Source: a virus (taxonomy: Duplodnaviria > Caudoviricetes). From it: DNA of 55,315 bases. The notes under the pieces are model-generated. The model ran no database searches. It was given only the letters and a program-made list of their open reading frames with translations, and was not told the DNA's origin. Made by a program: the position numbers and the translations under genes. Below, one piece after another: positions 1 through 55,315 of this stretch. The DNA is taken from the IMG/VR virus record IMGVR_UViG_3300020171_000034, positions 1 to 55,315 of that record. One strand, given 5' to 3'. How positions within the stretch are numbered: position 1 is the stretch's first letter; each line of letters begins with the position of its first letter.

Positions 1-177
1 GTAGGTGGTGTTGTAGGAACTCAAATTCTTGTTAGAATTGTGTGGAAATATTTAGAGAACAGGAAAAGTAATCCTGGTAATCATTTTGAAGTTTTGATTG
101 AGAAAATATCTGGTCTTGAATCCAGATTAATTGATAAGTTAAACGCCTTACATGATGACATTAGGGGGTTAAAATGA
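1..177 (+). CDS. Small membrane protein, 5'-truncated (copy of 47380-47583)
   Basis: Frame 1 VGGVVGTQILVRIVWKYLEN matches 47380-47583; TGA overlaps endolysin ATG. Confidence 0.8.
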   Translation, partial: VGGVVGTQILVRIVWKYLENRKSNPGNHFEVLIEKISGLESRLIDKLNALHDDIRGLK

Positions 178-482
178 CACTAAGAGAAAAGCAGAGTCTT
201 TTCATGACCCTTATCCCAAAATTGCTTGATGAGATGCATAAAGGGTATCATACAACAGGTGGGGATTTATGGGCAAGAGACGGACATAAAATAAACTCAA
301 ACCATTATGCTCGTCTTGCCATTGATATAAACCTATTTACAAAAGAAGGTGCATATTTAACCAACACAGAAGCACATAAACCTTTTGGGGTGTTTTGGGA
401 ATCCTTACATCCTTTATGTAGATGGGGTGGGGGGTTTGGTGACGGAAATCATTATAGTATAGACAACAATGGGAGGTCATGA
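174..482 (+). CDS. Endolysin, M15-family zinc peptidase (allele A)
   Basis: SNHYARLAIDIN and RWGGGFGDGNHYS motifs; adjacent to holin. Confidence 0.85.
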   Translation: MTLREKQSLFMTLIPKLLDEMHKGYHTTGGDLWARDGHKINSNHYARLAIDINLFTKEGAYLTNTEAHKPFGVFWESLHPLCRWGGGFGDGNHYSIDNNGRS

Positions 483-883
483 TGATATTTGGAATAGATG
501 CAATTATGGCACTTGGTGGATTGGTTCTTCCACCTGTATTTGACTTTGTGAAGAAGAAGTTTATCAAAGGTGAGCAGGATAGTCCTGAAAGAACCATCGG
601 GAGTCTTGCAACCACAAAGCCAGAAGTCCTACCTGCTTACATAGAGGCGCTGGCAAAGTGGACTACTACAAAGACTGGATGGTTTAATAGAGATGTGATT
701 GAGGGTAAGGTGAGTGGTTGGGTTGCAAACTGGAGAGCATCAATCAGACCTGCTCTTGTAACAATGGCAATAGTTCACTGGACGATAGCAATAGTATGGA
801 GTATCTCAATAGAGCCTACTTTGAGAGCAACTGAAATACTTTTGGTTTCTGAATGGTGTGGAGAGAGATTAGTATTAAAGTAA
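479..883 (+). CDS. Putative holin (allele A)
   Basis: Follows endolysin; WRASIRP motif then hydrophobic segments, resembling 3TM holins. Confidence 0.6.
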   Translation: MMIFGIDAIMALGGLVLPPVFDFVKKKFIKGEQDSPERTIGSLATTKPEVLPAYIEALAKWTTTKTGWFNRDVIEGKVSGWVANWRASIRPALVTMAIVHWTIAIVWSISIEPTLRATEILLVSEWCGERLVLK

Positions 884-962
884 AGAAGAGATGAAGTGCT
901 GAATATACTAATAATGGTGAGTAATACGAAGTGAATAGTAAATAACACAAGGAGAACAGACA

Positions 963-1106
963 ATGCAAATAATAGCCAAAAATAAAAATTCCACAATTTC
1001 AGCAAGAATTTTCAGAGCTAAAACAGGCAAATGGGAAAACTTGGGTGTGATTTCCAAAACAAAAAATTCATTAATTAGGAGGATAATTAAATGGCTACAG
1101 TTTTAA
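963..1106 (+). CDS. Small hypothetical protein (47 aa)
   Basis: AGGAG RBS; MQIIAKNK...IFRAKTGKWENLGVIS; below ORF-track cutoff. Confidence 0.55.
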   Translation: MQIIAKNKNSTISARIFRAKTGKWENLGVISKTKNSLIRRIIKWLQF

Positions 1107-1450
1107 CAAGTGCTGGAGAGGGATGGATTGTTGACAAACTGGATGAGACGGTTCAGACAACTGGTGATTATGTTGGTTGGGGAACTGGAGCAGGAACTGC
1201 AGCAAAAGCGGACACCACTTTATTCGTAGAGGCAGCTGAAGCAAGAGTGGTGGCAACCAGAACACAACCTGCAGCAGATAAAATTAGGTGGGTGGCATCT
1301 ATAACTTCTGCGTCTACTCAGACAATCACCAATGCTGGGAATTTTACAGCTGCCACTGTTGGGACTTTGATAATTCATGGAGACTTTACAGGTATTCCAT
1401 TAGCAATTAACGACATAATACAATTCACAATAGATTGTGAAATAACCTAA
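1091..1450 (+). CDS. Putative tail/virion structural protein
   Basis: YVGWGTGAG..DTTL and ITNAGNF motifs; distantly similar to 49670-50143. Confidence 0.6.
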   Translation: MATVLTSAGEGWIVDKLDETVQTTGDYVGWGTGAGTAAKADTTLFVEAAEARVVATRTQPAADKIRWVASITSASTQTITNAGNFTAATVGTLIIHGDFTGIPLAINDIIQFTIDCEIT

Positions 1451-1464
1451 GAGGAGGTATTGAT

Positions 1465-2433
1465 ATGGCTTACCTTCAAGTTACAAACCGAGCAAAGTCA
1501 TCACTGGCTGCATCAATACTGGCTGCAGATACTTCTTTAAGTGTGGCGGCTGGTGGGGGAGCTTTATTCCCTGCTTCTAATTTTGTTGTTACAATAGAAG
1601 ACGAAAGGATTCTGGTTGGCACAAGAACTACAGACGCTTTTACATCCTTAACCAGAGGTTATGATGGAACTTCTGCCGCAGGTCATGCTTCTGGGACTGT
1701 GGTTGAATTAAGAGTTATTGCGGCACATGTTACAGAATTGCAGACTGGGAAGGCAGACCTTGCCTCTCCAACCTTTACTGGCACAGTAACCATCCCAACC
1801 CCATTCACGCTTGGTGCAGTTTCAGTGCTTCCAACTGGGACAGAACTTAATTTTGTTGATGGTGTAACTTCTGCCATTCAGACACAGATTGATGGTAAAC
1901 AAGCATCCGATGCAACCTTAACCAGCATCGCTGGACTTGGCACAGCAGCAGATAAGATGGCTTATACGACTGGTGTTGATACATGGGCGGAGGGAGCTAT
2001 AACAGCAGCAGGCAGGGCTTTAATTGCTGGTGCTAATGCAGCGGCACAGATGGAAACGCTTGGCATTATAAATGCAGTCTATCCTGTCGGCTCAATCTAC
2101 ACTTCAGTTGTCGCTACAAACCCTGGCACACTTTTTGGCATTGGAACTTGGGTTGCATTTGGGGCTGGCAGGGTTATGGTTGGTCTTGATACATTACAGA
2201 CTGAGTTTGACCTTGTTGAGGAAATTGGAGGAACAAAGACTCATACTTTAACTATCGCTGAAATGCCAGCACATACTCATTTAAACGCAAGAAGCGACCT
2301 TAGCTCAACTTCTGGTATCGATTATAATATTCCAGGAGATACTGCTGGTGCTTCTGGATCAACAGGTGGTAGTGGCGCACATAATAACCTTCAACCATAT
2401 ATAGTGGTTTATATGTGGAAAAGGACAGCATAG
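1465..2433 (+). CDS. Tail fibre with gp10-like/collar-type C-terminal domain (allele A)
   Basis: N-terminus shared with 48364-49206; C-terminal YPVGSIY...GRVMVG...HNNLQPYIVVYMWKRTA. Confidence 0.75.
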   Translation: MAYLQVTNRAKSSLAASILAADTSLSVAAGGGALFPASNFVVTIEDERILVGTRTTDAFTSLTRGYDGTSAAGHASGTVVELRVIAAHVTELQTGKADLASPTFTGTVTIPTPFTLGAVSVLPTGTELNFVDGVTSAIQTQIDGKQASDATLTSIAGLGTAADKMAYTTGVDTWAEGAITAAGRALIAGANAAAQMETLGIINAVYPVGSIYTSVVATNPGTLFGIGTWVAFGAGRVMVGLDTLQTEFDLVEEIGGTKTHTLTIAEMPAHTHLNARSDLSSTSGIDYNIPGDTAGASGSTGGSGAHNNLQPYIVVYMWKRTA

Positions 2434-2478
2434 GATAATGTGGATACAATAATTCAGACATTATGGAAGTGAAGTGAA

Positions 2479-2553
2479 ATGTTGACTGGGGTAAATCAAG
2501 ATATTGCTGGGGGAGTTTCATACTCTTGGTTCAATGGTCACATGCTGTTATGA
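2479..2553 (+). pseudogene. Relic 3' end of a C1q-like fibre tip
   Basis: Encodes ...GGVSYSWFNGHMLL*, matching ...INLATFNGHMLL* of 48364-49206. Confidence 0.7.
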
Positions 2554-2590
2554 TGAACGAGATAATTCAGACATTATAGGAGATATTGAG

Positions 2591-2644
2591 ATGAACTTTA
2601 ATGGAAAGAAAAAGGCTTTCGGCATGGCGTTGAGGAGGAAAAAT
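2591..2644 (+). pseudogene. Internally deleted remnant of gene 49244-49555
   Basis: Retains upstream GGAGATATT..GATGAAC start and final GGCATGGCGTTGAGGAGGAAA; middle absent. Confidence 0.7.
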
Positions 2645-2645
2645 C

Positions 2646-3380
2646 GTGTTTGACTCTCCCCGATATGACCAGTTGGCTTATGATGAAACACTCCATCTTT
2701 CTTTTCAAACTCTGACAGTTACAGAGACATCAACCATTTCATTAATCAAGGGTTGTTTCAAAGTTCTGTCAGTAGTAGAAAGTAGTATTATGGGTCTAAT
2801 TAAGGGTTGGTTTAAAACACTGTCAGTTATAGAAATTGGTGTGCCAGCATTTACCAGAAAGATTGGTAAGTTTCTATCAGTAGTGGAGACTTCTGTTGCT
2901 GGTTTTATCAAGAAAATGTTTAAAACACTATCAGTATCACAAACTATCAGTGCAATTTACGACGAGATATTTTATGACAACGAAGTTTATCAGGCAGGTG
3001 GGAATGTTTGTTATGTAAGTATGATGAAGAAACTGAGCAAACCGTTGTCTATATTGGAAAGCAGTGTTATAAATCTGGTTAAAAAGGTGTCTAAGACCTT
3101 CTCACTTATTGCAAATTGTGTGATTGTGATAAGCAAAATTACAACTTTTTATAGAACTATTGCATCAATTGTGGTTTGTGTTCCATCTTTTATAAAACAA
3201 CGAGTCTATTTCGTAGTAATGTCTGTTATTGAAAGTTTTGTTGCTTCACTTTCAAGCCTTTTTTTAGGTATATGGAGTAAACAGAAAGGAGTGTCTGACA
3301 CATGGACAAAGAAGAAAGGTGTTACAGACACATTCAAGTCCCAAACTGATGCAACAGACACATGGAAAGAACAGAAATGA
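2646..3380 (+). CDS. Repeat-containing putative virion protein (allele A)
   Basis: ~19-aa K.LSV.E repeats; N-terminus matches 49556-49657 and C-terminus matches 51433-52782. Confidence 0.65.
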   Translation: MFDSPRYDQLAYDETLHLSFQTLTVTETSTISLIKGCFKVLSVVESSIMGLIKGWFKTLSVIEIGVPAFTRKIGKFLSVVETSVAGFIKKMFKTLSVSQTISAIYDEIFYDNEVYQAGGNVCYVSMMKKLSKPLSILESSVINLVKKVSKTFSLIANCVIVISKITTFYRTIASIVVCVPSFIKQRVYFVVMSVIESFVASLSSLFLGIWSKQKGVSDTWTKKKGVTDTFKSQTDATDTWKEQK

Positions 3381-3389
3381 TAAAAGGAG

Positions 3390-4445
3390 ATGAAACAAAT
3401 GGCTGACCCGTGTCCACTACAAACATTTGATGATTTGAAAAATGGCAGAACCAACAAGGCTTTTACAGGGACTGAACAGACCAAACTTGCTGGAATTGCG
3501 CCTAATGCAAATTATTACACTCTTGAGAACAACGCAGTTACAGGAAAGCATCTTGCCCCAGACGCAATAAGTTCTGAAAACATCATAGATGGAGCTGTGC
3601 TCACAGCTAAAATTAAAGATGCAATGATAACCACTGCAAAGTTTGCACAGGGAATTAAACCTGTGGAGATTGTGAGTTCATTACCTACTGCAGGAACACA
3701 GGGAAGGGTAGTATTTCTTACAACAGATAATAAACTTTATAGAGATACTGGAACAGGATGGTCAGTAGCTGTTCCTACATCAGACATTACAGGTCAAATT
3801 ACTGAAACACAAATTACTGACCTTGCCATTTCCACCCCAAAACTTGCAGCTAATGCAGTAACAGCAGCAAAGATTGCAGCAGGGACAATTACAGCAACTG
3901 AGATTGCAGCAGACACTATAACAGCAGGACAGATAGCTGTAGGTGCTATAGGGGCAAGCGAGATAGCTGCAGGAGCTATTGTAGCAGGGAAGATAGCTGT
4001 GGGTGCAATTACGGCTGCAGGAGCAGAAATAGCAGACTTAACAGTTGGGACTGCAAAGATAGGAGAGTTAGTGGTAACCACACCCAAAATTGCAGATGGT
4101 GCAGTAACTGCTGCTGCAAGTGCTTTTAGTCCAGATGTAATCGTATGCACTTCTGGCAATAAAACTCCTGTGCAAATTGTTACAATAGCATGTGTGGGAG
4201 GAACACCAGTTAAAATAGATGCTGCTTTTTACAAAACTGAAGCTACTTCTGTTGCTTTGGTAACATTACAGAGGGGTGCAAGTCAGATAGCAGATTTTGG
4301 CACAGTTCAGGCAATAGGTAATATCTCGTTTGTAGCAAATGATGTTCCTTCTGCAGGAACTCAGGAATATTCTCTACATATAACACCTACTGGCGATGCG
4401 CAAGTTAAAAAACGTTATTTGTATCTTTTGCACACTAAAAAATGA
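3390..4445 (+). CDS. Tail fibre-like protein with 10-aa (AITAGKIAAG-type) repeats
   Basis: Decapeptide repeats typical of fibre shafts; within tail module. Confidence 0.65.
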   Translation: MKQMADPCPLQTFDDLKNGRTNKAFTGTEQTKLAGIAPNANYYTLENNAVTGKHLAPDAISSENIIDGAVLTAKIKDAMITTAKFAQGIKPVEIVSSLPTAGTQGRVVFLTTDNKLYRDTGTGWSVAVPTSDITGQITETQITDLAISTPKLAANAVTAAKIAAGTITATEIAADTITAGQIAVGAIGASEIAAGAIVAGKIAVGAITAAGAEIADLTVGTAKIGELVVTTPKIADGAVTAAASAFSPDVIVCTSGNKTPVQIVTIACVGGTPVKIDAAFYKTEATSVALVTLQRGASQIADFGTVQAIGNISFVANDVPSAGTQEYSLHITPTGDAQVKKRYLYLLHTKK

Positions 4446-4741
4446 AAAGATTTATTGTTTACAATCAAACGGGTAAGATTTTAAGAACAGGCATGTGTCC
4501 TGATGACATGATAGAGATGCAGGCGAACAAAGATGAATTTGTTATGGAAGGCGAAGCTAATGGTGTGAAACACATAATCAAAGACGGCAAGATTGTTGAG
4601 TATGTGAAAACACCTGAAGATATTGCAAAAGAAGTGAAACAAAAAGATTTACAGGAAAAAGAGAGAAAGATTACTAACAAAATGCAGGAGATATTAAGAA
4701 CCATGGCAATAGCAGAACTCACAAAGGAAGGTGAACTTTAA
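4442..4741 (+). CDS. Hypothetical protein, possible fibre chaperone
   Basis: Coupled to 3390-4445; FIVYNQTGKILRTG start. Confidence 0.5.
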   Translation: MKRFIVYNQTGKILRTGMCPDDMIEMQANKDEFVMEGEANGVKHIIKDGKIVEYVKTPEDIAKEVKQKDLQEKERKITNKMQEILRTMAIAELTKEGEL

Positions 4742-7479
4742 TGATAGGATACACAAGCAAATCTGGCAAGATTGTTGAAACACCACCCAAAAGAGTTCCA
4801 TTTGCTGGTGGGGTAAATAAAGCTGTAGAGAGAGCTTTGCTCACAGGTGGTTTTTCTGACAAGAACAATCTCAGAGATATGCACCCAGGGTTTAAGTCCC
4901 GAATGGGTCAAGCAAGACTTCACACCACAACTGACTCTGCACAGGAAATTTTCTCTGTTTTTCAACAGGTTGACAAGGCAGGAAATCATAATTTCTATGC
5001 CCAGAGGGCTGATGGTGCAGTTTACAAAGCCACAAATGCACCACCAACAGCCACAACAGGCAACTTTGGCACAGAGGTTTTAGCAGTATTGGCAAGCACC
5101 AAAGTGGCATCAGCTTCAATCATAGATGATTATTTAATCTATTCTGATGGAAAGAGAGGACATCAGGTTTATGCAGGAGCAGGACAGATGATTAAAGGTT
5201 TCCACGTTTATAAAGGTTCTGCTACAATTCCAATCATCCCTGAAATTGGAGAAGATTACACCAATGAGGTAACAGACTCAGACACTTCAAGAGTTGCAGT
5301 TCTTAACTCCCTGAACACCCTTGCAGCTTTTAATGCTATTTATGTTTGCACAGAAGTTCCAGCAAACTCCTTAACGATTACAATGGTAAATCTTAACAGT
5401 ATAGCCTCAGTTTTAGCAGGACAGTATTGGAAGTCAGATGGAACATGGGCATCTATGGCTGGTATGTCTGACGGAACATCTGCAACAGGTGGTCTAACAT
5501 TAGGCAAGTCAGGAACAATCACATGGACTCACCCATCTGATGAAATCCCTCACTTTCAGTTTGGCAGAACAGGTTATTGGTATCGTTTCAATGTCTCAGT
5601 CCAGTTGGATGCAACAGTTTCAATAGCACAAGTTGTTTACACTGGAGATTGGAAGCCTATGGAGAATGTTTGGGATGGAGGTTTAGTTCCTATTGCTGAA
5701 GCTCAAACATATAAAGCGTTAAGTTTAAAATACCAATCTTATTCATATAATGCAATAAACATTGCAGGGTTGTTTAATAATGTGAATGATTATGCATACT
5801 TTGGTTCTCTTGAAAAGTTATGTGGAATTTATATTTTTGTTTCTAACACTCCAAATATTATCAAAGCTGTAAGTGTGGGGAGTAGTGATATATCCTTTGT
5901 TGATGGTGGAACTTCTGATGATTACATTTCATGGCAACAGGCACGATTTGATATAGATGGATTTGAACAAGGGCAGTCTATTGTGATAACAGGCACAACA
6001 AGCAACAATGCTACAAGGAAAGCAAAAGTTGTTGCTTATAATAAGATTTATGTTGAAACAGGAACATTGGTGGCAGAAGCAAACACAAGTGCAACATTAA
6101 CTTATGACAACACAGTGGCTAACACAATGACACTTGAATTTTGGAATGGAGCTTCATGGGTAGCAGTGTCTAATTTTAATGATGATTCTACTGTAGCTTC
6201 TAAATCAGGTTTTGTTACGTTTGCCAGAACAACATCAGCTCAAAAGACGCAGTTTAACAAGAGTCCTTTTTATGCATATTGGTATCGGTTTAAATTCAGT
6301 AAACCCGCTTCACGTTTTGCTCAAATATCTATTGAAGGTATGCCTTACTTTGACATAACTAAGTTTGGAAATGGTTTTTGCAATACAACATGGCAGAATA
6401 GACCAGTTTTGAGTTTTGATAAATATGGAAACTATATTTATATTGGAGCATCAGGTAGGGTTAATTGCATAAATGGAATAGACTACATACCTTATAGTGT
6501 GAGTGATGATGGAAGAGCAAACAAGACTCTTGCGATGACTCCATTTGCTCGTAATCTTATTGTGTGGCAGGAAGAAAAAGGAGCTTGGGGAGGTAGCACT
6601 GTCATATTTCGTGGAGATAGTCCAGAGAATTTTGGAAGATGTGTCATCTCAGGAAATATAGGGATTGTAAACTCAAAGGCTTATGTCTCTATGGATGGTG
6701 TTCCTGCATCTCAAGACATTCCTTGTGATACAAATAAGTCCCATACAAAAATAGTCTTTTTCATTTCAAGGAAAGGTGTTTATGCAACAGATGGTGTTGA
6801 TGCAGTGTGTATAAGCAAACCAGTTGGAATATATTTTGACCCAACAGACACAACAAATTGCATTAGAGATGGATACGAAGAAAAGCATTGGATGAAATAT
6901 GATTCAGCTTATAAGTGTTTAAGGGTAGGACTTTGCACTGGCACAAGTGCTACTATAGCAAACACATTCCTTGTTTATAACATTTTAGATGCTGCTTGGG
7001 GAACAGACACACTTGGTCAAGCTATAACTTGCATGACAGAAATTGAAGCAGGAAGTGGAAACATAACTATTCTACAAATGGGTGGAGGGTCGGATGGTTT
7101 TGTTTACCGCATGAATACAGGGTTAAATGATGTTGGAGCTGAAACAGTTCCTGTTAATGCTTTTCTTACACTTGAAATAGGTGGTGGAGGGAAGAAGATA
7201 GATGCAAAGACTTTGCAGATTAGATGTAAAGCACAAGCAACAGGAAGCATTACTCCTTCTGTTGCATTTGATGGAAACACAACATACACAACGGAGACTG
7301 TGAGAAGTATGATTGCTAAGACTGTAGGAGATTCTTATGTTTATAATGACTTTATGATAAATAGAAAGATGGTTGACCATATAAGTATCAAGTTAGCACA
7401 CAACACAGTCAGTGAAGAGCTCTATCTTCTTGATATGGCATTACTTGATGCGGAGGGAAAAAATGTGTTTAAGAGCTAA
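4741..7479 (+). CDS. Tail nozzle / DNA stabilization protein (allele A)
   Basis: 912 aa, beta-rich, FAGGVN near N-terminus, FFISRKGVYA motif; precedes ejection proteins as P22 gp10/T7 gp12-like proteins do. Confidence 0.65.
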   Translation: MIGYTSKSGKIVETPPKRVPFAGGVNKAVERALLTGGFSDKNNLRDMHPGFKSRMGQARLHTTTDSAQEIFSVFQQVDKAGNHNFYAQRADGAVYKATNAPPTATTGNFGTEVLAVLASTKVASASIIDDYLIYSDGKRGHQVYAGAGQMIKGFHVYKGSATIPIIPEIGEDYTNEVTDSDTSRVAVLNSLNTLAAFNAIYVCTEVPANSLTITMVNLNSIASVLAGQYWKSDGTWASMAGMSDGTSATGGLTLGKSGTITWTHPSDEIPHFQFGRTGYWYRFNVSVQLDATVSIAQVVYTGDWKPMENVWDGGLVPIAEAQTYKALSLKYQSYSYNAINIAGLFNNVNDYAYFGSLEKLCGIYIFVSNTPNIIKAVSVGSSDISFVDGGTSDDYISWQQARFDIDGFEQGQSIVITGTTSNNATRKAKVVAYNKIYVETGTLVAEANTSATLTYDNTVANTMTLEFWNGASWVAVSNFNDDSTVASKSGFVTFARTTSAQKTQFNKSPFYAYWYRFKFSKPASRFAQISIEGMPYFDITKFGNGFCNTTWQNRPVLSFDKYGNYIYIGASGRVNCINGIDYIPYSVSDDGRANKTLAMTPFARNLIVWQEEKGAWGGSTVIFRGDSPENFGRCVISGNIGIVNSKAYVSMDGVPASQDIPCDTNKSHTKIVFFISRKGVYATDGVDAVCISKPVGIYFDPTDTTNCIRDGYEEKHWMKYDSAYKCLRVGLCTGTSATIANTFLVYNILDAAWGTDTLGQAITCMTEIEAGSGNITILQMGGGSDGFVYRMNTGLNDVGAETVPVNAFLTLEIGGGGKKIDAKTLQIRCKAQATGSITPSVAFDGNTTYTTETVRSMIAKTVGDSYVYNDFMINRKMVDHISIKLAHNTVSEELYLLDMALLDAEGKNVFKS

Positions 7480-7561
7480 GCTTGTTTGTTCTGTGGCTAT
7501 GAGGAGTTTTTTAAAGAACCAGTGTATAATAAAATACAAGAGTTAAAAGGAGGGATGTGAA

Positions 7562-8470
7562 ATGGCATACAGTTGGAGAGATGAATATAACCCACGCACA
7601 GGAGCGCCAGTGTGGGGTGGTGGTGGCAAAGACGAGTGGGGAGATTACTACACATACTCAAGCAGTGATGCTCCAGGTATAAGGAGTCTTCAATCAGAAT
7701 ATAAAAAACTCATAAGTGAAGGGGGTTTTTTAAAAGATGTAAAAGCTCCAATTTCTCCCACATACGTATCTCCCACATACGTATCTCCTCCTCCATACAC
7801 ACCTTCCACACCAAGTCTCGGTAGGGTAACTTCCCTTGCTGATTTTCTTGGTTCAGGCGAATCTGCAAGATTGTCCAGTGAGCTGAGAAGGGGGGTGTCC
7901 GCAGCAAGAGGCAAAGCATATCCTGAACAAGCTTTCACAACAGGAAAGTTAATTGAAGGATATGGAAGTGCAAGGTCAGATATTGCTTCTAAAGCCTATG
8001 GCACAGCACAACAGATGCATATGGGTGAGGTTAGTGCTGAGAATCTTGCATTACAAAGCAAGTATAACATGGCATTGCAAGAAGCTACAAGTAAGTATAA
8101 CATGGCATTGCAAGAAGCTACAAGCAAGTATGGTAGAGAGTATCAGGATGTGATGAATGTATACGATTTGGAAATGAAAAAAGCTATGCTTACAGAGCAA
8201 AAAGGACAGTCTTTAATGGAGATGATAAATAGAATGATGTTGGCAAAGACTGCGGCAAAAACTGTGGGAGGAAAGTCTTATGCACCATCTCTTGGAACAA
8301 CACAAACCGAAGCTTCACAGTCTTTGAGTGATATGATGGCAGAGTTGGATAAGGTTCTTGGGACAAGTGGAGATACTATATATGGTCAGCCTGGTGGAGG
8401 AATGGGGGAATGGTATCCAGGTGGGGAAGCAGAAACATTTCTTAGAAACGTGAGTAGTGGGGGAGCGTAA
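7562..8470 (+). CDS. Putative internal virion (ejection) protein
   Basis: Gly/Ala/Gln-rich helical protein after nozzle; GGAGG RBS. Confidence 0.55.
   Translation: MAYSWRDEYNPRTGAPVWGGGGKDEWGDYYTYSSSDAPGIRSLQSEYKKLISEGGFLKDVKAPISPTYVSPTYVSPPPYTPSTPSLGRVTSLADFLGSGESARLSSELRRGVSAARGKAYPEQAFTTGKLIEGYGSARSDIASKAYGTAQQMHMGEVSAENLALQSKYNMALQEATSKYNMALQEATSKYGREYQDVMNVYDLEMKKAMLTEQKGQSLMEMINRMMLAKTAAKTVGGKSYAPSLGTTQTEASQSLSDMMAELDKVLGTSGDTIYGQPGGGMGEWYPGGEAETFLRNVSSGGA
7754..7788 (+). repeat. 15-bp in-frame tandem repeat
   Basis: TCTCCCACATACGTA x2 plus partial (SPTYV). Confidence 0.9.
8060..8131 (+). repeat. 33-bp in-frame tandem repeat
   Basis: AAGTATAACATGGCATTGCAAGAAGCTACAAG(T/C) x2 plus partial (KYNMALQEATS). 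Confidence 0.9.
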
Positions 8471-8471
8471 T

Positions 8472-9473
8472 ATGAATTACACATTTCAGAATTTACTTGA
8501 TGTTTACAAATTAAGACAAGCTAATCAAAATGTAAATTCAGGTATGGCTCGTCATCTTCAAGATGCTGTGCAACGACTTGCAATGAAAAAAATTGAAGCA
8601 GAGAGCGATGCTTTGATACAAGCACAGGGGCAGATTTACCAACAGAATGCTCAGCAATCTTTGCGAGATGCTCTTGCTCGTAAGTGGCAGAGAAAGATTG
8701 AAGGGGGAGCAAATGTGATGAGAAAGACTGGTGTTTCTCCTGAAGGTGTTGAACAGTGGACAGGTGCATGGCAAGAAGGTGCAACAGCTGAACCTTATGA
8801 ATATGAAGGAAAGATGCGTGTGCCAAAAACTCGTGCTGAAGAGTTAGCTGAAGTTCCTGATGAAGCACGGTGGGCTTATGAGGAATATATGGGAATCCCA
8901 CCAACATTTGGTCAAGAAGAACGAAAGATAAGAGCAACTGCAGGAATACTGAGGGAAACAAAGGAAGAGACAAGAAGGCACAATGTTGAAGTTGAAAAGC
9001 AGAAGGCTGAAGAGCTTGGGTATAGAAAGGAAGAACTTGGATATAAACGCACAGAACTGAAGGAAAAAGAGTCAAGGAAAATGAAAGCACAAATCTTCAA
9101 CATAGGAATGAAACAAACAGATGACTTTGAGAAGGCAATGGAAAAGGCTAAAGCTTCATTAGACCCAGAAAAGGGTCAGGATGATGCCCTTCAAGGTTAC
9201 TTGAACCAAATGCAAGCTCTTATAAATTTTGCGAAGACAGAATATGGATTTGAAGGGATTGAAAATGAAGACATCTTCGCTGAGTATTTTGCAAACTATG
9301 AAAAGAACAAAACAGGAAGGTGGGTAGAAAAGGACAAGGGTGCAGGAGTTTCTGGTGTTGAGGCAGGGAAGAAATACACCAAAGAAGACATAAAACGCTG
9401 GGCAATCCGCAACAGACAGGATGTAAAAGAAGCATGGAAACGTGCATCAGACGCAGGAATTTTAGAGGAGTAA
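8472..9473 (+). CDS. Putative internal virion (ejection) protein
   Basis: Coiled-coil-rich; lies between nozzle and giant protein; ATG start chosen over GTG at 8457. Confidence 0.55.
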   Translation: MNYTFQNLLDVYKLRQANQNVNSGMARHLQDAVQRLAMKKIEAESDALIQAQGQIYQQNAQQSLRDALARKWQRKIEGGANVMRKTGVSPEGVEQWTGAWQEGATAEPYEYEGKMRVPKTRAEELAEVPDEARWAYEEYMGIPPTFGQEERKIRATAGILRETKEETRRHNVEVEKQKAEELGYRKEELGYKRTELKEKESRKMKAQIFNIGMKQTDDFEKAMEKAKASLDPEKGQDDALQGYLNQMQALINFAKTEYGFEGIENEDIFAEYFANYEKNKTGRWVEKDKGAGVSGVEAGKKYTKEDIKRWAIRNRQDVKEAWKRASDAGILEE

Positions 9474-9488
9474 CCCAAAGGAGAAAGA

Positions 9489-12400
9489 ATGGGAACTTTT
9501 GAAGAGCTTGATGAGTTGCTGGGGAAAGCACCTGTCTTACAACACGTTTCTGGTGAAAAGGATAGACTTGATGATGTGATGCAAGGGTTGATGCAAGCAA
9601 GCCAAAGCGGATTTTTTGGTAAAGCCACCAAACAACTTTATTCTATCCCTATTGGTTTTGCTGCAACCATCAATGATATTCTTGGGTATAATGAAGGAAG
9701 AGATTTTTGGCTGAACAAATACAAAACAATAAATCAAATTCCCGACAAAGGAATATCTTTAGCAGAGTTTAAAGCTTTGCCTGATGTGGAAAAGGACAGA
9801 TTTTTTAGTGCCATAGAAGATGTGCGTAGAACCGCAAGTGCAAAACCTCCTCGTGATGAACAATGGGGGGAAGAGTTAATAAAATGGAAAAAAGGTCTTT
9901 TGCGTCCTGAAATTGGTGATTCTGACATTACTGCAATTCTTAAAAAAGGATTAAAAAAACCTGTAGATGTAATTGATGAATTTATATCTGGTTTTGCAGG
10001 CACAACCATTGGTGCTTTGGCTGGGACAGTAAGTCGTTTTACTGAAGGAAAATATGGAAAAGAACTTGCAAACAAAGTTGAGAACTTTCAATCCTTAATG
10101 TCTTCTGATGACCCAGACTTTTTTACAAAATTATCTAATGCTTTGGGTTCAGTGTATGGTTTTTATGTGCCTGGTTTAGCAATCGCCAGGACAGCATCAG
10201 CATTTAAAGCTATTTCTCCAACCACCGCAAACTGGCTGGGTGCTGGAGGTGCAGCAATAATGGAAGCAGGGGCTGAAGGAGGGTTTGTTTTTAATGATGT
10301 TCTTGATAAAACAGGAGATGTGGAGAAAGCAAAAAAAGCGGCAGATGAAACTTTCATGACCAATGTTGGTGTAATCGCAATTACGAACAAACTTGGGTTG
10401 TTTGGTGATACAAAGAGTGTTACAAAAAAACTACTCAGTTCTTTTGTGTCTGAGGGTTTTCAAGAAGCTACACAGGACATAATTCCTGCTGTTGCAAAAC
10501 GAGAACCCCTTGATGTAGAAAGTATCAAAGAGTCTGCTTTTTATGGTGGTCTTGCTGGAGGACTTGTTGGAGGAATTTCACAACGCATTGAAAACAAATC
10601 TCAGTTAATTGTTGAAAACAGGGCTCGGTTTTCAGAAGCAGAATCTATTGCATTTAGAAAATCTTTAGCAGAAATTGTTGCCAAGATAAAACCAGAAAAC
10701 GATACACAAAAACTTGTGATTGGGCTTGCTTCGGATGCTTTGGAACAAGGGAATGTTGCAGAAGCATCTAAACTTATAAACCAAATTGTTTCAAAACTCC
10801 CAGATGAACAAAAACAAGAACTTGCAGAAGATGCCACTTATACAGAACATCTTGTGGAAGAAATGCAGAAGGTTGAAGCTGAGATAGTTGAAGAACAAGA
10901 AGGTCTGAAGATGAAGGAAGAGGAAGAGGTTTATCAGAAACCTCTCTGGCTTGTGGAAGAAATGCAGAGGCAGAAGGAGATAAGGGAAGCTGGCGTTGCT
11001 GAGCCTGCCGAGCCAGAGGCATTGCCAGAGGGGAAGCCTGCCCCGCCAGCCTTGTTGCCAGCAGATCAGACAGATTTATGGTTTAGGGAAGGGTTAACTG
11101 AAGAAGGTTGGACATTGAAAAAAGCACTGGATAAAAGGATATTAGCAAATCTTGAAGCCAACAAGCCTATGTATGCTGGATTCACTAAAGAAGAACATGC
11201 ATTTGATTCCACAGCAAGCAGATTGTTAGCAAAACAGGGAAAAGTGCAGGACAGGATAATTGCTAATATATCTGGGAATAGACCTCTATTCTTTAAAGTA
11301 GAAATTGAGGATGTAAGATATGTATTTGATGAAGCAAGAACTAAGGCAAGGATTCAGGCTTTAGCTGTTTTTGAAGGTAAACCCTTTGCTGAGCAAGTTT
11401 CCATTGCTTTGCAAGGAGGTAATATAACAAAAGCAGTTGCAGATGAGCTATTAAAGCCAGCCCCATTGCCAGAGGAGAAGGTAGGGATATCTGAAATAAC
11501 AGCAGCAATGCCCTTTCAGGAAGTGAAAGGTCAGCCTGGGGAAGCCAAGCCTTCTATTGAACAAGTAGAAATAGATTCTGCAACAGATGGAATTGATATG
11601 GCTGCGGAAGCGCTTTTCCGTGGAGAAAAAACAAACGAAAGAGGAGAACGTGTATCTATTTCAAAAAATGATGCTTTAGCAGAAATTCAAAATGCTTTAG
11701 AAAGAAAAGCTGATTTTGTTGATTGGAGTGCTGATTCTCAAGAAAGTGCAAGACAAACAAGAATACTTGAAAAAGTTAATAAAATTTTAAAAACATCCTA
11801 TAAAAATTATAATGAAATTCCTGATAATATTCAAATTTATAGAGGAATGGAAAAAACAAGAAAATTAAGAAATTTTGAGAACTACACTTTAGATAAAAAA
11901 ATTGCACAAAAATTTGCAGGACAAGATGGTATTGTAAAAGAGTTTTCTATTCATAAAGACAATATACAATGGGCAAATAAAGATTATATAGGGTTTTCTG
12001 AAGGAGAAATTTTTGCTTATAAAAAAGATGTTAATAGGTTACCTGAAGAAGAAGCCAAGCCTACTGTCCCACAAATTCCTGCTGACATTATAAAACAAGC
12101 ACAAGAACTCCTTATTCCAATTAAAGATAAAACTCCAGAGGGACTTATAAAAGAAATCATTGCTAAAAGAGCTGAAGTGGAGAAAGCTGAACCAGGGATT
12201 CCAGACAAAGGAGCACTTCTTTCCAAGTTAAGACCTCTTATTGATAAAATCTTCACAGATAAAAAAGGACATATCGAAAGTGAAAGAGAGAGCCACTTTG
12301 CAAGACTATCCAGATACAGCCCTGAAATGCTTTCCACGACAATCAGGAATATGCAAGAGCATTATAGGGATGAGGTGAAAGAGATAAGAGAGGAAGAGAA

Positions 12401-15400
12401 ACAGGCTTTACTTCAGGCAAAAATGGAAGAGAAGGCTGAAGAAGCCGAAGAAGGTGAGGAGTTTCAATCTCCTGACCGAGACCTGTCAAAGCTGGGGGAA
12501 GATAAGTTAAAGGGTGCTCTTCCCAAGTCTGCATCTCAACAAATAGAGTCAAATCCTGGTATGAGTAAGGAGGGGTGGACAGGTTATATTGAAAGGAATT
12601 TCCCAAACATTGCAAAAAGCCATATTGAAAAGATGTGGGATGATGCACATGGGAAGTATGAACAAGAGACTGGAATTTATGAGAAAGCAACCCTTGAACA
12701 CCACCTACAAAACACTCTTGACCAGTTTGGGAAAGAACTTCATGAGTCTACAGAAGGAGACCTCAATATTGCTCTGAAGAAGATTGCTGAAGTAGACGTT
12801 CCCATTGACCCAGATGTTGCAGTTAAGAGCAAAGACTACGATGATTATGTAGAGCGAATGAAGCATGAAAAACCTGGGGACTACGCAAAAAAGATAAGAG
12901 ATACAGTTAAAACTGGAAAAGATTTGCTTCCTCATTTGAAAGACAGTCCTGATGAAGCTACCAGTGAATATGGTAGAGCATTGTTTAACTCTTCTGATAT
13001 AAGTGCGTGGCTTGAAAGTGTCAATGTAAAAGTCAATCTTTTTGCAGCCCTAAAGAAAAGGTCTCTGTATTACACAGATAAAAGTGGTGTAAAATGGATT
13101 GAACTAAATCTTCCACAAATCTTACAAAAGCACACAATAGTGAAAGAGATACATCATGAAATTAACCATGCCTTGTTGGTTGAAAAGATGAAAGACCCCA
13201 AAGTGAGAAAAGCTTTCATCCCAATCTTTGACCAATATCTTGCAACCTTCTCACCTGAAGAAGTGAAAACAATAGAGTGGATGAGAGAACATGATGGAAG
13301 TGTTCACCCAACCATGAAAGACCAGTCTGGATTAAATGACCTTTTTTATTCTGCACAGAGTTTGGATGAACTTGCTGCTATGGTATCAGAAAGTGAGGCT
13401 CTTCGGAACTATCTAAGTGGAGTAAAGTATGTTCCTTCAGTGGGGGAAAAGCCTGGTGTGGTGATGTCACTTCTTACAAAGTTCTGGAACATAGTAAAAG
13501 CAAAAGTGTATGGAAATGCCCCAGGGATTGATGCTTCATTACTTGAGGTTTTACTATCAAGAACAGCAGAAGTTATGGAAATGCCAGCACCGTCAGAAGT
13601 CAAGCCTGGGAAGGTTGAAGCGAAAGCCCCACCACGAGTTGAGGATATGCTTGATGTGGTGTCAGAAATGACTGGGGAAGCAAGGTTTAGTGGTAAGAAT
13701 CTGTTAAAAGACACTCAACCGCCTGTTTGGGATAAGCACTTATCAACTGTTACAGAAGCCATGTATGCAATTTCAAGGTCTGCACACAGGGCATCATTTC
13801 ATGCAGCAAACATGATAAACAAGTTTATACGAAAAGAAGGTATTTCTGATGCAGTCACAAAGGTTGTGGTTGATAGTGATGCTGCTGGTGTTTTAACTGG
13901 ATATGAGAATCTTTCTCCTTCGGATAAAGTTAAACATGATGCGATAAGAAGCACATTTGACTTTGTAATCAGAGATTATATGAAAAGACTTTATGTTGAT
14001 GATGCTATGTATAGACTTGGAAAGCAGGAAGGGCGTGTGGTAACATCTGAAGAAAAGAGCAGGATTGTTAAAGAAGCTGATGATTTTATCAACAAACATT
14101 ACACAGAGAACTACTATCCACGATTTAGGTTTGGTAATCAGGCTTTAGTCATAAGAGATGAGAAGGGAAAAACCATATCGTTTAGTTCTCACGACAGTGC
14201 CAGAGAACTGAATAGGGTCTTAACTAATTTTGAGCAGACAATGAAGGGATTGCAGAAGTATGATGAGACTGGTAATCAAACCACTCCAACATTTCAACAC
14301 TTTGATGTAAGACAAAAGTTCACAGATTTTTCAGCTATAATGTTTGCGGTAAGTAATGCTCGTGTTCTTGAAAACATTTTGGCAAAGCATGATGCAACCT
14401 CACAGGATATAAAGAAACTTATGAGTCTTGTCGGCACAGAGTATTTGAAGAAATGGGCTGGAGGGAGATTTGCACATAGGCAGGAAACTGTAACCCCAGG
14501 ATATGACACAGATATTGCTAAGTCTATTCATCGTTATATAGAATCAATGCCAAAAGCTATGGCAAAGCACTTCATGGCTGCAAGGGTTGCGGATGCGGTT
14601 GCAGAGCTTCCTTTTGAGTTACAGGAAAGGGGTCAGGATATTGTTGATTTTTATAATGGGAAGAAGTGGAGAGAAGGAAGGGTTAACATTGCAATAAGAA
14701 CAGCGTTGTTTGCTTATTACATGATGCTTAAGCCTGTAACAGGTTTAATAAATGCGACCCAGCGATTTATTACAACCGTTCCACGTGCCTTCAAGGATTA
14801 TGGAATGGAGGGAATCCAGGCTGCTCACAGGGCACAAATGAAAGAGATAAACTTTTATAAACTCCAGCTTAAACAATCAAACTTTAACATCTTCAAACCA
14901 AAACCTTCATTTGAAGTTCTTGATGATTTTAATGAGATTAGTTATGGAGACAAACTTATTTTAAAGAATCTTATTGCAGAAGGGGTTATATCTCCTGTGC
15001 GAACGCACGAAATTGTGGAAGAATCAAAGATTGGGAAGATTGTAGGATTCTTTATGGCACTCACAGAAAATTCTAACAGGTTGATGTCTGCATTCACAGC
15101 GTTGGACATAGGACACATGAAAGGGTTGAAGGGACAGGAGTTGGAAACCTATGTAAGAGAGTTTACAAATGGAACTCAATGGATATACGATAAAGCCAAC
15201 AGAGCACCACTGACACGAGGGAAACTTGCTCCGGTTATGCTTTTTAAAAGTTTTGTGCTGAATGATATGAACTTTGTGAAGGACTTATACCCAAACAAGA
15301 AAGCTTTTGGGATGGCTGTTGCAGCAAGACTCTCTCTTGGTGGGGTTGGTGGAATATATGGAGCAGGAGCATTTATGGCTGTTTTAGATTTTGTGATGAA

Positions 15401-16034
15401 ATCCATTCTTGGTGATGATGATTGGGAGCTTGATAAAAAAGAATTTAAAGATAAGTTCCCAAGAGTGATTATACATGGACTTCCATCTCTCATTGGCATT
15501 TCAGGTTCATCTATGTTTGGTTCTTCAGAACTCTTTGGAACAGCAATGACACCTCCATTCACAGCATGGTGGAGGGTTGGGAAGGAGTTTGGCACAACAA
15601 CAGGAGTTCAACCAGAAACATGGAGAAAAGTCCTTCCTTCTCAGGCAAAGCATTTCTGGCGACTGAACCTCAAGGATAGGTTTCAGGATGAAGACATCAA
15701 GCAACTTCCTGTGGAGATTAGGAAAAGAGTGCTGTTCTTGTGGAAAGACACACCAAAAGAGCAGCAAACGTGGGAGAAGGTTATTGATATAATTGGTTTT
15801 GCTACGGAGACCCCAGCACAGTTTTATGAGGCAGTGCATGCAATAAAGGAAACAGGAAGAATTGTGAGGGCAAGAAAAACCCGACTTGCGAGGAAACTTG
15901 CAGATGCATTATATGAGAAAGATAAGGAGAAGGCTGCAGAGATAAGGAAAGAGATGAAGGAGAAAGGATACATCATCTCCCCTACCTCAGTAACAAGGTT
16001 CAGGAGAAGGAGGAGGTATGCAGAAGAGGAATGA
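9489..16034 (+). CDS. Large polyvalent-type ejection protein with ART-like and zincin-like domains
   Basis: 2181 aa; Gly/Ala hydrophobic N-terminal segments; IYRG..ENYT..AQKFA..SEGE; HEINH then SLDELAA. Confidence 0.7.
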   Translation: MGTFEELDELLGKAPVLQHVSGEKDRLDDVMQGLMQASQSGFFGKATKQLYSIPIGFAATINDILGYNEGRDFWLNKYKTINQIPDKGISLAEFKALPDVEKDRFFSAIEDVRRTASAKPPRDEQWGEELIKWKKGLLRPEIGDSDITAILKKGLKKPVDVIDEFISGFAGTTIGALAGTVSRFTEGKYGKELANKVENFQSLMSSDDPDFFTKLSNALGSVYGFYVPGLAIARTASAFKAISPTTANWLGAGGAAIMEAGAEGGFVFNDVLDKTGDVEKAKKAADETFMTNVGVIAITNKLGLFGDTKSVTKKLLSSFVSEGFQEATQDIIPAVAKREPLDVESIKESAFYGGLAGGLVGGISQRIENKSQLIVENRARFSEAESIAFRKSLAEIVAKIKPENDTQKLVIGLASDALEQGNVAEASKLINQIVSKLPDEQKQELAEDATYTEHLVEEMQKVEAEIVEEQEGLKMKEEEEVYQKPLWLVEEMQRQKEIREAGVAEPAEPEALPEGKPAPPALLPADQTDLWFREGLTEEGWTLKKALDKRILANLEANKPMYAGFTKEEHAFDSTASRLLAKQGKVQDRIIANISGNRPLFFKVEIEDVRYVFDEARTKARIQALAVFEGKPFAEQVSIALQGGNITKAVADELLKPAPLPEEKVGISEITAAMPFQEVKGQPGEAKPSIEQVEIDSATDGIDMAAEALFRGEKTNERGERVSISKNDALAEIQNALERKADFVDWSADSQESARQTRILEKVNKILKTSYKNYNEIPDNIQIYRGMEKTRKLRNFENYTLDKKIAQKFAGQDGIVKEFSIHKDNIQWANKDYIGFSEGEIFAYKKDVNRLPEEEAKPTVPQIPADIIKQAQELLIPIKDKTPEGLIKEIIAKRAEVEKAEPGIPDKGALLSKLRPLIDKIFTDKKGHIESERESHFARLSRYSPEMLSTTIRNMQEHYRDEVKEIREEEKQALLQAKMEEKAEEAEEGEEFQSPDRDLSKLGEDKLKGALPKSASQQIESNPGMSKEGWTGYIERNFPNIAKSHIEKMWDDAHGKYEQETGIYEKATLEHHLQNTLDQFGKELHESTEGDLNIALKKIAEVDVPIDPDVAVKSKDYDDYVERMKHEKPGDYAKKIRDTVKTGKDLLPHLKDSPDEATSEYGRALFNSSDISAWLESVNVKVNLFAALKKRSLYYTDKSGVKWIELNLPQILQKHTIVKEIHHEINHALLVEKMKDPKVRKAFIPIFDQYLATFSPEEVKTIEWMREHDGSVHPTMKDQSGLNDLFYSAQSLDELAAMVSESEALRNYLSGVKYVPSVGEKPGVVMSLLTKFWNIVKAKVYGNAPGIDASLLEVLLSRTAEVMEMPAPSEVKPGKVEAKAPPRVEDMLDVVSEMTGEARFSGKNLLKDTQPPVWDKHLSTVTEAMYAISRSAHRASFHAANMINKFIRKEGISDAVTKVVVDSDAAGVLTGYENLSPSDKVKHDAIRSTFDFVIRDYMKRLYVDDAMYRLGKQEGRVVTSEEKSRIVKEADDFINKHYTENYYPRFRFGNQALVIRDEKGKTISFSSHDSARELNRVLTNFEQTMKGLQKYDETGNQTTPTFQHFDVRQKFTDFSAIMFAVSNARVLENILAKHDATSQDIKKLMSLVGTEYLKKWAGGRFAHRQETVTPGYDTDIAKSIHRYIESMPKAMAKHFMAARVADAVAELPFELQERGQDIVDFYNGKKWREGRVNIAIRTALFAYYMMLKPVTGLINATQRFITTVPRAFKDYGMEGIQAAHRAQMKEINFYKLQLKQSNFNIFKPKPSFEVLDDFNEISYGDKLILKNLIAEGVISPVRTHEIVEESKIGKIVGFFMALTENSNRLMSAFTALDIGHMKGLKGQELETYVREFTNGTQWIYDKANRAPLTRGKLAPVMLFKSFVLNDMNFVKDLYPNKKAFGMAVAARLSLGGVGGIYGAGAFMAVLDFVMKSILGDDDWELDKKEFKDKFPRVIIHGLPSLIGISGSSMFGSSELFGTAMTPPFTAWWRVGKEFGTTTGVQPETWRKVLPSQAKHFWRLNLKDRFQDEDIKQLPVEIRKRVLFLWKDTPKEQQTWEKVIDIIGFATETPAQFYEAVHAIKETGRIVRARKTRLARKLADALYEKDKEKAAEIRKEMKEKGYIISPTSVTRFRRRRRYAEEE

Positions 16035-16250
16035 TTATTTTCTCTCCTTCCACTTTAGAATTCCCCACAGGGCAAGTCCTGTGTAAATCACAAACAACAC
16101 CCCTTGTGCATAAAGTCCTACACTAAAATCAACAACAGCCCATGATGCGTTGGTGAAAGTCCAGATGTAGAAGCATTTTCGGTTATGGTGGATGTTGAGA
16201 ACCACACCATAAAGGCTTAATATTGTGAGAAGCCATGTTAAGGTTTGCAT
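16035..16250 (-). CDS. Small 3-TM PnuC-like membrane protein
   Basis: Three hydrophobic helices with CFYIWTFTNASW and GLYAQ motifs. Confidence 0.55.
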   Translation of the reverse strand: MQTLTWLLTILSLYGVVLNIHHNRKCFYIWTFTNASWAVVDFSVGLYAQGVLFVIYTGLALWGILKWKERK

Positions 16251-16251
16251 T

Positions 16252-18411
16252 TTATTCCTTTTTTCCTCCTACAATTTTATAAAACCATATTCCTTTATCC
16301 TGATACTGCTCAATATGTTTCATATCAATTAAAGTTTTAAGCACAATGTCAATATCCTTCGGACTGATTTCCCTCCACACAGCCTTTAAAAGCTGCTCTC
16401 TACTCACCACCTTAAGGTCAGAGATACATTGCAACATAAAGTCAATGTCAGGTGCATGAACACTTCTTCCTGCTGAGCCAAAGGCATTAACCATTTTTTC
16501 TTCAAGCTGTTCTATAATGTAAAGAGCACTTTTAAGTTGGAGTTCTGTTATAATCTTATCATCACCAAAGCTTGCTGAGATGAGCATTGCAGCCTTCAAA
16601 AGATGGATGTGTTTCCTTTCATAATATCCTTCAAATCGCATATCTGAGGAAGTTTTGCGTGCACCTTTTTCATACCAATTTACATACCACCGTTCTCCTT
16701 CGTCTGACAGTGACATTTCTCCCTTTAACATTGAGATTCTTTCAAGGTCAGTGGTCAAATCAGCTTGGAGGTTCTTTTCATGTTTAGACAATCGTGGGAT
16801 TGCTTTACGATGTCTTGGTTCACTTTCAACAACAAAAATGATTCTGGAAGTAAACCCACCACCAATGGCGTTCATTGGCACACTTCCAACAAGCCACGCT
16901 GGGGTTGTTCCTCCAAGCAGGTTAAGCCATTCACCGTAGATAATGTCAGTGCCTTGGTTCTTTGTGCGGTATGTCCACTTTGGGTGGCAGTTTCCTGTTA
17001 TGGAAACTTTCCCTTTTCTTCGGATAACCATAGTCCTGTTGTCTGTGTTTATACACCAAACCTGTGCTTTTCCCTCTACAAATTGTCCTCTTACCTTTTT
17101 TGCGCCACCACCAAAACAGCTAAACTTTTTATGATTAAATGACATCATAATAGCATGTCTGCTTTTGTCTTTGTATGGTGTTGCATACGATGCCCAACCA
17201 TTCTTGACTGCAAGTGCTTGAAGTTCATCTACAAATTGCATGTTGTTCATTCCTACAGTTAGATTTTTGTTTGTTGGGGATATATGGTGTCCGTCTCCAT
17301 CAATAACAGCATTTAAAAAAATCCCGAATTGTCTTTGATTCATATCCTTTAACCACGAAGGAACATGCTTTACACCAAAAAGGCTTACATAAGGTTGAGA
17401 TTTTCCAATGTAAATTTGATACATATCTTCGGATGCAGTGACTATTTTGTCTTTTATAAGCTTTTTAGTTCCTGCTTTGTAGTTCAAACACATTGAGTAT
17501 TTAATCCCAAGCGAGTCAAGAAGTCTTGTTATTTTGTGCAACTTTGATTTTCGTTGATTTATTCCAATATTAGAATCACCAATGAAACCATCTGTGATAA
17601 CCCATCCTGCAAGTGCAATAATCTCATCAGCTATTCCTACACCCTCTGAAGGAAGAATTCCACTTAGTGGAATATGCCGTTCTGTTCCTATTCCTACAAG
17701 CTTTTCAGCATCTTTTAGAATATAGTCTTTAGACAAGCACCCACCACTTCTGGACTTATAAAGAACCTGGTGGGAAGGGGACATTAGTTGATTAACCGCA
17801 CGAGTTTGAAATAAAACCATTCTTTCAGCTTCTTTCTTGACAATAAAGTTGATTGGCATATACTCTAACACATCTGTCTGGATGTTTAAGGTCAATGCAA
17901 GGTCATCTTTATCTATTGTGTCTATAGACCTCCAACCATTGTTTGTAAGAATTTCTGTGTCGGTGGACACACAGTCATACAATGTAGTCAGGAGACTTAA
18001 AAGGTCAGTGTTATTTGTCCCAAGAAACACAGAAAGTTCTGGACTGATGATTGTAAGAGATGAATGGACATAGGGCTCTTTGTTGTCAAGTTCAATGGTT
18101 GTGGCAGAGTTAGCAATAGCTTTAATAAGAGCTTCACGGGTTGTTGCATCAGCACTAAACTTCACATCTTCAAGGTTGAATGCAAGGTTTGTGGCGATGT
18201 TCATGGCTGAGTTCTTTCTGCAACCAGGTGGACCAACAAGCACAACATACATGTTTGGATATACAGCAAAATGTCCCATGTTAACCCACACCTGCCTGCG
18301 AAGACAAGCAGCGATGACACTAAGCCCACACCAGAGGTGGTAAGAGTCAGGGGATTCGGCTTTTGCGGTGTATTCCCGATACGTATCTAACCAATTTTCA
18401 CACTTTCTCAT
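16252..18411 (-). CDS. DUF3987-like P-loop ATPase (putative helicase), intein-containing
   Basis: YPNMYVVLVGPPGCRKNS Walker A-like, ISPELSVF, GGFTSRIIFV. Confidence 0.7.
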   Translation of the reverse strand: MRKCENWLDTYREYTAKAESPDSYHLWCGLSVIAACLRRQVWVNMGHFAVYPNMYVVLVGPPGCRKNSAMNIATNLAFNLEDVKFSADATTREALIKAIANSATTIELDNKEPYVHSSLTIISPELSVFLGTNNTDLLSLLTTLYDCVSTDTEILTNNGWRSIDTIDKDDLALTLNIQTDVLEYMPINFIVKKEAERMVLFQTRAVNQLMSPSHQVLYKSRSGGCLSKDYILKDAEKLVGIGTERHIPLSGILPSEGVGIADEIIALAGWVITDGFIGDSNIGINQRKSKLHKITRLLDSLGIKYSMCLNYKAGTKKLIKDKIVTASEDMYQIYIGKSQPYVSLFGVKHVPSWLKDMNQRQFGIFLNAVIDGDGHHISPTNKNLTVGMNNMQFVDELQALAVKNGWASYATPYKDKSRHAIMMSFNHKKFSCFGGGAKKVRGQFVEGKAQVWCINTDNRTMVIRRKGKVSITGNCHPKWTYRTKNQGTDIIYGEWLNLLGGTTPAWLVGSVPMNAIGGGFTSRIIFVVESEPRHRKAIPRLSKHEKNLQADLTTDLERISMLKGEMSLSDEGERWYVNWYEKGARKTSSDMRFEGYYERKHIHLLKAAMLISASFGDDKIITELQLKSALYIIEQLEEKMVNAFGSAGRSVHAPDIDFMLQCISDLKVVSREQLLKAVWREISPKDIDIVLKTLIDMKHIEQYQDKGIWFYKIVGGKKE
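16990..17973 (-). mobile_element. Intein with LAGLIDADG homing endonuclease (328 aa)
   Basis: Starts CVSTDTEILTNNGW; LAGWVITDG and FLNAVIDGDG; ends VWCI...VSITGN followed by Cys+1. Confidence 0.9.
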
Positions 18412-18746
18412 TTTGCCTCATTGTCTTTTCCTTTTTGAAGCAAAGCTATGAGGTCTTCATAGTTTACACCTTCTATCATTTCAAGAAGGGCATTATCTTC
18501 TTCTTGTGTCTTGTTTGTATTAAGGTTCTGCATTGCAGTGTAGAATCGCCTGTCAGCGTCAACATGGGTAAACCAGCCATGAAGAAAACAATAAAGTTCT
18601 GAAAGACATTTGGAGCAGTTTATTTGAATGATTCTATATGCAGTTTCTGAGGATAATTTTGGTAAATCTCCTTCACGCTCAACAGTTGTTTTTGTGTCAA
18701 GTTCAACAATCACCTGGGTGTTTCCACAAATTTTACATTCAATCAT
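18408..18746 (-). CDS. Hypothetical Zn-binding protein
   Basis: CKIC and CSKC pairs; overlaps helicase start. Confidence 0.55.
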   Translation of the reverse strand: MIECKICGNTQVIVELDTKTTVEREGDLPKLSSETAYRIIQINCSKCLSELYCFLHGWFTHVDADRRFYTAMQNLNTNKTQEEDNALLEMIEGVNYEDLIALLQKGKDNEAK

Positions 18747-18768
18747 TTAAACGCTTTCCTTTCTTTTT

Positions 18769-18930
18769 CTACCACCGAAGTAGATATTTGAGAAATGCTT
18801 CTTTTGGTATTTTCTTCACATCTTTAACCTGCTTATAACCTAAACTTTGAAACTTTCTTTTTTGTTTCTTGTCAATTACTGCATATTCAACACTATCAAC
18901 TACAAAGAAATCTGGGTCACGGTTTTTCAT
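18769..18930 (-). CDS. Small basic hypothetical protein (53 aa)
   Basis: MKNRDPDFFVVD...; ATGA overlap with polymerase stop. Confidence 0.5.
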   Translation of the reverse strand: MKNRDPDFFVVDSVEYAVIDKKQKRKFQSLGYKQVKDVKKIPKEAFLKYLLRW

Positions 18931-21299
18931 TTTAAGTCCCTCCAATTTATTCCTGATTTAATTTCAATAGGGATGTAAAATTCCCTACCTTTAATCTTGA
19001 GGTCTACCCTCATACATCTTTTTAGTTCATCATAAACAAACTCTTTCTTCTTTGGGGGATGTTGAACAAGAAGTGAGTCATGGACTTGAAGAAGAATTTC
19101 AATATTGTGATTTGTTTTACACACTTCGTTGTAAAACCTAAGCAATCCTGTGTTCAACACACTTGCCACAGTCTCTTGTGGAACGTATGCAATAGCCTCC
19201 CTAAAAAGCTGTTCACTAATTCTGTCAAAAAAGATTCTCTTTCTCCCAAGTGGGGTGATAAGTGTCCGATTGACTTTAATCTGGTCTTCAACATTTTTAT
19301 GCCATCTGGCAAGGTTGGGTGAGGTGTCATAGTATTTTTGGATAAGGATTTTTGCCTCAGCTGCTGAAATGCCAAGTTGTTCAGAGACAGCAACCCACGT
19401 GCTTTTGTAATTACACATGTGGCGTGTTCGCTTTGCTTTATAATATAAAGATTCAGTGTCCCTTCCAACAGCGTCTTTTTCTTCCATGTCAGCTTTGACC
19501 TTATCTTCGCCTACACCCCAGATAAGATTTGCTGTGTATGTGTGGATGTTCTTACCTTCATTTATAAGTCTTATAAGATGCTCATCTTCACAAAGATATG
19601 CAACAACCAACGCCTCCGCTCCTACAAGGTCACACTCTGTGAATATCATTCCTGGGTCTGAGGTAACCATATCACGAATCTTCTTTGGGAAGTTTTGCAG
19701 GTTTCGCCCAGAACCAAAAACACTTTCAGATGAACTAATCCTTCCTGTGTTTGTTCCAGCAATGTTGAAGGATGTATGAAGTCTTTTATCAATGGGGTCT
19801 ACATCAATATCAATGTAGTTTGAAATAAGGGTTTGTTGTTCTTTTGCTTTCACAATCATCCGAAGCTCAGGACTTTTTTTGCTTAAACTCTCAATCGCTT
19901 TTTTGTTTGTTGTGGGTTTGCCTGTTTTTCTGTTGATGATTTGAGGAAGACCTAATGATGCAATCAACCCAAGCACTTGTTTTGGGGAGTTTGGATTAAT
20001 CCCACCAAGTTGCTCTAAAACTCTTTGCTGTTCAACTTGAAGTTCTGGTTTTAGAATGTCCTCATATTCCTGCCTTTTTGCTTCATCAAACCCAACCCCT
20101 CTAAGCATCATAAACAACAATGGTTCAACCATTTCTATCATGAAGTTAAAGGTGTGCCTTACACCAAGCAGGTCAATCTCTTTTTCAAGGGCACTCATAA
20201 CTTCATACGTCACTGCCGAGTCTTTTGCATTATATGTCCAAAGTCTGTTAAGGTCAGTCATGTCTGCCTGCCACACTTTAAGGTCATCTTTATAATACAA
20301 CTCATCGGTGTAAACTGAAGCAAGGAAAGCAAGGGATTTTACCTTCATCGTTCCACCTTTTTTCTTCCCATAAATGTCCTCTTGTCCTGCAAAGTCAGGG
20401 TAGCATGCATGTTGTGCAATGAGCGTATCATACCAGGGCTTGGATGGAAGGATGCCAAAAGCACGAACAAGGTATTGAATGTCATAGGCAATGTTTTGCC
20501 CAACCTTTGTGAAATCTGGATGTGTAAGCATATGTTCTATGTCTTCAAGTACAACTTTCAGCTTTGAAATCCCACCCCAAAATCCCTTTGTTGTAGGTAT
20601 AGACATAGCCTCATCTTTTGAAAATGCAAGACTAATGCAGACAATTTGGTTAAAGGCAGTCTCTATGTCGTAGGTTAGGAATGGCTTTTCAGGGCGTGAA
20701 AGGTCATTATAAGATTTGGTCATGAAGGTTAAAATATCCTCATGGGTTGGTGCAATCATCAGATTCCTTTGTGGTCTCACCACCTCTGGAAATTTTGACT
20801 GTGCTAAGGCTTTTTTAAAATCAAGAGAAACAATCACACTAAGTCTCCATTGACGTAAAACAGCGGCAGGGTGGTAAGTTCCAAGAACTTTCACAACCCT
20901 CCCTGATGGAAGTTTACACTCCAGAATTGACCCTCGCCATTTTCCGATAGAGGTTTGTCCTGTTAGAGCCCAGAGTGCATCAGCGCCAAGAGCAATGAAA
21001 ATATTAGCTTTACACCCATCAAGCTCTTGTAAAAGTTCATCTCTTGCCTGGAGCAGCTCAGGTTTTGGGGTAGCTCCTTTCCAGTAAATGGAAAAATCAT
21101 TTCCAGGGGGTCTGGTTTTGACAACATTGGTTATGTAACACTCCTGACGCATGATGTTGATGGAATGGAGTTTCATGTTCAGGACATTTCCTGCAGGACC
21201 GCAGAATGGTCTGCCCTCAAGTTCCTCGGTTGCACCAGGTGCTTGACCAATGATGGCGATGAGGCTGTCTTTTGAGCCTTCTGGAGGGACTATAATCAT
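18927..21299 (-). CDS. polA: Family A DNA polymerase with N-terminal family-4 UDG-like domain and 3'-5' exonuclease
   Basis: GQAPG, GRPFCGPAG, TYHPAA (UDG); YDIET, NIAYD, YNAKD (Exo); TGRISS, NLQN, DLVGAE, AKRTRHMCNY, VHDS (Pol). Confidence 0.93.
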   Translation of the reverse strand: MIIVPPEGSKDSLIAIIGQAPGATEELEGRPFCGPAGNVLNMKLHSINIMRQECYITNVVKTRPPGNDFSIYWKGATPKPELLQARDELLQELDGCKANIFIALGADALWALTGQTSIGKWRGSILECKLPSGRVVKVLGTYHPAAVLRQWRLSVIVSLDFKKALAQSKFPEVVRPQRNLMIAPTHEDILTFMTKSYNDLSRPEKPFLTYDIETAFNQIVCISLAFSKDEAMSIPTTKGFWGGISKLKVVLEDIEHMLTHPDFTKVGQNIAYDIQYLVRAFGILPSKPWYDTLIAQHACYPDFAGQEDIYGKKKGGTMKVKSLAFLASVYTDELYYKDDLKVWQADMTDLNRLWTYNAKDSAVTYEVMSALEKEIDLLGVRHTFNFMIEMVEPLLFMMLRGVGFDEAKRQEYEDILKPELQVEQQRVLEQLGGINPNSPKQVLGLIASLGLPQIINRKTGKPTTNKKAIESLSKKSPELRMIVKAKEQQTLISNYIDIDVDPIDKRLHTSFNIAGTNTGRISSSESVFGSGRNLQNFPKKIRDMVTSDPGMIFTECDLVGAEALVVAYLCEDEHLIRLINEGKNIHTYTANLIWGVGEDKVKADMEEKDAVGRDTESLYYKAKRTRHMCNYKSTWVAVSEQLGISAAEAKILIQKYYDTSPNLARWHKNVEDQIKVNRTLITPLGRKRIFFDRISEQLFREAIAYVPQETVASVLNTGLLRFYNEVCKTNHNIEILLQVHDSLLVQHPPKKKEFVYDELKRCMRVDLKIKGREFYIPIEIKSGINWRDLK

Positions 21300-21499
21300 A
21301 TATGTTTCCTTAGAAGCTTCAGTTCTAAATCATATAAATTGTCAAATGCGGCTGCAACTCGTTTTACTTCTTCAACAGTAAGGTGGTCTGATTTTGCCAT
21401 TAAAATCAAAGTTTGAATCATTCCACATAACGTGAAAAGCACTTGGTTTCTATTCTTCCATCTTGGCTTGTTGCTGGATTTTTTGACTTTCTTTTTCAT
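21296..21499 (-). CDS. Hypothetical protein
   Basis: ORF coupled to polymerase start. Confidence 0.5.
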   Translation of the reverse strand: MKKKVKKSSNKPRWKNRNQVLFTLCGMIQTLILMAKSDHLTVEEVKRVAAAFDNLYDLELKLLRKHI

Positions 21500-21592
21500 C
21501 CCTCTTTCTCCTTTACCGCCTGCATAACAGCATTAACAACAATAAAGATAGACCCCAACAAGCATATTCCAAGAAACACATAAACTGCAATT

Positions 21593-21796
21593 TCAATCAT
21601 AATTTTCCCTCCATATACACCCTGAATTAAGCAAACATCCATCTCTTTCATACTGAGGATTGTAATATTTACAATGTTGCATCACATTTGCCCACACCTC
21701 TTCCTTGTTTGTTTGTGGACAAGCCATGATTGGGAAAGAAAGAGCTTCCTTTATTAAAAGCTTTCTGAACTCATTTATCTGTTTCTTGGAGCTCAT
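21593..21796 (-). CDS. Hypothetical protein
   Basis: ORF in tightly packed - strand operon; four Cys. Confidence 0.5.
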   Translation of the reverse strand: MSSKKQINEFRKLLIKEALSFPIMACPQTNKEEVWANVMQHCKYYNPQYERDGCLLNSGCIWRENYD

Positions 21797-22086
21797 TATT
21801 CTACCTTAAATACCTTTTTCAAATAATCTGTGCCAAAGGCAGTAAATTCTGTATAGTTATATGGAGACGTTTCCATTGCAGATGTTGTTCTTTTTCCATG
21901 AACTTCCCCATCTTTCCACCAAAAATATAATCTGGAGGTGGTGGGTGGAAAAGTGTGATGAAAGTCCCATTCAAACGCATATTCTGAAAATTTTGATTTT
22001 GCATCATATTTATCCTCACCAGAACCAAGCAGTTCTTCTTCAACTTGGTCTTTGATTTTAGTAAATTGTTCTAATGTCAGTTTCAT
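21796..22086 (-). CDS. Hypothetical protein
   Basis: AGGAGG RBS; operon packing. Confidence 0.6.
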   Translation of the reverse strand: MKLTLEQFTKIKDQVEEELLGSGEDKYDAKSKFSEYAFEWDFHHTFPPTTSRLYFWWKDGEVHGKRTTSAMETSPYNYTEFTAFGTDYLKKVFKVE

Positions 22087-22102
22087 AAAGAGACCTCCTT
22101 TT

Positions 22103-23419
22103 TTAAGTTCCTATTAAATCTGCAATTCCTGCATCCTTCATCTTAATCGCTTGAGCCACATTACTCAAAGCAAGATTGTAGTATTTCAAATCCAGCTCAA
22201 AACCTATCGGCTTACACCCCCTCTTCAATGCAGCAACAAGGGTTGAACCACAACCTGCAAATGGGTCAAGGACAATATGACCTGGGAGGCACATACGCAT
22301 AACAAGTTCTTCTATAAGCTCTACTGGTTTCTGAGAGGGGTGTTCTCGCTCTGCTGTTGGCACACCCACATAAGACAGGACATTCACCGTTCCTTGTTTA
22401 GCAAGCACAGCATCACCCCTGAGTCCATAGACAAACAAGTCATAACACCGATTAAAATAAAGCTCTGGGCGGTTTGTTCTTGCTGTGTTTGAGCCCCTAA
22501 CCCAGATGCCAGGAATAACATCCATTGAGAAACCCTCCTTGCTCCATAGGTCTATAAGAAACTGGGCGTTTTGAAACCCACAAAACATTAAAACTGCTGC
22601 GTTGTCTTTGAGAACTTTGGAAGATTTCTGAATCAAGGTTGTGAGGACTTCTTGAAAGTTCACTTTTGAATCATCATACTGGTCAGCATAAGATGCTTTA
22701 GGAAGTTCACGATTTTCAAACCTCTGATTAAAGACATCTATTCCATAAGGTGGGTCAGAGATGAGGGCATTGATAGATTTTGGTGGGAGGCTCTCAATCA
22801 GATTATTACAATCTCCAAAGAAGACAATGCTTTTTGCTCTTAATCCATAGTCTGTCTTGCTTTTTCTGAGCCCAAGTTCTGCTTTGGCTTCATCAATTTT
22901 AAATTTCTTCAGGGCTTTAATAGCCTGCTCTCTATTACTACATCCTTCAAACACTTCTGGGACAGTTTTCAACGCCTCTGCAAGGTCAATGTATGTGTAA
23001 ACTGCACCAACACTCATTTTTGCCTGGTCAGCGGTTTTCTGCAATCCCCATCCCTTTCCTCCTTTTGCAGAGAGAATTCTATGCAGGTCTTCAGTTGCAA
23101 AAGCATCCTCTTGCCATGTAAACTGCTTGCGTTCTTTGTTCTCCATTATTTCCAACACCTTGTTGTCAAGTTCTTCATCAGTCTCAACAATAGCACGAAC
23201 AGGAAATTTGAGTTCAAGGCAAGCCTTCGTTCTTCTTTCTCCAGCAATAAGTGTGTATGTTCCATTTCCGTTGTCTCTAACTTGAATGGGAGTAATGTTC
23301 TTTTTTGTGAAGGAAATGGCTTCTTTAAGAGATTCCAGGTCTCCTATCTCCAAGCGAGAACGTTTTGGTGGAATGGTAATGTCCTTTGGGTCAAGCCAGA
23401 TAACTTTTTCTTCTTCCAT
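22103..23419 (-). CDS. ParB-like domain fused to N6/N4 DNA methyltransferase (beta class)
   Basis: PIQV..YTLIAGERR..EN.ER (ParB); SDPPYG precedes HPSQKP and LDPFAGCGST. Confidence 0.9.
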   Translation of the reverse strand: MEEEKVIWLDPKDITIPPKRSRLEIGDLESLKEAISFTKKNITPIQVRDNGNGTYTLIAGERRTKACLELKFPVRAIVETDEELDNKVLEIMENKERKQFTWQEDAFATEDLHRILSAKGGKGWGLQKTADQAKMSVGAVYTYIDLAEALKTVPEVFEGCSNREQAIKALKKFKIDEAKAELGLRKSKTDYGLRAKSIVFFGDCNNLIESLPPKSINALISDPPYGIDVFNQRFENRELPKASYADQYDDSKVNFQEVLTTLIQKSSKVLKDNAAVLMFCGFQNAQFLIDLWSKEGFSMDVIPGIWVRGSNTARTNRPELYFNRCYDLFVYGLRGDAVLAKQGTVNVLSYVGVPTAEREHPSQKPVELIEELVMRMCLPGHIVLDPFAGCGSTLVAALKRGCKPIGFELDLKYYNLALSNVAQAIKMKDAGIADLIGT

Positions 23420-23429
23420 GTTTTCTCCT

Positions 23430-23648
23430 TTATATCACAGCCACAAATTTGATATCATCCTCTTTAAAATATAGGTGAATGTAGCCTTGTATTTTTTCTG
23501 CTGTAACTATAGCAGAGTCTGGACAAAAACTTTTAAAGAGGGGTAGACCTACATGTATATCACCACTTGAAATACTTATAATCCCTTTTGCATATAGAGG
23601 TAGAAATTCTCTATACATTAAAATAGCTTTCTCCTTTAAGTCTTCCAT
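23430..23648 (-). CDS. Hypothetical protein
   Basis: GGAG RBS; operon packing. Confidence 0.5.
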   Translation of the reverse strand: MEDLKEKAILMYREFLPLYAKGIISISSGDIHVGLPLFKSFCPDSAIVTAEKIQGYIHLYFKEDDIKFVAVI

Positions 23649-23659
23649 TGTTTTTTCTC

Positions 23660-23887
23660 CTATTCTGAAAGTTTCTGCATCAACGATGCAATTTGTTCCT
23701 TGTCAAGCTTTTTAATAAGGTTGGTAAGTTGTTGCTCCTTGTTTGTTTTTATAGCCTTCGGTGCTTTGGTAGAGGCTGCCTTTGGTGTCTTGATGATTCT
23801 ACATCTTACCAAAGCAAGGACTCTTTCTTCAAGCTCCTCTTCTGTCATCTCCTTTACGCTTTTTTCCAAAAGGTCTTTTAGTTCCAT
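23660..23887 (-). CDS. Hypothetical helical protein
   Basis: Acidic helix, Lys/Ala linker, C-terminal helical hairpin. Confidence 0.55.
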   Translation of the reverse strand: MELKDLLEKSVKEMTEEELEERVLALVRCRIIKTPKAASTKAPKAIKTNKEQQLTNLIKKLDKEQIASLMQKLSE

Positions 23888-23889
23888 GT

Positions 23890-24069
23890 TTACCCTCTCC
23901 AACCTTCAAGGAACGCCCAGGGATTTGCACCCTCTTTAACCCCTGCGATGTAGTTTAGGATTAGTTTTCTGACCAACCATGACACCATTCGTGGCTCAGG
24001 AAGAAGCCTGCATAGTTCTTTGAATGTCTCTTCTTTAATGTCAACGTGGATTTGGTGGTGTTTTTCCAT
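23890..24069 (-). CDS. Putative ribbon-helix-helix DNA-binding protein (59 aa)
   Basis: HQIHVDIKEETFKEL...VSWLVRKLI pattern; GGAGG RBS; below ORF cutoff. Confidence 0.5.
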   Translation of the reverse strand: MEKHHQIHVDIKEETFKELCRLLPEPRMVSWLVRKLILNYIAGVKEGANPWAFLEGWRG

Positions 24070-24393
24070 CTATACCTCCTTTTGCATAAATTGTTCATAA
24101 ACTTTCTCCATGAGTATCAGTTTACACGACTCTCTTCCATACTGACATGTTGTTCCCTTCATTTCATTCACAAGTGCAATCTGCTCATTTCTTGGAAGCC
24201 CAACCACCCAACGAAACATTGTGTTCATGTCTGCTGCAGTTGCACTGGCACAGCCTCCCATTTTACCAAAATGGGTGTGGATGTAAATGAGTTGTTTTGT
24301 TTCAGGGTCTCTTGCGAAAACAACAAACATATTCCCACACGCTGTTCTTAGCCTCCATGTCTTAGATGGGTAAAAAATGTCAGGTTTTATCAT
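24070..24393 (-). CDS. Stand-alone TSCPD-like domain (class II RNR C-terminal type)
   Basis: RTACGNMFV, GKMGGC, KGTTC, ESC match the Cys pattern of NrdJ C-terminal domains. Confidence 0.65.
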   Translation of the reverse strand: MIKPDIFYPSKTWRLRTACGNMFVVFARDPETKQLIYIHTHFGKMGGCASATAADMNTMFRWVVGLPRNEQIALVNEMKGTTCQYGRESCKLILMEKVYEQFMQKEV

Positions 24394-24651
24394 TCACTTA
24401 CTCTGTTGCCTTAATGTTTCTGAAATCCACCACTTGTAACCATTGGGGTGGAATCTTAACCTTTTCTCGTTGTCTATATTCAGGTAGAATGGTTGTCCTT
24501 TTTTAATTTCATCTCTTAACTCAGAAATTGTGATAGTGTTTGGGTTAACTTTTCCCTCTGGTTCTTGATACATTCTCCAAAAGTAGCCAAGAGATGCGAC
24601 AAGAAAAATTAAGGTTGTGATAACAAAAAACCATTTAACAAAGTCTTTCAT
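24394..24651 (-). CDS. Membrane-anchored hypothetical protein
   Basis: N-terminal TM followed by LGYFWRM; similar motif in 31180-31386. Confidence 0.55.
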   Translation of the reverse strand: MKDFVKWFFVITTLIFLVASLGYFWRMYQEPEGKVNPNTITISELRDEIKKGQPFYLNIDNEKRLRFHPNGYKWWISETLRQQSK

Positions 24652-24765
24652 TTTACCTCCTCCTTTTTTGTGTTTGAGCAAGAGGAAGAGGCATAGGAGA
24701 ATTCATGAAAATCCTTCCTCTTTTTATTTGGAGAAACCTCTTGCTCATAATCTATTTAAGCCACA

Positions 24766-25161
24766 TTACGCCTTAAACACTTTGGATATTCTGGTTTGCT
24801 CACCATAAGCAGGGTCTTCTTTTGTGATTACATTAATACCTATGGTTTTTCCTGTAATGTCATCTGCCAACTCACATCCAAGAGCTTTGTAGAATGTTTT
24901 GACAAACCCCATTGATTTTTCTGAGAAATAAAGGTCATGCCAAATGTTACCTTGACCTGGAACACCTATTGTGATATGCATCCTTACCATTGCTGGGTCA
25001 GCGGTATTCATCTCTTCTCTGGTGATGGCTGTTGTGCCTTCGTTGTTCCATAATTCGCCTGTTTTAAGCTGATACTCTACCTTCTGAATTGTGCCTGTGT
25101 GTGGACCATCTGCAATTCCTACCCTAACTTTGCTTAAGTCAATGTCAAATATTCCTGGCAT
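24766..25161 (-). CDS. Putative ssDNA-binding protein (DUF669-like)
   Basis: DGPHTGTIQKVE..IWHDL..FYKALG..ITGKTIGI; next to Sak4-like ATPase. Confidence 0.55.
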   Translation of the reverse strand: MPGIFDIDLSKVRVGIADGPHTGTIQKVEYQLKTGELWNNEGTTAITREEMNTADPAMVRMHITIGVPGQGNIWHDLYFSEKSMGFVKTFYKALGCELADDITGKTIGINVITKEDPAYGEQTRISKVFKA

Positions 25162-25214
25162 TTCAATCCTCCAAATACGTAATATGCATCCCAAAGGGAT
25201 GTGGTTTGTTGTGT

Positions 25215-25367
25215 CTACTCTTTTGTGTTTTGCTCATCTAACCCCAGCTCATCATCCTCCCGCTCAAGTTCACCTATTTGTGTCTCATATTCTTCTATTG
25301 CCACACAGAAAGGACACTCTCTTCCTTCATAACAAATCTCTTTATGCCCTTCACTACATACTGTCAT
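25215..25367 (-). CDS. Small Cys/His protein (50 aa)
   Basis: MTVCSEGHKEICYEGRECPFC; acidic tail. Confidence 0.5.
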   Translation of the reverse strand: MTVCSEGHKEICYEGRECPFCVAIEEYETQIGELEREDDELGLDEQNTKE

Positions 25368-25378
25368 ACCTTTCCCTC

Positions 25379-26137
25379 CTATTTTAGATATTTACTCAAT
25401 TCCTGAAACGTGGCTGGTTTAATCAACTCAGGCACACTCAACCTTGAACCCGCTTGAAAGAACCCTGTCTTGCGTGTTCTCCAAACGTAATCACCTCCTT
25501 CAATTTTTTGTCTGTATAGTTCATCAATGTGTTTACCTAAACCTTTCCCCATGTTTTTACTTGGTGCGTATGGGAACTCTGACAAGACAATGCCAGTTTT
25601 TTCTTCCACTTCTGTGGCGACATGATTGACCAAGATGATGTATGGGATGGGAAGTGTTCTAAGGTTTGGTAAAAACTGTCCTGCCAGAATACCTGTCAAT
25701 GTCCCAAAATCATTTTGTCTGATAGAAGGAATTTTGTTTATCCATAAAATCATTTCCATCCAGATGCGGAACATAGATGTCATGGAGTCTATAACAAGGG
25801 TTTGGAAACCTTCTTTGTTTTCTCTCAAGGTTTTCATATACTCGTTGTATTCTTTGATGACATCAACGGATTCTGCTGTATGTTCTGGTGGGTCTCCTTT
25901 GCTCATCTTCCCACCCATATCTGTGACGAAACTCAAGTCATGAACTTTCTGTTTACATAGAGCTTTCACAAAAATCTTTTCAAAATCCTGAACAACAAGA
26001 CTCCCATCTTTGTTCTTTGCATGTTTTAGTGATTCTGTTCCGTTGACATCAAATTCAAGGTAGCACATTGGCTTTGGGAATGTGCCAGCAGAAACACTCT
26101 TGCCTGTGAAGCTTTCTCCAGCTAACATCAATATCAT
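25379..26137 (-). CDS. AAA_24 / Sak4-like ATPase
   Basis: GESFTGKS Walker A, LVIDSMT Walker B, ILVNH. Confidence 0.8.
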   Translation of the reverse strand: MILMLAGESFTGKSVSAGTFPKPMCYLEFDVNGTESLKHAKNKDGSLVVQDFEKIFVKALCKQKVHDLSFVTDMGGKMSKGDPPEHTAESVDVIKEYNEYMKTLRENKEGFQTLVIDSMTSMFRIWMEMILWINKIPSIRQNDFGTLTGILAGQFLPNLRTLPIPYIILVNHVATEVEEKTGIVLSEFPYAPSKNMGKGLGKHIDELYRQKIEGGDYVWRTRKTGFFQAGSRLSVPELIKPATFQELSKYLK

Positions 26138-26313
26138 TTCTTTCCTCCCTCCCATTTTTTATAACACTCATCTACAAACTTCTCCTTGTTGAAATTGCCA
26201 TAACTATCTGCAAGTCCTGATGCCACGATTGCAAAGATTTCTTCATTGAATCCTACCCTTCTGGCGAGGTGGATAGAAATGTCAACAAGGTTTTGATAAT
26301 CTTTTCTTGTCAT
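26134..26313 (-). CDS. Small hypothetical protein (59 aa)
   Basis: MTRKDY...NFNKEKF pattern; GGAG RBS. Confidence 0.55.
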   Translation of the reverse strand: MTRKDYQNLVDISIHLARRVGFNEEIFAIVASGLADSYGNFNKEKFVDECYKKWEGGKK

Positions 26314-26336
26314 TTTTTCTCCTATTCTGTTCAGTT

Positions 26337-26507
26337 CTATAATTCAGTTCTGGTAAAAGGAAGTGAGATGTGAATAGTCCTTCTCCCAAGTCTCACTTCT
26401 AAACATTTCTCTATATACCACATTGTTGCAGCATCTTTCAGCTTTATGAAAAATCTGCGTGGAATGATGTCACTTTTATAGTTTGAGAGAATGCTAAATA
26501 GTTTCAT
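26337..26507 (-). CDS. Hypothetical protein
   Basis: GGAGG RBS before MKLFS. Confidence 0.45.
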   Translation of the reverse strand: MKLFSILSNYKSDIIPRRFFIKLKDAATMWYIEKCLEVRLGRRTIHISLPFTRTEL

Positions 26508-26520
26508 TTGTCCTCCTTTT

Positions 26521-26760
26521 TCACTCCTCAGCATCTTCTACCTTCTCCAAAAAGACAATCAACGCTCCTCCTTCATCCTTCCCCATTGTCCATTTACCGT
26601 CAGCATGAGTAGGCAAAAAAACAGCCTTATCCTTAAAACTTCCAAACTGTCTTAAATCAAAATCAACAGGAAAACTTATGGTTTTAGCATAAGCAATCTT
26701 GACATTTTCGTTTTCTTCTTCCTTTTCTTCTTCCTTTTCTTCACATCTATACCTTTGCAT
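26521..26760 (-). CDS. Hypothetical protein
   Basis: GGAGG RBS; acidic N-terminus. Confidence 0.5.
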   Translation of the reverse strand: MQRYRCEEKEEEKEEENENVKIAYAKTISFPVDFDLRQFGSFKDKAVFLPTHADGKWTMGKDEGGALIVFLEKVEDAEE

Positions 26761-26920
26761 TATTCATCCTCCCACTTTTTTACTTCTGGTTCAAAAAAAC
26801 TTAGGAAACAATCATTACAGAAATCTCCATCTTCTGTTTGATGCAAAAATTGACCTTTTATCACATCCACCTCCCTCCCACATTCTTCGCATTTAAGTGT
26901 CGGAAGGGGTTTTTGGGGTC

Positions 26921-27796
26921 TCATGTATTTCTTTCCTCCTTTGCTCCTCCTATTATCTCCCTATTTTCGTATGGATGCCAGGGCTCTACAACATATTTTC
27001 CAGGTATTTGAATCTCCTCCACACCGTATGGGTCTGGATACATTGAACAAAGCTCAGTGTATTCACATGAAAACCCAGGGATGATAGGGACACAATTATC
27101 GGTGTTCTTTGGATGGAAGTCCTCTTCATCACAGACAACGATTTCATCATACCATGCAGAGATATTCCTTGCCCAATCCTGAGCACTCCATTTAGTCTTT
27201 AAGATTCTCATTGCAAGATGCCTCTGGGCGGGCTTTTCATGAAAGTGGATAATGTCAAGCACACCACCAAAGGGTTGTTTTCCATAAAGAGTTGAAAGAG
27301 CTGTGATGTAACCATCCATTTGCATGTTTGGTTCTGCACGATTGAGCCACGAGTTACCACCAATTGTGGTTGTTTTGTGTTCCATGATACCAACACCAAG
27401 TGTGGGAGAATCCACAATTCGGTCTATTTTCCCTATGAAAACAAAATCTCCATGTTTGGAGTGCACATCTATTGCAAAACCAACCTCAACATCTATTGTT
27501 TTATACTCTTCATCTTTCCACCTTGCAAAGTATGCATTGAGACCTTCAACCCCAGTGGTGAGATTTCGTTTAGGGTCTTCTTGGGTGACAGAAGACATGG
27601 CATTTTTGAATGCAGTGGTAGAAAGCGTTTGGTCTTTTGTTCTATTCCATGTTGCAAGTGCAATGTGAATTGCCTTCCCAAAATCACGAGCAATGCCTGT
27701 TGTTGTGAGATGGCGATGCATGCGCCAGTAGTGCATTCGTGGACATCGCATGAAGTGTGCAAGTGTGGAATAGTCTAACCATTTTTGGTTGTTCAT
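26921..27796 (-). CDS. PD-(D/E)XK exonuclease, Cas4/RecB-like
   Basis: CPRMHYW, FGKAIH, GKIDRI, EHKT, QMDGY, C-terminal C..CEYTELC (1+3 Cys). Confidence 0.85.
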   Translation of the reverse strand: MNNQKWLDYSTLAHFMRCPRMHYWRMHRHLTTTGIARDFGKAIHIALATWNRTKDQTLSTTAFKNAMSSVTQEDPKRNLTTGVEGLNAYFARWKDEEYKTIDVEVGFAIDVHSKHGDFVFIGKIDRIVDSPTLGVGIMEHKTTTIGGNSWLNRAEPNMQMDGYITALSTLYGKQPFGGVLDIIHFHEKPAQRHLAMRILKTKWSAQDWARNISAWYDEIVVCDEEDFHPKNTDNCVPIIPGFSCEYTELCSMYPDPYGVEEIQIPGKYVVEPWHPYENREIIGGAKEERNT

Positions 27797-27813
27797 GAAT
27801 TCTCCTTTTATTT

Positions 27814-27989
27814 ATACTGCGCAGCAGGATTCCAGTTTAGAAGCACAGAAGTCTTCTTTTATGACTACCTGCAAGTGATTGGGGTTGGCGTGGACTACTC
27901 CATAACTAAGCCCCACATTCTTTGTGTTATGACACATAGCGTCTGTTTTTCCCCTATACATCTGGGGGTGTTTCCACCATACGCAGTAT
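27814..27989 (-). ncRNA. Candidate structured RNA (~176 nt)
   Basis: ORF-free gap closed by 10-bp helix AUACUGCGUA/UGCGCAGUAU; GGUG-GAAA-CACC and several other hairpins. Confidence 0.45.
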
Positions 27990-28005
27990 CATGGATGCAC
28001 CAAAC

Positions 28006-28347
28006 TTAACTAAGCTGTGCAATAAGAGCCGCAATCTCTTCTTTGCTTCTTCCTTTCAGCAACTGAAGCAGTGCTTTCTGGCTTACCCCACTTGTCATTC
28101 TTTCTCTGCCAACCCCAGGAGTGAAGTTATTAACCATTTCCTGAGCCTGTTCCTCACTTTCTGCTTCATAACACAGCCTTCTTGCATCAATCGTGACCTG
28201 TGCAAGACATTTCTTCAAAACCACTTCTTCTCCCCACGTCTGTGTAGCCTCTTCCACGCTCTCTGGGAAGTTCATTGAGACAGTTCCAGATTGTGGTTCT
28301 GCTCCCTCTGGAACTTTAATACTATAGTTGATGTTTGTTGCCTTCAT
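28006..28347 (-). CDS. Hypothetical protein
   Basis: AAGGAGG RBS. Confidence 0.65.
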   Translation of the reverse strand: MKATNINYSIKVPEGAEPQSGTVSMNFPESVEEATQTWGEEVVLKKCLAQVTIDARRLCYEAESEEQAQEMVNNFTPGVGRERMTSGVSQKALLQLLKGRSKEEIAALIAQLS

Positions 28348-28401
28348 GATTGAAAGCCTCCTTTAAATGAAATTATAACGCCAAAGGCATTATTTGCTTC
28401 T

Positions 28402-28764
28402 TTACCTTACTGAAAGACTTAAGCCTCTCAGATATGAAATAAATCTTCTAATCAGCTCTTCCTTCTCAATCTTCAAAAGTTCTTCTTCACAATACTGACA
28501 AAACAAAACATTGGTCTGTTTTTCATAGAAATCTTGTGGGACACCTTTCATGAGGATGTCAAAGGGGTATACATCGTCATGGTTCTTTTTACATAGATTG
28601 CAGGTAATGTGGTTGTGCATTGTGACGGTATGGTAGGCACATTGGCATGTTACTTTTCTTGGCTTGGAAATCTTTTTCCCTAACACTTTCTTGAGAGCTT
28701 CAAGTATTTCATCTCTTGTGTGTGGGGCTAAAGATGTTAAAAGTGCATCAAGTTTGCTGTTCAT
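28402..28764 (-). CDS. Hypothetical Zn-finger protein
   Basis: CNLC and CQYC; first gene after promoter. Confidence 0.6.
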   Translation of the reverse strand: MNSKLDALLTSLAPHTRDEILEALKKVLGKKISKPRKVTCQCAYHTVTMHNHITCNLCKKNHDDVYPFDILMKGVPQDFYEKQTNVLFCQYCEEELLKIEKEELIRRFISYLRGLSLSVR

Positions 28765-28797
28765 GTTTCTCCTTAAAGTTTTGCATGATGATATATA

Positions 28798-28826
28798 ATT
28801 TTAACTCTTTGACTTTAAAAAGTCAA
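28798..28826 (-). promoter_or_regulatory. Sigma70-type promoter overlapped by a palindrome
   Basis: TTGACT-17-TAAAAT on - strand; TTGACTTTAAAAAGTCAA at 28809-28826. Confidence 0.75.
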
Positions 28827-28979
28827 GGGTTTGCAATAAGATTTAACAAAAATTTTAAGTGTGGTGCTTTCTTTTCTGGGTTTGTTCATTTCTTTACCTC
28901 CATACTTCATAAAAATAAATCTCTGTATAATACCATAACCCAAAATGGGTATATGGATAGGAGATGAAAATGTATTTTT

Positions 28980-29150
28980 TCATTTCTTTGCCTCCACCTT
29001 TATTTTTGATAGACGGTAGATTTTGCCTATGCCATTGCAAACAGAACAATTATAAACACCAGTTGATGAGCCAGAAGCATGTCTCTTTCCTTGATAGCAA
29101 GATTTACACTCTTCCATCTGCCTCACAAATTTAACTGCTACTTCTCCCAT
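28980..29150 (-). CDS. Small DnaJ-type Zn-finger protein (56 aa)
   Basis: CKSCYQG and CSVCNGIG; AGGAGG RBS. Confidence 0.5.
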   Translation of the reverse strand: MGEVAVKFVRQMEECKSCYQGKRHASGSSTGVYNCSVCNGIGKIYRLSKIKVEAKK

Positions 29151-29186
29151 AAATCCTCCTTGTTAAATTGTTTGTGATGCAAACAT

Positions 29187-29405
29187 TCAACAATTTTCCC
29201 ATAGCCACACTGCCAAACAAAATCTTTGTTTATCACTTAATTTTCCATACTTCTTATACCATTTTCTTATGCTTATAATTTTAGGCTTTCTTGCTCTTGC
29301 TGTGTCTTTAAATAACTCTTTATTTGAGAGGGACAGAAATTCCTCCTCAAATATTAGTTTTAATTTCTCCTCTCTATCACGAGCATCATCAGCAGCATCA
29401 CCCAT
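29187..29405 (-). CDS. Hypothetical protein
   Basis: MGDAADD start; LSDKQ motif; GGAG RBS. Confidence 0.55.
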   Translation of the reverse strand: MGDAADDARDREEKLKLIFEEEFLSLSNKELFKDTARARKPKIISIRKWYKKYGKLSDKQRFCLAVWLWENC

Positions 29406-29640
29406 TTTTTATTTCTCCTTTGCCTTTAAGCTTTATCCATTGGTCTGTTGCTTTGTTGAATAAATCGGGACGTTGTTTACATTTATCACAAAAATGAAGG
29501 ATTAGATATTTATTCTCCATCCTCCATGTTGCTAAATTTTCACACCATCCTTGCCTTTGACCAAAACAAGGATGTTCATTTGCAAATGGTAATACTGCTA
29601 TTGTTCCTGCCATTGTTGGTATTTTATCTCCGCTTTTCAT
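29398..29640 (-). CDS. Hypothetical Cys-rich protein
   Basis: AAGGAG RBS abutting attC1; C..WC..HFCDKC. Confidence 0.55.
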   Translation of the reverse strand: MKSGDKIPTMAGTIAVLPFANEHPCFGQRQGWCENLATWRMENKYLILHFCDKCKQRPDLFNKATDQWIKLKGKGEIKNG

Positions 29641-29648
29641 AATCTCCT

Positions 29649-29697
29649 TTCTAACCAATCATTCAACCCGACAAGCGGGTTAACTTTATCGTTATAT
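29649..29697 (+). mobile_element. attC-like integron recombination site 1
   Basis: TTCTAAC-CAATC-ATTCAACC-CG..CG-GGTTAAC-TTTATC-GTTATAT; unpaired C in L''. Confidence 0.75.
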
Positions 29698-29698
29698 T

Positions 29699-29845
29699 TC
29701 ACTCTGAATGAGAGTGCTCATTCAATATCCACCTTAATGCTCCTATGAATCCTGTTACGTGTTTCCATGTATCTGGATTACATTCCCTTTCCTGCTGCCT
29801 AAGCATCACCTCAAGTTCTTCTCTAACTTCTTCTTCAGTCTTCAT
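29699..29845 (-). CDS. Cassette-borne hypothetical protein (48 aa)
   Basis: MKTEEEVREE...GFIGALRWIL; fills the space between the two attC-like sites. Confidence 0.6.
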   Translation of the reverse strand: MKTEEEVREELEVMLRQQERECNPDTWKHVTGFIGALRWILNEHSHSE

Positions 29846-29863
29846 CTCTCTCTCCTTAATGAA

Positions 29864-29920
29864 ATATAACCAGCCAATCAACCCGCCGCTATTGGCGGTC
29901 GGGTTATCCGCACGTTACAC
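29864..29920 (+). mobile_element. attC-like integron recombination site 2
   Basis: ATATAAC-CAGCC-AATCAACC-CG..CG-GGTTATC-CGCAC-GTTACAC (57 bp); unpaired C in L''; inner CCGC/GCGG stem. Confidence 0.8.
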
Positions 29921-30070
29921 GTAATCAATAATTACCTCCTGTCTTCCGTATATTTCAATTCGCCAAGCATCAGTTGCCTGCCCACTTTCAGGGACATCAA
30001 TCAACTTTGTTGCAGAGACCTTTGGTTTCTGTCTTACAATTAATACAAGTTGGGGTTTGTCTTTTTCCAT
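29915..30070 (-). CDS. Hypothetical protein (51 aa) whose stop lies in the attC2 core
   Basis: MEKDKPQL...VIIDYV*; TAA is the complement of TTA in GTTACAC. Confidence 0.5.
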   Translation of the reverse strand: MEKDKPQLVLIVRQKPKVSATKLIDVPESGQATDAWRIEIYGRQEVIIDYV

Positions 30071-30137
30071 TCATTTCTCCTTGTTTTTATGGGGCTGGCT
30101 TTCAAGTTTATTGCTTTGCCTCCACCCACCAACGACA

Positions 30138-30521
30138 TCATAGAATACCATCCAACGCTTGAACTATCAAGGCTGCTGTGATGTCAGGGATGGCAGAAAT
30201 GTCTATATCACGTTTGTCTTTACAAAAATCTGCACCTTTGGTTACTTCTATATTCCCCTTGTTTTCTCTTATCCATATATAAACATATAACCCTTTCTTC
30301 ACCGCCAGCTTCAACAGCCTTTCCATGTTCTCCCATTTTGAGAAATCGGGGTTAATGTCTTTTATAAAAACAGGTGTTCCACAAGTCTGATGTATCTCTT
30401 CAAATGTAACTTGATGCCCGTCTAAATATGCTTCACACTTAGGACACCACCAGTCTGATTTTGTATGCCAACACCTGCCTTCACCTACTTTTACAAGAAA
30501 TTTATCTCTGAGTTCGCTCAT
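30138..30521 (-). CDS. Hypothetical protein with Zn ribbon
   Basis: WCPKC..H..CG; PDFSKWE. Confidence 0.6.
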   Translation of the reverse strand: MSELRDKFLVKVGEGRCWHTKSDWWCPKCEAYLDGHQVTFEEIHQTCGTPVFIKDINPDFSKWENMERLLKLAVKKGLYVYIWIRENKGNIEVTKGADFCKDKRDIDISAIPDITAALIVQALDGIL

Positions 30522-30661
30522 TTCTTTACCTCCTCCAGCAATGCCTCATATACACTGGTTTTATGGGCTGTCAAAATCTCGTTCCGACCCCATCCAGTTT
30601 TAGCGGATAGTTTCGCTGTGAATAGTTCCTCAATCTTGTTTAGTAATTCTTTTGTTTTCAT
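30518..30661 (-). CDS. Small hypothetical protein (47 aa)
   Basis: AGGAGG RBS; KTGWGRNE motif. Confidence 0.55.
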   Translation of the reverse strand: MKTKELLNKIEELFTAKLSAKTGWGRNEILTAHKTSVYEALLEEVKK

Positions 30662-30673
30662 TTTGCCTCCTTA

Positions 30674-30856
30674 TTAGTCATTGTTTTCCTCCTCTTCACT
30701 TTTTGCAATATATTTCTCTTTGTTTTCACAAATTTCTCTCACACACTTATCGCAAAGTGGCATTGTGCCAAACAAGGCTGTGCCATAAAGATACACTTCA
30801 TGGAGAGTGTGGCATTTGGAACATTTTAGCTTGGGTGTTGGGGGATTTTTCATCAT
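30674..30856 (-). CDS. Small Zn-finger protein
   Basis: CSKC and CDKC. Confidence 0.5.
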   Translation of the reverse strand: MMKNPPTPKLKCSKCHTLHEVYLYGTALFGTMPLCDKCVREICENKEKYIAKSEEEENND

Positions 30857-31122
30857 GTTATAATCTCTTCTTCTCTAACAAACTCATGACCCGCATCTCT
30901 TAAACGCTGAAAAAATGCACCAATATTCCCTTGCCAGTGTTCCATAAGAGGATACTTAGCAAAACCTGCTACGACTTCATTCTTACATTTGGGACATCTC
31001 CACACGTCAGCTTCCCAAAGTTTATAAATCGCAGTGTTTTGTTGGAACATCTCTACAACTATAATGCCATTTTTCTCTGGTTTGAGTGTGTGTTGGCATT
31101 GAACACATATAAGTCTTGGCAT
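30853..31122 (-). CDS. Zn-ribbon protein
   Basis: CVQC and WRCPKC; GGAGGAG RBS. Confidence 0.6.
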   Translation of the reverse strand: MPRLICVQCQHTLKPEKNGIIVVEMFQQNTAIYKLWEADVWRCPKCKNEVVAGFAKYPLMEHWQGNIGAFFQRLRDAGHEFVREEEIIT

Positions 31123-31179
31123 GTTTACTCTCCTCCTCCTTTTTGTTTAAAATGCCTTTTCACGACCTGAAAGAGCATT

Positions 31180-31386
31180 TTACTTTTCTTTTTCTCTTTC
31201 ATCAGTCATCAACTGTTCACAGTCAGTAAGTGATTGAACAATCTGTGCCTGTGCTTTTTTCATCTCTGCAAGAGTGTCTGACATTTGAGTCATTCTCCAC
31301 CAGTAGCCAAGAGCAATACCTATGAACAATGCCCCCACCAACAAAGCCCACATGGAAGTAAGCTTAATCGTTTCAGGTTTTCTCAT
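31180..31386 (-). CDS. Membrane-anchored hypothetical protein
   Basis: TM then LGYWWRM; coiled tail. Confidence 0.55.
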   Translation of the reverse strand: MRKPETIKLTSMWALLVGALFIGIALGYWWRMTQMSDTLAEMKKAQAQIVQSLTDCEQLMTDEREKEK

Positions 31387-31576
31387 CTCTTTCCTCCTTT
31401 ACTTTATACCCATCACCTCTCTTCTTATAATACTGAAACACCACCCCAGCTTTCACCCCCACACGCTTTGCAAGTTTATAAAAGAACTTCCCACATGCAT
31501 CAGCCTCAGACCAAGCGTGAGTATAAAGGTTGTGAATTTCTCCATACCAATTAAGAGAAGCGGAGTAGAGTTTCAT
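31373..31576 (-). CDS. Hypothetical protein
   Basis: GGAGG RBS before MKLYS. Confidence 0.5.
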   Translation of the reverse strand: MKLYSASLNWYGEIHNLYTHAWSEADACGKFFYKLAKRVGVKAGVVFQYYKKRGDGYKVKEERDEKT

Positions 31577-31758
31577 TGCTTTGCCTCCTTCCTCTTCCAC
31601 GTTTTCTTATCACACGTTGCTATAATCACCGTATGAGGTTTTTCAACATCACCAAAGATACTCTTCACCGCACATCTTGGAAGTTCCTCGTCAAGTCCTT
31701 CTCTACACCCACGTATGCAGAAGATTTCAGACTCATGCGTATACCATTTCATAAGCAT
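31573..31758 (-). CDS. Hypothetical protein
   Basis: GGAGG RBS; operon packing. Confidence 0.45.
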   Translation of the reverse strand: MLMKWYTHESEIFCIRGCREGLDEELPRCAVKSIFGDVEKPHTVIIATCDKKTWKRKEAKQ

Positions 31759-31766
31759 GTCTCCTC

Positions 31767-31994
31767 CTATAACTCTGAAAACCACTCAACAGATTCTGGT
31801 TCAATGTATTGAAAAATGGAGGTGGGTTGCTCACCCTCACCTTCTACATAGTAATCAGCTCTGTTATAAACACATTCTTGGAATACCACAAGACTTGCTT
31901 CAACAAAAAAATGGGTAATTATAATACCTTTTTTCACAATTACACCGACACTATTCGTGTTTAACACAGTCACCTTTTCTTTCTTACTGGACAT
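31767..31994 (-). CDS. Hypothetical protein
   Basis: GGAGG RBS. Confidence 0.5.
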   Translation of the reverse strand: MSSKKEKVTVLNTNSVGVIVKKGIIITHFFVEASLVVFQECVYNRADYYVEGEGEQPTSIFQYIEPESVEWFSEL

Positions 31995-31998
31995 TGCT

Positions 31999-32415
31999 TT
32001 ACCTCCCTTTATTTATTCTCTCAGTCATTTCTTTCAACATCTTCCTTCGTTCTGGGTCTCTTTCCCTGTTTGCACCTCTTTGTCTTATCTCAAGGTTCTC
32101 TCTTTGCATGTCATATCTGTCACCATTCTTGAAAAACACAAGGATGGTGTGGTTAAATTGCTCCTTTCCTATCCACATTCTCTGTGCAACTAAGCGGTGA
32201 AGTTGATTCAAATACCTTTTTCCTTTTGAATCCTTCCTTGTTGAACGAGCAACCACACTCCCTCTAAACATACTCCAAGTTTCAGCTGCAAGGTCATAAT
32301 CCTCATCTGAAACCTTCACGAGTCTTCCGTTTGGATTCCAATCTCCAAGCAGGGAGGTGAATTTCCTTTCGGGGTCTATTGGCGTTTCTCCTCCGAGTGC
32401 GATGATGTATTTCAT
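31999..32415 (-). CDS. Degenerate HNH_3-like protein
   Basis: VSDEDYD, LHRLVA, VFFKNGDRYDMQRENL; catalytic His and Asn positions replaced. Confidence 0.55.
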   Translation of the reverse strand: MKYIIALGGETPIDPERKFTSLLGDWNPNGRLVKVSDEDYDLAAETWSMFRGSVVARSTRKDSKGKRYLNQLHRLVAQRMWIGKEQFNHTILVFFKNGDRYDMQRENLEIRQRGANRERDPERRKMLKEMTERINKGR

Positions 32416-32615
32416 TCTATCCCTCCACCTTCCAACACTTCCCCATCTTCTGAGATAACTCCATCATCAATCAAAGCATGTGCACATCTCCCAAACCAAC
32501 CCTGAAGATTCCAGCATAACCCCGTCTTAATCAACCACGCCCACGCCTCCAGCCTTGTTTTCTCATCAACTTTCTCAACACCTTCTGCAATCATTATAGC
32601 TTCATAGGTATCCAT
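32412..32615 (-). CDS. Hypothetical phage protein
   Basis: AWAWLIKTGLCWNLQGWFGRCAHALI. Confidence 0.65.
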   Translation of the reverse strand: MDTYEAIMIAEGVEKVDEKTRLEAWAWLIKTGLCWNLQGWFGRCAHALIDDGVISEDGEVLEGGGIE

Positions 32616-32675
32616 TTGACTTCACCTCCTCCACCCTTTTTTGAACCAACATTTCTCTCCTGTTTTTTTAGAGGA

Positions 32676-32751
32676 GGCGGCGGTCTACAGCTCCGCCCCC
32701 ATTGTTCATGGTTGTGTTGCCCCCTCTGGTCTGTAGAGCCACAAAGGGCAA
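32676..32751 (-). ncRNA. Candidate kissing-loop two-hairpin RNA
   Basis: Two hairpins with 9-nt loops containing complementary UCUACAG and CUGUAGA; G-U pairs favour - strand. Confidence 0.5.
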
Positions 32752-32756
32752 GGAGA

Positions 32757-32894
32757 TTATTCCAGATATGTCTCAGCAATTTCAAGGGCATCTGCGATAG
32801 ATTTGCCCTCAAGAATTGCCAATAACATAATCCTCAGCGCTCGCTCATTCAGGGCAGTTGTGACGATTGATTTTATTTCTTCTTGTGTTTTCAT
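32757..32894 (-). CDS. Small hypothetical protein (45 aa)
   Basis: MKTQEEIKSIV...; GGAGG upstream. Confidence 0.45.
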   Translation of the reverse strand: MKTQEEIKSIVTTALNERALRIMLLAILEGKSIADALEIAETYLE

Positions 32895-32900
32895 CCTTTC

Positions 32901-33080
32901 TCACCTCCTCCTTTTTTTGTCTGCTGCCATGACTGCTCTCTTGTTGTCATTTTCTGCCTCCTTTACCACCGCCTCATACGCCGCCGCATACGCCTCCCAC
33001 GCCTCCGCCTGCGCCTTCTTCGCCTCCTGATATACTATCCATGCCATCTCCACCTTGTATGTCTTTTTCGTTTTGCTCAT
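32901..33080 (-). CDS. Ala-rich hypothetical protein (59 aa)
   Basis: AAGGAGG RBS; AEAWEAYAAAYEA. Confidence 0.55.
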   Translation of the reverse strand: MSKTKKTYKVEMAWIVYQEAKKAQAEAWEAYAAAYEAVVKEAENDNKRAVMAADKKRRR

Positions 33081-33120
33081 TTTACCTCCTTAAATGCTTT
33101 TTCACGTCGTGAAAGACCAT

Positions 33121-33426
33121 TTATTCTTTCACAACCCACGCTTTCATTATTCTCGGCAATTTCCCTTCATACTGCCCACCCCACTCCCTCACTGTTCCAT
33201 AGTCTCTATCCCACACATACCCACCCACAAAACTCTCAGGCTTTTCAAATCCTTCCTTGCAGACCACATCAATCCCTCTTCTCCAATGATGCTTTGACAC
33301 TCCAAGAAATATCCATTCACCTGAAAACTCTTCACCATCTCCAAACCTCTCAGCTTGCATCATCCTTCCCTTCTCATCAACCACAAACTCTTCTTCTCTA
33401 CACACAAAATGCAACATCTTACTCAT
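33121..33426 (-). CDS. Hypothetical protein
   Basis: AGGAG RBS; DRDYGTVREWG. Confidence 0.6.
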   Translation of the reverse strand: MSKMLHFVCREEEFVVDEKGRMMQAERFGDGEEFSGEWIFLGVSKHHWRRGIDVVCKEGFEKPESFVGGYVWDRDYGTVREWGGQYEGKLPRIMKAWVVKE

Positions 33427-33611
33427 GATTTCTCCTTCTCCACCAACTCTCTCACCTTCTTTATCGTATCCATCAGCTCATCAGTCTCCTTAATCATTTT
33501 CTTTGCAATCTCTGTCATCTCTTCCACTGTGTATTCCTTTGTCATATCCATTTTCTCCTTCATTGTGTCCTCCATCGTGTCCTCCCTTGTGTCCTCCGTC
33601 TTGACGTTCAA
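33423..33611 (-). CDS. Hypothetical protein, start uncertain
   Basis: Helical ORF with 12-bp repeats (EDT x3) at its 5' end. Confidence 0.4.
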   Translation of the reverse strand: MNVKTEDTREDTMEDTMKEKMDMTKEYTVEEMTEIAKKMIKETDELMDTIKKVRELVEKEKS

Positions 33612-33671
33612 GGTTGCGTTGTGTGCCCTTCAAACCCTGAGTGTTGCAAAAAAGCCTCACTATGCCCCTAT

Positions 33672-33983
33672 CCAGACAGCCATGTCTCTCGCATGACTCC
33701 ACGAGACTCTTGAGACTCCTGGGACAGCCAAAACCGCCCTTTCCTTTTGTCTCCGTCTTGTCTATCCTGTCTTTTGTCTGTCTATCTCTGTCTATCTCTG
33801 TCTATCTCTCATACATAGTATGTATATATATATACATATATATATATATATGTATATAGAGTATATGAGAGATAGACAGAGATAGACATACTCCATACAA
33901 CAAGGCAAAGGGGAAAGCCCCTTCTGGCTGTCTGGAGAGTCCCAAGAGTCCCGAAGAGTCCCAAAAGACAACTGGCTGTCTGG
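33672..33983. other. Mirror-symmetric origin-like element (inverted boxes around TA-rich core)
   Basis: Five box pairs at exact mirror positions about 33827.5; 25-bp perfect inverted repeat; (TA)n core. Confidence 0.6.
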
Positions 33984-34084
33984 TTTAAGTTTTAAGGTAA
34001 GGGAGAACATCCCTTGTCCCTTTTGAAGGGCAGAAAAGCCCCTTTTTGTAAGGTTTTGACGCCCTCCTGCCCTGCCCTGCCTCC

Positions 34085-34291
34085 TTAAAACTTAAAACCC
34101 TCCTCCTCCTCATCTCTTGGAATGTTGAAGATGCGGCGCAGGAGAATTAGAAGTATGCCTGCCAGAACCATACCTGCAATACCACCGAAAACATCTCCTG
34201 TCCAAATCCAACATATTGCTCCTGTGAGTAACTCAAACGGGTGTGCTTTCATTCTAACCTTCTCCTCAATTTGAATTGTTGCCCACAACAC
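34085..34291 (-). CDS. Small membrane protein
   Basis: Two hydrophobic segments; start uncertain. Confidence 0.45.
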   Translation of the reverse strand: MLWATIQIEEKVRMKAHPFELLTGAICWIWTGDVFGGIAGMVLAGILLILLRRIFNIPRDEEEEGFKF

Positions 34292-34297
34292 AAGCAG

Positions 34298-34326
34298 AAA
34301 AAGAGGGCAGGGATTTCTCCCTGCCC
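34298..34326 (-). terminator. Intrinsic terminator
   Basis: GGGCAGGGA-GAAA-TCCCTGCCC then TCTTTTT on - strand, just after stop of 34334-34723. Confidence 0.7.
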
Positions 34327-34333
34327 ACCTTCT

Positions 34334-34723
34334 TTACTTTGACTGCAGTTCCTTCAACATCTCTGTAAACTGTGCCTGACTCAATCCCTTTCCACGCACC
34401 AACTTCAACAGCTCCTTCTCCTCAACCGAGATTGTCTTTGCCTTGTCAATGCCTCTTTCAAAAGACATGAGGTCAGGAAAATCCCCGTCCAGGATTTCCT
34501 CTGCTTTGTCATACGCCTCTTGTGCGGTCTTCTCATCCTTTGCGACCTTGTTTACCTCGTTGATGTGGTAACCGTACCAGAAGTTCTTGACAATCCGCCC
34601 TATGTCAAATTTAGTCATGATATGAGTCAAAGCCGCATCAGCATCCTTAAACTTGACCTCATAGACTGCCTTTTGACTTCCCTTAACACCCTCAAAGCAA
34701 TAAGACCCTTTAAGTTCAATCAT
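34334..34723 (-). CDS. Hypothetical early protein
   Basis: AAGGAG RBS; first long ORF after leftward promoter. Confidence 0.65.
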   Translation of the reverse strand: MIELKGSYCFEGVKGSQKAVYEVKFKDADAALTHIMTKFDIGRIVKNFWYGYHINEVNKVAKDEKTAQEAYDKAEEILDGDFPDLMSFERGIDKAKTISVEEKELLKLVRGKGLSQAQFTEMLKELQSK

Positions 34724-34905
34724 CGTTTTCTCCTTTTCGCTCTCGGAGTCAGACCCAAAGCCTCACTCTCAAGATGCACTATTTTAAGTGTATAGGTGGC
34801 AAAGCCACCGCCTCCTAACATACTGGCTGACCTTATAAGTCTTGACCTTGCTCTGTTCCCTTAACCACCTCCTCTTGTTAACACTTTCTTTACTTTCCTA
34901 TCCCT

Positions 34906-34934
34906 ATTATAACAAATCCCGACCAAAAAGTCAA
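34906..34934 (-). promoter_or_regulatory. Strong leftward sigma70-type promoter
   Basis: TTGACT-17-TATAAT with TGn extended -10. Confidence 0.8.
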
Positions 34935-35057
34935 GCCCTTTATGCCTTTAACGGTGTAAATAGTGTTCATTTGACAGAGGGGTGGAGGGGGGGATAGATA
35001 AAAATTGTCTTTTATTTATAGTCCCTCCTCACAAAATTTTACATTCTACTCTGTCTG

Positions 35058-35087
35058 TTTTGCAACATTTTGCAACATTTTGCAACA
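35058..35087 (+). repeat. 10-bp tandem repeat x3
   Basis: TTTTGCAACA x3 between divergent promoters. Confidence 0.9.
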
Positions 35088-35130
35088 GTTGTTGTTTGTT
35101 TTATGATGTTTGTTGTATGTCCCACTTCCC

Positions 35131-35159
35131 TTGACTTCCCTTCACTGAGGTGGTAGAAT
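35131..35159 (+). promoter_or_regulatory. Rightward sigma70-type promoter
   Basis: TTGACT-17-TAGAAT with TGn extended -10. Confidence 0.75.
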
Positions 35160-35195
35160 GAAGGTAAGAGGTAGAATAATCATAAGGGAGGACTT

Positions 35196-35516
35196 ATGCG
35201 AGAAGGTGATGAGAAGTATGTGGTGTTTGGTGATTCAGGAGCGAATACAACGTGTAGGCTGGTGGAAAGTGCAGATGTCATATTAGGCACACGGGTGACG
35301 AGGGTAGGGGCTGGGACAACAGGTACTCTGACCCCAGATTGGTATTATGGGCGTTGTTTCAGACCATGGAATGACTATTATGTCTATCCATCTTCAGTTG
35401 ACATCACACGAAAGGCGTTTAATGTTGCCAAGACGCTTCAAGAAAAGAAGCTCATCAACATCAGAACAATCAAGCAATTCACAGACCTTGTTGATGAGAT
35501 TATGAAGGTGGTTTAA
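35196..35516 (+). CDS. Hypothetical protein
   Basis: GGAGG RBS; first gene of + arm. Confidence 0.6.
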   Translation: MREGDEKYVVFGDSGANTTCRLVESADVILGTRVTRVGAGTTGTLTPDWYYGRCFRPWNDYYVYPSSVDITRKAFNVAKTLQEKKLINIRTIKQFTDLVDEIMKVV

Positions 35517-36113
35517 ATGGGTAGAACTCCTGAAATTTGGAGTCAGAATGTTGAAAATCTTGCTCTGACATACATTCGCCCATATCATAGAGAGATAGCC
35601 AGGAGACTGGTTCTGGGTGAGACAGCAGCACGCATCTGTCGGTCTATTGGGATGGGGGAGGGAAGGATGTCTATTATTGTGAACTCCCCACTGTTTAAGC
35701 TTGAGATTAAAAGGCTTGAGGACTTGAGAGATGGTGGTGTTGCAGATGTCACACAGACGTTGAAAGAGCTGAGTCCTCTTGCACTTGAGGTTGTGGAAAG
35801 GACAATGCATGGGTCTAAGTCAGAAACCCTACGTTTCTCTGCAGCTCAAGATGTCCTTGACAGGGCTGGGTATGGAAAGACAACGAAGGTTCTTGCTCAG
35901 TTTGCTGGCAATATAACCCACTCTACCCTTTCTGAAGCAGAACTTCGCCAGCTTGTTCTGGACAGAGTTCAAAGGATTAAGGATGAGGCTGAGCAGAAAG
36001 CCAGGGAGCTGAGAGAGGTTGATGGAACAGTGATTACCCTTGAAGAAGTTGAATCAGATGACGTTTCAGGACATGAAAACACTGGAGGAAAGATTAATGT
36101 TGCCTTTATCTAA
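35517..36113 (+). CDS. terS: Putative terminase small subunit
   Basis: N-terminal HTH-like region, RFSAAQDVLDRAGY; precedes TerL. Confidence 0.65.
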   Translation: MGRTPEIWSQNVENLALTYIRPYHREIARRLVLGETAARICRSIGMGEGRMSIIVNSPLFKLEIKRLEDLRDGGVADVTQTLKELSPLALEVVERTMHGSKSETLRFSAAQDVLDRAGYGKTTKVLAQFAGNITHSTLSEAELRQLVLDRVQRIKDEAEQKARELREVDGTVITLEEVESDDVSGHENTGGKINVAFI

Positions 36114-37695
36114 TATTGATGTGGAGTCTATTAAACAAGCAACCCTGACCGCTTCACGCAAAGAGCTTGTTGAGTTGCTTGAACTTACAGACAAATGGGC
36201 TTCTCCAAAAGATTGCAAGTTTTATCTCTACATTCCCAACGATGTTCCTATGATGTTTCATTGTTCAAACGCAAAGACACGTGCATTGTTCGGTGGAAAC
36301 CGCTCCAGTAAGACTTATAGTCATGTTGAAGATTATGCAATGCAGTTTGTGGGTGAAGCCCCAAAGAGCCTTATAGGAATGATTCCCTCCCACCGACTTG
36401 ACCCAACCAGACGCTTAAGGTTCTGCATGGAAGATTATCCTAACTCATTCACCAAAGTGGTTTATCCTTACATTCAACAACTTGTTCCTTCTGATGCCAT
36501 CTCTGATGTGATTAAAGACTCTGGAAGGATTCGTGCTATTGTAAACAGTCATGGAGGCTTTATTGAATTTATGTATTATGACCAAGAAACCACAAAACAT
36601 GGTGGAACTTCCAGACACAGTATTGGGTATGATGAAGAACCCCCCGAATCAATCAGGGATGAAGGTCTTATGAGACTTGTTGATACAGATGGAGAAGAAA
36701 CCTTTTCCCTCACCCCAATATCTGGAGCTCTGCGTTACCTTTATGATGACATCTACCTCAATCGTGGAAGAGAGGTTGAGAAGAACTATGACCTTATTAT
36801 GAATGATAAAGGAAGAATCATAGACGCTCTTGAAGGAGAGATGTCTTTCCGCACCATTCCTGGTGGTGACCCACAGATAGATGTGTTCTTTGCTTGTATT
36901 TTTGACAATGTGGCAATCAACAAACACGCTGCAATTCGTATCCTGCAAAAATTTGACAAGGATGAAATGATAATGCGGGCTAAGGGACATTTTATGTTCC
37001 TGAGTGGTCTGGTCTATAAAGGTTTTTCTGATAAACACCTCATAGACCCCTTCACTGATTGGTATGAAGGTGAACACAAAGATGAATACACTCTTTACAT
37101 TGCAATAGACCCCCACCCACGTATACCCCATGCTGTCCTCTTCCTATGTGTTCGGCGTGATGGTTTACACTTCATCGTTGATGAACTCTTTATAGACTGC
37201 ACAGCCCCAGAACTTGTAGAAGCGATTCAGTCAAAATGCAGGGGAAAGATTCCTGAATATATCATCATAGACCCACTTGCTTCCACCCCAGACCCTTCCA
37301 CAAAATCCTGTCTTCGTCTTGACCTTATTGACTTTGGTCTCAACACCCCTTATCCTATCGCTGCATCTAAAGACAAAGAACGTGGAATCATCGCATGCAA
37401 AAGACGCTTGCAGTTTAATGATAAAGACATTCCTGGGATTTATGTCAGTGCAGATTGCACAAGATTTAGATACGAGATAACTCGTTATTGTTGGGATGAT
37501 TGGAGAAAAGATACCCAAACCACAAAAGGGCTGAAGCAGAAACCTATGGATAGGGATGACCACATAATGGAAGACTGGTATCGGCTTGAAAATCTTGACC
37601 CATTGTGGGTTGGTCAGATACCTTTTTATGATGATGATGACTCTTCCACAAATGATTCAAGAAATACAGGAAAGAGTAAGGTGACAGGATATTAA
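36097..37695 (+). CDS. terL: Terminase large subunit
   Basis: FGGNRSSKT, GYDEEPP, SLTP, IAIDPH, DDHIMED; GGAGG before ATG 36097. Confidence 0.9.
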   Translation: MLPLSNIDVESIKQATLTASRKELVELLELTDKWASPKDCKFYLYIPNDVPMMFHCSNAKTRALFGGNRSSKTYSHVEDYAMQFVGEAPKSLIGMIPSHRLDPTRRLRFCMEDYPNSFTKVVYPYIQQLVPSDAISDVIKDSGRIRAIVNSHGGFIEFMYYDQETTKHGGTSRHSIGYDEEPPESIRDEGLMRLVDTDGEETFSLTPISGALRYLYDDIYLNRGREVEKNYDLIMNDKGRIIDALEGEMSFRTIPGGDPQIDVFFACIFDNVAINKHAAIRILQKFDKDEMIMRAKGHFMFLSGLVYKGFSDKHLIDPFTDWYEGEHKDEYTLYIAIDPHPRIPHAVLFLCVRRDGLHFIVDELFIDCTAPELVEAIQSKCRGKIPEYIIIDPLASTPDPSTKSCLRLDLIDFGLNTPYPIAASKDKERGIIACKRRLQFNDKDIPGIYVSADCTRFRYEITRYCWDDWRKDTQTTKGLKQKPMDRDDHIMEDWYRLENLDPLWVGQIPFYDDDDSSTNDSRNTGKSKVTGY

Positions 37696-39764
37696 TGGAA
37701 AACAAAATTGAAGTGCCAGAACAGAAGCCAATAGACGCAAACGCACAAATCCTTGCAGATGGCTCAGCAATCGTTGACCTAAGCCTAAAAGCTGGCGAAG
37801 AAGCGGGGCTTGCAAGGAGTATTGAGATTGCTGAAACACTTAACCTTGTTCCAGCCATTCTGAGCAGAACTGAACAGGAGATTCCTTCATATTACAACGA
37901 AAAAACTCTTCTCACAGGCGAGAAAGCTGTTGAAGAAATGGGTATTGTGGTAGTAGAAGAATACATCCAAGACCTTGATAGTAGAAAAACGTGGGAAGAC
38001 AACACTGCAGACCAGATTAAACTCTTCACAAGTTTTATGGACATCAAGACCTCACCCTGGTCAGGTTGTAGCAACGTAAACCTTCCCCTTCTTACTGTTG
38101 CTGCTCTTCAATTCCATGCCAGAGCATACGATGCTCTTTTTCCTGCAAAAGGCGCAGTCCAGGTAGTCAATACAGGAGATGAGGATATAGAACGTGGTGA
38201 GAGGGTTGGTAAATTTATGAACTTCCAGCTCTACTATGACATCAAGAACTATGAGGAAGGAATGGATAAAACCCTCCTCCAGCTTCCTATTGTTGGGTGT
38301 GTGTTTAGAAAAACCTACTACGATGTTGTAAAACAGCAGGTTACCTCATGCTATGTCTCAGCCGCAGATTTTGTTGTGAATTATGGTGCTTATGGGCTTG
38401 ATGAAGCTCCACGCAAAACCCACGTTTTGTATTTATACAAAAATGATATAAGGAAACGTGTAAGTGAAAACATCTTCATCCAAAAGGGTTGGGATTTGAC
38501 CTGGGATTCAAGTTATCAGAACGCATCAGTTCCTCGTTCACCAATAAAGGATGCAATAGACAAAGCAGTCGGAGAGAAAGATGCCAGAACCATCAACCTT
38601 CCTCGTATCATTCTTGAACAGCACAGAGAATGGGACATCAATGGTGATGGAATTGCTGAGCCTGTTGTCATCACTGTTGACTTACTTGACAAGGTGGTTC
38701 TTCGCATCACAAACAGAACAACAATGGATGAGACAAGAAAAGAACAGACTATTGAATATTTTACAAAATATGGCTTCCTTCCAAACCCAGAAGGATTCTA
38801 CGACTTAGGCTTTGGAACTCTCATTCGTGGGTTGAATGAAAGTGCCAACACCATTGTCAACGAGGTTATAGACGCTGGCAGTCTTGCGAACCTTCAAGGT
38901 GGTTTCATTGCCAAGCGTAGTGGGATGAAGAAAGGTGAACTTAAGTTCAAGATGGGTGTATACCAAGAAGTTGATATGCATCTTGATGACATGCAAAAAG
39001 CCATCTACAGCTTCAACTTCAAGGGTCCAAACCAGACCCTTTATGCAGTTCTGGGTTTGTTGTATGAATACTCCAAACTTGTCTCAAGTATAAGTGAAAC
39101 CATGACTGGGCAGCTTCCTGCTTCAGACACTCCAGCCTCCACCGTTCTTGCCTTGATTGAAGAAGGCAGAAAGGTTTTCTCCAGCATCCACAAACGCATC
39201 CATCGTTCATTCAAACAAGAACTTGCTAAGATATATCGTCTTAATGGAATCTTCCTTGACGAACAGAAATACTTTAAGGCTTTGGGTGATAACAAAATCC
39301 CACAGGGTGACTCCATCACAATAGGGCGGGTTGACTTCAAAGGCACACTTGATGTCATTCCTGTCTCCGACCCAAATATCACCTCCACCGCAGAGAAGAT
39401 TATGAAAGCTGAACAAGCATTGAAGAATGTCATAGAACTTGACCCACAAAATGCTGAAGCTGTCTATATCACAAGAAAGAGGTTTTTTGAAGCTCTTGAG
39501 ATTCCTAATGTTGACATGCTTCTTAAGCCTCCTCCACCCCCTCCTGACATGGCACAGGAAGAAGAGAACGCTTTGATGCTTATGGAAAAACCAGCAACAG
39601 TTCTTCCACATCAAGACCATTTACATCACCTTGAAGTTCTTGAAGACTTGATTTCAGGAGCGTATGCTTCTCAACTCACACCCACATCCAAAAAGCTTGT
39701 TGAGAGACACCGTCTGGAGCATGTGGCAGGGCATTATCTTCAAACAAAAGGAGTGCAGAAATGA
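37695..39764 (+). CDS. Portal protein
   Basis: PWSGCSNV..PLL..A..QF.ARA; GFYDLG; DAGSLANLQGGF; follows TerL. Confidence 0.85.
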   Translation: MENKIEVPEQKPIDANAQILADGSAIVDLSLKAGEEAGLARSIEIAETLNLVPAILSRTEQEIPSYYNEKTLLTGEKAVEEMGIVVVEEYIQDLDSRKTWEDNTADQIKLFTSFMDIKTSPWSGCSNVNLPLLTVAALQFHARAYDALFPAKGAVQVVNTGDEDIERGERVGKFMNFQLYYDIKNYEEGMDKTLLQLPIVGCVFRKTYYDVVKQQVTSCYVSAADFVVNYGAYGLDEAPRKTHVLYLYKNDIRKRVSENIFIQKGWDLTWDSSYQNASVPRSPIKDAIDKAVGEKDARTINLPRIILEQHREWDINGDGIAEPVVITVDLLDKVVLRITNRTTMDETRKEQTIEYFTKYGFLPNPEGFYDLGFGTLIRGLNESANTIVNEVIDAGSLANLQGGFIAKRSGMKKGELKFKMGVYQEVDMHLDDMQKAIYSFNFKGPNQTLYAVLGLLYEYSKLVSSISETMTGQLPASDTPASTVLALIEEGRKVFSSIHKRIHRSFKQELAKIYRLNGIFLDEQKYFKALGDNKIPQGDSITIGRVDFKGTLDVIPVSDPNITSTAEKIMKAEQALKNVIELDPQNAEAVYITRKRFFEALEIPNVDMLLKPPPPPPDMAQEEENALMLMEKPATVLPHQDHLHHLEVLEDLISGAYASQLTPTSKKLVERHRLEHVAGHYLQTKGVQK

Positions 39765-39985
39765 ACATCACCCTTGACGAATGGAAGGAATGGGTAGAAA
39801 CAGACAGAACCCAACAATTCCTCCTTGAGCTTGAAGAACTTAAAAGAGAAAAGTTAAACTCTATGTATAAACACCTTATCAACGAAAGGGAGAAACAAGC
39901 CATCATTGAATCTGGTGTTGTGAAAGCATTAGAAGATGTTATAACTTTAATTCACTCAAAAAAAGGAGAGAGTGCAAATGAGTAA
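39761..39985 (+). CDS. Hypothetical protein
   Basis: Small helical ORF after portal. Confidence 0.6.
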   Translation: MNITLDEWKEWVETDRTQQFLLELEELKREKLNSMYKHLINEREKQAIIESGVVKALEDVITLIHSKKGESANE

Positions 39986-40385
39986 TGGTGCAAAAGTAAC
40001 AGAGATGAAGTGGACAACAAAGCCAAAAGAGGTTGTTCCTCAACCCAAAGTAACTGTAGAGCAGGTTGATGTAAACGAACTCATAAACCAGTTTCCATAT
40101 AAACTATATGGTCAAAGGGTGATGGCTTATGAGATTGAGGTTGAAACAGTTAGTGGTTTATATGTTCCTGAGACTTCCAAAAGAGATGGGGAGATGAGGA
40201 CAAATACTGGTTATGTTATCGGGGTGGGTGATGAGGTTACTTTCTGCAAACCAGGCGATACAGTTCTTTTTGGAAGGTATAGTGGAGCTTGGCAAGAGTT
40301 AGAGGGTAAAAGGTATAGGCTCATGAATGAGGAAGATTTGCTTGCCAAAGTCGTGGCAAAGAAGGAACTTTATAATGCCATTTAA
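39978..40385 (+). CDS. groES: GroES-like co-chaperonin
   Basis: TVSGLYVPET, GYVIGVG, KPGDTVLFGRYSG, LMNEEDLLA. Confidence 0.85.
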   Translation: MSNGAKVTEMKWTTKPKEVVPQPKVTVEQVDVNELINQFPYKLYGQRVMAYEIEVETVSGLYVPETSKRDGEMRTNTGYVIGVGDEVTFCKPGDTVLFGRYSGAWQELEGKRYRLMNEEDLLAKVVAKKELYNAI

Positions 40386-40530
40386 ATCAGAAGCTCAACG
40401 CAAGTATTTATGGATGAAGCATCCAAAAATAGCAAAAAGGTGGGCAGACAAGTATGAAACACCTAAAAATTTACCTAAACATTCAAAAAGAATGTCTTTA
40501 AAAGACGCAGTAAAGAGGGTATCAAAATGA
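40375..40530 (+). CDS. Small basic phage protein
   Basis: MPFKSEAQRKYLW...AKRW. Confidence 0.6.
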   Translation: MPFKSEAQRKYLWMKHPKIAKRWADKYETPKNLPKHSKRMSLKDAVKRVSK

Positions 40531-40560
40531 CACATCTTAGATGCAATTTGGGGGAGATAA

Positions 40561-40953
40561 ATGGATTGGTCAGATGAAAAAGAGAGTGCATATAGAATGT
40601 GGTTGCGTCAATGGTCAAAGAATACAGGGATTTCATATAATCCAGATGACCTTACTTATGATTATAGAGAAGCATATAAAAGGGGGTTATCTCCATCATG
40701 GCAACCCGAACACCAGCAATATAGATGGTCAGATATAGGCAAGACTAAAGATTATAGGGAATCTCAATGGAATCTTGATAATATTATGGAAATGCCTCTT
40801 GAAGAAGCGCCACTACCCTATCATAACTGGAGGAAGGAATTTGACCCTTATATTGTAAAGTCTCTAAGGGATGCTGTTTTAGCAAAAAGGCATCAAGAAC
40901 TTTTTGATAGAAAAAAGATGATTTCTTTAAAAGATAGTGTAAAGAGGACTTAA
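40561..40953 (+). CDS. Hypothetical protein bracketed by direct repeats
   Basis: YDYREAYK motif; ACACATCTTAGATG at 40530 and 40954. Confidence 0.6.
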   Translation: MDWSDEKESAYRMWLRQWSKNTGISYNPDDLTYDYREAYKRGLSPSWQPEHQQYRWSDIGKTKDYRESQWNLDNIMEMPLEEAPLPYHNWRKEFDPYIVKSLRDAVLAKRHQELFDRKKMISLKDSVKRT

Positions 40954-41002
40954 ACACATCTTAGATGTGCGAAATTCTATGCAAAGCATAGCTGGAGGAT
41001 TT

Positions 41003-41896
41003 ATGGCAGAAGAAACAGTAACAGTTGTTGAAGAAGAAGCAGGTGTAAAAGTAGAGATTGCGGAAGAGCCAAAGCTGGCGGTGAAGGCTAAGGTTGACCC
41101 ACGTGAAGCACAGGAGAAACTAACTCCTGACTCTCCACGATTCAAAGAGGTCTATGGTCAGATGAAGGCTCTTGAGCGGAAGGTTGAAGATTATGAAGAG
41201 AAAGGCAAGAACACCGAGAAACTCATGGCTGAATTCAAGTCCCACAACGAGAGACTTGCAAAAGCAATAGAATCTCAAGTAGAACTCTCCCGTGAAGCCA
41301 TCACATCTGGGAAGGATGAGTCTGATGAGGAAATAAAACAGCTCACATCCTATCTTGCAGAGTTGAAGGTGAAGAAGGTGGAAGCCCACAAAACATTCAA
41401 CTATCAAGAAATTGCTGATATAGATGATGAGATTATGGAAGCAAAGGATGAAATCAAAGGCATAAAGTATAGAAAGGGAATGAAGGAAAGGGATAAGAGT
41501 AAGGAGAAGGAAAATGTTGAGGTAGACCCCGCTTTTATAGCCTTCATTGAAGACACCCCCTGGTTCAATGGTGACACTGCTGACCCAGTGATGATACAGG
41601 CGGCGTATGAGATGGACAATGTCCTTTTGAGAGACCCTAAATGGGCAAAGAAGCCCATAGGAGAAAGACTCGCAGAAGGTGGGCGGAGAGTAGAAGCAAG
41701 GTTTGACTGGAAACCAGATAAACCTTCTGTCAAGGTAAAGCCTCCATCTGGTGTAGAAGGTGTGAGTGGGGTTAGAGGAACAAAAACTACAACAATAACC
41801 CTCACCCCTGCACAGGTTGCAATGGCAAAGGGGCTTGATATTCCACTGGAAGCTTATGCCAAACAGGTTGCATTAATGGAAGGAGGTAAAACATAA
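41003..41896 (+). CDS. Putative scaffolding protein
   Basis: Acidic coiled coil, TPWF, C-terminal LTPAQVAMAKGLDIPLEAYAK. Confidence 0.7.
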   Translation: MAEETVTVVEEEAGVKVEIAEEPKLAVKAKVDPREAQEKLTPDSPRFKEVYGQMKALERKVEDYEEKGKNTEKLMAEFKSHNERLAKAIESQVELSREAITSGKDESDEEIKQLTSYLAELKVKKVEAHKTFNYQEIADIDDEIMEAKDEIKGIKYRKGMKERDKSKEKENVEVDPAFIAFIEDTPWFNGDTADPVMIQAAYEMDNVLLRDPKWAKKPIGERLAEGGRRVEARFDWKPDKPSVKVKPPSGVEGVSGVRGTKTTTITLTPAQVAMAKGLDIPLEAYAKQVALMEGGKT

Positions 41897-42321
41897 TGGA
41901 AACAAAAGAAATCAAAGGTGAAGTAAAAAAACCCACCCAACCATGGAAACCTGCATCCTATTTAAATGTTCCTGATGCACTTCGCAGACCAGGCTATAGA
42001 CTCCGTTGGGTTGCTAAAGACCAGCTTAACAAGAAGATTGAAGAGGGTTGGATTCCTGTTACCAGAACAAAAGGAGCATCTAACGATGTTGCTCCCGAAA
42101 AAACAATCATAGATGGAACACAGATAGACACAACTGTGCAGAAACGAACACTCATCTTATGTGAGATGCCTGAAGAAACAGCAAAGGCTCGTGAAGCGTT
42201 CTTTGCAAAGCTCACAGAGGATTCAATAGAATCAATGAAAAACAAACTCGTTGATGAAACCACAATCCCTGGTCACGGTTCTCGTGCTTATGGTTCAGTT
42301 AAGATTGAAGTAGGAAAGTAG
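41896..42321 (+). CDS. Conserved head-region protein
   Basis: WKP..L..P..PGYRLRWV..EGWIPV..LILCEMPEE. Confidence 0.6.
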   Translation: METKEIKGEVKKPTQPWKPASYLNVPDALRRPGYRLRWVAKDQLNKKIEEGWIPVTRTKGASNDVAPEKTIIDGTQIDTTVQKRTLILCEMPEETAKAREAFFAKLTEDSIESMKNKLVDETTIPGHGSRAYGSVKIEVGK

Positions 42322-42335
42322 GAGGTTAACAAACT

Positions 42336-42860
42336 ATGGCAAACATAGATGCCCCGATTGGTTTTTGGGTTTCACGCCATAAAACTGGGGGGGAAATAAG
42401 AGCAAACAGTTACACGTTGACTGCAAGTGCGACTGTTTACAGAGGAGACCTTTTGAAAGTTGTTGCAGGTGGGACAGTTGAAGCTTCAGCAGCTAATGAT
42501 GGCGTTATTGTCATTGGTGTTGCAGCCGAATACAAGGTTGCTGCTGCTACAGGCATAACAAAGGTTCTTGTCTATGATGACCCTTATATTGTTTTTGGGG
42601 TTCAGATGGACGATGCAGGAGCAATCACTTCCTCGGCAGTAGATGTTTTTGCAACAGCAAACCATCTTGCTGGCAGTGGAAGTGCAACAACATTTCTCTC
42701 AGGTTTTGAACTTGATGAGAGCGATATAGGAACTGGTGGACAGCTTCGGATTCTTGGATTATGCGACACAAGAGACCCAAACAATGCCTGGGGACACAAT
42801 GCAGATGTAGAAGTTCAGATAGCTGAACATATCTTCAATGCTGCTGTCGCAGGTGTATAA
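42336..42860 (+). CDS. Putative capsid decoration/minor head protein
   Basis: MAN.DAP.GF, YRGDL, VYDDP; immediately before MCP. Confidence 0.65.
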   Translation: MANIDAPIGFWVSRHKTGGEIRANSYTLTASATVYRGDLLKVVAGGTVEASAANDGVIVIGVAAEYKVAAATGITKVLVYDDPYIVFGVQMDDAGAITSSAVDVFATANHLAGSGSATTFLSGFELDESDIGTGGQLRILGLCDTRDPNNAWGHNADVEVQIAEHIFNAAVAGV

Positions 42861-42873
42861 GGAGGTAATGTAA

Positions 42874-43779
42874 ATGGCTCTCGTAACTGGAAACATATCA
42901 GCGTTACTTACCCCTGGTTTTAGGGTTATCTGGGATGCAAGTCAAGATATGTGGTCAACAGAATACACACAGTTTATGGCATTAGAAACGTCAACAAGAA
43001 ACTATGAAGAAGACCACAGCATAACTCAGCTTGGAGTAGTCCCTGAGATAGCTGAATCAACCGCTATCTCATACGACACAATCTACGATGGTTACACAAA
43101 ACGGTATACACATCTTTTGTATGGTCTTGGCTTCAGTGTGTCAAGAGTGATGGTTGAAGACGACCTTTACAGGAAGATAAAAAATATGCCGAAAGCATTA
43201 AGCACCAGTGCCAATGAAGCCATTGAAACTGTTGCAGCAAACCATCTGAACAGAGCATTTAACACCTCCTATGTGGGTGGAGACGGCAAAACTTTGTGCA
43301 ACTCAGCACATCCAACATACGGTGGTGGGGGAAATTACTCAAATGTTCCTTCCGTTGCCGCAGACCTTGACATCACATCTTTTGAGCAGGCTCTTATTGA
43401 CATCCAAGTCAACTTTATTGATGACAGAGGAAAGAAGATAAAGGTAATGCCTCAGAAGCTTCTCCTTCACGCAAGTAACTGGTTTATGGCTGAGAAGATA
43501 CTCAAATCAGCCCAAGAACCTGACACAGCAAACAATGCAATAAACCCTGCAAAGGGAGCACTTCCTGGTGGATATGTTATCCTCCATTGGGTAACAGACA
43601 CTGATGCATGGTTTATCACAACCAACCGCCAAAACGGATTGCAGTGGTTCTGGAGAAGGAGACCTGAGTTTACTCAGGACAACGACTTTGATACAGAGAA
43701 TGCGAAATACAAAACAACCATGAGAGCATCTTCAGGTTGGACCGACCCAAGATGCATTTATGGAAGTGCTGGTGCATAG
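42874..43779 (+). CDS. Major capsid protein
   Basis: LLTPG, EDDLY, GGDGKTL..AHP, DTDAWF, DFDTEN.KYK..R.S.GW.DPR..YGS.GA. Confidence 0.85.
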   Translation: MALVTGNISALLTPGFRVIWDASQDMWSTEYTQFMALETSTRNYEEDHSITQLGVVPEIAESTAISYDTIYDGYTKRYTHLLYGLGFSVSRVMVEDDLYRKIKNMPKALSTSANEAIETVAANHLNRAFNTSYVGGDGKTLCNSAHPTYGGGGNYSNVPSVAADLDITSFEQALIDIQVNFIDDRGKKIKVMPQKLLLHASNWFMAEKILKSAQEPDTANNAINPAKGALPGGYVILHWVTDTDAWFITTNRQNGLQWFWRRRPEFTQDNDFDTENAKYKTTMRASSGWTDPRCIYGSAGA

Positions 43780-43924
43780 TGGCAAGACTTACACGGAGTC
43801 TTTCAAGACCATTGGTTAAGAGGATTCCACGAGTGGGTAAAAGGGTGGAGGTTACAAAAAACCTATCACCCTCCCCCATTCAAAAAAGAGGTAGAAGAAA
43901 ATATAATGTGTTAGGAGGGTTTAA

Positions 43925-45397
43925 ATGAACATAAGTAACTACCCTGGGGGCTTTCTGAATGGTGTTCTAATCAGAGGTGTCCCGATAGTCAATACCTATT
44001 CGGGGATGGTGTATTGGGTAAGTTCTACAACTGGTTCAAATGGGAATCATGGCAAAACACACCAGAAACCATTTGCTACAATAGATTACGCAGTTGGAAG
44101 ATGCGCAGCAAGCAAAGGTGATATAATCCTTGTTATGCCTGGGCATACAGAAACAGTAGCTACAGCAGGAGCAATAGCATGTGATGTAGCTGGTATCTCA
44201 ATCATGGGTCTTGGTTCTGGAGCAGATAGACCAACCCTTACCTTCTCTGCAACAGATGCAACAATGACAGTATCTGCTGCATCAATCAGTATTGAGAACA
44301 TTCTGATTAAACCGTCTATTGACAGTGTTGTCAGTCCGATTGTTGTGTCGGCAGCGAATTGTTACTTGGATGTTGAAGTTCAGGATGCAAGTGCTACGGT
44401 TGAATGTGTCAACGCAATATTGACAACCGCAGCAGCAGATCTTTTGACTGTGAACCTTGTGTATAGAGGTTTCATTGCAGGGGATGCATGTGTTAATGCT
44501 GTGAGGCTTGTTGGTTGTGATAAGGCAAGAATTAATGTGGACTTCTATGGTGTGGCCTTTGTTGCCATAGTTGAATTTCACACAACCGCTTGCCACAACA
44601 TTGAGATTGGTGGGACATTCTACAATTCAGGCACGACTGACCTATCTAAGAATGTTGTTGACACCGCCACCACTTCTACATGGGCTGTAGATGGTTTTGA
44701 CTCAGCAGCAGGTGCAGCGTTCTCTGGAGGTTCTGGGAATGCAATAGCCATAGGAGACTTATCAGCAATAGCATCAAATGTGTCTGCTATTCTTGTGGAC
44801 ACAGGAACAACTTTAGATGCAGCATTGGCTGTTGTTGATGGTTATTTTGATGCCCCAACAGCAGACGCCGTGACAGATACGACCATTCGTGATGCGATAG
44901 GACGTAAGACTGATGCCAGTGTTTATGTTCCTGGCACAACGAAGTCGCTTGCAGCATACACTAAAGGAACAGCAGATTTACAGGAAAGAGTGGCTGCAAA
45001 AGCTGCAGCAGTAATGGTAAATGCTGACACACTCTTTACCGTTGCAGGTGGTTCAATCCTCGTTGAAGGCTTGGTATCGGAGTGTGTAACAGGTAATGAT
45101 ACTACAGCATCAACATTACAGTATAGTGCAACACCAACTGTGGGTGCAGCAACCACAATTTCTGGTGCTACAACCACGCTTGCAAGTGTTGCAGCAGGAT
45201 ACACAATCTCACTTCTTGGCACAGCATTAGCCTCAGTGCCTTCGTTGAGTGTGGGTGGACCAAATCTTGGAATGACAGCACCATTAGTAGTTCCAGCAGG
45301 GACCATTACGATAGTAATTGCTGTAGGTTCAACCACAGGAACTTGGAAACACTACTTGAGATATCGCCCTCTGGCGGTTGGAGTAACTGTAAGTTAG
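43925..45397 (+). CDS. Putative virion structural protein (beta-helix-like N-terminal half)
   Basis: PFATIDYA..GDIILVMPGH; Ala/Thr-rich. Confidence 0.6.
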   Translation: MNISNYPGGFLNGVLIRGVPIVNTYSGMVYWVSSTTGSNGNHGKTHQKPFATIDYAVGRCAASKGDIILVMPGHTETVATAGAIACDVAGISIMGLGSGADRPTLTFSATDATMTVSAASISIENILIKPSIDSVVSPIVVSAANCYLDVEVQDASATVECVNAILTTAAADLLTVNLVYRGFIAGDACVNAVRLVGCDKARINVDFYGVAFVAIVEFHTTACHNIEIGGTFYNSGTTDLSKNVVDTATTSTWAVDGFDSAAGAAFSGGSGNAIAIGDLSAIASNVSAILVDTGTTLDAALAVVDGYFDAPTADAVTDTTIRDAIGRKTDASVYVPGTTKSLAAYTKGTADLQERVAAKAAAVMVNADTLFTVAGGSILVEGLVSECVTGNDTTASTLQYSATPTVGAATTISGATTTLASVAAGYTISLLGTALASVPSLSVGGPNLGMTAPLVVPAGTITIVIAVGSTTGTWKHYLRYRPLAVGVTVS

Positions 45398-45409
45398 TTT
45401 GAAATGTGA

Positions 45410-45431
45410 TGAGGGGGCACTGTCCCCCTCA
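45410..45431 (+). terminator. GC-rich hairpin after 43925-45397
   Basis: TGAGGGGG-CACTGT-CCCCCTCA; lacks U-tract. Confidence 0.35.
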
Positions 45432-45451
45432 CCCTAACATGGAGGTTTTAA

Positions 45452-45829
45452 ATGGCAGACGCAGTATCCAGTCAAACCTTAGTAGATGGAAGTAAAACAA
45501 CTGTAATGAAGTTCACCAATCTTAGTGACGGGACTGGTGAATTAGCAGTGGTAAAGGTAAACGTTTCAGCTCTCATTCCCCCTGCAACACTTGTTGATAT
45601 TCAGGAAATTTGGTATTCAGTAGTAGGAATGGTTGTTACTTTGCTCTGGGATGCAACCACAGATGTTCGTATCTTTGAGCTTTCAGATAGTGGATACATG
45701 GATTTCTCTGTGTTTGGTGGGCTTAAAAACAACGCTGGAGTAGGAGTAACTGGAAATATTCTCTTTACTACAACAGGACACTCAATAGGAGATTCTTACT
45801 CTATCATCCTTCTAATGAGAAAGAGTTAA
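45452..45829 (+). CDS. Putative virion structural protein
   Basis: MADAVSSQTLVDG..KFTNLSDGTGE; GGAGG RBS. Confidence 0.6.
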   Translation: MADAVSSQTLVDGSKTTVMKFTNLSDGTGELAVVKVNVSALIPPATLVDIQEIWYSVVGMVVTLLWDATTDVRIFELSDSGYMDFSVFGGLKNNAGVGVTGNILFTTTGHSIGDSYSIILLMRKS

Positions 45830-45867
45830 ATGTCCTTTCACACCGTGAAAAGGCATTAGGAGGTCTT

Positions 45868-46050
45868 ATGCGTGTGACACATAGTTTTGGGGTTTCAGGT
45901 TTTCAGCCTGGTTCATGTTGGAAAGAGTGTGCAAGATGTGGGTTTGATTATCGTATTGAGGAACTTAAGGAAGATGGGGTAACGAAAGCACTTGTTTGCC
46001 CATCGTGTTATGACGCAAAACACCCACTGGATAAAAAAAGGGAATTATGA
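45868..46050 (+). CDS. Small Zn-binding protein
   Basis: CARCGF..VCPSCYDAKHP. Confidence 0.6.
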   Translation: MRVTHSFGVSGFQPGSCWKECARCGFDYRIEELKEDGVTKALVCPSCYDAKHPLDKKREL

Positions 46051-46472
46051 AAAAGTCTTTGCATGGATTGCATCAACTTTGTAGAGTGTGTGGTCAAAAA
46101 CTGAATATAGGACAGAATTGGACAAAGCACCGCAGAAGTCTTTATGATTATGTTTGTAAAAGTTGTTCTACGCTTTCGTCATCCCAGTATTATGCAACAC
46201 CAGCGAGCAGGTTTGGAGCGTATAAAAGGAATGCTGGGTATCGTGGACATGTTTTTTCCTTAACATGGGAGGAATTTAAAGGTTTTTGGGGGAAAAGTTG
46301 CACATTTTGTGGTTCATCCATTCAAACAATAGGGCTTGACCGTATAGACAGCAAAGTTGGTTATGTGTTGGGGAATGTGGTGTCGTGTTGTTGGATATGT
46401 AACAAGATGAAGTCTGATTTACCACAAGACGTGTTTATTTCACAGTGCAAAAAGATATCGGAGGTGAATTAA
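46047..46472 (+). CDS. HNH-like endonuclease
   Basis: CTFCG..GLDRIDS..GY..GNVVSCCWICNKMK. Confidence 0.7.
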   Translation: MKKSLHGLHQLCRVCGQKLNIGQNWTKHRRSLYDYVCKSCSTLSSSQYYATPASRFGAYKRNAGYRGHVFSLTWEEFKGFWGKSCTFCGSSIQTIGLDRIDSKVGYVLGNVVSCCWICNKMKSDLPQDVFISQCKKISEVN

Positions 46473-46473
46473 T

Positions 46474-47367
46474 ATGGCTATACCTACTGCACCAACATTG
46501 GATTCTCTTGTTTCTGAAGCTTTGAATAAAGCAGGACATTCTGCTCCTGATGCTGCACTTACTACAAGAGCAAAAAATTTGTGGATGGAGGAAATCAAAA
46601 ATGACATCTTTCTTGCATCAGCAAAAGTGCAGAAGAAGATGAAGTCATTATTCCAAACATCTTTCCTTGTCTGCACTGTTGGTGTCCATCGTTACTCACT
46701 TCCTTCTGACTATGGTGGAGACCTCACGATGTCTATTCTTAATGGAGACACAACAGGGATAGCTCAAACTGGCACCACAAGTTCAATAACACTTGCTTCC
46801 ACAGACACTTCCACAGAGACTGCGATTGTAGGCAAATATATTATAATCACTTCTGGAACAGCGAAAGGGAGTTGCTCACAAATATCAGCATACAATGAAA
46901 CCACCTTTATCGCAACCGTGACACCAAACTTTACCGTAGCACCTGTTGCACTTGACACATACAGAATCATAACAGAACACATATACCTTCCTCCTACAAA
47001 CACACTTCAAATAGATGTGTTAAGAAACCCAACAACATCAGGCAAGCCCACAACCTACGCCACACTTGGAGACCAAGACTATGGTGAGTTTTTCTTTGAC
47101 TTTGTCCCAGACGCCACTTACGGCATCCAGCTTCGTTACTATGTAGATTTATCTTTGACTGACCTTGCAGGAATACGTATCTCTACCCTTTATAGAAAGT
47201 GGAGAAATGTTTTCCTTCAAGGTGTTTATGCCAAAGCTCTTAGCGAGCTTCATGACACAAAAGCAAGGGATGAAACAGGAAAGTATTTTGAATACCTTGC
47301 TCTTCTTATACTGGATGAAACATCTGGGCAGGACTTGGGAGAGATTCAATTTCAAATAGATAGGTAA
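46474..47367 (+). CDS. Head-tail adaptor (tail tubular A-like)
   Basis: YSLPSDY, GKPTTY, VPDATY motifs; position after capsid genes. Confidence 0.6.
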   Translation: MAIPTAPTLDSLVSEALNKAGHSAPDAALTTRAKNLWMEEIKNDIFLASAKVQKKMKSLFQTSFLVCTVGVHRYSLPSDYGGDLTMSILNGDTTGIAQTGTTSSITLASTDTSTETAIVGKYIIITSGTAKGSCSQISAYNETTFIATVTPNFTVAPVALDTYRIITEHIYLPPTNTLQIDVLRNPTTSGKPTTYATLGDQDYGEFFFDFVPDATYGIQLRYYVDLSLTDLAGIRISTLYRKWRNVFLQGVYAKALSELHDTKARDETGKYFEYLALLILDETSGQDLGEIQFQIDR

Positions 47368-47379
47368 ACAGGAGATGAT

Positions 47380-47583
47380 ATGGACTATGGAATGGTAAGT
47401 TCAGTTGTAGGTGGTGTTGTAGGAACTCAAATTCTTGTTAGAATTGTGTGGAAATATTTAGAGAACAGGAAAAGTAATCCTGGTAATCATTTTGAAGTTT
47501 TGATTGAGAAACTATCTGGTCTTGAATCCAGATTAATTGATAAGTTAAATGTCATACATGATGACCTTAGGGGGTTAAAATGA
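47380..47583 (+). CDS. Small membrane protein before endolysin
   Basis: N-terminal TM, coiled tail; coupled to endolysin. Confidence 0.6.
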   Translation: MDYGMVSSVVGGVVGTQILVRIVWKYLENRKSNPGNHFEVLIEKLSGLESRLIDKLNVIHDDLRGLK

Positions 47584-47888
47584 CACTAAGAGAAAAGCAG
47601 AGTCTTTTAATGACTCTTATCCCAAGATTACTTGATGAGATGCACAAGGAGTATCATACCACAGGAGGAGATTTGTGGGCGAGAGATGGGCACAAAGTAA
47701 ACTCAAACCATTATGCTCGTCTTGCGATTGATATAAACCTGTTCTCAAACGAAGGAGCATATTTAACCAACACAGAAGCACATAAGCCTTTTGGCAAGTT
47801 CTGGGAATCCTTGCATCCTTTATGTAGATGGGGTGGGTGGTTTGGTGACGGAAATCATTATAGTATAGACAACAATGGGAGGTCATAA
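47580..47888 (+). CDS. Endolysin, M15-family peptidase (allele B)
   Basis: Near-identical to 174-482. Confidence 0.85.
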   Translation: MTLREKQSLLMTLIPRLLDEMHKEYHTTGGDLWARDGHKVNSNHYARLAIDINLFSNEGAYLTNTEAHKPFGKFWESLHPLCRWGGWFGDGNHYSIDNNGRS

Positions 47889-48331
47889 TGGGAATATCTT
47901 TAGCTAACTTAGACATTGGTGGTTTGTTTTCAGGAATTGGAACTCTGGCAAAAGACATTAGAACTGCAATAACTGGGAAAGAACCAATAGACGCCACGAA
48001 GGCTGCAGAGATAGCATTAAAGCTTCAGGAGTTGGAAGCGTCTATAGAACAAGGAAGGACTGCCATAATAGTGGCAGAAGCATCCAGCCAAGATAAGTGG
48101 ACATCAAGGGCAAGACCTGCATTTCTTTATGTCGTTTACATCTACATCCTTGCTGCTTTTCCAATGGGATTAATATTCGCCTTTGCTCCAGAACAGGCTA
48201 AGAATATAACCACAGGTGTGACTGCATGGTTAAACTCTATCCCTGATTCAATGTGGGTGTTGTTTGGTTCTGGTTATCTTGGTTATGTTGGTGCAAGAAG
48301 TTATGACAAAAAGAAAGGAACAGCAAGATAA
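47888..48331 (+). CDS. 3TM-type holin (allele B)
   Basis: AEASSQDKWTSRARP..TM..YLGYVGARSYDK. Confidence 0.75.
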   Translation: MGISLANLDIGGLFSGIGTLAKDIRTAITGKEPIDATKAAEIALKLQELEASIEQGRTAIIVAEASSQDKWTSRARPAFLYVVYIYILAAFPMGLIFAFAPEQAKNITTGVTAWLNSIPDSMWVLFGSGYLGYVGARSYDKKKGTAR

Positions 48332-48363
48332 TGGCATGCAATAGAATAAAGGAGGAGTAAAAA

Positions 48364-49206
48364 ATGGCTTATCTTCAGATTACAAACCGTGCGAGTTCAA
48401 CACTGGCTGCGTCAATCGTTGCTGCGGATGTTTCTTTAAGTGTTGCAGCAGGTGGTGGGGCTTTATTCCCTGCTTCTAACTTTGCTATTACTATTGAGAA
48501 TGAGAGGATTTTGGTTGGCACAAGAACCATTGATGCTTTTACATCCTTAACCAGAGGTTATGATGGGACAGTTGCAGCAGACCATGCTTCTGGAACTGCG
48601 GTTGAATTAAGGGTTATTGCAAAGCATATTACAGAACTTCAGACTGGGAAACAAGACTTGGATGCAACCTTAACCAGCCTTGCAGCACTTGGCACAGCAG
48701 CAGATAAGATAGCTTATACGACAGGTGTGGATACATGGGCTGAAGCAGCTATAACAGCAATAGGCAGATTAGCACTTACTGGTAGTTTGCCCAAATTCTC
48801 AGCTCATAAAGACGGAACTAACCAAACAGGAATTGTTACTGGAACTTGGACAAAAATAACATTCACCACAGAGGAATATGATGTTGGTTCAGCATATGAT
48901 GCGGCTAATTCAAAATGGGTGCCTGGAATTATAGGCAAGGGACATATTGATGCGACTATTCATTGGACAACAATGCCAGACCAGGGGGAAATGCACTTAA
49001 CTGTTTATAAAAACGGTGTTTTATATAAAAGGGTTCAGAATTTTGCCTCTGTTGCAGACTCATTTAGCCACCATATAAGTTGTGATGTGCTTGTGGATGC
49101 TGTTACAGATTATTTTGAGGTTTATGCATTGCAAAACTCAGGTACTGATAAAATAATTAGTGGGAGTATAAACCTTGCAACATTTAATGGACATATGCTG
49201 TTGTGA
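48364..49206 (+). CDS. Tail fibre with C1q/TNF-like tip (allele B)
   Basis: N-terminus shared with 1465-2433; FSAH..TWTKITF..EEYD..VYKNG..DYFEVY..FNG. Confidence 0.7.
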   Translation: MAYLQITNRASSTLAASIVAADVSLSVAAGGGALFPASNFAITIENERILVGTRTIDAFTSLTRGYDGTVAADHASGTAVELRVIAKHITELQTGKQDLDATLTSLAALGTAADKIAYTTGVDTWAEAAITAIGRLALTGSLPKFSAHKDGTNQTGIVTGTWTKITFTTEEYDVGSAYDAANSKWVPGIIGKGHIDATIHWTTMPDQGEMHLTVYKNGVLYKRVQNFASVADSFSHHISCDVLVDAVTDYFEVYALQNSGTDKIISGSINLATFNGHMLL

Positions 49207-49243
49207 TGAATATAATAATTCAGACATTACAGGAGATATTAAG

Positions 49244-49555
49244 ATGAACCGGAACTCAAAATATAATCCACTGGGCAATTTTGATGAGCCGATGCCACCC
49301 GCTGAAAAGTGGACTGGCAAACCACAATGGATAAGGTGGATATTATGGATGGTTAGAAATCCATTCCATAATTTCATGTTCTACTGGATTGGCTTCAAAG
49401 ACCGCAACCTTGACTATACGCAGATGTGGAATACAAAGCAGTCGTGGAATCTGGTCTTACCGTTTATCTCAAAGAAGTTTAAGTCAGGATGGGAGTTTTA
49501 CATTGGCTGGAGACCTGATACTCGGAGTTTTGGCATGGCGTTGAGGAGGAAATAA
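49244..49555 (+). CDS. Trp-rich hypothetical protein
   Basis: W..RNPFHNF..WIG, FYIGW; GGAG RBS. Confidence 0.6.
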   Translation: MNRNSKYNPLGNFDEPMPPAEKWTGKPQWIRWILWMVRNPFHNFMFYWIGFKDRNLDYTQMWNTKQSWNLVLPFISKKFKSGWEFYIGWRPDTRSFGMALRRK

Positions 49556-49657
49556 ATGTTTGACTCTGCACGATATGACCAGATAACTTACGATAGAGTA
49601 GCATCACTTTCAATCTCTGTATCTGAATGTATAGATGCAGAGGTTACATTATTATAG
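49556..49657 (+). CDS. 33-aa ORF homologous to the N-terminus of 2646-3380
   Basis: MFDSARYDQITYD vs MFDSPRYDQLAYD. Confidence 0.55.
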   Translation: MFDSARYDQITYDRVASLSISVSECIDAEVTLL

Positions 49658-49669
49658 GAGGAGGTTCAA

Positions 49670-50143
49670 ATGAACAAAGACAGAGTAAAAATCAAAGGGT
49701 TCTCAAGAGTTGCACTCGTTGAGAATGGGAAAATCGTTGGGGATTCTGGTTTTGTTGGTCCGAATCAGGTAACCAATCTTGGGTTTCTTAACTTTCTTGT
49801 CCGTCTGCTTGGTGCATCGGCAGGTTCAAGCCAGATAGGTTTCGTTGCATTAGGAACTGGTGGTGTTCCAGCGACTGGTGATGTAGTCTTGGCGGGTGAG
49901 ATTATGGGAAGCACAAAGCGGCAAGCCGTAACTTATGCTAATGTAGGTTCTACAACCGCACAATTTACAGCATCATTCATGTCAAGTGCTTCGTTTATCT
50001 CAGCAGCAGCAAACATCAGCAATGTAGGACTATTCGCAGCAACAACAACTGCCGCCACATTGTTTGCTGGCAACACTTATGCTTCAAGCACGCTGAACAC
50101 GAATCAGGATGTTTACACGACTTACCAAATCCGTTTCAGTTAA
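49670..50143 (+). CDS. Putative tail/virion structural protein
   Basis: NQVTNLG, FVALGTG, ISNVGLF, TYQIRF; analogous to 1091-1450. Confidence 0.6.
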   Translation: MNKDRVKIKGFSRVALVENGKIVGDSGFVGPNQVTNLGFLNFLVRLLGASAGSSQIGFVALGTGGVPATGDVVLAGEIMGSTKRQAVTYANVGSTTAQFTASFMSSASFISAAANISNVGLFAATTTAATLFAGNTYASSTLNTNQDVYTTYQIRFS

Positions 50144-50151
50144 GGAGTGAT

Positions 50152-50643
50152 ATGACATCAAGTATTAGGAAACTCATCAGAGCCAAAGGTGGGATTACAC
50201 TTGACATTGGCTGTGGTGAAAACAAGCAACCTAACTTTATTGGTATGGATAAGCGAAAAGTTAAGGGAGTGGATATAGTTCATGACCTTGAGTTATTTCC
50301 TTATCCTTTGCCCGAAAATTGTTGCTTGACCATAGTGGGTTCTCACATCATTGAACACATTAAGCCCTGGCTAACCATAGACTTCTTCAATGAGTTATGG
50401 CGAATCATGAAGCCCAACGGTCAACTTGCCTTATCAACACCTTATGCTGGCTCTACAGGATTCTGGCAAGACCCAACCCATTGTAACGGTTTTAATCAGG
50501 CTACATTTCAATACTTTGACCCTGATTATCCATTGTATCAGATTTATAAACCCAAGCCCTGGAGGATTGAAAAAGGTTTCCCTGTATGGCAATTAACAGG
50601 TAATTTAGAAGTAGTAATGAGGAAACATGAAGAAAAAATATAA
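50152..50643 (+). CDS. Class I SAM-dependent methyltransferase
   Basis: LDIGCG, SHIIEHI, ELWRIMKPNG, DPTH. Confidence 0.85.
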   Translation: MTSSIRKLIRAKGGITLDIGCGENKQPNFIGMDKRKVKGVDIVHDLELFPYPLPENCCLTIVGSHIIEHIKPWLTIDFFNELWRIMKPNGQLALSTPYAGSTGFWQDPTHCNGFNQATFQYFDPDYPLYQIYKPKPWRIEKGFPVWQLTGNLEVVMRKHEEKI

Positions 50644-51436
50644 AGATAACTATAGCGGGGATTTGATTGTCTCCTCAGAGAATATGACGAAAAGAATTAT
50701 GGTAGGGATACCAATGACAGGGTTACTTCGGTCTGAATGGGTAATAGCACGCTATGGGCAGGTAATCCCCTGTAACTGGTCTCAGGTTGATTGCTTACAT
50801 TGGCTTGACCAATGCTCACCGCTTAGTTTTCTTGTAGCTGATGCGAGGAATGTTGTAGTGCAGAAATGTATTGAACAGGATTTTGAATGGCTTTTCTTTA
50901 TTGACCATGATGTGATTTTACCACCAACCACTATCTTGAAAATTAATGAGAGGATGCTTGCAAACAAAATACCAATGTGGTCTGGACTATACTTTACAAA
51001 GAGTGTGCCAAGTGAACCATTAGTTTATAGGGGTAGAGGAAACAGTTATTACACCAAATGGAAGATGGGAGATGAGGTTTGGGTGGATGGTATTCCAATG
51101 GGTTGCACTTTAATACATAATTCTATTTTAAAGGTGTTGTGGAATGAAAGCGAAGAATATATTGTATCCAATTTAAAGGTGAGGAAGGTTTTTGAGACTC
51201 CTGCAAAAACCTATTATGACCCCCAAAAACTTGAATGGTTTAATGTAACAGGCACTGAAGATTTAACTCTATGTTCAAGAATTAAAAGAGAGGGTGTTTT
51301 AAAGAAAGCTGGCTGGTCTGAATATCAGAAAAAAGAATATCCATTTATGATTGATACTGGTATTTTCTGTAAACATATTGATTGGAATGGTGTCCAATAT
51401 CCATCTCGGGGCGAGGAGAGGTATTTTATAAAATGA
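50627..51436 (+). CDS. GT-A fold (GT2-like) glycosyltransferase
   Basis: IMVGIP, ARN, WLFFIDHD (DxD), MGCTLI, TED, C.H. Confidence 0.8.
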   Translation: MKKKYKDNYSGDLIVSSENMTKRIMVGIPMTGLLRSEWVIARYGQVIPCNWSQVDCLHWLDQCSPLSFLVADARNVVVQKCIEQDFEWLFFIDHDVILPPTTILKINERMLANKIPMWSGLYFTKSVPSEPLVYRGRGNSYYTKWKMGDEVWVDGIPMGCTLIHNSILKVLWNESEEYIVSNLKVRKVFETPAKTYYDPQKLEWFNVTGTEDLTLCSRIKREGVLKKAGWSEYQKKEYPFMIDTGIFCKHIDWNGVQYPSRGEERYFIK

Positions 51437-52782
51437 TTTATGTAAATGAAAACATAGAAATCAGAATAACACCTCTAAGAGCGAATGTCTATGACTCTGT
51501 AGCTATTCAAGAGCAAGTTGATGCTATAGTTAAGCAGTTATTACTTTCTGTCTTAGACAATGTATCACTTTCAGAAGACACACAAAATTTTATTAAGCAA
51601 TTATATCTTTCTACTTTAGATGATATTACAGTTCAGGAAAGTATTAAAAAACTTCTTAGTGCAAACATTTCTGTTTCAGACAATATATCTATTCAAGAAA
51701 GTATTGAAAGTCTCTTTGGGCAATTATTTTCATCTGTCTCAGACAATGTAAGCATTACTGAATCTTTGTCTGCTTTAGTTACTCCACTTGTAGTAAATGT
51801 TAATGAAATTGTAACGATTGTTGAATCTATTACAAAGTTATTAAGTTCCAACATATCAGTTTCAGATAACGTTACAGTTCAGGAGAATGTTACAAGTCTC
51901 ATAGCTCAATTAAAGTTAGACATTCAAGACACGATTAGTCTTTCAGAAAATCTATCCACCATACTTCAACAGCTTAAAATATCACTAAGTGATAACGTAT
52001 CACTTTCAGAAGACACCCAATCTTGTATTCAACAATTATTAACAGCAGTTCTTGATAATGTTTCAGTCCAAGAAAGTGTTGATGTTTCTACTTTTGTTGC
52101 TCAACTCTTGGTTGATGTTATTGATAATGTTGTTTTATCTGAAGATACTAATTTCTTCATTACACAATTACTTTTAAGCACGGCTGATAATGTTGTTACC
52201 TCAGAAAATGTAAATGGTTTAATTGCTCAGTTACATCTAAATATTGACGATTCTGTAACAGTTCAGGAAGACATCCAGAATATTTTAGCTATGTATTTGA
52301 ATGTTAATGTTTATGATTCTGCTACTGTTCAGGAGAATGTCCAAAGGCTTATCGCTCAGTTGAAGTTAAGTGTTTATGACTCTACTACTGTTCAGGAGAC
52401 AATCCAGAACCGTCTTGGTCAATTTTATTTAAGTGTTAATGACCCTATAACTGTTCAAGAGAACATTCAAAAGCTTTTAGCTATGTATTTGAATGTTCAT
52501 GATTCTGTTGCTATACAGGAAAGCGTCCAAACTCTTATAACCTTACTTTTAAGTGTTCATGACTCTATTACCATTCAAGAGAGTTTTTGGGTGGATGCTG
52601 ATATTTGGAGAAAACAAAAGTCTGTCTCAGACACATGGCTTACACAGGGATTGGTTACAGATGCATGGAAGGAAAAACAACCAGTATTGGATACATGGAA
52701 GGAGCAAGAAGGTGTTTCAGACACATTCAAATCCCAAACCGATGCATCAGACACTTGGACAAAGGAAGGTGAATCTCAATGA
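51433..52782 (+). CDS. Ser/Thr-rich ~22-aa repeat putative virion protein (allele B)
   Basis: Repeated LSV.D.V.V.E units; C-terminal DTW repeats and FKSQTDA shared with 2646-3380. Confidence 0.65.
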   Translation: MIYVNENIEIRITPLRANVYDSVAIQEQVDAIVKQLLLSVLDNVSLSEDTQNFIKQLYLSTLDDITVQESIKKLLSANISVSDNISIQESIESLFGQLFSSVSDNVSITESLSALVTPLVVNVNEIVTIVESITKLLSSNISVSDNVTVQENVTSLIAQLKLDIQDTISLSENLSTILQQLKISLSDNVSLSEDTQSCIQQLLTAVLDNVSVQESVDVSTFVAQLLVDVIDNVVLSEDTNFFITQLLLSTADNVVTSENVNGLIAQLHLNIDDSVTVQEDIQNILAMYLNVNVYDSATVQENVQRLIAQLKLSVYDSTTVQETIQNRLGQFYLSVNDPITVQENIQKLLAMYLNVHDSVAIQESVQTLITLLLSVHDSITIQESFWVDADIWRKQKSVSDTWLTQGLVTDAWKEKQPVLDTWKEQEGVSDTFKSQTDASDTWTKEGESQ

Positions 52783-55315
52783 TAGGACACACAACAAAAA
52801 GTGGTAAGGTTGTTGACACCCCACCCAAAAGAATACCCTTCACTGGTGGGGTAAACAAAGCCATAGAAAGAGCCTTACTCACAGGTTTCTCTGACAAAAA
52901 CAATCTCAGAGACATGCACCCTGGGTTTAAGTCCCGAATGGGTCAAACAAGACTCCACACCACAACAGACTCTGCACAGGAAATTTACAACATTTTCCAG
53001 CAGGTTGATAAAGCAGGCAATCATAACCTTTATGCCCAGAGGGCAGATGGTGCGGTGCATAAAGCCACAAACGCACCTCCAACACCCACAACAGGTAATT
53101 TCGGCACAGAAGTCTTGGCTGCAAAAGCAAGCACAAAGGTGGCATCGGTTTCAATGTTGGATGACAATTTAATCTATTCTGATGGCAAAAGAGGACATCA
53201 GGTTTATGCGGGCGCAGGACAGATGATTAAAGGTTTTCATGTTTACAAAGGTTCTGCTGCAATCCCAGTCATTCCTGAAATTGGAGAGGATTATACTAAT
53301 GAGGTAACTGATTCAGATACTTCAAGGGTTGCAGTTTTAAATTCCCTCAACACTCTTGCAGCTTATAACGCCTTTTATGTCTGCACAGAAGTTCCTTCTG
53401 ATTCTTTGACACTTACAATGGTTAATCTTAATACCACAGCTTCTGCCTTAGCAGGGCAGTATTGGAAGTCAGATGGAACATGGGCATCTTTGGCAGGTTT
53501 GTCAGATGGGACATCTGAAGCAGGCGGGCTTACTTTGGGCAAATCTGGAATAATCACATGGACACACCCCACAGACGAAATCCCTCACTTTCAGTTTGGC
53601 AGAACAGGTTATTGGTATCGTTTCAATGTCTCAGTTCAGTTGGATGCAACAGTTTCCATAGCACAGGTTGTTTACACAGGAGACTGGAAGCCTATGGTGA
53701 ATGTTTGGGATGGTGGTTTAGCTCCTATTGCTGAAGCCCAAACCTACAAAGCGTTAAGTTTAAAATACCAGTCTTATTCATACAACGCAATAAACATCGC
53801 AGGGTTGTTTAACAATGCAGACGATTATGTATATTTTGGTGCTCTTGAAAAGTTATGTGGTGCTTACGTTTTTGTTTCCAACACCCCCAACATTATTAAA
53901 GCAGTCAGCACAGGAAGTAGTGATATAAGTTTTGTAGATGGGGGAACAGGTGATGATTCTATCACATGGCAACAAGCACGATTTGACTTAGATGGCTTTG
54001 AAGAAGGTCAATCTATTGTAATCACAGGAACGACAAGCAACAATGCCACAAGAAAAGCAAAGTCTGTTTCATATAACAGAATCTATGTTGAAACAGGAAC
54101 ATTGACAGCTGAGACTTTACAGAGTGCAACATTAACCTTTGACAACACAGCCACCAACACAATGACTTTTGAAGTCTGGACTGGAGCTGGTTGGGTTGCT
54201 GTATCCAACCTGAATGATGGTTCAACAGTAGCCTCAAAGTCTGGTTTTGTAACATTCTCCCGCACCACCACAGCACAGAAAACCCAATTTAACAACAGTG
54301 CATTCTATGCATACTGGTATCGGTTTAAGTTCGGCAAAGTGGCATCACGCCATGCTCAAATCTCTATAGAAGGTATGCCATTCTACGACATTGCAGACTT
54401 TGGAAATGGTCTTTGCAACACAACATGGCAGGATAGACCTGTTTTGTCTTTTGACAAATACGGAAACTTTGTTTACATTGGAACAACAGATAGGGTAAAT
54501 TGCATTAATGGGGCAAACTCAATGCCCTTTAGAGTAAGCGATGATGGAAGAGCGAATAAAGTTATAGCCATGACTCCATTCTTTCAGCATTTAATGTTAT
54601 GGCAAGAGGAGATAGGAATGAAAGGTGGAAGTGTCACCTTAATCCAGGGATACAATCCTGAAACATTCCAGAAATACACAATCTCAGGAGATATAGGAAT
54701 TGTAAATTCAAAAGCCTACGCAACGGTGGATGGTGTTCCTACACCCCAGAGTCCAAAAGCATCAAATGCCAAGATGGTTTATTGGATTTCAAGAAAGGGT
54801 GTGTATGCAACTGATGGGATATGTGCAGTGTGTGTCAGTGACCCTGTGAAGATGTATTTTGACTCAACCGACACAACAAATTGTATTCGGGATGGGTATG
54901 AAGAAAAGCATTGGTTGAAGTATGATTCAACATGTAAAGGTTTAAGGATAGGACTTTGCACAGGAGCTTCTGCAACAGTGGCTAACACGTTTCTTTTCTA
55001 TAGTGTTGAAGATGGTTCGTGGGGGACAGACACACTTGGTCAAGCACTGACCTGCATAACAGAAGTTGAAGCTGCAAGTGGAGCTATTACAGTTCTGCAA
55101 TGTGGTGGGGGTTCTGATGGTTTTGTTTACAAACTGAATACAGGATTAGATGATGTAGGAGCTTCAACGGTGGCGGTTAATTCTTTCCTTACGCTTGAGG
55201 TAGATGGTGCAGGAGGAAAGATTGATGCAAAGACTCTTCAGGTTAGGTGTAAAGCACAGGGGGCAGGAAGTATCACTCCTTCAATAGCTTTTGAAGGAAA
55301 TACAACATATACCAA
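52779..55315 (+). CDS. Tail nozzle protein (allele B), 3'-truncated by window end
   Basis: MIGHTTKSGKVVDTPPKR...; collinear with 4741-7479. Confidence 0.85.
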   Translation, partial: MIGHTTKSGKVVDTPPKRIPFTGGVNKAIERALLTGFSDKNNLRDMHPGFKSRMGQTRLHTTTDSAQEIYNIFQQVDKAGNHNLYAQRADGAVHKATNAPPTPTTGNFGTEVLAAKASTKVASVSMLDDNLIYSDGKRGHQVYAGAGQMIKGFHVYKGSAAIPVIPEIGEDYTNEVTDSDTSRVAVLNSLNTLAAYNAFYVCTEVPSDSLTLTMVNLNTTASALAGQYWKSDGTWASLAGLSDGTSEAGGLTLGKSGIITWTHPTDEIPHFQFGRTGYWYRFNVSVQLDATVSIAQVVYTGDWKPMVNVWDGGLAPIAEAQTYKALSLKYQSYSYNAINIAGLFNNADDYVYFGALEKLCGAYVFVSNTPNIIKAVSTGSSDISFVDGGTGDDSITWQQARFDLDGFEEGQSIVITGTTSNNATRKAKSVSYNRIYVETGTLTAETLQSATLTFDNTATNTMTFEVWTGAGWVAVSNLNDGSTVASKSGFVTFSRTTTAQKTQFNNSAFYAYWYRFKFGKVASRHAQISIEGMPFYDIADFGNGLCNTTWQDRPVLSFDKYGNFVYIGTTDRVNCINGANSMPFRVSDDGRANKVIAMTPFFQHLMLWQEEIGMKGGSVTLIQGYNPETFQKYTISGDIGIVNSKAYATVDGVPTPQSPKASNAKMVYWISRKGVYATDGICAVCVSDPVKMYFDSTDTTNCIRDGYEEKHWLKYDSTCKGLRIGLCTGASATVANTFLFYSVEDGSWGTDTLGQALTCITEVEAASGAITVLQCGGGSDGFVYKLNTGLDDVGASTVAVNSFLTLEVDGAGGKIDAKTLQVRCKAQGAGSITPSIAFEGNTTYT

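What the first reader, a model, noticed from the sequence alone, without database searches (positions are those of the whole stretch)
29649..29920. Integron attC sites and a complete gene cassette inside a phage early operon, with no integrase
Seen: two sites with R''-L''-L'-R' layout and an unpaired C in L''; site 1 has the same box spacing as the aadA attC as I recall it (TCTAAC AATTC ATTCAAGC..GCTTAAT TCAAGC GTTAGA). The end of site 1 (GTTATATTTC) is the exact complement of the start of site 2 (GAAATATAAC), as expected for a 223-bp excisable cassette (29692-29914). The cassette holds one phage-like gene, and the next gene stops inside the site 2 core. Genes run antisense to canonical cassette polarity, so they read from the phage leftward promoters. 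Site 1 is only 49 bp. No tyrosine recombinase is in the window. Inference: the phage uses host IntI to gain, lose or shuffle early genes; this is my best candidate for an undescribed system.
Basis: partly seen in the sequence, partly recalled or inferred. Interest (0 to 1): 0.85.

Follow-up and report, generated by a model that had tools for sequence, protein, structure and literature searches.

The report
Integron attC sites in a phage
Two genuine integron recombination sites bracket one tiny gene in the early operon of an uncultivated groundwater phage that has no integrase of its own; the gene lies backwards relative to normal integron cassettes, as it also does in the other phage contigs examined here.

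Summary
A covariance model (R1) built here from 13 attC sites of class 1 integron plasmids, with no phage sequence in it, ranks the two sites first and second in the 55-kb window. Site 1 (29649-29697) scores 28.2 bits and site 2 (29864-29920) 23.0 bits, both on the + strand; the next hit scores 16.2. Box spacing matches the aadA1 attC of plasmid R100. The 10-bp complementarity across the 223-bp cassette (29692-29914) is the usual footprint of crossover at G|TT, seen also in bacterial and other phage arrays. No tyrosine recombinase is encoded.

Integrase-less attC clusters (CALINs) in virulent phages, recombined by IntI1, were published in 2023 (PMC9892861).

What looks new is polarity. The cassette ORF is antisense to its attC. 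In viral contigs, resolvable cassettes were 0 sense to 17 antisense and 12 to 39. In bacterial arrays they were 89 to 11 and 52 to 7.

No read or relative lacks exactly 29692-29914, so current mobility is inferred, not shown.

The parts
29649..29697 (+). attC site 1 (49 nt): R'' 29649-29655, L'' 29661-29670 with unpaired C29664, 5-nt loop, L' 29676-29683, R' 29691-29697; crossover G29691|T29692
   Evidence: R1 scores it 28.2 bits, E 1.1e-4, over the full model. Spacing is the same as the aadA1 attC of R100.
29864..29920 (+). attC site 2 (57 nt): R'' 29864-29870, L'' 29876-29885 with unpaired C29879, variable hairpin 29886-29899, L' 29900-29907, R' 29914-29920; crossover G29914|T29915
   Evidence: R1 scores it 23.0 bits, E 2.1e-3. 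The bottom strand folds as R stem, internal loop and L stem with a bulged base. It is 89% identical over 54 nt to an attC of the unrelated phage contig G001.
29692..29914 (+). 223-bp cassette bounded by the two G|TT crossover points
   Evidence: Its first bases (within GTTATATTTC, 29691-29700) are complementary at 10 of 10 positions to the R'' flank of its own attC (29861-29870). The rejoined circle attC folds with an 11-bp R stem at -20.2 kcal/mol, against -13.8 in the array.
29699..29845 (-). Cassette ORF of 48 aa, antisense to the attC top strand. Its ribosome-binding site and start lie next to R'' of site 2.
   Evidence: ORF list. No Pfam family. Homologues at 77% and 46% identity lie in attC-free operons of small genes on two metagenome contigs.
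29915..30070 (-). Upstream early gene of 51 aa. Its stop codon TAA (29915-29917) is the TTA of the site 2 core.
   Evidence: no Pfam family
29398..29640 (-). Downstream early gene of 80 aa from the ATG at 29640. Its ribosome-binding site AAGGAG (29644-29649) abuts R'' of site 1.
   Evidence: no Pfam family

Best explanation
The two sites are genuine integron attC recombination sites. Together they form a two-site, integrase-less cluster (CALIN) inside the leftward early operon of an uncultivated groundwater phage, and they enclose one complete 223-bp cassette.

Shown:
- The array carries the footprint of integron-integrase crossover at G|TT.
- The ORF is inverted relative to canonical cassettes. 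It starts next to its own attC and is read from the phage's leftward transcription.

Inferred:
- In a host that expresses an integron integrase, the bottom strand of the sites (the window's - strand, which is also the coding strand) folds into the hairpin.
- IntI, acting in trans, can then excise the cassette as a circle or insert others, so small accessory genes are exchanged as modules.
- The inverted polarity puts the recombining strand on the non-template strand. If replication runs with the genes, that is also the lagging-strand template, which would favour folding.
- The same polarity would leave phage-type cassettes silent in a bacterial integron, and bacterial cassettes silent in the phage.
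For: attC identity:
- R1, built only from plasmid attC sites, ranks the sites first and second in the window.
- R1 recovers 280 sites in 65 bacterial loci.
- R1 scores the IntI1-validated cluster of phage TJE1 at 16.3-27.7 bits (PMC9892861).
- Box spacing equals that of the aadA1 attC.

Crossover footprint (positions matched out of 7):
- In the window, R' of site 1 against R'' of site 2 matches 7 of 7. The within-site pairs match 2 and 3 of 7.
- The same excess appears in bacterial arrays: L161 6.10 against 3.09, L156 6.00 against 4.70.
- It also appears in phage arrays: G001 5.29 against 3.00 and 3.38, L044 6.62 against 4.22.
- The rejoined circle site folds far better than either site in the array.

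Shared site pool:
- G000 and G001 share only 3 weak protein matches, yet share a site-2-type attC.
- In the probable source run, depth doubles over site 2, and 4 contigs match up to 29917 and then diverge.

No integrase in the record.

Polarity:
- Viral contigs gave 0 sense, 17 antisense and 9 unresolved; bacterial arrays gave 89, 11 and 24.
- A second, automated set gave viral 12 sense, 39 antisense, 26 unresolved and 5 duplicates, against bacterial 52, 7 and 21 (Fisher 2.6e-12).
- Antisense ORFs include two full-length MT-A70 methylases and a DUF2528 protein.
- Portal or terminase genes lie within a few kb of 4 of the 10 arrays tested.
Against: - No contig of 4 runs joins 29691 to 29915 or shows the circle junction. 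These were assembled contigs, which drop rare variants.
- The one close relative seen (run X2) lacks 28858-31148, and those ends are not at the attC cores.
- The outer halves have no partners. GTTAGAAAGG and the complement of GTTACACGTAAT have no second copy near by, so the flanking 'cassettes' have no visible far ends.
- In the array, site 1 folds only its 6-bp central stem.
- R1 is home-made from 13 sites and its E-values are rough. The official IntegronFinder and HattCI models were not available.
- The host, and whether it has intI, are unknown.
- The crossover footprint does not by itself tell crossover in R' from crossover in R''. Only the bulge asymmetry assigns it.
- Polarity was called from the longest ORF, not from a gene caller. 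About a third of intervals were unresolved, and intervals within one array are not independent.
- TJE1, a published phage cluster, has sense polarity.
Confidence: 0.78

Rival explanations
1. Fossil sites. The attC sites are real in origin (a cassette array fragment once assembled by an integrase) but are now inert passengers in this phage. The early region varies by ordinary illegitimate or homologous recombination instead.
For: The related contig in run X2 lacks 28858-31148, with ends away from the cores, and no joint lies at the crossover points. The outer halves of both sites have no partner. Site 1 folds weakly in the array.
Against: The 10 of 10 complementarity of the cassette's own R boxes is intact, and both bulges and spacings are intact. 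Near-identical arms are shared with an unrelated phage. Four contigs in the source run diverge right at the core.
Confidence: 0.15
2. Intergenic RNA hairpins (terminators, processing or stabilising stems of the early transcript) that resemble attC only by convergence.
For: Both sites fill intergenic gaps exactly, and each lies just upstream of a ribosome-binding site on the transcribed strand. attC sites are thought to contain weak terminators (stated in PMC9892861, section 3.4).
Against: There is no T-run after either stem, and neither site is among the 11 terminator-like sites of 24000-36000. An RNA role does not explain the conserved AAC/GTT boxes at fixed spacing, the bulged base, the model scores or the cross-cassette complementarity. 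No Rfam family matches there.
Confidence: 0.04
3. Sites for a different single-strand hairpin recombinase (HUH/Y1 transposase or a Xer-type system) rather than an integron integrase.
For: No integrase is present, so the enzyme is unknown. The inverted ORF polarity is atypical for integrons.
Against: The sites score with a model made only of IntI1 substrates. They belong to L-box types that fill bacterial cassette arrays. Phage attC sites of comparable score recombine with IntI1 (PMC9892861). No recombinase of any tyrosine type is in the record. HUH enzymes were not searched for.
Confidence: 0.03

Closest known systems
CALIN (cluster of attC sites lacking an integron-integrase) in phage genomes, Qi et al. 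2023, Front Microbiol (PMC9892861)
   Same: Two or more attC sites on one strand within 4 kb, with no intI, inside a phage that looks virulent. Small ORFs and methylases travel as cassettes. The sites score like TJE1's IntI1-validated ones under model R1.
   Different: The published TJE1 cluster has ORFs in the sense of the attC, and the authors call it typical. Here the ORF is antisense, as in most of the viral contigs examined. Only two sites are present, and site 1 is 49 nt. I could not see that paper's figures or supplementary tables, which may hold strand data.
aadA1 attC (59-base element) of class 1 integrons, as in In2/Tn21 of plasmid R100
   Same: Same order and spacing of R'', 5-nt spacer, L'' with one unpaired C, L', 6-nt spacer and R'. 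Same strand asymmetry.
   Different: The central hairpin is reduced to a 6-bp stem and a 5-nt loop. The R''/R' boxes are AT-rich (TTCTAAC, GTTATAT) and do not match each other within the array. The gene lies on the other strand.
Sedentary chromosomal integron arrays of environmental Proteobacteria and other phyla (Lysobacteraceae, Rhodocyclaceae, Competibacteraceae, Methylococcales and others)
   Same: The same L-box type (TCAACCCG..CGGGTTA) at the same spacing occurs in at least 120 bacterial loci. Short sites with 5-nt loops occur in Methylococcales and Campylobacterales assemblies. The cross-cassette complementarity is the same.
   Different: Bacterial cassettes are mostly sense: 89 to 11 and 52 to 7. 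Bacterial arrays are long. Presence of an integrase near those arrays was not checked here.
Inverted cassettes within bacterial integrons (from my own recollection: often toxin-antitoxin cassettes with their own promoters)
   Same: The ORF is antisense to the attC within a normal array. A minority class of this kind was seen here in 11 of 100 and 7 of 59 resolved bacterial intervals.
   Different: In the phage contigs the inverted form is the rule rather than the exception. The genes are read through from phage operon promoters rather than from promoters of their own. That last point is inferred for this window from the tight operon.

Membership tests
attC site (integron cassette recombination site) | R'' (RYYYAAC) and R' (GTTRRRY) boxes with conserved AAC and GTT at the two ends | tested here: met
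   Site 1 has TTCTAAC and GTTATAT; site 2 has ATATAAC and GTTACAC. AAC and GTT are exact, and each 7-mer fits the consensus at 6 of 7 positions. The consensus itself is recalled, but it agrees with the 13 curated sites.
attC site (integron cassette recombination site) | L''/L' inner stem with an extrahelical base on the R''/L'' arm and an unpaired spacer between the R and L boxes, which gives strand asymmetry | tested here: met
   C29664 and C29879 are unpaired on the top strand, which means an unpaired G on the bottom strand. Spacers are 5 nt on the 5' side and 6 nt on the 3' side, as in aadA1. R1 matches only the + strand. A second extrahelical base was not examined.
attC site (integron cassette recombination site) | Significant score with an attC covariance model | tested here: met
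   The home-built model R1 gives 28.2 and 23.0 bits, the top two hits in the window. The official IntegronFinder and HattCI models were not available, so this is a stand-in test.
attC site (integron cassette recombination site) | Recombination by an integron integrase at G|TT, with bottom-strand preference | not testable with these tools
   Only the evolutionary footprint is seen. This needs an attC x attI or attC x attC assay.
CALIN (IntegronFinder definition: two or more attC sites within 4 kb on one strand, no integrase near by) | [quoted passage not shown] | tested here: met
   The sites are 166 nt apart and both on the + strand. TIGR02249 and PF00589 gave 0 matches in the whole 55-kb record. 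The definition is as given in PMC4889954 (passages read).
Integron gene cassette | A unit bounded by two G|TT crossover points, whose first bases pair with the R'' of its own attC | tested here: met
   29692-29914. Complementarity is 10 of 10, or 7 of 7 variable positions, against 2-3 of 7 for the within-site pairs. The rejoined site folds at -20.2 kcal/mol.
Integron gene cassette | ORF on the attC top strand, followed by its attC (canonical polarity) | tested here: not met
   The ORF 29699-29845 lies on the - strand while the attC lies on the + strand. It is therefore a cassette of inverted polarity, not a canonical one.
Complete integron | intI gene, attI site and Pc promoter beside the array | tested here: not met
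   No integrase is present. attI and Pc were not searched for.

The most novel reading that the evidence does not exclude
Phages keep a cassette pool of their own, of mirror polarity. Small accessory genes (methylases, probable counter-defence and host-takeover genes) are carried as attC-bounded modules whose ORFs run antisense to the attC, and host integron integrases exchange them among phages.

The inversion would have two effects. It would put the recombining bottom strand on the coding strand, and probably the lagging-template strand, a 'hot' configuration opposite to stable bacterial arrays. It would also keep the two pools apart in expression, so that bacterial (defence) cassettes landing in a phage, or phage cassettes landing in a bacterial integron, stay silent.

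On this reading, the window's two-site array is a small member of a large class. That class includes at least 64 IMG/VR loci with sites confirmed by the model.
Probability: 0.35. Interest if true: 0.85.

Novelty: new variant of a known kind. Interest (0 to 1): 0.62.

Why it matters
Integron sites in phages are known. This locus adds three things.

- **A clean natural example.** It is a complete minimal cassette (223 bp, one 48-aa gene) in a phage with no integrase, and its crossover footprint is intact.
- **Evidence for a shared site pool.** Unrelated phages from different samples carry near-identical attC arms.
- **A polarity rule.** In the viral contigs examined, cassette genes run against their attC, the reverse of bacterial arrays.

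If the rule holds under a proper census, phage accessory genes would be circulating as a separate cassette pool that borrows the host's integrase. That bears on how counter-defence genes spread. It also bears on the open question of where cassettes come from, and on why attC strand orientation matters. It is directly testable with existing attC assays and with IntegronFinder run on viral databases.

Tried and rejected
**Searches that found nothing**
- Relatives of the phage. megablast of 28000-32000 against the phage records found nothing. The search for related loci in viral contigs found no relative with the 127-aa protein, the exonuclease, the cassette protein or the DNA polymerase. The syntenic locus could therefore not be compared in a sister genome.
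- Partners for the outer halves. GTTAGAAAGG (1 mismatch allowed) and ATTACGTGTAAC (2 mismatches allowed) have no second copy near the sites. GTTRRRY motifs to the left, such as 29162, occur at chance frequency. The far ends of the flanking 'cassettes' were therefore not found.
- A wider left-arm motif search with 3 mismatches gave 60 matches against 57 expected, so it was uninformative.

**Reads**
- In contigs of 4 runs laid on 27000-33000 there is no joint 29691 to 29915 and no circle junction.
- Joints 28790>30512 (side 22) and 30533>29718 ('goes back 816', depth 5.1) are weak, do not lie at the cores, and were left unexplained.
- The cover of X3 and X4 is too small to interpret.

**Other analyses**
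- A cruder polarity test, using the longest ORF in the 250 nt upstream of each pattern match, gave mostly ambiguous calls. The viral set gave 5 '?', 1 S and 1 edge; the bacterial set gave 53 S, 7 A, 59 '?', 9 none and 4 edge. I replaced it with the interval test.
- Terminator reading: rejected.
- Rfam: nothing at the sites, and one chance-level hit elsewhere.
- Pfam on 10 small early proteins gave no family at its cut-off.
- GC skew follows gene strand and cannot separate replication from transcription, so the lagging-strand argument stays an inference.
- The host could not be named. The nearest bacterial attC arms come from several phyla.
- Literature: searches and term searches within PMC9892861, PMC4889954 and 10.64898/2026.03.17.712381 found no statement on inverted polarity of phage cassettes. 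The library is incomplete, and figures and supplements were not visible.
- Rows left out of the polarity counts: intervals shorter than 120 or longer than 2000 nt, intervals between sites on opposite strands, and duplicate intervals. Only the 150 best of 188 viral hits entered alignment A2. Of the 120 loci, 78 were searched; G001's loci were left out there.

Full report
**What the window is.** The window is a whole IMG/VR virus record of 55,315 bases. It is linear, and CheckV estimates it as 100% complete. It encodes a primase, a DNA polymerase, a ParB-methylase fusion, a Sak4-like annealing protein, an exonuclease and a portal protein. From about 16 kb to 33 kb the genes run on the - strand. 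Between 28 and 33 kb they are a tight run of small ORFs. Public runs that hold the stretch are groundwater metagenomes.

**The observation.**
- Site 1 (29649-29697) reads TTCTAAC, CAATC, ATTCAACCCG, ACAAG, CGGGTTAA, then a spacer and GTTATAT.
- Site 2 (29864-29920) reads ATATAAC, CAGCC, AATCAACCCG, a 14-nt inner hairpin, CGGGTTAT, CCGCAC and GTTACAC.
- In both sites one C of the 5' arm (29664, 29879) has no partner.
- The core stem AACCCG..CGGGTT occurs only at these two places in the window, against none in 100 shuffles.
- I read the aadA1 attC from plasmid R100.
- GTTATATTTC (29691-29700) is the exact complement of GAAATATAAC (29861-29870).
- The 51-aa gene to the right stops on the TTA of the site 2 core.

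**Independent test.** IntegronFinder's model was not available, so I built a stand-in.
- I fetched class 1 integron arrays from plasmids.
- I took the 13 attC sites that lie just downstream of annotated cassette genes: aadA1, aadA2, aadA16, aacA34, cmlA6, aac(6')-Ib4, a cupin gene, dfrA27, dfrA14, blaSIM-1, dfrA22, dfrA1 and arr-2.
- From these I built covariance model R1, with 15 pairs for the R and L boxes and one bulge.
- An unfiltered scan of both strands of the window puts site 1 first (28.2 bits, E 1.1e-4) and site 2 second (23.0 bits, E 2.1e-3). Both are full-length and on the + strand. The third hit has 16.2 bits.

Controls on the model:
- R1 finds 280 sites in 65 bacterial loci.
- It finds sites in only 4 of 99 unrelated viral loci, 845 kb in all, at E<=0.01.
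- It scores the three attC sites of phage TJE1 at 16.3, 18.4 and 27.7 bits. Two attC sites of that cluster were shown to recombine with IntI1 (PMC9892861, section 3.4).
- The calibration is short, so E-values are rough.

**The cassette footprint.** In an integron array each attC is a chimera. The bases after G|TT belong to the next cassette and pair with that cassette's own R''. I measured this on the 7 variable positions of the extended R boxes.
- In the window, the cross-cassette pair matches 7 of 7. The two within-site pairs match 2 and 3 of 7.
- The same excess holds in bacterial arrays: L161 6.10 against 3.09, L156 6.00 against 4.70, L192 4.78 against 3.30, L142 5.30 against 4.55.
- It also holds in viral arrays: G001 5.29 against 3.00 and 3.38, L044 6.62 against 4.22, L047 5.00 against 3.00.
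- When the cassette ends are joined in silico, the reconstituted attC folds with an 11-bp R stem, an internal loop and a bulged L stem at -20.2 kcal/mol. Site 2 as it stands in the array folds at -13.8.

One caveat applies. This footprint alone would also fit crossover in R''. Only the bulge asymmetry, which R1 reads, places it at G|TT of the + strand.

**No integrase.** Six-frame searches with TIGR02249 and PF00589 found nothing in the record, while PF00589 rang over its cut-off in all 14 control genomes.

**Relatives of the sites, not of the phage.** No close relative of the phage itself was found. Relatives of the sites, however, are plentiful.
- A pattern search for the core stem in IMG/VR brought in contigs with full attC flanks.
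- One of them, G001 (66 kb), has terminase, portal-like, primase and methylase genes and no integrase.
- G001 holds 16 sites of at least 22 bits in two opposed arrays.
- G000 and G001 share only three weak protein matches. Yet a G001 site is 89% identical to site 2 over 54 nt, with the inner hairpin flipped.
- The same L-box type, with R boxes at the same spacing, occurs in at least 120 loci of bacterial genomes from many phyla.
- These bacterial sites include some as short as site 1 with 5-nt loops, one of them with the same ACAAG loop. The shortness of site 1 is therefore not an objection.

**The gene.** The 48-aa product has no Pfam family. It has two relatives, at 77% and 46% identity, on short metagenome contigs. 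There the gene sits in runs of small genes, and no attC site is found by R1.

**Mobility now.** Contigs of four runs were laid on 27000-33000.
- None joins 29691 to 29915.
- A related contig in run X2 lacks 28858-31148, with ends away from the cores. That is ordinary mosaicism of an early region.
- In the probable source run the depth doubles over site 2, several contigs carry variants of its inner hairpin, and four contigs match up to 29917 and then diverge.
- This fits one attC type joined to different neighbours at the core, but those contigs may belong to other elements.

Present-day recombination is therefore inferred, not shown.

**Polarity.** The attC top strand is the + strand and the genes are on the - strand. 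Each cassette therefore reads, in the direction of transcription, as attC, ribosome-binding site, ORF, boundary. I asked whether this is peculiar to the window. For each interval between neighbouring sites I took the longest ORF. It had to cover at least half the interval, with no rival on the other strand longer than 80% of it.

| Set | Sense | Antisense | Unresolved or other |
|---|---|---|---|
| 15 bacterial arrays | 89 | 11 | 24 |
| Window, G001 (two arrays), L044, L047 | 0 | 17 | 9 |
| Second viral set (other L-box pattern; 188 R1 hits in 78 loci) | 12 | 39 | 26 unresolved, 5 duplicates |
| 50 further bacterial loci | 52 | 7 | 21 |

- For the two automated sets (lower two rows), Fisher's test gives 2.6e-12 by interval. 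By locus majority the counts are 24 antisense to 2 sense (viral) against 2 to 26 (bacterial), p 1.1e-10.
- Mean G+C of the intervals is 0.53 and 0.52.
- The antisense ORFs are real genes in three tested cases: two full-length MT-A70 methylases in G001 and a DUF2528 protein in L044.
- Of 10 large ORFs near arrays, 4 are portal or terminase genes, 2 are primases, one matches a tail protein weakly and one is a serine integrase.
- The rule is not absolute. TJE1 is sense. The one weak site of phage P12002L (15.2 bits) is antisense to the flanking methylase genes.
- Limits: ORFs were not called with a gene caller, a third of intervals were unresolved, and intervals within one array are not independent.

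**How it probably works.**

Shown:
- genuine attC architecture;
- the crossover footprint;
- absence of an integrase;
- inverted polarity;
- a shared attC type in unrelated phages.

Inferred:
- A host integron integrase acts in trans on the folded bottom strand, which here is the coding strand, to excise or insert cassettes.
- Genes are expressed by read-through from the leftward early promoters. A promoter-like site with 11 of 12 matches lies at 34934-34906 on the - strand.
- The inversion would expose the recombining strand as the non-template strand. If replication starts near the divergent region at about 34 kb, it would also expose it as the lagging-strand template. The GC-skew turning point is there but is confounded with gene strand.
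- The inversion would also leave bacterial cassettes silent in the phage, and phage cassettes silent in a bacterial integron.

**Comparison and novelty.** Integrase-less attC clusters in phages, including virulent ones, with IntI1-dependent recombination, are in print (PMC9892861; I read the abstract, sections 2.1 and 3.4, and searched passages). I found no statement on inverted polarity of phage cassettes in four library searches and three papers searched by term. Figures and supplements were not visible, and the library is incomplete. I therefore file the locus as a new variant of a known kind.

Noticed in passing
window 33776-33891: A large inverted repeat: 24-nt arms that are 96% complementary, and 50-nt arms at 86%, around a (TA)n centre. 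It lies at the boundary between the leftward and rightward gene blocks, where cumulative GC skew turns. It may be an origin or a regulatory region.
   Followed up: partly
G001 (IMG/VR contig of L027): 16194-19421 (+) and 25421-27546 (-): A 66-kb phage contig carries two opposed arrays of 8 attC sites each and has no integrase. The cassette ORFs are antisense to their attC sites, and two of them are MT-A70 methylases.
   Followed up: yes
R1 confirmed sites in 64 of the 78 loci searched, and 41 of those had two or more. attC sites appear to be common in uncultivated phage contigs.
   Followed up: partly
window 28858-31148: A closely related contig in another groundwater run (X2, depth 31.7) lacks this 2.29-kb block of small early genes, which includes both attC sites. 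It is collinear on either side of the block.
   Followed up: no
L044:114-1592 and 2540-6654: This viral contig has a large serine recombinase next to 9 attC sites that score up to 67 bits, in the same score range as sites in Lysobacteraceae chromosomal arrays (up to 68.2 bits). Its ORFs are antisense. It is probably a temperate phage that carries its host's attC type.
   Followed up: partly
L162, L195, L196, L209, L210 (Methylococcales assemblies): Mini-attC sites of 41-48 nt with 5-nt loops occur. In L162 they are 1.7-2.6 kb apart, wider than usual cassette spacing, and score 24-27 bits.
   Followed up: no
window 29718-30533: One low-depth contig (5.1) of the probable source run joins 30533 back to 29718 with 3 extra letters. 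This could be a duplication or circle junction that is not at the attC cores, or an assembly artefact.
   Followed up: no
window 22103-23419 (-): A 438-aa protein has an N-terminal ParB-like nuclease domain and a C-terminal DNA methyltransferase domain.
   Followed up: no
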